Assembly (NCBI RefSeq): GCF_023055435.1
Contig: NW_025963957.1
Location: 5,146,001 to 5,210,000, forward strand
Origin: Haliotis rufescens
Lineage: Eukaryota
Direction of reading: 5' to 3'
Length of the DNA stretch: 64,000 nucleotides
The notes under the pieces were generated by a model, which was not told the DNA's origin, ran no database searches, and was given only the letters and a program-made list of their open reading frames with translations. Of the stretch, positions 1 through 64,000 are shown one piece after another; the first letter of the stretch is position 1, and each line of letters begins with the position of its first letter. Made by a program: the position numbers and the translations under genes.

Positions 1-547
1 TATCCAATTATATACATGTATTGTACAACAACTGATCCATCGCCATCAAAGTACTGGAATTGTTATGACCATTCCACAAAACAATGTAAAACATACACTT
101 TGGGAGGCAGTGGTAATTATGTTTTGTAGAATTTAATAATATATGGCATGAAATGGCAGGGATTTCCCGAATGTATTTACATTCCTGCAGCTCCGATCTT
201 GGCTGTTTACACAACTTTTGGGGTACCATTAAAGCATGCTCTGCCTACAAATATTTTTAAGAGCGTCATGCGACTCTTGCTGAAATGTTGGTCAATCAGG
301 GTTTCAACATTCAAGGCCTGAGTAAAGCTTGCAAAGGAGTTATTGTACACATGCGGAGGACGTTTCAAAATTTGACGTATCAGTGAATAAGCTGATGCCC
401 TATGGAATTCCCCACTTTGATTTGAATCCTGCGTTCCAGTGTTGTTTTCAGGTGAACAGTTGGCTTAAGTTTGCATGTGTTTGTGATGTGTGCCACCGGT
501 GGGGCAGGATATGCTTACCTTTTCGCAAACATCTGGTATCATCACTA

Positions 548-722
548 CAGTAAACTACGGTTATAACGAACACGCTTATAACGAACTGACGGATATAACG
601 AACTTACTTTTTGGTCCCGACTATTTGCTGTAGTTATGATGTATATATGCTTATAACGAACTACGGTTATAACGAACTAAAATTAGTAGTCCCGTTGAGT
701 TCGTTATAACCGTAGTTTACTG
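548..722. mobile_element. Tc1/mariner (pogo/Tigger-type) MITE
   Basis: Terminal inverted repeats CAGTAAACTACGGTTATAACGAAC...GTTCGTTATAACCGTAGTTTACTG, TA on both sides, internal TATAACGAAC subrepeats, non-coding. Confidence 0.85.
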
Positions 723-935
723 TATTTGATATTTATTCATTAACACGCGCTTATAATATGGCCTGAATAATACCACGGACTCTGGTTTTGAATAGATTTC
801 GTAAGATACTGACCAAACCCACGGGGAATAGAAAGCGAAATTTCGGCGTGACGAGCAACCAGTCTTTCAAGCAAACGTTTCCTAAGCTATGAAGATGCTT
901 ATGTCTTCATCATTCAAACGGTAAATATCCAATAC

Positions 936-1256
936 CTTCATCCCCGTGAGGACCTCATTGAGAAGTTTCATCTTTTCGTCCTTGTTTTTAGAGTTCTGAT
1001 CGAACAAAGATCGCATCCTCACTGCGATATACACATTGATAGGCATTATAAGCAGCATAATGAAGAGGCCAAAGCCTGCTGATGGACCAAGGATGCTGAA
1101 CAGCTGGTAGAAGACGACAATAAAATGGAGTGGAGTGAACACGACTTCTGTGAGATGGGCGAGGTGGTAGGCGATGGTTTCAGCATCACTGGACATGTAG
1201 TTTGTCATCTCGCCCATAGAGTATTTCTTCCTTGACCTCCAGTGGAGATTCATTGC
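936..1256 (-). CDS. ABCC/MRP-family ABC transporter, TMD1 exon (gene continues off the left edge)
   Basis: cag| AMNLHWRSRKKYSMGEMTNYMSSDAE...LGPSAGFG...KDEKMKLLNEVLTGMK |gt. Matches the MRP1 pattern GEIVNLMSVD...KDNRIKLMNEILNGIK. 321 nt, phase 0/0. Confidence 0.92.
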
Positions 1257-1601
1257 CTGGAGAGGAACAACAGCGTTTAGATAGAACAAGAAATATGTAT
1301 TATAAACTGCCATGCAACCATCTACACATGTCACCAGTTTATATATGTGTGGTCTCGTCGGGTCCTACCACTTGTGCCGGTCATACAGGTGTAGCCTCAC
1401 GGCGTGTTCAATTCTAAATGTTGTAGCGAAATCAAGGAACCTTGAATAGCACTATTGCTATATTTAATATGCAGTGAGTGAGTGGGTAATTTGGGTTTGA
1501 CGTCGCTTTTGATGTGTTCAAGTCATATCAAACCCAGAGTGATGCAGGTCGTTTACGACTTTGGTGAAACCACGTGCATGATATGGTGCTGACAAACCTA
1601 G

Positions 1602-1873
1602 GAGTGAGTGAGTGAGTTGGGTTTAACGCCGCTTTTAACAGTATTCCAGTTATATCGCGGCGTGTCAACTTAATGTTGGAGGAAAGCCCGAAGTGATGCA
1701 GGTCTTAGACGTAAACCACTTCGGTGAAAACCACGAGGACGGGTATGGTGCTGACAAACCTAGAAACATAATCGGGGCGAACCGGGATTCGAACCCACAA
1801 TCATAGGTTTCTGGCGTGCCCAAGGGACGCAACTCTGCACATCGAATCGTGGCGCCTTAGACGACTGGGTGTG
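1602..1873 (-). mobile_element. SINE family C (long tRNA-like head, central GGCTTTCCTCC domain, (CACT)n tail)
   Basis: Reverse complement of the full copy at 19037-19324. A partial copy abuts it at ~1474-1600. Confidence 0.85.
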
Positions 1874-1897
1874 GTTATCGAGGGACATTTCCGTTAC

Positions 1898-2075
1898 CTT
1901 CTTGAATACCGATGTCATGAGAGATGACCGAAGGTGCAATTCTAGCGTTTGGTTGTTGAAGAAAGCGTGTTCCACAAAAAGCCCTCCTGTCACGAGAAGT
2001 ACCAGAAGCCCCGTGGAGAGGAGCACGCCAGTCCATGCACTGGAGGCAGTGTCATCGGCCACGTCCATGAGAACC
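1898..2075 (-). CDS. ABCC/MRP transporter exon (TMD1 helix 2)
   Basis: ttcag|G VLMDVADD...WTGVLLSTGLLVL...ELHLRSSLMTSVFKK |gtaac. 178 nt, phase 2/0, compatible with both neighbours. Confidence 0.9.
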
Positions 2076-2319
2076 CTGAAATATGAATCATGTCACATTG
2101 TGAAACTTATGATTTTTTATAAAGAAGATTATTATTTAATTTACATATTTTATAACATAAAGTTTGAATAGACTCAGATTAAAAATACATATCGGTATAA
2201 ACATGGCAAGGAATGTTTTACAGAATGTTTATTCCTATTTTATGGCTTTAAATTTGCCATATTTGTTCGACAGAGCACAAAGGAGATTGAAACACTTCTG
2301 ATACAGACTTCAGGTAAAA

Positions 2320-2497
2320 GGCGAGGCGGTCGGGTAGTCTAGTGGTTAAAGCGTTCGCTCGTCACGCCGAAGACCCGGGTTCTATTCCCGACATGGGTAC
2401 AATGTGTGAAGCCCATTTCTGGTGTCCCCCGCCGTGATATTGCTGGAATATTGCTAAAAGTGGCGTAAAACTATACTCACTCACTCACTCACTCACT
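2320..2497 (+). mobile_element. SINE family A (tRNA-derived head, (CACT)n tail)
   Basis: A box TAGTCTAGTGG, B box GGTTCTATTCC, ACTTCAGGTA repeated on both flanks (TSD). Near-identical copies at 21836, 24448 and 25901. Confidence 0.9.
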
Positions 2498-3033
2498 TCA
2501 GGTAGAAGGCCAGGCAAATGTTGCTTTGCCTTTCAAACCAAACTTACCTTCCGGCTTTAATATATTGCCGATATCACCAATTTTTTGTGGGCATATATGC
2601 CCATGTGAGTTGTCGAAAATAGATGCACTATATTATTAGTATAGATGCCTATTTTTCACGCTACATGCACCATGTCGGAATTATTCAATAATAATGTTCA
2701 TCATCAATCCTAATTGTATGAATTATTAGCATTTCCACTGCAACGTTACATCTGAATATGAAATATAAGAATTGGATAAACATGTGTATTTGGGACCAAC
2801 TACTTTTTGACATTNNNNNNNNNNNNNNNNNNNNNNNNNNNNNNNNNNNNNNNNNNNNNNNNNNNNNNNNNNNNNNNNNNNNNNNNNNNNNNNNNNNNNN
2901 NNNNNNNNNNNNNNNNNNNNNNNNNNNNNNNNNNNNNNNNNNACAAAAACAAACTCCCCCACGTGTTCGGCTCCCCTGGTCACAGACAAATGCGTGTCCC
3001 GAATATTAAATGGTATGTCCCACATTTACTCAC

Positions 3034-3299
3034 AGCATGAAATGTGGGTTTGTGATCCAGAATGTAAAATACTGCAGGAGCTTTAGACCCATGGCGCAGA
3101 ATAATTGTCTCCAAAAGGTCTTCAGTATGGCAACCTTGAGAGATGGGCGTGTGATGCTGACCCCTGTGTCAGCAGGATCTACTCCCTGTCCTGATGGCGT
3201 CATCGATGAGTCATATAAATGCGTCACGTGACTAGCATTCCCATGTGATGATTTCTTCTCTTTCCTGTGTCTGATAGTGTCGTTGGAGCCACGGTTAGT

Positions 3300-3343
<44 letters not shown>

Positions 3344-3378
3344 GTGGAAGGATGTTGTTCGACTTATCATTTTTCCAT
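3034..3378 (-). CDS. ABCC/MRP transporter exon (L0 linker with Ser14 run, start of TMD1)
   Basis: ttcag|A WKNDKSNNILPQ(S)14TNRG...RPSLKVAILKTFWRQLFCAMGLKLLQYFTFWITNPHFM CT|gtgagt. 345 nt, phase 2/2. The PSL..A..KTF motif is typical of MRPs. Confidence 0.88.
3300..3341 (-). repeat. (TCA)14 coding microsatellite, poly-Ser
   Basis: 14 perfect triplets in frame within the ABCC exon 3034-3378. Confidence 0.9.
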
Positions 3379-3683
3379 CTGAAAATGAAATGGCACTCGT
3401 CAAACCTACATTATTATCAATATATATTTAAATACCGCATCTTATCCTGACATCTTTGCTCAAATGAGGTTTATGAGGTCACAGAACCATGCTCATTGAC
3501 CTGACTTGTCAAAGCGAAACAATTTGCTATGCTGACACAGATTTCTGTGGATATACCTCAATCACATTATGTAATGTCCACAAGAATGATTTCACTAATA
3601 CGCAATTTTATTCTATGTGAGGCTCAGGGCTTATAAATCAACCTCATATAACGTCCTTATTACATAGATGAGAACAATTTTTG

Positions 3684-3862
3684 TCAGTCATATCACGGCG
3701 TGCCGGTGTTATGTGTGCGGAAATCCCGACGTGAAACCCACGAGCACGGGTATAGTGCTGACAAATCTAGAAACATAATCAGAGTGAATCTGGGCTTCGA
3801 ACCCACGAACGTAGGTTTCTAGCATGCCTACGCGACGCAACTCTGCATAGCGACGCCTCGGA
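3684..3862 (-). mobile_element. SINE family C, degenerate partial copy
   Basis: Shares GCTGACAAATCTAGAAACATAATC and GACGCAACTCTGCA with 1602-1873. Confidence 0.7.
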
Positions 3863-4035
3863 CGGAAAGGCTGCCCATGACCCGAAACGATAATGACATG
3901 AGAAAACACAAAACATGAGTTCTGGTGTTGTAGATTGCTATGCGATGCATCCGTGTTAAATATTGTCTCGAGTCATACTACTAAGTGTTAACATGGAGTT
4001 CAAATGGGATTCATTTTGAAGACGTCTACCATTAC

Positions 4036-4173
4036 CTGCGAGCGTCTTGGTTCAACCTGCCTGCTGTCAGCATCCTTTCAAAGCTTGGGCACACATTGTG
4101 ACACTTCTCTCTGGGGTTGAGGTCCCAGATGTTGTCTTCAGTTAGTATTTCCTTGTTAGCCTTCTTTACTAAC
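4036..4173 (-). CDS. ABCC/MRP transporter exon (L0/lasso region)
   Basis: ccag|G LVKKANKEILTEDNIWDLNPREKCHNVCPSFERML...DAR AG|gtaat. Compare MRP1 LIVRGYRQPLEGSDLWSLN. 138 nt, phase 2/2. Confidence 0.88.
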
Positions 4174-4958
4174 CTGGATAACAACCAATGGTTAGCTGGA
4201 TTCAGATACTTAGAGACTGTTAATGTTCGCCGCAGTCGGCGACATTTCAGCTATGCTATGGTCGCCTGTAAACAATCAAGTCGGGTCATTCCAGATAGTG
4301 GTCGATAGCATGAGTAACGAGCCACGATGACACACAATCATCCAGGTCACATACTGTAACCATCCTTGTATCGTAAGTCGGCTCTTGTGACGAGCATGGA
4401 GTATTGGTTGTCAGATTACAAACGTAATCAAGATACCTGGGAAATGTTGGTTTGTTATGAATAAAGCTAAGAATCAATAAATCCTATGTATACGGCCTTT
4501 ATATTTCTGTTTTTATGTCATGTTTCCGAACTCGGTAGCTTGATTTTGTTTCATCAAATAACCAGGACTTTGTACTTCTAAGCGGGCTAAATAGAAGAGA
4601 GAAGACATTTAGTCACTTACAGAGCCACTAACAGAGGGGAACTGGCGACAGATGTTGATCAGATTTACAATACTCGATTTCAGTCAAGAAATGAAAGCAA
4701 TGTGAGTTCAAATATGAAGTCACATCGACAATATATCAGTCATTTCATGGAAATATGAACAGTTGACCTCCTCAATAATCTTGTTCTCAATAAACATGCA
4801 GAAGTCCCTCAACAGTGTGGACAAATAGAATATGACTGAGTAGCCATGTAGCTTAACATTGAGAACTTGAGTTGGTACACAGCAGTGAATCAAGCAATAT
4901 CGTTCACGGTATCAGAGCATGCGGAATGCCTAGTTGAAGCACATGTTAAATACTTACC

Positions 4959-5648
4959 TTTATCATATAATGGGTAGGTTTTTCGGCAGGATAAAGCCAA
5001 CGGATAAAAACGATATCCGTTGGGGTCATATGCGGATAGAGATGCAAATATCAAAGGTCAAGTAGGGACTACTTTCACTGTTTATAAACAAACATGACGT
5101 CGCCCTTGTCACTCGGCAATTGAGTCAGAATTAACCATCGGGAATCTGGATAACCTACAGAGATAATTGGCCATGACGTCTCATAGACTAGGGTTAGAGT
5201 TGCTTCCCTTTGACAAAGGGCAGTTACTCTAGCGGACAGACCGATGGATTGCCGCGAAATGCAAGTAATTTTTTGTTGTTGTTATGCGTATATTTTGCTT
5301 CGCCACTGTGAAAGAAACAGATTTCAGTTGGAACTATATTGGCTACTGTCACTGTCCGACTGACACATCACTTATCCTGTGACTTAATAAATATTAATGC
5401 GCGCATTCCAGGAAAACTCGCAATGTTTAGGTAATGTTTGTGAGGGAGGGAAAGCGATTTTCAAGCACAAAATTAAAGAATGACATTATATGATAAAGAG
5501 GTTATCTCGCTTGTGTGTTTGGGGATGGTAAATATCCTGTATTAGGAATAAACACTATGTATTTTGCTCGCCAAGGCTCGCTAAATACAATGTTTATTCC
5601 TAATGCAGGATATTTACCATCCCGAAACACACTCGCGTGATAACCTCT
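4959..5648. mobile_element. hairpin-capped non-autonomous DNA element, copy 1
   Basis: Core bounded by TTTATCATATAA...TTATATGATAAA, followed by a ~150-bp imperfect palindrome (5497-5648). Inverted homologue at 10608-11565. Confidence 0.7.
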
Positions 5649-5760
5649 ATTTACCCAAGCCTGGGTTTGAAGCTGTACCTGCAAAATTATATAGTACCCA
5701 TTTACAATCCCAACAATGTAAATAATTGCCCGCGTTGTACTGTAATGTGCACATGCTTAC

Positions 5761-5825
5761 CCGTGAGACCAAAGGAAGAAGATCTTGGACAGCCTCGAGG
5801 CTGCTATCTCCGGACATGGCGCCAA
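5761..5825 (-). CDS. ABCC/MRP transporter exon (lasso motif)
   Basis: tcag| LAPCPEIAASRLSKIFFLWSH GG|gtaag. Compare MRP1 [21 protein letters not shown]. 65 nt, phase 0/2. Confidence 0.88.
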
Positions 5826-6625
5826 CTGATAATGTAGATGATATACTGTAATCAAACTTTATTTATTTATTTTTATTTACGATATCGAGCGACAGAGCCT
5901 AAGTCTACACAGTAAGAAATTGCAATTTGAATTAATTCTATTAGTTATCCTAATGCTATAGTCTTTGATTGATTCGGGAATTCAAGAAATTGTTAATTAT
6001 TTGCTTTTTTATATTATGAAACTTGATTTATCTCACCGACATGTTTTAATATGACATTGTAAAAGAATTAAAACAATTTCAAAATTGATAGTAAACAGCT
6101 GTTCGATTGAGCGGAGGTTAACTTGTGATTTGTCACGTGGCTTTCGATGATTCGGAAATAGCGTGCGTTTTTTGCATCGAAGCGGAGGAAAAAAGGGATT
6201 TATTTACCCGCTAAGAAATTTATTTTATTTCCCTCCAAGGCGGGGATAAATAGTATTTTATCATGGTTACGTGGACCAATCAGATCTCATCACCTGACAT
6301 GGAGGTATGGTAATGCTAATTATAATCGATCGCAGTCACCTGACTACCGATGTCTCAGTCGACAGCAAAATGGAGATTTATTGGAAAGCGAAATTTTCTA
6401 TTAAGTTTCACAACTGAAAGAAATCACTGGAATGTGTCTTTTTCACTTTTGAAATATTAGAACACATACAGCTACCTTTGTTTACTTTACCCGTGCCCCC
6501 TGGTTTACCTGTTAACAAACAGCAATATATTCGGACCCGACCTTGGAACCAAGCTCTAGAATTGGATATTCCCATTAACAACAAAACTACCATATATTTT
6601 GAACCCTACCTTTGTACCGGGCGTC

Positions 6626-6756
6626 ATGATAAGATCGATGCTCATGATGTCAATCACTGGATTTTCTGGTCCAGACTCGATTATTTTCAGACCGCCGTTA
6701 TATAGCTGGAATATTGCTGAGTGCGGCGTTAAACAACAAACAAACAAACAAACAAA
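6626..6756 (+). mobile_element. SINE family D, 3' half ((AAAC)n tail)
   Basis: TCTGGTCCAGACTCGATTATTT...GCTGGAATATTGCTGAGTGCGGCGTTAAACAACAAAC. Confidence 0.8.
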
Positions 6757-7584
6757 TGTACTGTGAGATAAGGTTCGGCTATTAACATGCAGCGATACCA
6801 TATATATTTTGCCCAAACTTTGTACTTGTAAGTACAATCTTGTACTGTGAGATACGGTTTGCCTATAACATACAGCGATGCCATATATATTTTGCTCACA
6901 CTTTGTACTTGTAAGTACAATCTTGTACTGTGAGATACGGTTTGCCTATAACATACAGCGATGCCATATATATTTTGCTCACACTTTGTACTTGTAAGTA
7001 CAATCTTGTACTGTGAGATACGGTTTGCCTATAACATACAGCGATGCCATATATATTTTGCCCAAACTTTGTACTTGTAAGTACAATCTTGTACTGTGAG
7101 ATACGGTTTGCCTATAACATACAGCGATGCCATATATATTTTGCCCAAACTTTGTACTTGTAAGTACAATCTTGTACTGTGAGATACGGTTTGCCTATAA
7201 CATACAGCGATGTCATATATAACTTCTTTGAGTGGCATTTAGAAGTTGGAGTGATGAAGTAAGACGAGTTCTATGGATGAACAACTTCTTATTACAATTA
7301 GTGCGACGTTTCGGTGTAGATCCTAACACCTTTATCAAGCAAGTGATGATCAAGGTGTTAGGATCTACACCGAAACGTCGCACTAATTGTAATAAGAAGT
7401 TGTTCATCCATAGAACTCGTCTTACTTCGATGTCATATATATTTTGCCCAAACTTTGTACTTGTAAGTACAATCTTGTACTGTGAGATATGGTTTGCCTA
7501 TAACATACAGCGATGCCATATATATTTTGCCCAAACTTTGTACTTGTAAGTACAATCTTGTACTGTGAGATTATGCTTGCCTAT
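6757..7584. repeat. 83-bp minisatellite, ~7 units, interrupted by an insertion
   Basis: Unit TGTACTGTGAGATACGGTTTGCC...GTAAGTACAATCT starts at 6841, 6924, 7007, 7090 and 7173, and resumes after 7428. Confidence 0.92.
7222..7427. mobile_element. palindromic mini-element with hammerhead-like cores (Penelope-like pLTR derivative)
   Basis: Perfect ~77-bp inverted arms (7255-7331 / 7352-7428). 14-bp TSD CGATGTCATATATA at 7208-7221 and 7428-7441. Core CTTGATAAA-GGTGT-loop-ACACC-GAAAC. Confidence 0.8.
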
Positions 7585-7586
7585 TA

Positions 7587-7796
7587 GTGAGTGAATCGGG
7601 TTTAACGCCGTTTTTAACAGTTTTCCAGTTATATCACGGCGTGTCAGCTTCATGTGGGAGGAAAGCCAGCAAGTCTCAGATGTTTGACACTTCGGTGAAA
7701 CCCACGAGCACGGGAATGGTGCTGACAAATCTAGAAACTTAATCGGGGCGAACAGGGATTCGAACCCACAATCATAGGGACGCATCTGGCGTGCCC
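7587..7796 (-). mobile_element. SINE family C, 5'-truncated or rearranged
   Basis: Homologous to 1602-1830. Confidence 0.8.
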
Positions 7797-8649
7797 TTTA
7801 CAGTGTCACCCGTGCCCCCTGGTTTGCCTGTTAACATACAGCAATATATTCGTACCCTACCTTTGTGTCCACCGCCGTGATATTGCGGGAATGTTGCTAA
7901 AAGCGGCGTGAAACGATACTCACTCACTCATGCTTAGACACCCTTATTAACATACATAAATACCACCTTTGATACCCGAATTTACATAAACCCATACCAT
8001 CTTTTTTTACCCTACCTTTGTACTTGGCTGCATGATATACTCAGCGTCAAGATCACATGTACGACGTTACAAGTATAAGCTCAAGTCATTTGTAACACTT
8101 TCTAAGTCAACGTGTTAAATACCCTGACGCGGAGTGGTTTCTCGGCGTGGTGCAATATACTAAACGAAGCTATGTCAATATAGTCCGCAATGTATAGATA
8201 AGGCGTAAGTGACCTCTTTATTTAGGTCGACGTTGTAACTAGCCAACCTATACAGTCAGTTAGTTGTCCCTGTTTATATGAGTGCAGCGTTTAAATGAGT
8301 GAGCCTGTAGAATCAGTGATCGATCGATGTATTATTAAAACGACCCGGAAAAATATGGTTCAAATCTTACGCCTCAATAAGTCTTTTTCATTTTTTTATG
8401 GTAGACACATGGAGGACTTTTCTAAATTTGTGACAAAACTGATATCTGGTGCAATTTTGACTCGGACAAGATGCACCCGTGTTTTTTCAGGTGGACAATT
8501 GACTTGCCTTCGGGGGCAGGATACACTCAACCTTTTGCAAACGCCTAGTATTATCACATGCCGCCTGATAAAGTCGGAATTGTACAATCGTCTCTGCTTT
8601 TAGCAGATATTCATTATTAATATGGAAAGGGTTTTGTCGCTTTTCTTAC

Positions 8650-8652
8650 CAT
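8650..8652 (-). CDS. possible start-codon-only coding end of the ABCC first exon
   Basis: aaaTAGtttATG|gtaaga: strong phase-0 donor compatible with the 5825 acceptor, with an in-frame stop just upstream. No independent support. Confidence 0.3.
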
Positions 8653-9097
8653 AAACTATTTGGAAGCTTTACTGAGGCCTTGTACCCCTGATCAAACAAC
8701 TTTTGAACAAGCTCTTCGTAGAAAGATTATGCTCGATTACAGGCAATAGATTTTAACTAAAAGTGTGTTTATTAGCATTCTCTGTGAACACTGAATCTAC
8801 AGCGTAGCACATAATCACGAAACACGAGCAATAGAAGAGCTTTCGAGTCTCTACGATAAACTAAGAGGAAAGCTGACAGCTATCGGTCATCCGCTATGTC
8901 AGACATTGTCACGCTTGGTGAAGCAGCAATGTCTGGAGTCGTGTATCAGGCTACTTTAATTTCGGGTTTCATTTTATCAGCTTAATGTAGACGGAAGGCC
9001 AAAACTATGTATACTAGGATTATATATACTTTCTCCTGTAAGGTGTTAGTGAATGTTGTCAATCTTCAGCTATTTAGGATGCCCTGTAAATAATATA

Positions 9098-9447
9098 GGT
9101 AAGGTGAGGTGAAATTGGGTTTAACGTCGCGTCCAAGATTATTGCACTTATATAGCGATGTGCATGCACGTGTGTGCGTGTGTGTGTGGCTGCTTGAACT
9201 AGTCCGGACAGATGCCGTTTTATAGTGCTAGCTCACTGAGATACCATCCCGCAGTTTAACATGAATACCCCACTCTGACACAGTATACTGACTCTGAGCC
9301 GACCAGTCCTTGATTTAGCCACTAATGCTGAGCGCCAGACAACAAGTACCATCTTTTAACGTCTTTTTGTATGACACGGTCGGGGAACGAACCCCGGACC
9401 TTCCGCTCTCCGGGCGGACGCTCTACCACTAGACCACGGAGGAGGCT
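9098..9447 (-). mobile_element. SINE family B (tRNA head, Meta-like central domain, (CA)n, (CACCT)n tail)
   Basis: A box TGGTCTAGTGG and B box GGTTCGTTCCC on the minus strand. Near-identical to 18406-18760 and 36177-36537. Confidence 0.9.
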
Positions 9448-9544
9448 GTAAATAATTTAGCCTCGACGAAGCAAAGGAAAGATCATCGCAATGCAGTTAA
9501 TTTAACATGGATGACCTCCTGATTCCTATTTTAATCAGTTGTGT

Positions 9545-10041
9545 TCGTTTGTTTGTTTGTACTTGATCGCCGAACTCTGCAATACACCAGCTATATGACG
9601 GCGGTGTGTAAAATAATCTGTGATTGACATCATGAGCATCGATCTACACAATTGTGATACGATGACATGCATCAAGCAACGCAGCTAGCCTGAGCACACG
9701 ATCCAATTAGTCGCCTCTTACTATTGAACTTTTACGACAATCCTGAAGTATTTAAACCCTGGTCGGAATATTTTCTAATACCTATTCAGTTCCTTTGTTT
9801 GTGTGTTTGTTTGTTGTTTAACGCCGCACTCAGCAATATCCAAGCTACATGACGGCGGTCTGTAAATAATCGAGTCTGGACCAGACAATCCAGTGATTCA
9901 TATCTGGGACCGATGACGTGCATCAACCAAGTCAGGAGCTTGACTACCCGAGCCCGTTAGTCGCCTCTTCCGACAAGCAGAGTCGTCTTATATGGCAAGC
10001 AGGTTGCTGAAAACCTATTCTACCCCGGATCCTCATGGGTC
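9545..10041 (-). mobile_element. SINE family D, two adjacent copies (degenerate 9545-9720; near full 9800-10041)
   Basis: Homologous to 17617-17876, with the head GACCCATGAGGATCCGGGGTAGAATAGG. Confidence 0.8.
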
Positions 10042-10607
10042 TGTGTTGTTTAGTTAGGAATGTGTATTTGTGACAGTGGCATGTTACTTTGTTTGTAGCT
10101 TCATTCGTGGTTGATGCTTCTTTTTGTGGAAGTGGGAAAGGATCTGGTTGCGAATGAGGGTGTGGTTGATAATGTAGGTAATGTAGTTTGTATGGGTGTG
10201 GGAATGGGTACAGGTGAGGGTATGTTTGAGAAATAGGGTGTGGGTGAGGGTACTATGTGGCGGTGTGGGTGAGGGTTCGCATGTGATTGATCGGTTGGCA
10301 ACGAGGGTTTGGATGTGTTTGAATGAGCGGGTGTGTTTTAATGGTTTGAGTAAGCAGCTGTGAGTGAAGGCCTGGATGTTGGAATGGATGTGGCTGTGTG
10401 TATATAGGATCCTTGAATGTTATTTTCAAAATACATTGTTCTTTGCGATTTGTCGTGTAGCTATCTCATATTTGCTGATGTGTAATGAGTAACATCACTA
10501 GAACCTCCAGTCAAGACCAAGGTTTAACACAGACGACCAATGCAATACACAAGTTAAAACATATTTTGCCCTTAAAGATCCGGAAAAGTACACTCTGGCA
10601 GTTGACT

Positions 10608-11565
10608 TCGGAATAAACATTGTATTTAGCGAGCCTTGGCTAGTGTTTATTCCTAATACAGGATATTTACCATCCTCAAACACACAAGCGTGATAACCTC
10701 TTTATCATATCATGTCATTCTTTAATTCTGTGCTTGAAAATCGCTTTCCCTCTCTCACAAACATTACTGAAACGTTGCGAGTTTTCCTGGAATGCGCGCA
10801 TTAATATTTATTAAGTCACAGGGTAAGTGATGTGTCAGTCGGACAGTGACAGTAGCCAATATAGTTCCAACTGAAATCTGTTTCTTATACACTGGCGAAG
10901 CAACATATACGCAAAACAACAATTGTTTTTACTTGCCTTTCGCGGCAATCCATCGGTCTGTCCGCTAGAGTAACTGTCCTTTGTCAAAGGGAAGCTACTC
11001 TAACCCTAGTCTATGAGACGTCACGGCCACGGTCAGACGTTGTTGACAGTCGGTCTGTCCTGTCATAACGTTAAGAAGTGCAATCAGATGTACACACAGC
11101 GCCAAAACGAAACGAGTTAACAGTTCAAACATATTTCGGCTAAATCCAACTATTTTAATTTGTGGAAAAGGTTTCAAGACGCAGAGGTCTACAAGCACAG
11201 ATATGGCTACTGATCCCGCTTGGCTAGGCCACGTGCCCTCGCAAAATTGTTTTGAAATTTATATCTCCAAAGTTGCCAAAACTTATAAAATGCCTTAGTT
11301 ACGTCGCAGTTAGACACTGATTTTCAGTATATTAGACTGTTCTTTTGATAATTGTAGCAATTATCCCTGTAGTTTATCTAGATTCCCAATGGTTAATGAC
11401 AATGTCGCCGAATGACAAGGGCGACGCCATGTTTGTTTATAAACACTGAAAGTAGTCCCTACTTGACCTTTGATAATTGCAACTCTTTCCGCATATGACC
11501 CCAACGGATATCGTTTTCATCCGTTGGCTTTATCCTGCCGAGAAACCTGCCCAATATATGATAAA
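10608..11565. mobile_element. hairpin-capped non-autonomous DNA element, copy 2 (inverted, longer)
   Basis: Reverse complement of 4959-5600 with an extra ~320 bp (11028-11348). Core ends TTTATCATAT / ATATGATAAA. Only about half of the cap palindrome is retained. Confidence 0.7.
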
Positions 11566-12724
11566 AGTGTATATGTGCACTGCCATAAGTCAGTGCTGTG
11601 GACTCCGTTCTACAACGCGACCTTAGCTCTGGGTCGGTCGTAAGCCAAAGCTAAAGTGTGGGAGTTAAGATTATCTAAGGACTATGATCGCTCTCAAGAA
11701 CGAGGCCTTGCTTCTAAGTGATACCACAGACATCCATATAACCGTGTGTTGTGTCGCTATGCATATGTCTCTCCCACCATGATTTAAGGGAATGCAATAT
11801 TTCAAATTAGGCATTTTTTGATTGATAAGTTACAAGAAAATATCATGACAGAAATATGACATCTTAATTATGTGGGTGAATGTGCAAAGTTCAAAACACT
11901 CTACACTTTGTCGGATAAATCCGTTCTAACATCGCCAATATAAAACATAATATACATTACATGGGTGTTCACTATGCTAGATAACAGTTCAGACAAGTAG
12001 GCGAATGACAGTCCGAGTGAAGACGGCATATAATAAGCACACTCGGACGCACACGTCCCAGTAAACGCAATGTAGATCAAAGTATACGTATGAAGTTAAC
12101 ACGCATTGGGCAAAGGTACAGAGACAGAACAGATCTCGGCAAGGTTTAAAAGCAAAATCATACGTGTTCAACTCTAAAGTCGCTTTATTATTAAATGCTA
12201 TCAACGTTGTAAGACGGATTCAATATGACAACCAGTTTCAGAGCCCCTGAGCTTGCTTAATAAAATTATGCTGACACTGTTTTCACGCCATTGTTTTGAG
12301 CAAGTCGGTTATTTCCCATAGAAATATCAAAGAAGAATAACACCAGTAGGATTATTATTCCTTGCGTGTCCATAATGTACCTGACTATGTTCATGTTGAA
12401 TTTCATCATTTCGCAATTTGATACGTCAGACTCACATCAAGTCATAGCACAGCGCGGCCCGCTGTGGTACGTACATCTGACTTCTAAATGAAACAGGACT
12501 AGGGAAACGTGAGATCGACCAGGTTATCCAGATTACAGTGTTCTCACATAAGAAGTAATTGAATACAAAGGTCTAAGGGTGAATTAGCTTGAGGAAACAT
12601 AGTCGTGTGATTGTTAAGGGTCTATCATTTTATATTCTGTTGTTTTTTCCTGAAAAACTATGTGTTTGGAGTATTTTGTTAGCCTCCTACTTTCAGTGAA
12701 TAAAGTGTTTCTCTTGAGGCAACA

Positions 12725-12760
12725 CAACGTTTCGGAGTATATCCTTACTCCTTCAACAGG
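12725..12760 (-). other. hammerhead-ribozyme-like motif (degenerate)
   Basis: Minus strand reads CCTGTTGAA-GGAGTA-aggata-TACTCC-GAAAC-GTTG: a CTGATGA-like core, a 6-bp stem II and GAAA. Confidence 0.55.
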
Positions 12761-12985
12761 TGAGTTCACCACCCGAGCCTGACCACCCGATCTCGTTTGT
12801 CGCCTCTTACGAAACGCATGGGTTGCTGAAGTCCATTTTTAGCTCGGATCTTCACGGGTTACAGAAAAACGTTTTGAGTTGTGTGCTTTCACTAATATTA
12901 TTTTACTTACACAATTTGCATTTGAGCATACGATCTGTTCTGGTCATCTCAGACTTCGCAGTTCCCTATGCATCCTATGATCGTT

Positions 12986-13102
12986 TCAAATCCCACGATT
13001 GGCATTCTTTGGTGCCAGCCCCCAAAAGGTGTTCGTTGGTTTCACCAATGTGGTAGACATCAGGTTTCCATTCCGCTGACACAACAGGGTAGAGCCAAAT
13101 AA
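12986..13102 (-). CDS. MS4A/CD20-like tetraspan protein, last coding exon
   Basis: tgtag| LFGSTLLCQRNGNLMSTTLVKPTNTFWGLAPKNANRGI*. Phase 0 fits the preceding exon. A gap at 16267-16397 lies in this intron. Confidence 0.6.
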   Translation of the reverse strand, partial: LFGSTLLCQRNGNLMSTTLVKPTNTFWGLAPKNANRGI

Positions 13103-13269
13103 CTACAGAGGCAAAACGCTGTTAAGAGTACTTAGTTAAAAATACACAACTATTCTCATTAAAAGAATTGTGTTATGGTTTAATGCATAAGACAAACTTG
13201 AAAAATCCCAGGATGATTTTCGAAAACGTTATAGCACCGTTGACATATATTTTACGAGCAATTACCCAA

Positions 13270-14260
13270 CGGTACTTGTCTAAGAAGAAGGGGGAATTTT
13301 ATGTGCGCTTGGTGATTTGAGAAAAGCCTTTGTTTCAGTAAATATGTCCAAATAATGGTTTGTTCTGTAAAGTAGAATTGTTTCTTCAAAGGTGTTATAT
13401 ATATAACTCGTTGATACATGTTAACATTCAGCAAGCAATTATCCAACAGTATTTGTCTAAAAAGAGGGTAAATTTTATGTGAGTGTGATAAATTTTCAAA
13501 AGCCTTTGATTTAGTAAACAGGTCCAAATTATGGTTTGTTCTGAAAAGTAGAAGTATTTCCTCAAAGATGTTCATACATGTATGTTCAGATGATTCAGAT
13601 GTTTTTGAATGTTCATTGGTCTCAGACAAGGCTGTGTATTGAGCCCATTCTTGTTTTCAATGTTTATAGATGAATTAGTTCAATGCCATGCTGTTGATTC
13701 CTCTTGTTCGCATGGGGAACAGTTTTATCCCGACTTAGCCCAAGTGTTTTTTACTCTTTGGTCACGGCGTTGTACTTATGTCTGACTCTGTGTATAGTTT
13801 AACAGTTTAACTTCTAGTAAACAGTATTGTATTGGTTATCACTTAAGTTGAAAAAAAACACAAACACGATGACTTCTAACAATAGGAGTGTTTTATCTAA
13901 ACATTAAAAGTGGTATTACAGAGTTTCGAAAATTGAAAATATTCCATACTCAAAATATCTTCAAGTTCTCTTCTCGAAGACATTGACATGGTCGAACGTT
14001 ATTGTAAATGTTTCATTTCAAGCCAATAAACACAAACACCATGACTTCTAACAATAGGAGTGTTTTATCTAAACACTAAAAGTGGTATTACAGAGTTTCG
14101 AAAATTGAAAATATTCCATACTTAAAATATCTTCAAGTTCTCTTCTCGAAGACATTGACATGGTCGAACAATATTGTAAATGTTTCATTTCAAGCCAATA
14201 AAGTAGTGTTTATTATTTTTAAGTCACTGTACATTGTAATATTTCCTAAGCTTTTAGACG
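13270..14260 (+). mobile_element. degenerate non-LTR retrotransposon (LINE) RT fragment with internal duplications
   Basis: FSKAFDLVNRSKLW (~13495) and GLRQGCVLSPFLFSMFIDEL (13618-13677) are non-LTR RT motifs, frameshifted. Includes a ~172-bp tandem duplication at 13856-14201. Confidence 0.75.
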
Positions 14261-15317
14261 GGGAAAGATGTGGTCAAATAATCATTACGATTGCGAGAGG
14301 TTTTTTATGATGGACAATGTGATAACTGTGTCTGACATGTTGACAGGGAAAAGAGAAATACATATTTACGACACACCAAAATACTTTCGTTGAGTGCGAA
14401 GCATTAGATGCATTTAATAAACTTAACATGTATATATAAGAATTCAAACATCGATTTAACGCCACAGACTACACAGCGAGCATTCAATGTCGCTCTGCCT
14501 ATGCAATTTTTAAACGAAACACATAATCATAAAACATTATATAAAAAGACATGTTGCAGAACCTAAATAGCCCTTCATCATCTGGATCACATGCAGTAAT
14601 TCTGTTACTTCCCCATCCAAAAAAGTGCATATTGAACGATGGACAGATGAATACCGTTTTCTAAATGTGAATTTTGAGTTTACTGTTTACTGGAGCCTGA
14701 CTGATCTTAAATACACAAATGCTATCGATCACCCGTTTAATAAAAATACAGCTGCATTACACATTGTGTAATACCAAAGTGCGTGTTAATGTACTGTGGG
14801 AACAAGTTTCACGAACACATATCGAAATCTCTCAACATCCCTGGGCTTATTCAACGACATTGCGTGTGGAGATGATAGATTACTGAAGGGAGCTTATGCA
14901 CACTTGATGACCCCAGCAACCCTGTTGCTAGGCTGACGCCACATGGCATTGTTTCGCCGGTGGATATTGCAACAAAATTTCACAAATTACGTCAAAGGGG
15001 ATTGTGACGTGATTGTAAACTTTGTGATGCAGGACCCCGTTCCAAAAGGCGATCGTAGTGCCACGACACTTGTACGTCTAGGTATATGGGAGTTATTGAT
15101 AACCTCAGCACTACGATAACTTTCTGGAAAGGAACCCTGAATTCTTAAGATGGGCAATTGCATGTTATTAAATTAATACGTGTTAACTTTTGACGTGTTT
15201 GAAGTATTGTTTGTTAAACACAATTGGATTATGCTGTGGATCGCGTAGATGTCTGCCTATATTCACACACGACAATGAAATTCTTAAAAAAGGTTTTCAA
15301 CGGCAAGTAATAAATAT

Positions 15318-15560
15318 AATACTAAACTCGCTCCCGTGTAGTACCAACTTAATGCTTTCGCTCGTCAGATACCAGAACTAAAATACCAAACTCGCTCCCC
15401 TGTAGTACCAATTTAATGCTTTTGCTCATCAGATACCAGAACTAAAATACTAAACTCGCTCCCCTGTAGTACCAATTTAATGTTTTCGCTCGTCAAATAC
15501 CAGAACTATTCACTCGTTTCATAAAATTGGTATTACACGGGAGCTCGTTTGGTATTCTAG
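15318..15560. repeat. hairpin element with left arm triplicated (3 x 64 bp)
   Basis: Units start at 15318, 15382 and 15446. The terminal TTGGTATTACACGGGAGCTCGTTTGGTATTC is the near reverse complement of the unit start. Confidence 0.75.
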
Positions 15561-16448
15561 GCCTATATATGTTTGCACCACGACATGTTATTCAAAATTA
15601 AACAACACAATTACCAAATATGTATGCCCACATGTATGGATGTTACAATGAAGACGAACTGTTAACCTGTGGGTAACATCTTGTTTTAGGCCTGTGGTCC
15701 TAAGTACTTGATAACTGAAACAGCGTAACTTAATGTAATACATCCAGTGTCTGGTAATGGCAACAGTCTTCTGATCTCATGATCTTAGTGTAGCTTAAAT
15801 CTTCGCCTGTTGACTAATAAGGCTTAGAGCCAAACTGCACTGGGTTGCTCACGTGCTGAAAGTGAAGACGGGGTAAAATAAGACTGATATTGCTGTTAGA
15901 ATATTGGTATGTTACGACCTACACAATGCTGAAACAAATAATATGAACATGTCAGGCAGCCATTCCTGAGGAGGTGTTCCTAATTATATTTCACACAATG
16001 TTGATATATAGACATGTATATGTTATCATATTGTTGATTCGTGGGTGTTGTTTCCTGAATATGTTTAGTGTGTATGGAATGTCCTTTCAACGTAGAGCTT
16101 TGAAAATTAATACCCTTACAACTTGAACGTTTAAATTTAGAACCATTCATGTATTATTCATACGGTATTGACTTCACACGGAAGACGGGGTAGGGCCTAT
16201 TGGTTAAAGGCCCTGGTTCGATTGCCCACGCGGGTACAAAGTGTGAAGGGATGTTGCTAATGTTGCNNNNNNNNNNNNNNNNNNNNNNNNNNNNNNNNNN
16301 NNNNNNNNNNNNNNNNNNNNNNNNNNNNNNNNNNNNNNNNNNNNNNNNNNNNNNNNNNNNNNNNNNNNNNNNNNNNNNNNNNNNNNNNNNNNNNNNNATT
16401 TTAAAAATGAACACTTTCACTGACTTTTATCTGCTCACATCAACGTAC

Positions 16449-16593
16449 CTCTGGCTTGCAAGCCATAATACCAGAGAGGATTGTCGATACCAGGGCGAAG
16501 ATCCAGCCGAACACGATCATGATGATTGCCCCTACTCCCATTCCATAGATGGACTCGGCTTCAGCGCATGCAGCACTTTTGTCACCCAAAGAA
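16449..16593 (-). CDS. MS4A/CD20-like protein exon (extracellular loop + TM4)
   Basis: tttcag|T SLGDKSAACAEAESIYGMGVGAIIMIVFGWIFALVSTILSGIMACKPE |gtacg. 145 nt, phase 2/0. Confidence 0.8.
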
Positions 16594-16726
16594 CTGAAAC
16601 CGACAACAAACATCACTTGAAGGACTGAATGGTTTGATATCATGCCTCGTTGGGCAGCATTCCTGGTATTTCAGTGAATGCTAGCTAAATGTAGACCTAC
16701 ATGTATGTGAACAAGAATCACAATGA

Positions 16727-17005
16727 GAGGTGAGGTGAGGTGAAATTGGGTTTAACGTCGCGGCCAAGATTATTGCACTTATATAGCGACGTGAATGCAC
16801 GTGTGTGTGTGGCTGCTTGTACTAGTCCGGACTGATGCCGATTTATAGTGCTGACCAGTCCTTGTTTTAGCCCCTTAACGCCGAGCGCCAGACAGGGTAA
16901 CAACAAGTACCATCTTTAACGTCTTTTATGACGCGGCCGGGGATCGAACCCCGGACCTTCCGCTCCCCGGGCGGACGCTCTACCACTAGACCATGGAGGC
17001 GGTCT
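16727..17005 (-). mobile_element. SINE family B, internally deleted
   Basis: Matches 18406-18760 but lacks ~70 bp between ATAGTGCT and GACCAGTCC. Confidence 0.85.
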
Positions 17006-17086
17006 CACAATTGGAGCGAACCTGGGAAGCAAATGTTAAATATATAACGTCAAGGGTGGGGTAAGTTGAATCCTAATCATAATATG

Positions 17087-17440
17087 TTTTGTTTGTTTGT
17101 TTGTTTGTTGTTTAACGCCGCTCTCAGCAATATTCCAGCTATGACGGCGGTCTGTAAATTAATCTGGACCAGACAATCCAGTGATTAATACTGTATCCTG
17201 ATTGCGTAGATCGATGTTCAAGATACCATTATTGGATTGTGCGGTCCAGACTCGATTATTTACAGATCGCTGTCTTACAACTGGTTGGTTGGTTGGTTTG
17301 TTGTTTAACGCCACACTCAGCAATATTCAAGCTATATGACGGCGGTCTGTAAATGATCGAGTCTGGACCAGACAATCTAGTGATTGATATCATGAGCATC
17401 GAACCACGCAGTTGGGAGTCATGTAACTGGAATATTGCCG
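17087..17440. mobile_element. cluster of SINE family D fragments in both orientations
   Basis: Repeated TTTAACGCC...CTCAGCAATATT...CTGGACCAGACAATC blocks plus an inverted GTCCAGACTCGATTATTTACAG block. Confidence 0.75.
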
Positions 17441-17455
17441 CACAAAGAAACAAAC

Positions 17456-17568
17456 CTGCATGATGGTATATTGGCGGTAGCCAGAGCACCAAGGGCAATG
17501 ATTCCAACGATGGCGAAGATCCCCATGATCAAAAGCGTGAGGATGGAGAACACCATGTGAGTGATGTA
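17456..17568 (-). CDS. MS4A/CD20-like protein exon (TM3)
   Basis: tttcag| YITHMVFSILTLLIMGIFAIVGIIALGALATANIPSC AG|gtttg. 113 nt, phase 0/2. Confidence 0.82.
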
Positions 17569-17616
17569 CTGAAAAAGGAAGAAGTAGGTATAGAGTGTAC
17601 ATGTGTCGATTGTAAT

Positions 17617-17876
17617 TTGTTTGTTTATTTGTTGTATAACGCCGCACTCAGCAATATTGCAGTTATATAATGGCGGTCTGTAAATGATCGAGTTTGGACC
17701 AGACAGTCCAGTGATTGACATCATGAACATTGATCTACGCAATTGGGACATGCATCAACCATGTCAGCAAGCCTGACTACCCGATCCCGTTAGTCGCCTC
17801 TTACGACAAGCATAGTCACCCCTTACGGCAAGCATGGGTTGCGGAAGACCTATTCTACCCCGGATCTTCACGGGTC
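17617..17876 (-). mobile_element. SINE family D, full-length (no recognisable tRNA head)
   Basis: Begins GACCCGTGAAGATCCGGGGTAGAATAGGTCTTC and ends GCGGCGTTATACAACAAATAAAC. Many copies in the window. Confidence 0.85.
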
Positions 17877-18405
17877 GGCGGAAACAGATGTCAGGTGATA
17901 ACCATTTTATATTTTCACATTAACAGGTTATCCTGTGTATCCGGAAATGTCAACATTTCAAACATTCGGCTGACGCTTGCAGTTCCAATTGACCATTCCG
18001 GACATTCCGAAACAGAAACACATAACGTTTGTCGACATTGTGAAATAAAAGGTCATCAGTATTAAACATTATTGAGATGACGTCATGACAATGGTGACGT
18101 CACAAGCTGTCGTGATACCTGAACCAGCCTCCTTTGCAGAATGTGGAAACAAACAACTAAGTTGTTCTGGTGTATGTTAATAAAAACTTAATTCTACTTA
18201 ATATAGTATTTCATTAATGTGGCATTGACCTCGCCCAGAAGCACGTTGTTGAAATTAGGGATTGAGAAAAGAAAAGATATGTATCGAGTAAAAGTATCCA
18301 TATGCAATGAAAACGATGAAAGCGCAAACTCCTAAACATTTACAATTATTACATATAGATAAGCACGACAAATGATAAAAAAATCTCTGCGAAAAGCTGA
18401 GTTAA

Positions 18406-18760
18406 TGAGGTGAGGTGAAATTGGGTTTAACGTCGCGTCCAAGATTATTGCACTTATATAGCGACGTGCATGCACGTGTATGTGTGTGTGTGGCTGCTTG
18501 TACTAGTCCGGACTGATGCCGATTTATAGTGCTAGCTCACTGAGATACCATGCCGCAGTTTAACATGAATACCCCACTCAGACACAGTATACTGACTCCG
18601 AGCCGACCAGTCCTTGTTTTAGCCCCTTAATGCCGAGCGCCAGACAGGGTAACAACAAGTACAATCTTTTAACGTCTTTTTGTATGACGCGGCCCGGGAT
18701 CGAACCCTGGACCTTCCGCTCTCCGGGCGGACGCTCTACCACAAGACCATGGAGGCGGTC
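18406..18760 (-). mobile_element. SINE family B
   Basis: Full copy. AGCTGAGTTAATGA is repeated on both flanks (TSD). Confidence 0.9.
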
Positions 18761-19036
18761 TAGCTGAGTTAATGATTCCATTTACGATTCCAACTGTATC
18801 ATGAGTAAGCATTTATGAATTTCGTCAAATTGTGATGATAACAGGTGTTCGCGAAAATGATCGGATGCAACCACAAGAATTAATGCCGATGGTCATTTAA
18901 TGGGTGTTCGGGTATACAAACACGCCACCGTGGAATATTCCAGAGACATATTGACATGGAACAACCTCAACGGGCTTCAATTGTTCCACAATTGGGCTTC
19001 GAAGACAACTGTTCCTTGTGACTTCGAACACCAATA

Positions 19037-19324
19037 GGGGGCACGGGTGGCCCAGTCGTCTAAGGCGCCGCGATTCGCTGTGCAGAGTTGCGTCCCTTGG
19101 GCACGCCAGAAACCTTTGATTGTGGGTTCGAATCCAGGTTCGCCCCGATTATGTTTCTAGGTTTGTCAACACCATACCGTGCTCGTGGGTTTCACCGAAG
19201 TGGTAAACGTCTGAGACCTGCATCACTTCGGGCTTTCCTCCCACATTAAGCTGACACGCCGCGAGATACCTGGAATACTGTTAAAAGCGGCGTTAAACCC
19301 AACTCACTCACTCACTCACTCACT
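19037..19324 (+). mobile_element. SINE family C, full-length
   Basis: A box TGGCCCAGTCG, B box GGTTCGAATCC, TSD CGAACACCAATA, (CACT)n tail. Confidence 0.9.
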
Positions 19325-19387
19325 CGAACACCAATACAACTTGCATAGCCACGTGAAGGCAGATGTCATGATTAGGTTTCAACTTAC

Positions 19388-19444
19388 CCCACCCTTCGCT
19401 CTAACAACTGTCGCGATGACACCAATGATTCCAGGGACGATGTA
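19388..19444 (-). CDS. MS4A/CD20-like protein exon (TM2)
   Basis: tttcag| YIVPGIIGVIATVVRAKGG |gtaag. 57 nt, phase 0/0. Confidence 0.8.
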
Positions 19445-19601
19445 CTGAAAACAGGAGTGTCGATAGATACATAACTTAATTGACAGATGAGGAAATGTGG
19501 TTGGAATAACGACATTGTTGTTTTGCTTACGAACAAATGAAATGTTGTGTCTAGATTTACCAGGCAGAGTGTGTTACAACAGGAGAACTGAAATCTCTTA
19601 C

Positions 19602-19720
19602 CGCAAAACCCAACGCCCACACAGGAAGGTCAGCGAAGGAGATGTTGTAGCCGGTTTGAGTTTGAACAAACTCTTTCGCCTTATGTATCAGGGCACCAAT
19701 CAGAGAGCTGTAGATGACAC
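19602..19720 (-). CDS. MS4A/CD20-like protein exon (ending in PxW motif)
   Basis: cgcag|GT VIYSSLIGALIHK...FADLPVWALGFA |gtaag. P-x-W followed by YI..G in the next exon resembles the MS4A P.WGG..FI.SG motif. 119 nt, phase 1/0. Confidence 0.8.
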
Positions 19721-21835
19721 CTGCGAAGAAAAGATGAGTGAGTGAGTAATATTGACACCGTAGTCGGAGCACTTAAGCGGCTTAACAAGTATTGGCAGTC
19801 TTACAGTGTAACCATCCTCTTCAGACAGCTTTGAGAGACTGAGAGAAGTGGTTTCATCAAGGTGTCATCAAACAATTGTCAAAATATTGTAAAATAGTAA
19901 TGGCTTCATTTACATAACTATTATAGCTGCCATCACTATTATACGTCACATCTCCTGTTAAACCACAACATGCTACTTTTTGTAGCCTTGGGCGTAATAA
20001 AGTTCTGTTCTGCTCTGTATCACTGTTGGATGGTGATTTAAAAAAACATGCTGATGATGTAGTCGGAATCATACCACCGAAAGTCTTATAAATGTGGAAA
20101 GGGATTTGTAGCTTTTATTTATTACTATTAAGTATATATTTATTTCGTTATTATTTAGGTTCGAGAAGAGTGAATTCTTGTTTTACATTTACATTTTAAT
20201 ATCCAAATATATATTAATATTTAAATGATTTTCAACTTAAACTTGAGTAATATTTGTTACTTTTGTAACTGTCTGTGACCCATTTCGAAAAGTTGTAAGA
20301 CAGCTGACATATTGACCCATGTGTTGTTCCAACAGAGTACAGATTTTAAAGCGTTCTTCTCATCACAGTAGAATGAAGGTAAACCTGCTGTGTTTTGAAA
20401 TTTGAGGTAGTCTAACAGTAGATTAGATACCTCTTATTGAATTTAGAACCAAGCGCTTTAGATCGAAGCTTCCGATCGATGCCTAACTATTACAGGTATA
20501 TTTATTCAAATAAAGTAAGTTTATGTCATAATTCGTAAGTAACGCCAACGGATCTAATACACAACATTACGAGTTCGATCGCGAGTACATGCATCGCTCC
20601 ACGTTGAATATGACAGAAATAAAGCGATCATTTGTGATGGAAAACGTAAAAAGGTACGTTGTCTACATTTTTTAAATAACGGCATGACGTTATACTTGAA
20701 ATTACTAAATGTTACAATTCTACTTTGTACACAAATTCTTGAAAGGTTTTACATGTGGAACTGAATAATTAATAAATCATTTATATAATATTACTAATTT
20801 ATTATTTTTATTTCATTTAGAGCAAAGCATGACACAAAATACATTACGGTTTTTAAGGAATATCAGTTAGAAATTGAGATTCAAAGAAAAGAATTATGAA
20901 GTCCATTATAAGCTGAATCGCGTTTGTATGAATTTATGCGTACTTTGACATGAAGATGGAATGCTCATTTCAAAAGGCTTTCGCGTCATGATCCATTTTC
21001 ACCATAAATAAGTTTGATGAAAACAACTTGTTAAGAATGTTCACACTACGATGTTGTAGGTTGTGGCACCTGATACACGACAGTTCGATTCTTTCAGTGA
21101 ACACAAAAACTAGCAGACACCTATAATTGGTATATGTCTTGCTTGTATGTCCCTTTGACAGAGAAAATATTCCAGGTAGGCAAATATGTAATCCTCTTAA
21201 ACTCAACTGACTTTGGCATATAATAAGGCGGTCTATCACCATGGGATAATGGCCATCTATTTCAGCTGGTGAAGTCTGCAGTCCGTGCAGGGCGCATATT
21301 AAGCTCAGGTCATGCCCGGAGAACTGCTGTCAGCCTTATTGCCTGTAACGTTAATGTGCGCGTTGCTCAGGACTGTAACACTTCCTCGATATTAATCATC
21401 GATAAAAACGAACATTCGCACATTTTAACACTTTACCTATTAAATCAGACTTTAAGTCTTCAAACGTTGAAGCGTTATTCATCAAAATATGATCATTAAG
21501 ACTTTTATCTTTGAGTATAAAGGTCTTATTATGTATAATAACACAGGAATGAAATAGGTTTTAGCACCGTGAACTCTTACTTGACGACTGCCATGGTTCG
21601 CATTGTTCTCATATAGTATAGGCATTGTATACGTCAACTACGAACAGGCTACTTATTAGGTTAAAGTAGCATCTACTCCATACATCAACAGGCTGACTCA
21701 CACCCTTGAATATAACGTTACAGTAGATGGTTGCAATATGTATCATGTATGTAGGTGGGTGTGAGCACGCGCTGGGTTATGAGATGTGGACATACATTGT
21801 ACCTTCAGCGACATATAAACATTTCCTATAGATAA

Positions 21836-22000
21836 GGGCGGTCGGGTAGCCTAGTGGTTAAAGCGTTCGCTCGTCACGCCGAAGACCCGGGTTCAATTCC
21901 CGACATGGGTACAATGTGTGAAGCCCATTTCTGGTGTCCCCCGCCGTGATATTGCTGGAATATTGCTAAAAGCGGCGTAAAACCATACTCACTCACTCAC
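21836..22000 (+). mobile_element. SINE family A
   Basis: Full copy, TSD TCCTATAGATAA. Confidence 0.9.
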
Positions 22001-23004
22001 TCCTATAGATAAAGAGACGTTAAGATTACACTTTACAAAACGCGATTTAACTGTCAGCGGTGATATTGTTCAGATACATGTTAGCTTAGTAATCCCAGCT
22101 GTACAAAATAATCAATTTCATTTTTAGTATCTGCAGCCTACCAGCAGGAGACAGGTAGCCCCGTTTGTCCGACCTCTATTGTGAGGAGAACAGAAGAATA
22201 TTGTTGGGAACGTCTTTTAGTGCACCGTGAATCCATACCCATATCGTTCCGAAAATAAACTAATCCGGTCGATAACATTGGTAAAATGGAAAACGCCAGC
22301 ACCTGAGAATAATCAGTCTTGATTATCTCCCGAAAAAGATTCCGTTATGAAAGGTAAGATAATGGTGGAAATTATATGAATGGATCACTTAAAATCAGTG
22401 ATGAAAACAGGTGTTCGCGAAAAGGAAAAGCATGTCCTGATCTACCGGTAGCGGAAAGGTAAAAAACCCAACACATTTTGCAATTTTGTTTCTAATAGTG
22501 TATCTAAAAATTACTGTTCGGAATAATGGCGTGTCGCTGTTTGTTTGTTTGTTGTTTAACGCTGCACTACGACAAGCATAGTCGCCTTCTACGGCAAGCA
22601 TGGGTTGCTGAAGACATATTTTAACCCGGATCTTCACGGGTATGCAAGTATATGCACCAGGGCTATTGCCTGTGAGTAATTACTTGATGGGAAATGATAT
22701 TGCAGGGTATTTATTTTGTTTCAAATTACTAATACTATCTGTCTGACAGACGGGGGACATCCTGCTTAAAGCTAAGGCATGGCATCTAGATTTCAGCGGT
22801 GGGCGTTGTACGAAGCCCAAATCTTTCCTCTATGTACTTAACATCGTTTCATTATAAAATATCGGCTCTGTCTTCGACCGCATGGAAATAAGAAACTCAT
22901 CTTATAGTTTCTAATGGGCATAACCCCAAGAACATGTTCCATTTTTATGTATGATATACAATCAAAAGAAGTTAAAGAACATCCGATTCTTTTATATAAC
23001 TATA

Positions 23005-23162
23005 CAGTCGAACCTCGTTGTGTCGAACTTTGATGTGTCGAATTCTCGTTTTGGGGTCCAGAGTATCCAAATTAAGCAGAAAAGTTTCCTGATGTCTTGA
23101 AGCCCGTCTAACTCAAACTCTTTTTCAGGTCCCAACGAGTTTGACACAATGAGGTTCGACTG
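23005..23162. mobile_element. Tc1/mariner (pogo-type) MITE
   Basis: TIRs CAGTCGAACCTCGTTGTGTCGAAC / GTTTGACACAATGAGGTTCGACTG with TA flanks. Confidence 0.85.
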
Positions 23163-23461
23163 TAGTTTATCTGTCATATAAATAATATGTAAATAATATG
23201 CTCTTTGCCTTCTTTTGGGAGGTATAGAAAACGTGAACGACAGAAAAAAACGATTGTCTGCCGAAACAGATTCAATTTTTCATAAAAGGCAAAATGGTGA
23301 AAATTATATAAATCGATCACTGAAAATCCGTGATGACACCATGCGTTAGCGAAAAGGGAAGCAGTCGTTCTGCTCTACCGGTAGCAGACACGATAAAAAA
23401 CAAAACAAATTGTGCAATCTTGTTTCTAATAGTCAACAAGCTCCATTGGACAGTTTCTGTC

Positions 23462-23628
23462 ACTAAGACACAATTGTTATGTATGAGCAACTTCTTTATT
23501 ACAATTGGACGACGTTTCCGTGTAGATTCTAACACCGTTATCAAGCAAATTGTAATAAAGAAGTTGCTCATCCATAACAATTTTGTCTTAGTTACCATTC
23601 CAACTTCTAAATGCCACTCAAAAAGGTT
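23462..23628. mobile_element. palindromic mini-element with hammerhead-like core (same family as 7222-7427)
   Basis: ~45-bp inverted arms around rc(CTTGATAA-CGGTGT-loop-ACACG-GAAAC). Shares the tail TCCAACTTCTAAATGCCACTCAAA. GTTTCTGTCAC is repeated on both flanks. Confidence 0.75.
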
Positions 23629-24447
23629 TCTGTCACGTTAGTCATTGTATATTGAAATGAAATTGCCATGTTATAACTAAGGTCAGTCAGAATATGATTG
23701 TAGATTCCAAGAACGACACTACATCTCGCAAGGATGATTCTAGTACAGTTCTACCCGGCGGTTGCATCTATTCTACAACTCACTGTCAAATAATTGTTTA
23801 TGTCATTGTGCTGGGGTAAATGGAGTTTATCAGACTCACTCAATCCCATGACAAGGGATTACAAGTGGTGCCTTCTGTACACTGACAAGTAGGATAAAGG
23901 GGCTGTGTACATGGAAGAAGTGAGTCAGTAGTGTTTTTCACTGGACCAATGACTGCGAGCACGTCAGCAACAACCACAAAACCTCCCATAGTTGGCACGA
24001 GCACTGCAGGCAGAGTGGGTGAACATTGCCATGCCACAATTCGGGATCTGACTGCTTCCATGGGACACCGATGCCAGTCAGTTTTGGACTCTAATGGACA
24101 GATGACCCCCACCTTGAAAATCTATTGTCATATGGACCCTAGGCCAATGACATGTGCCAATATTTGAACAATCGATTACCATCTGTGGATTATTTATATG
24201 ATATATAAAATATTCATCTAAAATCACTTTTGCTTTTCTCTCTTTGCAGAGTATACATGCCGATTTTATTAGAACCTGAACATTTACTTCACTTATTTAC
24301 TCATGTACACAACCAACAAAATGATTTACCTGTCAAACATATTGTCTTTTCTATGCTTTATAACACTTGAACCTCAATAGTGATAGTTTATGTAAAAGAA
24401 TTTATTCGTTCTTTCATGTTTTCGCAGAATTTTATTTACTGTTTATT

Positions 24448-24610
24448 GGGGGCGGTCGGGTAGCCTAGTGGTTAAAGCATTCGCTCGTCACGCCGAAGAC
24501 CCGGGTTCGATTCCCGACATGGGTACAATGTGTGAAGCCCATTTCTGATGTCCCCCGCCGTGATATTGCTGGAATATTGCTAAACGCGGCGTAAAACCAT
24601 ACTCACTCAC
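24448..24610 (+). mobile_element. SINE family A
   Basis: Full copy, flanked by TACTGTTTAT repeats. Confidence 0.9.
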
Positions 24611-24790
24611 TACTGTTTATGGAAAACGAATGCGATATAATTTCATTAGGCAGGTGTATTGGATGAAATATTTATTTCTTAACTCGTATACACGTATCGG
24701 TGAATCCACTGATGCTGATGTACTTGTACAAACATTTATGTGGTGAACAAAACATTTGTGTGAGAGACAATGTTCTATTATGACAGAATA

Positions 24791-24938
24791 CATAAGGAAG
24801 AGAATTTATGAATGTCAACTTCTTTATTATGAGGAACAAACGTTAAGGAGTATATACTTCCTCCTTCATCAGGTGAGTAAGAATATACTCCATAAATTCT
24901 CTTCCTTATGTGGATCACTTCTAAATGCCCTTCAAAGA
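24791..24938. mobile_element. palindromic mini-element with hammerhead-like core, related subfamily
   Basis: 20-bp inverted arms CATAAGGAAGAGAATTTATG. Minus strand CCTGATGAA-GGAG-loop-CTCC-(TTAA)CGTT. Tail ACTTCTAAATGCC. Confidence 0.6.
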
Positions 24939-25369
24939 CATGTTTGAATATAGTTGTCGTAAGCTGTATATACAATGTAAATAACGTAATAATTGTGTAT
25001 GTTTCTTTTCGTCAAAGCTCGGGCAATAAATCATCATTATAACCATAACAATAATATAATTTAATCCCGATATAACTTTAACTTGGAATTTTGCTCACAT
25101 GAGACAAACACACTACACAGAGGACGCTGCAACAGGTGACGCCCCATAACTAACTTTGAACCTGTTAAAATGTTTAGATATTATATGAGTACATCTTCAC
25201 TCTTGCGGTTCTGTATATCCCAATATGGATCTGTCAAATATGCTCACACCAACTTCATCACACTTTTCATAGGTCACTGAAAGTATGACCAAGACAGAAA
25301 GTTGAAAATAGTGACAAATCGGCCCAAATCTGATAATCTCCTTTTCAAATTGATTTTAATACTACTTAC

Positions 25370-25433
25370 CACACGCCACGACCAGAAGGGATGCAACTCC
25401 ATTGATAATGTTCATTCGGCTTTGTTCAGTCAT
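25370..25433 (-). CDS. MS4A/CD20-like protein, putative first coding exon (TM1)
   Basis: gccagcATG MTEQSRMNIINGVASLLVVAC G|gtaagt. 64 nt, phase 1 fits the 19720 exon. The six exons total 615 nt = 204 aa + stop. Confidence 0.65.
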
Positions 25434-25900
25434 GCTGGCGGTTGGAGCGTTCTGAACGTCCCGTGTCAAGTCCACTATACTACTGAATGGGACCTTGGTT
25501 ACTGTGACACTTCATCATAAACGCCCGCTACTGATTTCACAATACCCGCATAATACCACTCACATGAGCCAACAGGTCACCTGCTGCCGAATATGATACT
25601 CTCATTTCGTCATGTTTACAGGTGTGAGGAAAAGGTGGATAAGATGAAAGCTAGTCAGTATCATATACAGAACAGTTGGCTGTCAGCATATTTCGAATGT
25701 TAATAAATGCATTTGTAATGACTAATGCCGGTTGAATAGTGCTTGTCCACTGAGATACCATACCACAGTTTACTATGGATATACTACTCAGTTTCCTGAG
25801 TATACTGACTCCGAATGGATCGGTCATTGTTTTATACCCTTACTGGCGAACGCCAGGCAAGCACCTTCTCTTAATTTCTTTTGGTTTGACACAGCCGTGG

Positions 25901-26063
25901 AGTGAGTGAGTTGGATTTTGTGCCGCTTTTAGCAATATTCCAGCAATATCAAGGCGTGGGACACCAGAAATGGGCTTCACACATTGCACCCATGTCGGGA
26001 ATCGAACCCGGGTCTTCGGCGTGACGAGCGAATGCTTTAACCACTAGGCTACCCGACCGCCCC
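25901..26063 (-). mobile_element. SINE family A, inserted in a degenerate family B copy (~25737-26080)
   Basis: Reverse complement of 21836-22000. Confidence 0.88.
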
Positions 26064-26971
26064 TAGAGTCGGGATCGGTCTCAAGCCGCTTTGGGCAATA
26101 CGTCAGCCTCACCGCGGTATGACAAAGTATCGTGGAGAAAGTAACGTGTACTTCGGGGTTACAAATGATGGTCATGCAAGATTCAAACAAACTTTAAGCG
26201 ACAGAACCTGAGTTTCAGAATCTTTAGTCATAAACTACACACTGTTCGAGAGAGCCTGTCCTGCCGTACCGGAAGTACAAGTCCGTCATTGAAAATCTGG
26301 ATCATGAAAAGATAACTTAAAGACCATTCACGTCAAGGAATTGTTCTGACTCAACTAGTCCAAAGATGGCGGCATTGTCATTTGTATCACAAAGTTACCC
26401 AGAACCACTGCCAGGCAAGGAAACAACAAATAACGCGTCCGGGATCGAACCACCGACTTTCCGTTGTACAGACGCTCTATCTACTAGGCCACGTAGGAGA
26501 TCAGATAGATTTTGAGAAATGTGATTTCCATTTATTCGATAGAGTTGGGAATTATACATGTTATATATCATCATCATTATCATCATTTTTTGGATAAAAC
26601 ATGCAATCTGAAATACGTCTAAAGATACGGGCAGCGAGTAAAACACACTTACGTATGTCCTTAAGGGTCACCTTGTAACATATATAAGAATGTAACCCCT
26701 CGCCTGGACTAGATCAGTATTATAAATAATATTCCACATGACCGAAAAGGAGTATAGTTTCTGAAACTAAAACATATTGTAACAGGTACAGAGTGACACG
26801 CATAGACATGCATCTGTATCAGCTTATAGTCTACATGTACACCCTGTGTGCAGGGTGCCCTGCTGTGTCATATCTTTCATAAGCGTCACATTGCAAACTT
26901 GTTTTGTATTCTTATGCAACCGTCTTGAAGAAAAATAGGAATAGTGCGTATTTCTTAAGCTGAATTCCTCT

Positions 26972-27192
26972 AGTTGGTTAGTTTGTTGTTTAACGCCGCA
27001 TACAGCAATATTACAGCTATATGATGGCGATCTGTAAATAATCGAGTCTGGACCAGACGATCCAGTGATTAATATCATGAGCATCGATCCACGCAAATTG
27101 GATCGATGACATGCATCAACCGCCTCTTACGACAAGCATAGTCGCTTTTTACGGCGAGCATGGGTTGCTGAGGACCTATTCTACCCCGGATG
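26972..27192 (-). mobile_element. SINE family D (paralogous copies at 40325-40545 and 62378-62600)
   Basis: Homology to 17617-17876. Confidence 0.8.
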
Positions 27193-28529
27193 AATTTATC
27201 TGATGTATTAGTCCGGTTAAAGAGAAGGTCCATAAATGACAGTCAATTGTTTCCCATCGTTGGCCATCGTTACGGGATTACGTCTGTTACACTGATCACG
27301 ATAAAAGCTTTGGTTCAACATCGTGTTTATTCTCCTGAACTATGTTACCCCGCATTGAGCTAATTAACCTCTGTCCCATTGGGATTCCGGAGTAGAACAG
27401 GTCCCAGCAATCTACCTGTTGGTCGTAAGAGGCGACCAATGGATAGTGTCTTCAATACTCAGTAATGGGATGATAGTGTCAGCTTACCACGACGGCCGAA
27501 ACGTTGTTCACAATATCAGTCTTGTCCAGACACTTTACTTAAAGGCAGGTATCACGTAGCTGGATATTGCTTCGTGCATCCAGTAACAAACAAATAAACC
27601 TCTCCCCACTCGTCAATAAGTTCACATAACTAAACAAACAATGCCATCGAATACTGATACTGACAATTTGTACGACATCAAACATGATCGTCTCTAATCA
27701 AAGTGATAGATACTTTCTAGGTCAACTTCGGGGCATTGTAGGTGTTCTTTTAAGTAATATATTTTCCCTATCATTTATCTAAACTTGTAACCAATTGTAA
27801 GCTACATAAACGCTGCACAACCACCTTCTAGGCCGCAATTGGTTAGAGAGTATTGGACAGAGAGATACAAGGACAGGTGTGTGGTTGAACGTGGGCAACA
27901 GGACAGCTTGGGTCGGAGAGTATTTTGAAATAATGTAGAGGTAAAGGGTTGGCAACCTTTGGATTGATTTTACACCAGATAGTATTTCGAGGTGGGCGTA
28001 GAAGTATGTGACTGAAGGAAGCCCCATGTATTTTGAGATACTTGTATGTGTATAGGGTTGTGCTACTTATGGAATATTTTCATACTGGATAGTATTTCAA
28101 GACAGGTCAAGTGGTATAGTGTTCTGCATCGTGTGGGTGATCCTCATATTTGAGAGTGTGGAGACAGGTGTAGTGGTAAGGGATTGTGCAACCCATGGAT
28201 TATTTCTATATTAGAGCCCAGATAGGTGTGGATGTTTGGAGATGTGAAGCCCATGGATTGGTTATATCTATATTATACAGTATGTCGAGCTAGCTGCAGT
28301 GGTATGTGGCTGTGCAGCTCATAGGTCAGATTGGTTTTGAGAGTGCTGTGAGATCCATATACGAGAGTAGGATATTCTTGAAAGAAGCTGGACTCACTTT
28401 CCGGAATTAGCAAATAATACGTTCTTTGAGGGAAGACAACGCTGACAGGTGTTGAACACAAAAGGGTAATGGTGGTTTATTGAGTCATCTGTGCAGCGTG
28501 GATGTTCGTAGACATAAGTGAATAAGAGG

Positions 28530-28757
28530 CTGCATCTCGATGTGTAGAGTTGCGTCCCTTATGTGTGACAGGAATCTATGGTCATGGGCTCGAATCCCAG
28601 ATTTGCTGTGATTATGTTTCTAGGCTTGTCAGCACCCGGCCCGTTCTTGTGAGTTTCACCTCATGTGTTAAACATCGAAACCACCCACATGCAGCTGACA
28701 CGCCGTGATATAACTCACAGTCTGTTCAAAGCGTCCTCAAACAAACCTCACTCACTC
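28530..28757 (+). mobile_element. SINE family C, older copy (paralogues 39351-39577, 44649-44877, 53316-53532, 62736-62955)
   Basis: GTGTAGAGTTGCGTCCCTT...GGCTCGAATCC...GATTATGTTTCTAGG...GCTGACACGCCGTGATATAAC. Confidence 0.75.
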
Positions 28758-31666
28758 GAGATGAAACGTTCTGAATCATTTCCAATATTCCTCTTTACAA
28801 GGTTTAAAGGAAGTGATACTTACTAAGGAGGGTTTTGTGTGGAATATTTCATATAACAGAGACATACCATCCATTCCTTGCGTGTGTTGCTATGTAACTT
28901 GTTGCTTTTTTAAATGCATGTAAAAACTGTATAAAATAGTCTTGTTCCACTATGAAACATTTCCTCTTATCCACAGCTAAAAATTCAAAGCCTATTTGGG
29001 AGATTATAATGGCCAAAGCGTCTCTAGTCACACAGAAGACCCGGGTTCGAATCCCAACATGTATTCAATGTCATGATATGACAACAATATTCTTGGTCTC
29101 TGTGCTGACATAGCCGAATTATTTCGAAATGAAAACCAAAACCAACATACTCCTTAACAAAATGAATCCCGACGGTACATTCATTATATGATCAAATAAG
29201 GATGTACCATGTACACTTTATGACGGGTTAGTGGGTGAGTGAGTTGGGGTTTAGGGGAATTTTAGCAATTGTTCAGCAATATCCTGTCTGTTTCTCCCAT
29301 GTGAGGAACCATGACATTCTCTTCACGACTCGGCCATCAGTGCCCTATTACCGGCAATAACGTAACCCGTGGGTTAAATACTGACAAGTCTTGCTTCGCA
29401 GAAAACATCAAGGTAACGATAAAGACTTTTACAACTTTTAATAATTGTCGTTAAGTCCCTCAGCTTTAATCCGCAAAGAGGCATCAGTTTAATTTGTCAT
29501 TTTTATGGGTATGGGAAAGTCATGAAATCGCCTCAATTGCAAAGTACGATTGACTGTTTAATACCCAATCAGCAGTATGTCTGTTGCATAACGACCGCTC
29601 GTAAATAATAGATTATAATAGGATAATAGAAACCCATGGTTGATAACATGAGCAACGTCCCACGACAGCCAATTGCGAAGAGACGCAGTTATCCCACTGG
29701 GCCACCCCTGGGAGGTAAAAAGAGAGAGAAACGCTTTTGGCCTTGTGTTTAGTTTGCCAGAAAACATATTTTTGTCAAATGTCTCGTGATATGAAGCAGA
29801 TCATGTTCTGCATATTGGCATTTGACGTTGCATTAAAGAGCCAAGCTCAAATCAATTTCTTTTGCCCATGTGGTATGCTTGATGCGCAGGAACTAAGAAG
29901 CCTTCATGATGACATTTTTCAATATGAAAAAAATCCTATCTCCCTCCTCACTTCAGAAACAAATATGTTGAGAAACGTTTATTTTTATGCATCCTAACAG
30001 TCATGATACAAACCCCACAATAAATACTACAATATATACTACAATATATACTACAATACATCCTATAATACACATGGACATGCACACGCGGGACAAAACT
30101 ACATGTGAGTGTAACTAATTACAAACATTAGAAAACTTCAAATCATCACCATTTAACTCATTTTCTTGATAAAATTCCTCTATGCTTGTTTTATCCCGTT
30201 CAGTGCCGTATCAAGCAATATTCCGTCTCTATGGTGTCGACCTGTACGAGTCGGAACCAGACTATCTGGTGATTGATAATATAACAACTATCGACGAGCA
30301 CGGTGATACACAATGATCCAAGTCATCGAGCCCGACCACACGATCCATTAAATCGTCTCTTACTACATACACAGATTGCTGGGGACCTCTGTAACCTGAA
30401 TCCCAATGGGGTCTTAGTGCTAAATGAAGGAGAACAAACAAGTTGAGAAGATATATGTTTAGTTGCTGAAGTATTCGGAGTTGTTCCTGTTATTGAGACG
30501 AGGATCTAAACAAATAGGAATCCTGATAACTGTTTACCAAAATGTCGAAACATTGTAAACACTTTGCAATGTTAATAAATTGCATACTAGGTTGAGTATT
30601 AACGCTACTTTGAGTATTTCGGTTGTCACAATGTGTCATCTTTAAGGGAAGAAAGCCCAAAGTGGGACAAGAAGTCGACTTTAATGACTGCGATAGAGAA
30701 CTCACAGACCAAGTGTCACAATGTGAAATTCCTCAGTAACGTTCCTTGACACAAAAGTGCAATAATAAGCTATTAACTGATGTTCAGTGATGTATTCTGA
30801 TCACTAATTTTGCAAATGAATTGTTTGAATATATCGGCAATACATACTTCGGCAATCCCTTATCAAGATATGGTTTCACTACGTGTATTGCCTATAATGC
30901 TCAGAACTGGGGAGGAGGTTTCTAAATGTGTGTTAAAGCTCCGTCTACCTTGAACATAAATCAAACTGAAACGGTGCTGAAACTTTTAGAAAAGTAATAC
31001 AATATGTTTTCCCTGCTGGAGTTTTTTTAATGGTTGATCAGTGTTGGTATTGTGATCTTTTACGGCAACTTCAATCGCTAGCGCGTCCGTCATATTATTT
31101 AGAATCTGTCGATAATAGTGATCGAAGTTCAACAGTTCTGAAGGCATCCGCTACTCATTATCTCTCCTATAACAGACCGAAAGCTGTCAAACTCTCAGGG
31201 AACCGTGATAAGTTCATGTAGTAGACATAGTAGTGTTAAGTATTATATATATATATGTCATGTGATCAAACATAAACATCATAGTTTCTTGGTACTACGA
31301 TTAAGTTATGAATTGCTGGACATGTCTGTCGGGAAGTTCAAATAAAACTTTCGAGCAACGACTAACACATGATTCAATCAAAATTAAATATTTTTAAGAG
31401 GCATGGGGATTCACCAACTACACTCCTCAAACATATATTATTCAACAGAAAATGACATCACTGTTCTAGGTGAGCGGACTCAGGTCACGTGATCTCAGGT
31501 ACTGCCATGAGATAGGCCTTCTCTTTGTGACATTCCATTCCAATAGTGGATGTAATATCTTAACTATGTGAATTACTGTTGAAAGCAATGAACAAGATCG
31601 GAAATTGCCGTAAAGGAGGAATTGTCTCATGGTCTTAACCATGTACATATGTAGACATGTCTCACT

Positions 31667-33564
31667 TCACAGGGTTTTTTTAAATTTGAATATGCGGACA
31701 AATCGGCCACATGTAACATACAGAAACCTGTCCCCATCAAGACAGATACCACGGGGATCTTTCAGACCATCCTGATGTGTGAGTACATCTCTGACAAACT
31801 GCCCCGACTCTGTCAGCTGAATCACCTTGTGGGAGTCTTTGTCTGCAAGCAGGATATCTCCTGTGCTGGTTGTTGTGATACCCCGAGGAAATGTCAAAGC
31901 TCTGACTCCCGCGGGAGTGTAGGTGGAAACAGCGACTCCTTCACTGGTCACACATACAAGGGAGTTAACTCCACTGACTTTCAAGTCACCATTACTGGTG
32001 ACATGGATATAGTCTGGACTCCTTATGATACCTGTGTTGATAGACTTCAGTATCCTCCCTGTCATGTCCAGTATGTCCACAGAGTGAGATTGTCTACATG
32101 TACCCGCCGCCAGCTGTGAAGGGCTCAGAGAGGACAGAGCGAAGTACTCCTTGCTTGTTTTGATAGTTGACAGTAATACAGGATCTGGGGTAACATTCAC
32201 TGTAACTATTTCCTTATTGTTTGGAACACTGACAGCTATCTGACTCTCACTTAACTTTGCTATTTGCCAAGGCCAACCAGAAAGCAGTAAATTACCAAGC
32301 GTGTTTGGGTCTGATGTGTGATATGTTTTGAGGCTCTTGTTATAGTAATCTGCAACTACTGTTACAGTTAAACCATCAACAGTCAACACTGTGACGTCAT
32401 TCAAATGAGTATCCTTCTTATCCCCGTCCGCCACACAGTCAATATTGTGATGTAAAACAGGGGTAGACTGGCGGTCACTCACACAACGGACAGCTGCAAC
32501 CTCCCCCAGCTGTAGGTCATCCACTGCTTTACTCAGCTTGTCCATGTCGTGTGTGAATACAACCCTTCCTTGCGCTGGTCTGTTGTCCATGTCGTGTGTG
32601 AATACAACCCTTCCTGGTGCTGGTCTGTTGTCCATGTCGTGTGTGAATACAACCCTTCCTTGCGCTGGTCTGTTGTCCGTGTCGTGTGTGAATACAACCC
32701 TTCCTGGTGCTGGTCTGTTGCCCGTGTCGTGTGTGAATACAACCCTTCCTTGCGCTGGTCTGTTGTCCGTGTCGTGTGTGAATACAACCCTTCCTGGTGC
32801 TGGTCTGTTGCCCATGTCGTGTGTGAATACAACCCTTCCTGGCGCTGGTCTGTTGCCCGTCTGTCTGTTGTCTGTAGGCGCCTGACCCACCGACTCGTAG
32901 ACAGCATACATGTCCCTCTCACAGTTGGACGTCACAGCATTGGCTGTGAACTCATACTGCTGCTGGTACATCTGTAGCTCAATCTCCTGGGATTTTATTT
33001 CTGCGTGTAATTCATGTAATTGTTCATCGGATGATCGGTCGACTTTATCAAGGAGTTGTTTTTCCTTTCTTAAAATCACTTCTACTACTCTCTGACGTAT
33101 ATTTCTGATTTCATCTTTAATATTTTGCGCATTTGTCTGTATTTCTTTGATTTGAGATTTCCTTAAGATGGTTATATTTTCTGAAGTTGTCATTTTGATT
33201 TTCAGTTCTTAGTTTTGATTTGACAGGTGTTCTCTTACAAGAGGAGTCATATTATCTAAGGTATCAACATCGTCACATTTCCTGTGTTCTATACTGCAGC
33301 ATGTATGACAAATGGCTATCCTACAATCTTTACAGAACAACTCTATCTGTTTGTCTTTGTGTGTTTTACACATAAAGCGATGCCTAGGTTTTCTCTTGGT
33401 AGCATCAGACACATCCACAACGTCATGGTCACGTGACATTGGCATGATGTTGTGCATCTTCAGACATCCATCACAGAAGACCTCGTCACAGACGGAGCAC
33501 CATGATGTTGCAGGAGTTGTCTTCCCTTGTGTTTTGCAAACACTGCAGACATTTGCATCGGCAG
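31667..33564 (-). pseudogene. TRIM gene copy 1, large exon (B-box1, B-box2, coiled coil, VNTR linker, NHL-like propeller) with a premature stop
   Basis: ttacag|CT acceptor. CSVC...CSVC...CDGC...H..H and CKTH...CKDC...CHTC...H motifs. In-frame TAA at 33209-33211 where copy 2 has CAA. The downstream 508-aa ORF is intact. Confidence 0.85.
32541..32856 (-). repeat. 45-bp coding minisatellite, 7 units (NRPA[P/Q]GRVVFTHD[M/T][D/G])
   Basis: Seven RVVFTHD repeats in the 508-aa ORF. Confidence 0.92.
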
Positions 33565-34298
33565 CTGTAATGACAAATATCAACCTGTGTTTTCTGCATA
33601 AAGGTACATATATATCATTATATTCAAAGGAAAACTATAAGGCTATCGGAATAAAAATATCACATCTAATTATTAAATATTCATGTTTATCAATTCATTA
33701 GTGTTAAATATAAGATAGCTACGCGATAAATCGTAGAGAACAATGATCAAACATTAAACAGGCGCTCGAAACTTGATGACGTCGTAACTTGGACAACGTT
33801 ATTTTTTAGATGGAAGTTGTTCCCCATAGATGTAGCTGGAGAGCGCAGATGAACGCAATGGCCGACCGATCGCACCCAAAAGTAGGCGAGATATGACAAT
33901 CAGTACTTGGAGGAAAGGAGCAGAAAATCGACGTCAGTATTGTGGGAATACCAAACTTAACTTCCCTCGACATAAACTGTAGTTGTCCGACATTTAAGAG
34001 GTCGGATTGAATTCAGGGAGTCATGATTATTTACATTCGGGTAAATGTTTTTAAAACTTGAACAATTTATTGACATCAAAGCATGTACAAAATGGTATCT
34101 CATATACGAAATAAAAAATAAGCGACTCATGGTTTATTCTCCCTGCAGTATTTTATTGAAAGATTAACAAGGACCACGAGTCGTTTATTTCTTAAATATG
34201 CAACAGAATGTAATTCAGTTTTGCAATTGGATTAAACCTCGTAATCTCTTGTTAAATATGTGGTTATACTTATTGAACATATACTTTCACTAAGTTAC

Positions 34299-34590
34299 CT
34301 TCTGCCCCTGGTTTAAAGTCGTCCATCAGTCCCTGTATGACGTGGCTTGGTTTCAGATGACTGACCCACTCCTCTACTGGACTGTCAGGGGTGGTCACCT
34401 TCGTTAGTTGTCTACAGGAGGGACATGGGATGGACTTAGCTTGTACTGCTTCCGGCTGTGTCTTGGTGTACTTCAGCAGACAGGACTTACAGAATGTATG
34501 ATTACACTGAAGTGTGGCTGGGTCTGTGAACACCTCAGTACAGATGACACAGGTCAGGTGATTGTCTGTTAGTTTCTTGGCGGTCGCCAT
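34299..34590 (-). CDS. TRIM gene copy 1, RING exon
   Basis: MATAKKLTDNHLTCVICTEVFTDPATLQCNHTFCKSCL...CPSCR is a C3HC4 RING. 292 nt, G|gtaac donor in phase 1. ATG directly follows a ttcag acceptor. Confidence 0.9.
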
Positions 34591-36176
34591 CTGAAGTATA
34601 ACATCTGGCTTAAAGAAATATAGATGCGTATATTGTATCTGAAGAAAGGATAGGGTCTGAAACAAACAACACTGATTTGCCTTCATAGAACATGTAAGAG
34701 CATGTATCCACACCGACATCCAATGATGTAACATCTTAATAGGACATGCGTATTTAGAATTAATATTACAGACAACAGAAGACACCTCGCTACACTCAGG
34801 ACTGGGGCAAAGTCTTCAGTGAGGGTCAGTGGGAAGGGAGATAACTCTTGTATCTGTAGTTTCCTGCATTTATCTGACACACAATGTAAATGTACATATA
34901 ATAAAACGTAATGACTGCATATAATTATAAATGAAATACATGCTGTTGTTGAAGCTGCTACCAGAATATGTACATAGATATTGCTTTACAAACAATCATG
35001 TTAATCATAAAGCGCGTGCATAGAACATACGTGTGACGGAGTGTCGTTTCCGTTGTGGGTATTTTTCAATTTGCATAATGTTCTTGTGTAAAATAAGCCA
35101 TTTAAAAGCTTGTTTGGGTTTCTTATAGTACTCTGAATAACATATGTTTCTAGCGAGGTCTATTGGACTTTACAAGCTGAATTGGCGAATACACCACGAG
35201 ACTAAGGCATGCAGTTTGCGTGTATAGTTTTGTACTGTTTCAAAATAACCAGTTCCTTGGGAAGTTTTGTATATACTTGAATGTTGCTAACAGTGCCGTA
35301 CCAAAGCTATCTCACTCACTCACTCACTCACTCACTCACTCACTCACTCACTCTCTCACTGATTCGGCAAACTGTACACAGGTTAATGAGATGTATATGA
35401 ACACACTGGTCTGTTTGCGGTATTTGGTTCACCTTTTCATGATATACATTTTAACAAAAGGCCTGTTCTACTTGAAAACAGCCAGCAGCATCGGAGCTGT
35501 GTGGAAACAGTTCTGCTATATTCACTTTTAACTTAATTCTGTTAATCGCGTCGCTTCTGTTTAGCCTCCATATGCATATGGACTATTGTTACATACAGGT
35601 TCGTGATGGTAATATAGTGTATCATTCCCACCTTTAGTGTTACCTCTTGAATGGTGGTAAATGCAAGTATTGAATATTAAGCGCCAAACGTGTGTATACA
35701 AGTACATGTATGTGATATATAATATATTCATAAAGGGAAATTCACGCTAGCTAACTTCCTACTAAATCACACACACGCACACGCACACGCACACGCGCAC
35801 CCACACTCATGCAATCACACACACACAGACACCACCACCACGCTCGCCACGCCCCCAGGTCAAGTGGGCGACACAAGCCGATATCGCTCGTAGTTCAAAG
35901 GGGAAAATCTCTGTTTATCGTCACGAAGCCTTGATCGACTGTCTCAGTCTGTCTAGCTCCATGTTAATCAATGTTGATAACACTAATACTTAGTAGCATC
36001 ACACCGAGAGTGGGTAGCCTTTTCCTAGCGATGATATTTCAGCTGCTAACCGCCTTACACAGAAATATCCAGATGCCATCCCATTTGAATCAGACAGGGA
36101 ATACCAACTCTATTTTCTGTATTAAAGTGAAACGGCAGTCGTTGTATAACTACATGTACACATTATACATACATAT

Positions 36177-36537
36177 GAGACCGCCTCCGTGGTCTAGTGG
36201 TGGAGCGTCCGCCCGGAGAGCGGAAGGTCCGGGGTTGAGATCCCCGGCCGTGTCATACCAAAAGACCTTAAAAGATGGTACTTGTTGTTACCCTGTCAGG
36301 CGCGCGGCATTAAGGGGCTAAAACAAGGACTGGTCGGCTCGGAGTCAGTATACTGTGTCTGAGTGGGGTATTCATATTAAACTGCGGCATGGTATCTCAG
36401 TGTGCTAGCACTATAAATCGGTATCGGTCCGGACTAGTACAATCAGCCACACAAACACACATACACGTACATGCACGTCGCTATATAAGGGCAATAATCT
36501 TGGACACGACGTTAAACCCCATTTCACCTCACCTCAC
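36177..36537 (+). mobile_element. SINE family B, present in unit 1 and absent at the paralogous site ~51235
   Basis: Full copy flanked by ACATACAT repeats. Unit 2 reads ATACATACATATGTTGGTAAATAAAAG uninterrupted. Confidence 0.9.
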
Positions 36538-37434
36538 ATACATTTGATGGTAAATAAAAGAAACAGACCCCTTTACATAAACAAACGAAATATATGCTAC
36601 ACCACAACAAGGTACTATTACAAAAAGTCATCTGTACACTGCTGTATAAAATGCGTCACATCCCTCAATACCTGCTCCGCAGTGAATCGTCTTTCTGCCC
36701 GCGTCTCACTTTCTGGTTGCTTTCCTCGTGTGTGTCACGTGACGTTGCTTCGACAACGTGATTTCGTGATGGCGTTATCTGCATGTATCAAAGTACAAGC
36801 ACGTATTTTATGAATCTATCCCAATCAATGCAATCAACATACCACACCTTTGTCGTAACGTCCTTTGTCTTTCGATGAGATATTTACCTCAAATAAATGT
36901 ACTTTGTATAATTCCTATTTGGAAAGTGAACTGGTGAAAACGGTGATGGGTCGGTGACCTTGCCTTCCCACCATCTTGCGCACATGTTGAGAACATTGGT
37001 TTGTTAAGATATATATATATATTAGTCTCACAACTACGTAGATTTTGTTGGTTAGGATTTTATGGAGACAAATTATATTTTTTAATTTGTTTTTATCTAG
37101 GCCCATAGTTTAAGTTATGATATCCAACATTAGACACCTCTTTTCGTTTTGTTTTTTTCACCATCATATTTATTATAATAAATGGTTTGACCCCGAATTG
37201 AGATAAGTAACCTTTGGCCACCTGCCAATCAATTCACGTGACCAACTAAACAGCAAGTCCGATGTGATACGGATTCCGAGACTGTGTCCGTCAACTTCAA
37301 GCATGGCGGTCTCTTATCAAAGTGATAGATATATTCTGGTGAACTGGTATTGCTTATTTAAGTAAAATATATCCTCAATTGCCCCTCATTTATCTAAACG
37401 TATGACCCATTAGAACATGTAAAAGATGGAAGAT

Positions 37435-37440
<6 letters not shown>

Positions 37441-37487
<47 letters not shown>

Positions 37488-38210
37488 TAAGGTCGGTTGT
37501 ATGGTATCCCATTGGGCTAGCACTATAAAACCAGCATGAGTCTGGACAAGAACAAGTTTCAAAACCCAATTTCACCTCACCTCACCTCACCTCACCTCAC
37601 CTCACCTCACCTCACCTCACCTCACCTCACCTCACCTCACTTCACCTCACCTCACTACTTGTCTGTATCGGATGGTTATTACAAGCATTAACTCTTCACG
37701 CTGCAGAGTGTGTGAGTGAGTATGATGTACGCCGTTTCAGCTATATGACAACAATATCATTGCAGGCAGCACCAGACTGTAAACTGGACCTGGATCTTTT
37801 CTCTTTCTATCCCTCTATAAACGAGTCGGGTACAGTGTCGCTGTTCAGACCACTATTTGTAAGTGGAAGGTGAAGGATGAAACATCTGTAATTTGCTGAG
37901 CCAAGTATCGACTCTAACTTCGTCAGATAATAGAAACGAACACACAGCGTGAGCCTTTCAAATTGTCATTAACAAGGTTGTGTTGTGCTGAGTTGTGTTT
38001 TGTCGTGTTGAGTTGTGTTGTTTTGTGTTGTGCTGAGTTGTGTTGTGTTGAGTTATGTTGTGTTGTGCTGAGTTGTGTTGTGTTGTGTTGTCTTGAGTTG
38101 TGTTGTGTTGAGTTATGTTGTGTTGTGCTGAGTTGTGTTGTGTTGTGTTGTGTTGTCTTGTGTTGTGTTGAGTTGTGTTGTGTTGTGTTGAGTTGGGTTG
38201 AGTTGTGTTG
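37441..38210. repeat. microsatellite cluster: (GA)n 37441-37485, (CACCT)n 37572-37654, (TGTGT)n 37978-38210
   Basis: Directly visible. Paralogous tracts at 52058-52119, 52274-52327 and 52820-52897. Confidence 0.9.
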
Positions 38211-38214
38211 TAAC

Positions 38215-39020
38215 CTCATGCCATTACACTTCCACCCCCAAACTGACGACTTTGAGTAAAGCAAGCGTCGCTACAACATTCTCCTGTATGGCTGTATACT
38301 CTTATACAACCATCAGAGCAGTCCAGATGAAACCTGGCAGCAATATTACTATATAGTCCCAGTCTTGGTGTCTAAGCCTCAGATGCCGTGTACACCCCCA
38401 GCTAGGCTCACCCTTGTGAGAAAACTTGGGCGTATCACTGGACGTCGGGGCCGGATGTTGTGATCCCTCAACCTGTTGCGTACGGCTCTGCTACTAATTG
38501 CTCTCAACCTAGGAATTGCTCAAGCTTTGGACGTGCTAGTTTGGTTGTCTTGTTGACGTGGCGTCACACGTGGATGACCGGCCCGTGGTAAATCATGATC
38601 ACGAGTGTTGCCCGTTTAAGAGATGATATTGTCTTTCGGTGAACATGTCTGACAACTTTGCTTTGCGCCATCCCTGTTTGAAGCATACCAACGACGCGTA
38701 GACGTCGACTTTCAGCATTGCTAACCGTTTTGGGGGTTAAACAAACGTGTTTTATGAGAACCTGATAGCTGAACAGTCATTGTATGCTGTTCACATTCAC
38801 AAACCACCTGTTCAACAAACAAGCAAACATGTGTGGTGTGATTGAACATGAACGTGCAAATTGTGAACCAAGACCGTCAAGTCGAGGAGATGTCTTCATG
38901 AATCTGTATTGAAAGATGCATTATTTAATTTCAGAATGAATTTATTTTTATTGAACTTTATATGAAGCACAGTTATCTTTTTCGTCAGAATATATTAAAT
39001 CATATTTTACAGTTTCAGTG
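38215..39020 (-). mobile_element. degenerate Tc1-family transposon, 5' half of transposase
   Basis: Minus-strand fragments RVVGMLQTGMAQSKVVRH, DLPRAGHPRVTPRQQD, TVRNRL, IRPRRP and RQFGGGSVMA. Possible TA|CACTG end at ~39020. Confidence 0.75.
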
Positions 39021-41532
39021 TACACTCGACAAAAACCATTCGCCAAAGCTGCAAAGGTTGTTACCTGGAAGTGTAATAAATCATGAAACACACCGTCAAG
39101 CAAGTGAACGTTGGTCGCGGATATTCGTAAAAGCTCAACTACCAGTGCCATAACAAATGTAGTTTATGTGAAAGAAGCTGGACTCACTTTCCGAGAATTA
39201 GCAAATAATACGTTCTTTGAGGGAAGACAACGCTGACAGGTATTAAACACAAAACGGTAATGGTGTTTTATTGAGTCATCTGTGCGCGTGGATGTTCGTA
39301 CATAAGAAAAATTATCAGACGTGAGGTCATTTACATAAGTGAATAAGAGGCTGCATCTCGATGTGTAGAGTTGCGTCCCTTAGGTGTGACAGGAACCTAT
39401 GATCGTGGGCTCGAATCCCAGATTTGCTGTGATCAGTTTCTAGGTTTGTCAGCACCCGGCCCGTTCTTGTGAATTTCACCTCATGTGTTACACATCGAAA
39501 CCACCCACATGCAGCTGACACGCCGTGATATAACTCACAGTCTGTTCAAAGCGCCCTCAAACAAACCTCACTCACTCGAGATGAAACGTTCTGAATCATT
39601 TCCAATATTCCTCTTTACAAGGTGTAAAGGAAGTGGCACTTACTAAGGAGGGTTTTGTGTAGAATATTTCATATACCAGAGACATACCATCGATTCCTTA
39701 CGTGTGTGGCTATTTAACTTCTTGCTTTTTTTAAACGCATTTAAAAAAATGTCTTTCCTCTTATACACAGCTAAAAACATCACGTTGTACAAACGTTGTA
39801 TAGACGCTCTATCTACGAGACCACGTAGGAGATCAGATAGATTTTGAGATATTGCGATTTGCAGTTATTCTATATAGTTGGGAATTATACATGTTATATA
39901 TCATCATCATCATAGTGTTTTGGCTGAAGCATGTAGCTGAAAACTTGTTATAATCTGAAAAAAACGTCTAAAGATACGGGCAGTGAGTAAAACACACTTA
40001 CGTATGTTCTTAAGGGTCACCTTGTAACATATTTAAGAATGTAACCCCTCGCCTGGACTAGATCAGTATTATAAATAATATTCCACAGGACCGAAAAGGA
40101 GTATAGTTTCTGAAACTAAAACATATTGTAACAGGTACAGAGTGACACGCATAGACATGCATCTGTATCAGCTTATAGTCTACATGTACACCCTGTGTGC
40201 AGGGTGCCCTGCTGTGTCATATCTTTCATCAGCGTCACATTGCAAACTTGTTTTGTAATCTACTGCAACCGTCTTAAAGAAAAATAGGAATAGTGTGTAT
40301 TTCGTGAGCTGAATTCCTCTAGTTCGTTGGTTGGTTTGTTGTTTAACGCCGCATTCAGCAATATTCCAGCTATATGACGGCGATCTGTAAATAATCGAGT
40401 CTGGACCAGACAATCCAGTGATTAATATCATGAGCATCGATCCATGCAATTGGGATCGATGACATGCATCAACCGCCTCTTGCGACAAGCATAGTCGCTT
40501 TTTACGGCAAGCATGGGTTGCTAAAGACCTTTTCTAGCCCGGATGAATTCATGTGATGTATTAGTCCGGTTAAAGAGTAGGTCCATAAATGACAGTCAAT
40601 TGTTTCCCATCGTTGGTCATTTTATGCTTACGGGAAGACGTCTGTTACATTGGTCACGGTTAAAGCTTTGGTTCAACATCGTGTTTATTCTCCTGAACTA
40701 TGTTACCCCGCATTGAGTTAATTAACCTCTGTCCCTTGGGGATTCCGGATTAGAACAGGTCCCAGCGATCTAACTGTTGGCCGTAAGGGCCGACCAATGG
40801 ATAGTGTCGTCAGACTCAGTAATGGGATGATAGTGTCAGCTTACCACGACGGCTGAATCGTTGTTCACAATATCAGTCTTGTCCAGACACCTTACTTAAA
40901 GGCAGGTATCACGTAGCTGGATATTGCTTCGTGCGTCAAGCAACAACCAAATAAACCTCTCCTCACTCGTCAATAACTTCACATAACTAATCAAATAATG
41001 CAATCCAATACGGATACTGACAATTTGTACGACATCAAACATGATCGTCTCTAATCAAAGTGATAGATACTTTCTAGGTCAACTTCGGGGCATTGTAGGT
41101 GTTCCTTTAAGTAATATATGTTCCCTACTGCCCATCATTTATCTAAACTTGTAACCAATTGTAAGCTACATAAAGGCTGCACAACTTCTAGGCCGCTGTT
41201 GGTTAGAGAGTATTGGACAGAGAGATACACGGATAGGTGTGTGGTTGACCGTGGGCTACATGACAGCTTGGGTCGGAGAGTATTTTGAAATACATGTAGA
41301 GGTAAAGGGTTGTGCAACCTTTGGATTGATTTACACCAGATAGTATTTCGAGGTGGGCGTAGATGTAGGTGAGTGAAGAAGGACCCATGTATTTTGAGAT
41401 ACGTGTATGTGTATAGGGTTGTGCTACTTATGGAATATTTTCATACTGGATAGTATTTCAAGACTGGTAAAGTAGTATAGTGTTCTGCATCGTGTGTATG
41501 ATCCTCATATTTGAGAGTGTGGAGACAGGTGT

Positions 41533-44246
41533 AGTGGTAAGGGATTGTGCAACCCAGTGGAAAGGGATTGTGCAACCCAGTGGTAAGGGATTGTGCAACC
41601 CAGTGGTAAGGGATTGTGCAACCTAGAAGTAAGGGATTGTGCAACCCAGTGGTAAGGGATTGTGGAACCCAGTGGTAAGGGATTGTGCAACCCAGTGGTA
41701 AGGGATTGTGCAACCCAGTGGTAAGGGATTGTGGAACCCAGTGGTAAGGGATTGTGCAACCCAGTGGTAAGGGATTGTGCAACCCAGTGGTAAGGGATTG
41801 TGCAACCTAGTGTTAAGGGATTGTGCAACCCAGTGGTAAGGGATTGTGCAACCCAGTGGTAAGGGATTGTGCAACCCACTGGTAAGGAATTGTGCAACCC
41901 AGTGATAAGGGATTGTGCAACCCAGTGGTAAGGGATTGTGCAACCCAGTGATAAGGGATTGTCCAACCCAGTGGTAAGGGATTGTGCAACCCAGTGGTAA
42001 GGGATTGTGCAACCGAGTGGTAAGGGATTGTGCAACCCAGTGGTAAGGGATTGTGCAACCCAGTGGTAAGGGATTGTGCAACCCAGTGGTAAGTGATTGT
42101 GCAACCCAGTGGTAAGTGATTTTGCAACCCACTGGTAAGGGATTGTGCAACCCACTGGTAAGTGATTGTGCAACCCACTGGTAAGGGATTGTGCAACCCA
42201 GTGGTAAGGGATTGTGCAACCAAGTGGTAAGGGATTGTGCAACCCAGTGGTAAGGGATTTTTCAACCAAGTGGTAAGGGATTGTGGAACCCAGTGGTAAG
42301 GGATTTTTCAACCTAGTGGTAAGGGATTTTTCAAACTAGTGGTAAGGGATTTTTCAACCTAGTGGTAAGGGATTGTGCAACCTAGTGGAAAGGGATTGTG
42401 CAACCAAGTGGTAAGGGATTTTTCAACGCAGTGGTAAGGGATTTTTCAACCCAGTGGTAAGGGATTTTTCAACCTAGTGGTAAGGGATTGTGCAACCCAG
42501 TGGTAAGGGATTGTGCAACCCAGTGGTAAGGGATTGTGCAACCCAGTGGTAAGGGATTGTGCAACCCAGTGTTAAGGGATTGTGCAACCCACTGGTAAGG
42601 GATTGTGCAACCCACTGGTAAGGGATTGTGCAACCCAGTGGTAAGGGATTGTGCAACCTAGTGGTAAGGGAATGTGCAAACCACTGGTAAGGGATTTTGC
42701 AACCCACTGGTAAGTGATTGTGCAACCTAGTGGTAAGGGATTGTCCAACCTAGTGGTAAGGGATTGTGCAACCCAGTGGTAAGGGATTGTGCAACCCAGT
42801 TTTAAGGGATTGTGCAACCCAGTGGTCAGGGATCTTGCAACCTAGTGGTAAGGGATTGTGCAACCTAGTGGTAAGGGATTGTGCAACCCAGTGGTAAGGG
42901 ATTGTGCAACCTAGTGTTAAGGGATTGTGCAACCCAGTGGTAAGGGATTGTGCAACCCAGTTGTAAGGGATTGTGCAACCCACTGGTAAGGAATTGTGCA
43001 ACCCAGTGATAAGGGATTGTGCAACCCAGTGGTAAGGGATTGTGCAACCCAGTGATAAGGGATTGTCCAACCCAGTGGTAAGGGATTGTGCAACCCAGTG
43101 GTAAGGGATTGTGCAACCGAGTGGTAAGGGATTGTGCAACCCAGTGGTAAGGGATTGTGCAACCCAGTGGTAAGGGATTGTGCAACCCAGTGGTAAGTGA
43201 TTGTGCAACCCAGTGGTAAGTGATTTTGCAACCCACTGGTAAGGGATTGTGCAACCCACTGGTAAGTGATTGTGCAACCCACTGGTAAGGGATTGTGCAA
43301 CCCAGTGGTAAGGGATTGTGCAACCAAGTGGTAAGGGATTGTGCAACCCAGTGGTAAGGGATTTTTCAACCAAGTGGTAAGGGATTGTGCAACCAAGTGG
43401 TAAGGGATTTTTCAACCCAGTGGTAAGGGATTTTTCAACCCAGTGGTAAGGGATTTTTCAACCTAGTGGTAAGGGATTGTGCAACCCAGTGGTAAGGGAT
43501 TGTGCAACCCAGTGGTAAGGGATTGTGCAACCCAGTGGTAAGGGATTGTGCAACCCAGTGTTAAGGGATTGTGCAACCCACTGGTAAGGGATTGTGCAAC
43601 CCACTGGTAAGGGATTGTGCAACCCAGTGGTAAGGGATTGTGCAACCTAGTGGTAAGGGAATGTGCAAACCACTGGTAAGGGATTTTGCAACCCACTGGT
43701 AAGTGATTGTGCAACCTAGTGGTAAGGGATTGTCCAACCTAGTGGTAAGGGATTGTGGAACCCAGTGGTAAGGGATTGTGCAACCTAGTGGTCAGGGATC
43801 TTGCAACCTAGTGGTAAGGGATTGTGCAACCTAGTGGTAAGGGATTGTGCAACCCAGTGGTAAGGGATTGTGCAACCCAGTGGTAAGGGATTGTGCAACC
43901 TAGTGTTAAGGGATTGTGCAACCCAGTGGTAAGGGATTGTGCAACCCAGTGGTAAGGGATTGTGCAACCCAGTGGTAAGGGATTGTGCAACCTAGTGTTA
44001 AGGGATTGTGCAACCCAGTGGTAAGGGATTGTGCAACCTAGTGGTAAGAGATTGTCCAACCTAGTGGTAAGGGATTGTGCAACCCAGTGGTAAGGGATTG
44101 AGCAACCCATTGGTAAGGGATTGTGCAACCCAGTGGTAAGGGATTGTGCAACCCAGTGGTAAGGGATTGTGCAACCCAGTGGTAAGGGATCTTGCAACCT
44201 AGTGGTAAGGGATTGTGCAACCTAGTGGTAAGAGATTGTGCAACCC
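41533..44246. repeat. 23-bp satellite array, ~118 units (AGTGGTAAGGGATTGTGCAACCC)
   Basis: 2714 bp / 23 = 118. The 23-aa periodicity of the spurious ORFs equals three units. Variant blocks recur at offsets of 1104 and 989 bp. Confidence 0.95.
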
Positions 44247-47041
44247 ATGGATTATTTCTATATTAGTGATTAAGTCCTGATAGGTGTTGCGGTTTTGGGA
44301 TGTGAAGCCCATGGATTGGTTATATCTATATTATACAGTGTGTCGAGCTAGCTGCGGTGATATGTGGCTGTGCAGCTAATAGGGCAGATTGGTTTCGAGA
44401 GTGTTGTGAGATCCATATACGAGAGTAGGATATTCTTAACAGCTCAACTACCAGTGCCATAACAAATGTACTTTGGACTCACTTTCTGAGAATTAGCAAA
44501 TAATACGTTCTTTGAGGGAAGACAACGCTGACAGGTGTTAAACACAAAAGGGTAATGGTGGTTTATTGAGTCATCTGTGCGCGTGGATGTTCGTACATAA
44601 GAGAAATGATCAGACGTGAGGTCATTTACATAAGTGAATAAGAGGTTGCATCTCGATGTGTAGAGTTGCGTCCCTTAGGTGTGACAGGAACCTATGATCG
44701 TGGGCTCGAATCACAGATTTGCTGTGATTACGTTTCTAGGTTTGTCAGCACCCGGCCCGTTCTTGTGAATTTCGACTCATGTGTTAAACATCGAAACCAC
44801 CCACATGCAGCTGACACGCCTTGATATAACTCACATTCTGTTCAAAGCGCCCTCAAACAAACCTCACTCCCTCACTCGAGATGAAACGTTCTGAATAATT
44901 TCCAATTTTCCTCTTTACAAGGTTTAAATGAAGTGATACTTACTAAGGAGGGTTTTGTGTGGAATATTTCACATACCAGAGACATACCATCCAATCCTTA
45001 CGTGTGTGGCTATGTAACTTGTTGCTTTTTTTTAAACGCATTTAATTTTTTTTATTAGTCTTGTTGCAGTAGGAAACATTTCCTCTTATACACAGCTAAA
45101 ACTTCTACCCCGATTTGGAGGATTATAATGGCCAAAGCTTCACAAGTCTCACAGAAGACCCGGGTTCGAATCCCGACATGGATTCATTGTCGTGATGTGA
45201 CACAATGTAGGAAGCACATTCTTGGTCTATGTGCCAAGCTCAAATCAGTTCATATGCCCACGTGGGTATGCTTGATGGACAGAAAACAAGAATCCTTCAT
45301 GATGACATTTTTCAATGTTAAAAAAGTCCAAGCTCCCTCCTCACTTGAGAAACAAATAGGATGAGAAACGTTTATTTTTATGTATCCCAACAGTCATGAT
45401 ACAAATCCCACAATAAACCCTACAATACATCCTACAATAAACCCTACAATAAACCCTACAATACACATGAACATGCACACGCGGGACAAAACTACATGTG
45501 AGTGTAACTAATTACAAACATTAGAAAACTTCAAATCATCACCATTTAACTCATTTTCGTGATAAAATTCCTCCATGGTTGTTTTTTGCTGTTCAAGGCC
45601 GTATCAAGCAATATTCCGGCTATATAGAGTCGACATGTACGAGTCGGAACCAGACTATCTGGTGATTGATATTATAACAACTATCGACGAGCACGGTGAT
45701 ACACAATGATCTAAGTCATCGAGCCCGACCACACGATCCATTAAATCGTCTCTTACTACATACACAGATTGCTGGGGGCCTCTGTAACCTGAATCCCAAT
45801 GGGGTCTTAGTGCTAAATAAAGGAGAACAAACAAGTTGAGAAGATATATGTTTAGTTGCTGTAGTATTAGGAGTTGTACCTGTTACTGAGACAAGGATCT
45901 AGACAAATAGGAATCCTGACAACTGTTTACCAACATGTCGAAACATTGTGAAAACTTTGCAATGTTAATAAATTGCATACTAGGTTGAGTGTTAAAGCTA
46001 CTTTGAAGAGTAGAACGCTACTTTGAAGAGTATTTCGGTTATGTCACCATGTGTCAGCTTTATGGGAAGAAAGCCCAAAGTGGGACACGACGTGGACTTT
46101 AATGACTGCGATAGAGAACTCACAGACCAAGTGTCACAATGTGTAATTCCTCAGTAACGTTCCTTAGCTCAAAAGTGCAATAATAAGTTTAAAGATGTTC
46201 AGTGATGTATTCTATTAACTAATTTTGTAACTGAATTGTTTGAAAATATCGGCAGTACATATCTCGGCAACCCCTTATCAATATATGGTTTTACTACGTG
46301 TATTGCCTATAATGCTATAAAGCTCCGTCTACCTTGAACATAAATCAAACTGAAACGGCGCGGAAACTTTTAGAAAAGTAATGTAACATGTTTTCCCTGC
46401 TGGAATTTTTTATGGTTGATCAGTGTTGGTATTGTGATCTTTTACGGCCACTTCAATCACTAGCGCGTCCGTCATATTATTTAGAATCTGTCGATAATAG
46501 TGATCGAACTTAATAGTACTTCAACAGTTCTGAAGGCATCCGCTACTTATTAACTCCCCTATGACGATTCGAAAGCGGTAAGAAAATAATTTCAAACTCT
46601 CAGGGAACCGTGACAAGTTGCTGTAGTAGACATAGTATTGTTAAGTATTATATATTTCATGTGATCAAACATAAACATCACAGTTTCCTGGTACTACGCT
46701 TACGTTATGAATTGCTCGACATTACTGACGAGAAGGTCAAATAAAACATTAGAGCAACGACTAACACATGTATCAGCACACACGAAGGGATTCAATCAAG
46801 ATTAAATATTTTAAGAAGCCAGGGGACTGACCAACTACACACCTCAAACATATACTATACAACAGTAAATAACATCACCTGTTTTAGGTGAGCGGACTCA
46901 GGTACTGCCATGAGATAGGCCTTCTCTCTGTGACATTCCGTTCCAATAGTGGATGTAATATCTTAACTATGTGAATTACTGTTGAAAGCAATGAACAAGA
47001 TCGGAAATTGCCGTAAAGGAGGAATTGTCTCATGGTCTTAA

Positions 47042-48789
47042 CTATGTACATATGTAGACATGTCTCACTTCACAGTTTTTAAATTTAAATACGCGGACAC
47101 ATCGGCCACATGTAACATACAGAAACCCGTCCCCATCAAGACAGATACCACGGGGATATTTCAGACCATCCTGATGTGTGAGTACATCTCTGACATACTG
47201 CCCCGACTCTGTCAGCTGAATCACCTTGTGGGAGTTATAGTCTACAAGCAGGATATCTCGTGTGCTGGTTGTTGTGATACCCCAAGGACATGTCAGAGCT
47301 CTGACTGCTGCGGGAGTGTAGGTGAAAACAGCGACTCCTTCACTGGTCACACATACAAGGGAGTTAACTCGTCTTTCACTGACTATTAAGTTGTTATTAC
47401 TGGTGACATGGATATAGTCTGGATTCCTTAAGACACCTGTGTTGATAGACTTCAGTATCCTCCCTCTCATGTCCAGTATGTCCACAGAGTGAGGCTGGTA
47501 ATATGTACTCGCCGCCAGCTGTGAAGGACTCAGAGAGGACAGAGCGTAGTACGTCTTGCTTGTCTTGATTGTTGACAGCAATACGGGATCTGGGGTAACA
47601 TTCACTGTAACTATTTCCTTACTCAATGGAACACTGACAGCTACCTGACTCTCACTTAACTTTGCTACTTGCCAAGGCCCATTAGAAAGCAGTAGATTGC
47701 CAAGCGTGTTTAGGTCTGATGTGTGATATGTTTTGAGGCTACTGTTAAAGTAATCTGCAACTACTGTTACAGTTAAACCATCAACAGTCAACACTGTGAG
47801 GTCAAACAAATCAGTATCCTTCTTATCCCCGTCCGCCACACAGTCAAAAGTGTTATGTAGAACAGGGGTAGACTGGCGGTCACTCACACCACGGACAACT
47901 GCAACCTCCCCCAGCTGTAGGTCATCGACTGCTTTACTCAGCTTGTCCATGTCGTGTGTGAATACAACCCTTCCTGGCGCTGGTCTATTGTCCGTGTCGT
48001 GTGTGAATACAACCCTTTCTGGCGCTGGTCTGTTGTCCGTGTCGTGTGTGAATACAACCCTTTCTTGCGCTGGTCTGTTGCCCGTGTCTCTGTTGTCTGT
48101 AGACGCCTCACCCACCGACTCATAGACAGCATACATGTCCCGCTCACAGTTGGACGTCACAGCATTGGCTGTGAACTCATACTGCTGCTGGTACATCTGT
48201 AGCTCGATCTCCTGGGATTTTATTTCTGCTTGTAATGCATGTAATTGTTCATCGGAAGATCGGTCGACTTGATCAAAGAGTTGTTTTTCCTTGCTCAAAA
48301 TCACTTCTACTACTCTCTGACGTATATTTCTGATTTCATCTTTAATATTTTGCGCATTTGTCTGAATTTCTTTGATTTGAGATTTCCTTAAGATGGTTAT
48401 ATTTTCTGAAGTTGTCATTTTGATTTTCAGTTCTTGGTTTTGATTTGACAGGTGTTCTCTAACAAGAGGAGTCATATTATCTAAGGTATCAACATCGTCA
48501 CATTTCCTGTGTTTTATACTGCAGCATGTATGACAAATGGCCATCTTACAATCTTTACAGAACAACTCTATCTGTTTGTCTTTGTGTGTTTTACACATAA
48601 AGCGATGCCTAGCTTTTCTCTTGGTAGCATCAAACACATCCACAACTTCATGGTCACGTGACATTGGCATGATGTTGTGCATCTTCAGACATCCATCACA
48701 GAAGACCTCGTCACAGACGGAGCACCATGATGTGGCAGGACTTGTCTTCCCTTGTGTTTTGCAAACACTGCAGACATTTGCATCGGCAG
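47042..48789 (-). CDS. TRIM E3 ligase copy 2, large exon (B-box1, B-box2, coiled coil, NHL-like beta-propeller); intact
   Basis: Open 588-codon frame with an acceptor at 48790-48791. NHL-like blades NPDYIHVT, CPWGITTT...DYNSHKVIQL...GQYVR and YPRGICLDGDGFLYVT. With the RING exon this gives 679 aa. Confidence 0.93.
47946..48081 (-). repeat. 45-bp coding minisatellite, 3 units
   Basis: Three RVVFTHD repeats. Confidence 0.9.
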
Positions 48790-49523
48790 CTGTAATGACA
48801 AATATCAACCTGTGTTTTCTGGATTAAGGTACATATATATAATTATATTCAAAGGAAAACTATAAGGTTATCGGAATAAAAATATCACATCTAATTATTA
48901 AATATTCATGTGAATCAATTCATTAGTGTTAAATATAAGATAGCTACGCGATAAATCGTAGAGAACAATGATCAAACATTAAACAGGCGCTCGAAAATTG
49001 ATGACGTCGTAACTTGGACAACGTTATTTTTTAGTTGGAAGTTGTTCCCCATAGATGTAGCTGGAGAGCGCAGATAAACGCAATGGCCGACCGATCGCAC
49101 CCAAAAGTAGGCGAGATATGACAATCAGTACTTGGAGGAAAGGAGCAGATAATCGACGTCAGTATTGTGGAAATACCAAACTTAACTTCCCTCGACATAA
49201 ACTGTAGTTGTCCGACATTTAAGAGGTCGAATTGAATTCAGGGAGTCATGATTATTTACATACGGGTAAATGTTTTTAAAACTTGAACAATTTATTGACA
49301 TCAAAGGATGTATAAAATGGTATCTCACATACGAAATAAAAAATAAGCGACTCATGGTTTATTCTCCCTGCAGTATTTTATTGTACGATTAACAAGGACC
49401 ACGAGTCGTTTATTTCTTAAATATGCAACAGAATGCAATTCAGTTTTGCAATTGGATTAAACCTCATAATCTCTTGTTAAGTATGTGGTTATACTTATTG
49501 AACATATACTTTCAATCAGTTAC

Positions 49524-49815
49524 CTTCTGCCCCTGGTCCAAAGTCGTCCATCAGTCCCTGTATGACGTGGCTTGGTTTCAGCTGACTGACCCACTCCTCT
49601 ACTGGACTGTCAGGGGTGGTCACCTTCGTTAGTTGTCTACAGGAGGGACATGGGATGGACTTGGCTTGTACTGCTTCCGGCTGTGTCTTGGTGTATTTCA
49701 GCAGACAGGACTTACAGAATGTATGATTACACTGAAGTGTGGCTGGGTCTGTGAACACCTCAGTACAGATAACACAGGTGAGGTGGTGGTCTGTTAGTTT
49801 CTTAGCGGTCGCCAT
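49524..49815 (-). CDS. TRIM E3 ligase copy 2, RING exon
   Basis: MATAKKLTDHHLTCVIC...CNHTFCKSC...CPSCR. 292 nt, phase 1 donor. Confidence 0.92.
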
Positions 49816-52057
49816 CTGAAGTATAACATATGGCTTAAAGAAATATAGATGCGTATATTGTATCTGAAGAAAAGATAGGGTCTGAAACAAACACTGATTT
49901 GCCTTCATAGAACATGTGAGAGAATGTACCCACACCTACATCCAATGATGTAACATCTTAATACGACATGCGTATTTAGAATTAATATTACAGACAACAG
50001 AAGACACCTCGCCACACTCAGGACTGGGGCAAAGTCTTCAGTGACGGTGAGTGGGAAGGGAGATAACTCTTGTATCTGTAGTTTCCTGCATTTATCTGAC
50101 ATACAACGTAAATGTACATATAATAAAACGTAATGACTACATATAATTATCAAAGACCGTACAATATGGTACTGGAATACATTATGAGACTAAAGCATGC
50201 AGTTTGTGTGTTTAGTTTTGTATGATTTGAAAATAGCTGGTTCCTTGTGAAGTTTTGTATATACTTGAATGTTGTTGTCAGTGCCGTACCACAACACACT
50301 CACTCACTCACTCACTCACTCACTCACTCACTCACTCACTCACTCACTCGAATGTCCCAGATCTCTGATTCGGCAAACTGTACACAGGTTAATGAAATGC
50401 ATATGAACTCACTGGTCTGTTTTGTGGTATTCGGTTCACCTTTTCATGACATACATTTTAACAAAAGGTGTGTTCTACTTGAAAACAGCCAGCATCATCG
50501 GGGCTGTATGGAAACAGTTCTGCTATATGCACTTTTAACTTAATTATGTTAATCGTGTCACTTCCGTTTAACCTATATGTGTATATGGACTATTATTACA
50601 TACAGTTTCCTGATGGCTATATAGTGTATCATTCCCACCTTTATTGTTACCTCATAAATGGGGGCAGCTGCTCCTAAAATCATAACGGAAACGTTTCGGG
50701 CGTTTACAATGTAAGTAGTGAATATTGAGCGCCAACCGTGTGCTTACAAGTATGTGATATATAACGTATTCAGAAAGTGAAATTCACGATAGCTATCTTC
50801 CTGCTAAATCACACACACGCACACGCACACGCACACGCACACGCACACCAACACTCATGCAATCACACACACAGACACCACCACTACGCTCGCCACGAGC
50901 CCAGGTCAAGTCGGCGACACAAGCCGATCACGCTCGTTGTTCAAAGGGACATAACCCTGGTGAAATATCTGTTTATCTTCATGAAGCCTTGATCGAGTGT
51001 CCTTGTCTGCCAAGCTCCATGTTAATTAATGCTGATTCCACTAATACTTAGCAGCAAGGTACCGAGAGTGGGTAGCCTTTTCCAGCGATGAGATTTCAGC
51101 TGCTAGCCGCCTTATACAGAAATATCCAGATGCAATCCTATTTGAATCAGACAGGGAATACCTAGTCTACTTTCTGTATTAAAGTGAAATGGCAGTCGTT
51201 GTTTGACTACATGTGCACATTATACATACATATGTTGGTAAATAAAAGCAACAAACCCCTTTACATAAACAAACGACATATCTGCTACACCACAACAAGG
51301 TACTATTACAAAAAGTCATCTGTATGTATGTACACTGCTGTATAAAATGCGTCACATACCTCAATAACTGCTCCGCTGTGAATTAACTGTCTGCCCGCGT
51401 CTCACTTCCTGGTTGCTTTCCTCGTGTGTGTCACGTGACGTTGCTTCGACAACGTGATTTTGTGATGGCGCTATCTGCATGTATCAGAGTATAAGCACGT
51501 ATTCTATGAATCTATCCCAATCTATGCCATCAACATACCACACCTTTGTCGTAACGTCCTTTGTCTTTCGATGAGATATTTACCTCAAATACATGTACTA
51601 TGTATAATTCCTATTTGGAAAGTGAACTGGTGAAAACGGTGATTGGTCGGTGACCTTGCCTTCCCACCAACTTGCGCACATGTTGAGAACATTGGTTTGT
51701 TAAGATATATATATTCGTCTCACAACTACGTAGATTTTGTTGGATAGGATTATATGGAAACAAATTATATTTTTTAATTTGTTTTTATCTAGGCGCATAG
51801 TTTAGGTTATGATATCCAACATTAAACACCTCTTTTCGTTTTTGTTTTTTTCACCATCATATTGATAATAATAAATGGTGTGACCCCGAATTGAGATAAT
51901 TTACCTTTGGCCACCTGCAAATCAATTCACGTGACCAACTCAACAGCAAATCCGATGTGATACGGTTTCCGACATTGTGTCCGTCAACTTCAAGCATGGC
52001 GGTGTCTCATCAAAGTGATAGATATATCCTGGTGAACTGGTGTTGCTTATTTCAATA

Positions 52058-52122
<65 letters not shown>

Positions 52123-52897
52123 GGTCGGAAGGTCGGTGGTATGGTATCTCATTTGGCTAGCACTATAAAACCAAAATGATTCTGTACAAGAACAACCAAC
52201 AAAACACACACACACATGCATGCACGGTTACTAAAGAAGTGCAATAATTTTGACTGCAACGTGGAACCCAATTTCACCTCACCTCACCTCACCTCACCTC
52301 ACCTCACCTCACCTCACCTCACTTCACTACTTGTCTGTATCGGATGGTTTTTACAAGCATTAACTCTTCACACTACAGAGTGTGTGAGTGAGTATGATGT
52401 ACGCCGTTTTAGCTATATTACAGCAATATCATTGCAGGCAGCACCAGACGGTAAACTGGACCTGGGTCTTTTCTATTTCTCCTCCTATGTTAACGAGTCG
52501 GGTACAGTGTCGCTGTTCAGACCACTATTTGTAAGTGGAAGGTGAAGAATGAAACATTTGTAATTTGCTGAGCCAAGTTGCGACTCTTACTTCGTCCGAT
52601 AATAGAAACGAACACACAGCGTGAGCCTTTCAAATTGTCATTAACAAGGNNNNNNNNNNNNNNNNNNNNNNNNNNNNNNNNNNNNNNNNNNNNNNNNNNN
52701 NNNNNNNNNNNNNNNNNNNNNNNNNNNNNNNNNNNNNNNNNNNNNNNNNNNNNNNNNNNNNNNNNNNNNNNNNNNNNNNNNNNNNNNNNNNNNNNNNNNN
52801 NNNNNNNNNNNNNNNNNNNTTGTGTTGTGTTGAATTGTGTTGTGTTGTGTTGTGTTATGTTGTGTTGTGTTGTGTTGTGTTGTGTTGTGTTGTGTTG

Positions 52898-53058
52898 TAA
52901 CCCCATGCCATTACACTTCCACCCCCAAACTGACCACTTTGAGTAAAGCAAGCGTCGCTACAACATTCTCCTGTATGCCTGTATACTCTTGCACAACCAT
53001 CAGAGCAGTCCAGATGAAACCTGGCAGCAATAATACAATACAGTCCCAGTCTTGGTGA
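52898..53058 (-). mobile_element. Tc1 transposase fragment (paralogue of 38215-38370, remainder deleted)
   Basis: RFHLDCSDGCARVYRHTGE...GQFGGGSVMAWG, the Tc1 region following the first catalytic Asp. Confidence 0.75.
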
Positions 53059-54116
53059 CAAACACAATTCGCGAAAGCTGCAAAGGTTGTTACCTGGAAG
53101 TGTAATAAATCATGAAACACACCGTTAAGCAAGTGAACGTTGGTCGCGGATATTCTTAACAGCTCAACAACCAGTGCCATAACAAATGTACTTTATGTGA
53201 AAGAAGCTGGACTCACTTTCCGAGAATTAGCAAATAATACGTTCTTTGAGGGAAGACAACGCTGACAGGTATTAAACACAAAACGGTAATCAGACGTGAT
53301 TAAGAGGCTGAACTAGATGTGTAGAGTTGCGTCCCTTAGGTGTGACAGGAACCTATGATCGTGGGCTCGAATCACAGATTTGCTGTGATTATGTTTCTAG
53401 GTTTGCGGCACCCGGCCCGTTCTTGTGGATTTCACCTCATGTGTTAAACATCGAAACCACCCACATGCAGCTGACACGCCGTGATATAACTCACAGTCTG
53501 TTCTAAGCGCCCTCAAACAAACCTCACTCACTCGAAATGAAACGTTCTGAATCATTTCCAATTTTCCTCTTTACAAGGTTTAAATGAAGTGATACTTACT
53601 AAGAAGGGTTTTGTGTGGAATATTTCATATACCAGAGACATACCATCCATTCCTTACGTGTGTGGCTATTTAACTTGTTGCTTTTAAAAAAATGTATTAG
53701 TCTTGTTGCAATAGGAAACATTTCCTCTTATACACAGCTAAAAACATCACGTTATACAAACGTTGGACATACGCTCTATCTACGAGACCACGTAGGATAT
53801 TAGATAGATTTGGAGAAATGTGATTTGCAGTAATTCTATATAGTTGGGAATTATACATGTTATATATCATCATCATAATAGTGTTTTGGCTGAAACATGT
53901 AGCTGAAAACTTGTTATAATCGGAAAAAACGTCTAAAGATACGGGCAGTTAGTAAAACACACTTACGTATGTCCTTAAGGGTCACCTTGTAACATATAAG
54001 AATGTAACCCCTCGCCTGGACTAGATCAGTATTATAAATAATATTTCACAGGACCGAAAAGGAGTATAGTTTCTGAAACTAAAACATATTGTAACAGGTA
54101 CAGAGTGACGCGCATG

Positions 54117-55093
54117 TATTATAGGCATAAAAGTACAGTAATTAACAACTAATTAAAGTAATTAACAATTCATTAGGACACCTCCGTGATTGTATATAAA
54201 GGTCAAGAAGAGGAGTTGAAACCAGTAAGATGTAAACATAACACATTGATATATATATAGGAGACGGGCAGCTCTGATAGTTGAAGACTACGGGAGCATA
54301 CTTGGCCACGAGTAACCAGGGGTGAGGGTAGTAGGTCGAGGGCTATACATAAATGAAAAACAAGTGGAACAGAGATGAGAGGGACGGAAACGTCAGGGTC
54401 TTGAGACATATATGGTATTGGGGGGGAATAGTTCGAATTCCAAAAGGGTGAGAAGCTACATCATGGCAAGTCCGAATAAGGTGCTGGTTATTAGATAAGA
54501 GTGGGTTAGAATGATCTAGTGTAGGGGGAAAAGGTGGCTGACCAATGATAGATGGAAAAATGAGTAGAGCTGTGACGTAGGTACCGGTTTAAAAAGGGGC
54601 AAAAGCCCCAAATCGAGAGAACGGCTAAGAACGAAGAGAGAACGGCTAAGAACGAATAGAGAACGGCTAGAGAGCGGCTAGGTAGCGGCTGCGGCTGGGG
54701 AGACTACATCTGGACTGGTGCTCCGCTCTCGGCTTGTTGTCATGATCTTTCGAACCAGAAACCAAACCTAGGCACCAGCATTTCGACTGAGACTGAAGCT
54801 TTGCGGCCGAAGTCTCATAATTAAGTGACAATTAGAGTGGGTTGACCGGCAACACAAAGTTGGAATAAAAGCTGTTAAACGAAGATCACTCTTTGTGCTT
54901 GTTGGAGGAACTACAGTAATAGGTCCAAGGCCCTCGGGTACTGACATTGTACCTCTCGCTCATCCCAGACAGTCAGCACCAAAGAACGAGGGGATTACCG
55001 TAGTTCAGGTGAAGAGGTACGCGACTGGCTATACCCTGGTAATTAACGACAATTACCGCCGGTAATTAAGGCGTTTTAAAATTACCTTGGATA
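54117..55093 (+). repeat. 5' LTR
   Basis: TATTATAGGC...CCTTGGATA. TATA-like TTTAAAA at ~54588, AATAAA at ~54864, internal GAGAACGGCTA repeats. Confidence 0.92.
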
Positions 55094-55095
55094 CG

Positions 55096-55113
55096 TGGTG
55101 GAGATGCGGGGTA
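55096..55113 (+). promoter_or_regulatory. primer binding site complementary to the tRNA-Ala 3' end
   Basis: TGGTGGAGATGCGGGGTA, 2 nt after the LTR. It complements ...CCCCGCATCTCCACCA, the typical eukaryotic tRNA-Ala 3' end. Confidence 0.8.
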
Positions 55114-58100
55114 CGATCTTCCCTGACGACTGCCAAAAAGCATTGTCAGGTGACGGTATGCAGCGGTTGCACAAGTGAAGAGACGGAGTGAAGCGGTTTC
55201 ATGAGTGAAGTGAAGTTGTGCAGCGGTTGCACAAGCGAAGTGGCGGTGTGAAGCGGTTGCACAGATTCCCTCCTTAGTGGTACATGGTCAGTGCCGACAC
55301 GGTGAATACGCCAGGCCAAGTCAGTGCAAACTAGTGAGAGTTGACTGTGCAGTGGTTGCACGAGAACTTCCACTGTGAGGGAGATTACAGTCGTTGGGAG
55401 GAACGGTGCAGACGTTTGCACATCCGGAACGGTGCAGACGGTTGCACATCCATGGACCACTCCGGGCTCACTATGGAGGGGCGTTGGGAGAGACGAGCGG
55501 ATGGTTACACCTGGACCCAGTGGTGGGGTGACGTGCAAGGAAGTGATGGACAGAACTAACAATTGTGACATTTTAACATTTTGTGTGGTGCAAAGTTTCA
55601 TTGGACCGAGCCTGGTTAGGTAAGCAATATTTTGATGCATTGTGTTGAATACATATTGTAAAAGAACGAGATCCTTGAACATAATCATGCCACTAACACA
55701 AGACTCAAACAATAACGGTACAACAGTCGATCAACAGGGTAGGCGTGGGTCGGCTTTATTTTCAATTCCACTCACAAGTTGTAAGGTCGTTCCATCTGAC
55801 CTAGTGAGCCCAGCACTAATAATAAGCACTCCGGTAGCATACCAGTCTCATGGTGCCAGTACACATTTCAGGCCCTCAGTGAATGGGAGCATCACCGGCC
55901 TCGCACGGCTTGGCGAGGTAATTGAGAGATAATTGCTCCTAGCAAATCTTGAAGAAAACATCTCCCAATGAAATTCCTCGAACTTAGTCATTGTGCTAAA
56001 TAGTGCCAATGACCTTACTGACATGAAACAACAAACGTTTGATCCATTTACTTACTTTTTACAAGTGGTCAGACATCAAACGGCTATAATTAGTTGAAAC
56101 AAGGATGATTGTATCAGGGATCTTGTTCTTGGAAATGCATCTCAGAATGTAAAAATATTTGTGATTACTAGACGATATTCTACACTTGCTAAAGTTATTT
56201 AGAAAACAGCTTACGCTGCCGGGTCCCCTCAGTTTGAGTCAAAAGTAAGCTTGCAATTCACTTACTGAGTGAACAGGTGGACTAGCCACTAATTCGCGAC
56301 AATCTTCACTCCAACCAATAAATGTTGTTAATTTGAGCCAGTACCTTCGTGCCCAAACACCACAAGACACACTCACCTACCTAGATCCTTAGAGACACAT
56401 ACACGGTCAACATTTTACTGTCCACAGAATAACAGTCATAATCCAGGCAAAACCACCATGGCAGTGACATTTTACAAATAGAGCAGAAAGTTCCCACCAT
56501 CCCCCGGGCAACCATACACGTGTAGGGGAGGTGGTATACTACACTCCAACGTAGGGTTCGCAAGTTACTCACAGCACACTTTGTGGCACAAGCCTAACCT
56601 CTCCCGGCCAGCAATCTCTCCCCCCTCCCCCCCCCCCCCCCCCTCACTGAATCTGATACTCATAACCATGATCTTGTCAGCTGTTGCCCTGCTCCAGTAA
56701 AACAGGCAGGGGCGAGCGAGCTGGTCTGAGTTGTTTACAGTATGGCACTGATGGTGTGGGCCAGTGTCTATTCATTAAAAACAGTTATTCCTTGAATTAC
56801 GTTCAGTATGGTAACCATCTATATACATATCGGGCTTCAGCCCATTTAGGCAATTCATTAATCATTATTAATGATAGCAGTTATGGGGTAGGCGCACACT
56901 GAGGTATGTTAGTACAAGAAACCCTTAGTAAAAAAAAAAAAGAAAAAAAAAAGAAACCCATATAATTTTGATAGAAACCAATAACTCCAATAAATTGAAA
57001 AAGATCCAAACTGAGATGAGAGATTCCGCTTTGAAAAATTGTAGACTTGCTTCATTTTTAGGGCTATATCGTTACAGTAAGAGCTCGGCGGGAGAAAAAT
57101 AAGGTTCAGGTTCTGTGAGGCAGACTAGTAATTTAGTAGCATCATGGTATTTATATCTAAGGAAAACCAAAATAAAAATATTCCTATATAGTTCGTTTTA
57201 ACTGAACTTCTCGCCTTTACATAAATATCACCAGAAGACCATGAGCATCAATAGTAGCACTGGGCGGAAACAGGATGTCCATAGGAGTATGAACACCTAT
57301 AGGACTATTAAGATAATTCTTATTATGTCAAATATTGAATCCAGTTTATTAGTGCTACTTCATGAAAAAAAATATAAAAAACAACAACTCAAAACAAACA
57401 AACAAAACCCTACTTGATTTGTTAATTAAAAACATTTGTTTATGTTATTCATCAATGTCTACTGTGGTGCCTTTGATATTTGCCTACAAAATTGACTTGA
57501 TAAACGTTTCATGATAAAAGAGTTATACTTTGTAAAATGTGTTTCCTGCTTTGAAAAGCATTTGAAAGGCAATTGTGTTACGCCCAATGAACGAAAATCC
57601 AAATGGTTCAGCTATAAGTGGACCGATATCTTTTTAATCTGCAGAACATAGATAAGATGAGATAGATAAGATAATATCTATTGCAGAAACATTCCATCAC
57701 AGGACCTGTTATTGCTGGAATATTGCTGAAAGCGGCGTAAAGCTAAAACTCACTCACTCAACGGTTGATAAGGTTGAAGGGGTATTTATTGTTTAAAATA
57801 ATAGACATGGAAACATATGCAATTGATATTGATGGCTTCATTGTTTGACAGGATGCTGTGTCATGGCTGTGAACATGTATATTTCTTTCTTGAACGTACA
57901 GTGAAGTAGGTAGAGCGACAAGTTCAATATTTAATTTATAGTTACCTAATCTTAGTTTAGAAATATAAATGTTTCGAAAGTTGTAAAAATTACATCAATA
58001 TCAGTACGTCAGACCTTTTACCCCTCCACTGCATTTGAACTCGTCAATAGATCACCAAAACCTGGCCCTTCCCTAATAGTAGACCGCCAAAAGGAGAAAC

Positions 58101-58575
58101 CATGGCATGTGCTCAGGAATTCTTCTCTACCCTCCCACCCCCACCCCCCTCTCTCGATGAGCAACCCAACCTATGCCCCTGGAATAAATGTATCCGGTTA
58201 TCAGATTATAAGTGACCACAGCGGTGCTGGTACCCCCTATTCATCAACAAACTTGGCACACTTGGTACCTCCGGTGGCCTGGTACTGGCCTCAGTGTCAA
58301 CTATCGACATGGATGCTAGGTCAAATAACCCCAAACACCCTGTCCCCACTGGTGATATGTCATCAACCTATGTGTCAATTATGGTAGCATTTAAAGCATC
58401 TCATGGTGGATAGGATTTCAGGAGAGAATAGTATAACAACTAATACTACCGAAATTCAAGCATAGCTTTAGCATCTGACACACGACACATACCAAGAATG
58501 GTGGCAGGCATACCTCAATACCAAAGGGATGTTCACCTAAAGATGTACATATATTGATCCATTTGAATTAAGGAA

Positions 58576-59590
58576 ATAATGCCGACGAGATGGTTTCTTG
58601 TCGAGGATGTAATACCGACGAGATGGTTTCTGGTTTATTGCCAAGGATGTAATGCGGACGAGATGGTTTATTGCCACGGACGTACTGCCGACGAGATGGG
58701 TTTCTTGTCGAGGATGTAATGCCGACGAGATGGTTTCTTGTCGAGGATGTAATACCGACGAGATGGTTTCTGGTTTATTGCCAAGGATGTAATGCAGACG
58801 AGATGGTCTATTGCCACGGACGTACTGCCGACGAGATGGGTTTCTTGTCGAGGATGTAATGCCGACGAGATGGTTTCTTGTCGAGGATGTAATGCCGACG
58901 AGATGGTTTCTGGTTTATTGCCAAGGATGTAATGCAGACGAGATGGTTTATTGCCACGGACGTACTGCCGACGAGATGGGTTTCTTGTCGAGGATGTAAT
59001 GCCGACGAGATGGTTTCTTGTCGAGGATGTAATGCCGACGAGATGGTTTCTTGTCGAGGATGTAATGCCGACGAGATGGTTTCTGGTTTATTGCCAAGGA
59101 TGTAATGCAGACGAGATGGTTTATTGCCACGGACGTACTGCCGACGAGATGGGTTTCTTGTCGAGGATGTAATGCCGACGAGATGGTTTCTTGTCGAGGA
59201 TGTAATACCGACGAGATGGTTTCTGGTTTATTGCCAAGGATGTAATGCAGACGAGATGGTTTATTGCCACGGACGTACTGCCGACGAGATGGGTTTCTTG
59301 TCGAGGATGTAATGCCGACGAGATGGGTTTCTTGTCGAGGATGTTATACCGACGAGATGGTTTCTGGTTTATTGCCAAGGATGTAATGCAGACGAGATGG
59401 TTTATTGCCACGGACGTACTGCCGACGAGATGGGTTTCTTGTCGAGGATGAAATACCGACGAGATGGTTTCTTGTCGAGGATGAAATACCGACGAGATTG
59501 TTTCTTGTCGAGGAAGTAATGCCGACGAGATGGTTTCTTGTCAAGGAAGTAATGCCGACGAGTTTGGTTCTTGTCGAGGAAGTAATGTCA
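58576..59590. repeat. composite minisatellite (33/34/40-bp variants, 140-bp higher-order unit) inside the LTR element
   Basis: About 29 GACGAG cores. The identical spurious ORF MPRTYCRRD recurs at 58671, 58811 and 58951. Confidence 0.9.
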
Positions 59591-61215
59591 ACAGGGTTAT
59601 AATTATTTAGGTGGAGTCAGTGATGTAGCGTATCATAGGATAGATATCAGGGGTGTCAGGATTAAGAACATGTCGCCTACCACCAGTGCGCAATGGAGGT
59701 GGGTGACATGTGGGAAACTGGTATCAAATAATAGGAGGTGCCTGCCGCCACGTAACTTCATAACGAAAGTGAATTTTATTGCCCGGACCGAATAGCCATC
59801 TTCTGCAAGGGTGATAGTCGGTTCTGTCGTACAGGACATGGGCGCCAGGAATTATTGATGTTACTATAACGGCACAACATGATGACACCAGACAAATTGA
59901 CTACTACACCGGTAGATAGCACACTTACATTACAGACAAGCTGACTAACGAATCGACAGGTATAATAGCCAACTATACCACCTTGGGGCCACCGAGAGAG
60001 ATCTGAAATAATTGCCGACCAGGTCGTGTTGCTTATTGGGCAGGTACACCTTAAAAATCACATGACATGTCATGGCCCCTTATCAGACAGAACCCGATAC
60101 ACGGAAAAATAACTTGAAGTGAAAGTAGTGAAAGCTCACTCCCACGAGTCACTTATACAAGAGCAAATCCAAGTTAAGCCCATGGTGTTGATACTCCTAA
60201 AATTAAAAACAAAAACAACAACAACAAAATACATAATAACAGACAGAAACAACAACGATTGTGACCGTCATATGTTGGCTGGCTACTCATATGAGAACGA
60301 TCCTTGGCTCAGGGTCTCACCATGTCGTGTACACGAATATAGACATAATATAATTTCGCTTACACAAATATCCATTGGGATACCATGAGTGAAGATTGTT
60401 GCCTGAGAATTATTAAAAATTACATTGGTGTATCACCCTTTCGAATTGTCCATCCTTCTTATGGAATTGAGAATCACATAAGTGTGTGACCCTTTCGAAT
60501 TGTCCATCCTTCATGTTCTGTTAAGGAATATTGGAGTAACCTCTTGTAATCGTACAAATCATAACAGGGTGATTCATTGTAATTTTACGTAAAGGGTGTG
60601 ACCCTTCTGAACTTGTCCATGCTACTTGTACTTGTACTACGAATCATTGTACACTGGTTAAATTGTCCACGTTATTTACGGTATCAAGAATACATGGAAG
60701 GTAACATTTGACAAACTGTCATTGGTGGGATTGATAAAGTGATGATCCCCGACAGGTCTGAAAACATTGCAGGTAGGTTACTCCTGAAATTATTTAGTTA
60801 GCAAACTAGCGTGTTGTATTATCGAATAGTATGAAATTGTTAGTCCAAGGGCTTTGTACTATGAAACCGGATTTCCGGGAATATATCAATGTATGTATTG
60901 GAATGTATCTCAATGTGTATGTTAGGTTGCGGTCAACCAAATCCACTTGTTGCAAGACTAATAATAGGAATAATTATCTCGTATATTTACTGAACGTTCA
61001 GAACAAGGCCCGGATCCCTGCGTCACAGCATCCAAGAGTGTGGGGACACACTCTTCGCCAGAACGGGGGTCGTATTATAGGCACGAAAGCGTAATACATA
61101 TTTAGATAATAAAAGGGTAGTTAAATCAATAGGTCATAGAAATAAGAGGGAATATATACCAGATAATATAACAAGAATTGGCACCATCTCAGAGTGTGGG
61201 GACACACTCTTCGCC

Positions 61216-61226
61216 AGAACGGGGGT
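61216..61226 (+). promoter_or_regulatory. polypurine-tract-like plus-strand primer site
   Basis: AGAACGGGGG(T) ends 2-3 nt before the 3' LTR. Confidence 0.6.
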
Positions 61227-61228
61227 CG

Positions 61229-62205
61229 TATTATAGGCATAAAAGTACAGTAATTAACAACTAATTAAAGTAATTAACAATTCATTAGGACACCTCCGTG
61301 ATTGTATATAAAGGTCAAGAAGAGGAGTTGAAACCAGTAAGATGTAAACATAACACATTGATATATATATAGGAGACGGGCAGCTCTGATAGTTGAAGAC
61401 TACGGGAGCATACTTGGCCACGAGTAACCAGGGGTGAGGGTAGTAGGTCGAGGGCTATACATAAATGAAAAACAAGTGGAACAGAGATGAGAGGGACGGA
61501 AACGTCAGGGTCTTGAGACATATATGGTATTGGGGGGGAATAGTTCGAATTCCAAAAGGGTGAGAAGCTACATCATGGCAAGTCCGAATAAGGTGCTGGT
61601 TATTAGATAAGAGTGGGTTAGAATGATCTAGTGTAGGGGGGAAAGGTGGCTGACCAATGATAGATGGAAAAATGAGTAGAGCTGTGACGTAGGTACCGGT
61701 TTAAAAAGGGGCAAAAGCCCCAAATCGAGAGAACGGCTAAGAACGAAGAGAGAACGGCTAAGAACGAATAGAGAACGGCTAGAGAGCGGCTAGGTAGCGG
61801 CTGCGGCTGGGGAGACTACATCTGGACTGGTGCTCCGCTCTCGGCTTGTTGTCATGATCTTTCGAACCAGAAACCAAACCTAGGCACCAGCATTTCGACT
61901 GAGACTGAAGCTTTGCGGCCGAAGTCTCATAATTAAGTGACAATTAGAGTGGGTTGACCGGCAACACAAAGTTGGAATAAAAGCTGTTAAACGAAGATCA
62001 CTCTTTGTGCTTGTTGGAGGAACTACAGTAATAGGTCCAAGGCCCTCGGGTACTGACATTGTACCTCTCGCTCATCCCAGACAGTCAGCACCAAAGAACG
62101 AGGGGATTACCGTAGTTCAGGTGAAGAGGTACGCGACTGGCTATACCCTGGTAATTAACGACAATTACCGCCGGTAATTAAGGCGTTTTAAAATTACCTT
62201 GGATA
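61229..62205 (+). repeat. 3' LTR
   Basis: Same length and sequence as the 5' LTR. I noticed only one A/G substitution, near 54529/61641. Confidence 0.92.
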
Positions 62206-64000
62206 CATGGACATGCATCTGTATCAGCTTATAGTCTACATGTACAACCTGTGTGCAGGGTGCCCTGCTGTGTCATATCTTTCATCAGCGTCACATTGCA
62301 AACTTGTTTTGTAATCTACTGCAACCGTCTTAAAGAAAAATAGGAATAGTGTGTATTTCGTAAGCTGAATTCCTATAGTTTGTTGGTCGGTTTGTTGTTT
62401 AACGCCGCATTCAGCAATATTCCAGCTATATGACGGCGATCTGTAAATAATCGAGTCTGGACCAGACAATCCAGTGATTAATATCATGAGCATCGATCCA
62501 TGGAAATGGGATCGATGACATGCAGCAACCGCCTCTTGCGACAAGCATAGTCGCTTTTTACGGCAAGCATGGGTTGCTAAAGACCTTTTCTACCCCGGAT
62601 GAATTCATGTGATGTATTAGTCCGGTTAAAGAGTAGGTCCATAAATGACAGTCAATTGTTTCCCATCGTTGGTCATTTTATGCTTACGGGAATACGACTG
62701 TTACATTGATTCCGATTAAAGCTTTGGTTCAACATCGATGTGTAGAGTTGCGTCCCTTAGGTGTGACAGGGACCTATGCTCATGGGCTCGAATCCCAGAT
62801 TTACTGTGATTATGTTTCTAGGTTTGTCAGCACCCGGCCCGTTCTTGTGAATTTCACCTCATGTGTTAAACATCGAAACCACCCACATGCAGCTGACACG
62901 CCGTGATATAAACTCACAGTCTGTTCAAAGCGCCCTCAAACAAACCTCACTCACTCGAGATGAAACGTTCTGAATCGTTTCCAATTTTCCTCTTTACAAG
63001 GTTTCAAGGAAGTGATACTTCCTAAGAAGGGTTTTGTGTGGAATATTTCACATACCAGAGACATACCATCCATTCCTTACGTGTGTGGCTATTTAACTTG
63101 TTTGCTTTTTTTAAACGCATTTAAATTTTTTTATTAGTCATGTTCCAGTAGGAAACATTTCCTCTTATCCACAGCTAAAACTTCTACCCTGATTTGGACG
63201 ATAATAATGGCCAAAGCATCACAAGTCTCACAGAAGACCCGGGTTCGAATCCCGACATGGATTCATTGTCTTGATGTGACACAATGGAGGAAGCACATTC
63301 CTGGTCTCTGTGCCAAGCTCAAATCAATTCATATGCCCACGTGGGTATGCTTGAAGGGCAGAAAATAAGAATCCTCCATGATGACATTTTTCAATGTTAA
63401 AAAAGTCCAAGCTCCCTCCTTACTTTAGAAACAAATGGGACGAGAAACTTTTATTTTTATGTATCCCAACAGTCATGATACAAATCCCACAATAAACCCT
63501 ACAATACACATGGACATGGACACGCGGGTCAAAACTACATGTGAGTGTAACTAATTACTAACATTAGGAAACTTCAAATCATCACCATTTAACTCATTTT
63601 CTGGATAAAATTCCTCCATGGTTGTTTTTTGCTGTTCAAGGCCGTATCAAGCAATATTCCGGCTATATAGAGTCGACCTGTACGAGTCGGAACCAGACTA
63701 TCTGGTGATTGATATTATAACAACTATCGACGAGCACGGTGATACACAATGATCCGACCCGAGCACACGATCCATTGAATCGTCTCTTACTACATACACA
63801 GATTGCTGGGGGCCTCTGTAACCTGAATCCCAATGGGGTCTTACTGCTAAATGAAGGAGAACAAACAAGTTAAGAAGATATATGTTTAGTTGCTGTAGTA
63901 TTAGGAGTTGTACCTGTTTAATGTAAGGATCTAGACAAATAGGAATCCTGACAACTGTCTACCCACCAAATGTGGAAGCATTGTAAACACTTTGCAATGT

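Follow-up and report, generated by a model that had tools for sequence, protein, structure and literature searches.

A young non-coding LTR element of Haliotis rufescens with TA...TA ends, probably derived from an env-carrying Ty3/gypsy family

The window, a 64,000-nt stretch of the Haliotis rufescens genome (contig NW_025963957.1, positions 5,146,001 to 5,210,000), contains a young LTR element without coding capacity. It very probably descends, by deletion, from an env-carrying Ty3/gypsy family whose members have TA...TA ends and duplicate 4 bp of target, and full-length relatives in this genome likely supplied the enzymes that copied and inserted it.

Structure of the window element

The element spans 54117-62205 and is flanked by a target-site duplication (TSD), CATG, at 54113..54116 and 62206..62209 (all features are on the plus strand unless stated). 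Its outer junctions read GCGCATG/TATTAT at 54117 and TTGGATA/CATGGAC at 62205, bearing out the TA...TA termini proposed in an earlier, sequence-only reading. The CG that this reading had placed at both inner junctions, next to the primer-binding site (PBS) and the purine tract, was likewise found, as GGATA/CG/TGGTGGAGATGCGGGGTA on the U5 side and AGAACGGGGGT/CG/TATTAT on the U3 side. The U5 spacer (55094..55095), putatively trimmed off by integrase, is missing at the outer U5 junction; among the family PBS junctions listed, the dinucleotide is CG in 13 of 18, TG in 4 and CA in 1. The two LTRs have the predicted length of 977 nt (54117-55093 and 61229-62205) and agree at 976 of 977 positions, the sole mismatch (54529/61641) lying inside a G run, in keeping with a recent insertion. 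The 5' LTR is of a short form (TATTAT...TGGATA) whose ends recur in solo LTRs with TSDs of their own, and the right LTR-to-flank junction is also present in a contig of public run X2.

The PBS (55096..55113) is complementary at all 18 of its positions to host tRNA-Ala(AGC), CCA included; CGATC (55114-55118) prolongs the match past a one-base gap, and four host tRNA-Ala(AGC) genes match the PBS. The description of the element as non-coding holds in that it has no intact gene, the longest ORF, of 194 aa, covering short repeats on the minus strand, but a decayed, frameshifted gag remnant is present (55912..56386; tblastn E 3.5e-32), with 52-59% amino-acid identity to the gag of the autonomous partners described below. 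A 33-bp tandem array (58570..59587) is also found in the pol-env spacer of those partners. This recent, TSD-flanked insertion, with intact cis signals and without intact gag or pol, is what we take to be a non-autonomous LTR derivative of the LARD type.

Paralogous empty sites with a single CATA, which had been noted near 26800 and 40150, lie at 26801..26804 and 40150..40153. A genome pattern search for the empty site matched only these two CATA paralogs and no CATG empty allele, and no orthologous CATG empty allele was present in the contigs of four public runs, contigs being informative on presence only; no RNA record was among the carriers listed. The empty allele at the window locus is predicted to read GCGCATGGACATG.

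Ends and target-site duplications across the family

The genome-wide tabulation of flanks that the sequence-only reading had proposed yielded 39 family insertions with both junctions located, and 36 of these have an exact 4-bp duplication directly outside TA...YA. About 10 loci, each with only one junction located or duplicating another locus, lie outside this count. The chance expectation for a 4-bp match is 0.5% per site if calculated from base composition and 4% if estimated by exchanging flanks among insertions. Of the three exceptions, one matches at three of four positions and two show no match. All 39 left ends are TA, whereas the right ends are TA in 34 and CA in five, so that TA...TA holds for most but not all of the family; none has TG...CA. 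Full-length autonomous copies share the TA...TA ends, the CG at both inner junctions and the 4-bp TSD. The 36 duplications comprise 22 different words. CATG is thus the TSD of the window insertion and not of the family, where it accounts for only five of 36, which rules out a fixed CATG target; because it is so infrequent, the TG...CA appearance of the window copy is an accident of its target.

Canonical TG...CA ends at 54115-62207, with the TSD missing or lost, would account for the outer junctions TG/TATT and GATA/CA, and six of the 39 insertions do read TG...CA once extended by two bases. Yet TG and CA are missing at the corresponding positions of the inner junctions, 33 of 39 insertions are not TG...CA even so, and 36 have their duplication at the TA boundaries; this possibility is practically nil for the window copy, and the junction tally rules out TG...CA ends lacking a TSD. 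Nor does any family copy show the invariant TG/CA ends with an outside TSD that the sequence-only reading had named as evidence against itself. The other such outcome, GTAT...ATAC ends with a 2-bp TSD, is also ruled out, since the bases beside TA change with the TSD and G before and C after occur together in only 14 of 39 insertions. That the TA ends arose from TG...CA by decay after insertion, or by host mutation directed at TA/CA, could appeal to the CA at five of 39 right ends and to two copies (C2a and C583c) whose two LTRs differ, one with TA and one with CA. It is nonetheless very improbable: elements with LTR pairs 99.3-100% identical have TA at each of their four LTR ends, the left ends are uniform, an unrelated abundant family has TA...TA at every located LTR end (14 copies), and young TG...CA families of the same genome retain TG...CA.

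The expectation that TG-CA finders would mis-bound or miss the family was examined by applying a TG..CA plus 4-6 bp TSD rule to 13 full-length copies. The strict rule recovered 0 of 13; with one motif mismatch allowed, six were recovered, only one of them at its true ends. The expectation does not extend to every tool, as the motif list of LTR_retriever includes TATA, TACA and TGTA (as given in PMC8220671). Annotation based on TG...CA would accordingly miss or mis-bound such elements, env-carrying ones included.

Two polypurine tracts and two LTR lengths

The anticipated purine tract is present as a short sequence (AGAACGGGGG) in two copies spaced 156 nt apart. An upstream polypurine tract (PPT)-like sequence with CG (61060..61072) is followed by a 156-nt unit (61073..61228) that opens with a partner-type U3 start (TATTATAGG) and ends with a second PPT-like tract (61216-61226) plus CG. 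The short-form part of the 3' LTR follows (61229..62205, 977 nt), and the 156-nt unit is the additional 5' portion of a long form of 1133 nt (61073-62205), at whose start long-form solo LTRs with TSDs begin. The window copy thus has two tandem PPT/U3-start sites, and LTRs of both lengths have integrated: among 21 solo LTRs scored, nine with TSDs start at the downstream site and seven at the upstream one.

We infer dual priming from the two tracts. Alternatively, a short solo LTR could have recombined with the element to give the short 5' LTR, or the template may have had a single PPT at first and acquired the 156-nt unit afterwards. Recombination is frequent in this family, as seen in mosaic LTRs, mixed TA/CA ends and arrays of the 156-nt unit, and the unit was not detected upstream of two internal downstream-type starts (L020 and L026). 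Against this, the window copy has a perfect TSD and near-identical LTRs, both LTRs of its nearest relative (C57, 99% internal identity) are of the long form, and the unit precedes 12 of the 14 internal downstream-type starts. We consider such an origin unlikely, although, given L020 and L026, a subfamily with a single PPT may be the source of some short solo LTRs. With dual priming, the two-PPT LTR is a natural case in which one template gives two LTR lengths.

Autonomous partners

The search for an autonomous partner led to Ty3/gypsy elements, mostly 15-17 kb long, that encode gag, an in-frame stop, pol, a Baculo_F-like env and a fourth ORF. In the partner pol, Pfam identifies protease (236-328), RVT_1 (912-1075), RT_RNaseH (1163-1267), Integrase_H2C2 (1412-1470) and rve (1489-1583), the PR-RT-RH-IN order of Ty3/gypsy elements (Metaviridae). 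The LTRs, tRNA PBS, PPT and 4-6 bp TSD of that group are all present, while its usual TG...CA termini, typical and not defining, are missing (0/39). The C-terminal tail of pol gives a Pfam Chromo match below the cut-off (E 0.023) and aligns with a chromodomain-bearing homolog (P0003). After pol, where the ancient errantiviruses discussed below carry a third ORF with an F-type or gB-type envelope, ORF3 (852 aa) is Baculo_F-like (score 0.95, 224/256 features) and contains a furin-like RQQR site as well as hydrophobic segments towards its C-terminus; Pfam gave no match for it. The only Pfam match of ORF4 is a weak one to C1 (E 0.11). An Atlas match of ORF4 to RING (0.88) is noted as a lead only.

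Eight long partner copies have common LTR ends, CG spacers and PPT region, with LTR pairs 99.3-100% identical. The window element and these copies have in common the 33-bp array, the sequence preceding the LTR and the gag region of which the element keeps a remnant. Partner LTRs are only ~65-80% identical to the window LTR in alignable parts, which makes these copies at most candidate helpers. The closest named homologs of the partners are Mytilus and Pinctada proteins.

Proposed mechanism

From the ends, TSDs, PBS match and partner anatomy, all read directly, we infer the remaining steps. The element RNA would be packaged in trans and primed by tRNA-Ala(AGC), with plus-strand synthesis beginning at either PPT-like tract. 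In the window copy the downstream tract would have fixed the left end, giving the short 5' LTR, while the 3' end retained both sites. The linear cDNA would end in CGTAT...ATACG, and integrase would cleave off the terminal CG, so that the exposed 3' end is TA and not the CA of retroviruses. Both ends would then be joined to target DNA at positions 4 bp from each other, preferably within the palindrome G-W-A-CWWG-T-W-C; the target in this case was CATG, a chance mimic of TG...CA. The earlier proposal that CG is trimmed on both sides agrees with the CGTAT...ATACG symmetry, which suggests two bases at the U3 side as well; that side is the weaker one, being compatible also with the removal of three (TCG). 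Two-base trimming at both ends predicts ...GGATACG joined to CGTATTAT, whereas three bases at U3 predict TCGTATTAT.

Related families and a candidate integrase residue

The ends of 10 related families could be fixed (C46_32 is outside this count), and six of the 10 are non-TG...CA. Sister families with TA...TA, TA...CA and TG...TA ends carry 4-bp TSDs, and YA ends are therefore a property of the clade. Terminal CA is usually taken as an invariant integrase signal; an integrase tolerating a relaxed end signal likely underlies the TA ends of this and several related families. Gly218 of foamy-virus integrase reportedly contacts the base opposite the C of CA. The matching residue is A or S in all four TA-starting families and G in all six TG-starting ones, so it tracks the U3 end, but among few independent lineages and as a lead only. 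In the foamy-virus enzyme, Pro214-Gly218 are described as intruding between the strands (PMC6784120). PxxN[A/S] homologs account for 26 A and 17 S among 89 integrase rows. A PQ-to-PA change in integrase is ruled out as the cause of TA ends, as sister family B keeps PQ and yet has TA...TA. Relationships were drawn from two quick integrase trees with SH-aLRT support only, the second built on 42 rows, namely the full set of 19 from the genome and a selection of 23 from 120 homologs.

More speculatively, a large invertebrate Ty3/gypsy lineage might process TA instead of CA because the Gly218-position glycine became Ala or Ser, with nested TG-starting families having regained both glycine and TG, and with the AGT...AnT ends of Drosophila errantiviruses an untrimmed form of the TA...TA signal. 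We regard this as possible though doubtful; if true, LTR ends could be predicted from the integrase sequence, and TG...CA annotation would set wrong boundaries for many abundant animal families. In this one genome, young families whose boundaries are proven by TSDs cover every T(G/A)...(C/T)A combination, and a candidate integrase residue follows the U3 end, making end recognition testable across natural families.

Comparison with known systems

As in LARD-type elements, the window copy keeps its LTRs, PBS and PPT intact while its long interior has no intact gene; it differs in its derivation from an env-carrying animal element and in its two tandem U3 starts. By anatomy, the partners fit the 'ancient errantiviruses' of molluscs, annelids and cnidarians (Chary and Hayashi, eLife 2026, PMC13524379), described there as gag-pol-env Ty3/gypsy elements that lie outside the insect errantiviruses in the RT tree, with an F-type env in molluscs, with a chromodomain in one mollusc/annelid/cnidarian clade and with two Gibbula elements listed as having a tRNA-Ala PBS. 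That study excluded LTR pairs more than 14 kb apart, whereas a length of 15-17 kb is usual among the partners; searching the main text by keyword gave no analysis of LTR termini or target sites, and the fourth ORF and in-frame gag-pol stop were not seen in its element descriptions, as far as these were covered. A search of titles and abstract beginnings turned up nothing closely comparable to the stop or the dual PPT, and a literature search gave no description of TA-ended mollusc gypsy families, although Repbase and most subscription journals, outside that search, may hold such records.

Troyka, another LTR lineage of animals, molluscs among them, also departs from TG...CA: it is described with CG...CG ends and a 3-bp TSD (Kojima 2025, PMC12440569). 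Here CG lies outside the integrated end and is missing at the outer junctions, and the TSD is 4 bp in 36/39, which rules out identity with Troyka. Drosophila errantiviruses are similar in being env-carrying gypsy elements with non-TG...CA ends and a target preference, and are reported to retain AGT...AnT ends after integration (Nefedova and Kim 2017, PMC5408687). The inner junctions of the abundant sister family B, AGT/TA and TA/ATT, have the same trinucleotides, which are trimmed from its outer junctions and retained in flies; the family of the window element trims CG.

TA...TA ends are a well-documented variant, known from plant Copia and the LTR_retriever list, and not a new class. AtRE1 (TA...TA) and TARE1 (TA...CA), with the same terminal dinucleotides as the window family, are cited along with the LTR_retriever motif set in bioRxiv 10.1101/137141, where non-TGCA elements are mostly plant Copia (89% of classified cases) and are discussed with 5-bp TSDs. 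TATA and TACA motifs have also come from machine annotation of the annelid Lamellibrachia (PMC8220671). In contrast to plant Copia, the elements described here belong to animal Gypsy and have 4-bp TSDs, and a single group of families shows every T(G/A)...(C/T)A combination.

Boundaries and target of the insertion

The window element (54117-62205) is bounded by two 977-nt direct repeats, the 5' LTR at 54117-55093 and the 3' LTR at 61229-62205 (offset 7112), which differ by a single mismatch (54529/61641). Its outer junctions read GCGCATG/TATTAT (left) and TTGGATA/CATGGAC (right), and its inner junctions GGATA/CG/TGGTGG on the U5 side and AGAACGGGGGT/CG/TATTAT on the U3 side. The surrounding host segment is locally repeated, and its other two copies, which read GACACGCATAGACATG, supply paralogous empty sites at 26801 and 40150 with one CATA each. 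With TA...TA ends, flank lengths equal those of the empty sites only when CATG is counted once, and TG...CA ends leave no duplication. Junctions and empty-site lengths thus agree with the sequence-only reading, which had placed the real ends at TA...TA inside a CATG target site duplication (TSD).

The repeated segment hosting the insertion also contains two stop-free frames on the minus strand (31667-33208, 513 aa; 47042-48823, 593 aa), both overlapping 45-bp tandem arrays with a common unit; they are possible exons from a tandem gene family. Elsewhere in the window, a 23-bp satellite (41533-44247) comprises 118 copies with 92% matches and strong G skew.

Family-wide junctions

LTR-end searches of the 1.33-Gb genome, in which the window occupies C179:5146001-5210000, gave at least 43 and at least 40 matches, and internal-region searches added copies of the element's family (family A). 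Both outer junctions were located in the 39 insertions scored, of which 21 are solo LTRs and 18 have two LTRs; about ten loci that had one junction only or duplicated another locus were left out. The left end is TA in all 39, never TG, and the right end is TA in 34 and CA in five. Directly outside these ends, an exact 4-bp duplication, never longer, is present in 36 of the 39, the exceptions being CGTG/CATG, TTCG/TTAA and ATCG/ACAG; a match by chance is expected at 0.5% per site by composition and 4% with flanks swapped. Together with the CG at both inner junctions, these duplications support the proposed mechanism, in which integrase would trim the CG from each end.

The 36 TSDs comprise 22 different words, CATG occurring five times; the CATG of the window insertion is incidental. 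Position counts reveal a palindromic target preference: C at position 1 (23/36), A/T at positions 2 (35/36) and 3 (34/36), G at position 4 (22/36), and, outside the TSD, G at the third base before it in 25 and C at the third base after it in 21. Since targets of the preferred kind begin with CW and finish with WG, extending the ends by two bases yields TG...CA in six of the 39 insertions, including the window copy. A nested cluster of family copies (L091-L092, contig C46 at 4.82-4.84 Mb) includes deletion derivatives of 2.4 and 3.9 kb, each with its own 4-bp TSD, and one sits inside another LTR.

Two LTR lengths

The polypurine tract (PPT), CG and TATTATAGG occur twice in the window element, at 61073 and 61229, and the start of this 156-nt unit resembles the U3 of the autonomous partners (77% over about 100 nt including the PPT). 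Among the 21 scored solo LTRs, those with perfect TSDs use the downstream start in nine cases and the upstream start in seven, and three two-LTR copies carry the long form at both ends. The window copy itself combines a short 5' LTR with a long 3' LTR. Alternative plus-strand priming at the two PPT sites would explain this directly; recombination is the rival explanation. Arrays of PPT/U3 units (roughly 152-156 nt) are present at C90:24.587 Mb and at C124:1.156 and 1.196 Mb, and the LTRs of partner subfamily A1 (L073-L077) show at their start TATTATAGGCAT in a 12-nt tandem duplication.

Autonomous partners and descent

As autonomous partners, of the kind that the sequence-only reading suggested looking for, PBS-side searches recovered two subfamilies with eight long copies of 11-17 kb, which have TA...TA ends, CG spacers (once TG) and LTR pairs 99.3-100% identical. 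Their gag is 478 aa long and has a zinc knuckle; after a single in-frame TGA comes a pol ordered PR-RT-RH-IN, with a tail that is weakly chromo-like (E 0.023, below the cut-off). Pol is followed by a 33-bp array, an 852-aa ORF and a 461-aa ORF. The 852-aa ORF had no match in a Pfam search; it shows baculovirus-F envelope likeness with a very high Atlas score, a furin-like RQQR and hydrophobic C-terminal segments. Stops or frameshifts disrupt several copies. Mytilus and Pinctada supply the nearest named protein homologues, which makes a mollusc host probable.

A variable in-frame array lies between protease and RT (about residues 480-770 of L075 pol), with a 78-bp unit in 9-18 copies, and a 39-bp unit in subfamily A2. 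The fourth ORF (461 aa; L083:3788-5173, minus strand) is 59% identical between subfamilies, is retained in some non-autonomous copies (L067, L070) and is cysteine-rich, with a tentative RING-like character. Eight families (L073-L080, L108, L113, L115, L136, L141, L144, L145, L157) have a single in-frame TGA or TAG between gag and pol, which suggests stop-codon readthrough across these gypsy families; in several, the 3' context resembles G(G/A)ACTCG(C/G)GCCT.

Of the partners' internal sequence, the window element retains a gag remnant broken by frameshifts (55912-56386), the 33-bp array and the pre-LTR region, and nothing more. Its LTR is about 65-80% identical to theirs in alignable parts, and it therefore represents a long-standing non-autonomous lineage; a 99%-identical relative lies at C57:6.99 Mb. 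Its PBS, the 18 nt after CG, exactly complements the 3' end plus CCA of tRNA-Ala(AGC), encoded by four host genes, and the match resumes as CGATC after one skipped base (55096-55118). Among the 18 family PBSs listed, only this one and that of another non-autonomous copy are perfect, and the seven long partner copies among them have short insertions after TGGTGG, with TTT, ACT or AACA variants following TGGTG. The perfect sites may reflect correction by tRNA copying.

Related families and an integrase residue

From at least 150 matches to the integrase we took representatives of ten further families, and the TSD fixed the ends of nine. Two env-bearing families, C113 and C24, have TA...TA (1/1 copies) and TA...CA (3/3) ends, respectively, and the abundant, env-less family B has TA...TA (10 of 12 copies with both ends; 14 examined). 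Of the six others, two have TG...TA and four TG...CA (TSDs in 8/9 copies). The TSD is 4 bp throughout, and six of ten families, family A included, have ends other than TG...CA. Family B (e.g. L129-L134, L147-L154) has a single ORF of about 1740 aa and is young, its LTR pairs being mostly 99.7-100% identical.

At the position that aligns with Gly218 of foamy-virus integrase, 4/4 TA-start families have A/S and 6/6 TG-start families have G (G 46, A 26, S 17 over 89 integrase rows). In the foamy-virus intasome, the segment Pro214-Gly218 is wedged between the viral strands (PMC6784120). A quick tree of RT+IN unites five of the TG-start families on a single branch (SH-aLRT 99) that lies within A/S rows; the remaining TG-start family is a long branch of unresolved position, and TA-start families fall in two places. 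That this residue tracks the LTR start is a lead rather than a result, since each state is represented by at most two lineages and two G-residue families integrate TA at U5.

Comparison with known systems

The window element belongs to an errantivirus-like family, is non-autonomous, and is a well-supported variant. What goes beyond routine annotation is the diversity of ends across the clade, together with its possible correlate in the integrase and the LTR with two PPTs. The expectation that standard finders would miss or mis-bound the family holds for an emulated TG..CA-plus-TSD rule, which recovered 0/13 full-length copies (6/13 with one mismatch allowed, only one correctly), but is weakened by the motif list of LTR_retriever, which includes TATA, TACA and TGTA; such motifs have been called in an annelid (PMC8220671). 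In plants, TA...TA (AtRE1) and TA...CA (TARE1) elements are known and are mostly Copia (10.1101/137141). Mollusc env-F gypsy elements, a clade with a chromodomain and tRNA-Ala primers have all been described (PMC13524379), in text that, as searched, contains no terminal or TSD analysis; a word search of PMC6238403 for TSD, PBS and dinucleotides returned nothing. In the literature searched, which did not extend to Repbase, gypsy families with TA ends are not described from molluscs. Fly errantivirus ends are AGT...AnT (PMC5408687); family B, with inner junctions AGT/TA and TA/ATT, has the same trinucleotides as the Drosophila elements but trims them on integration.
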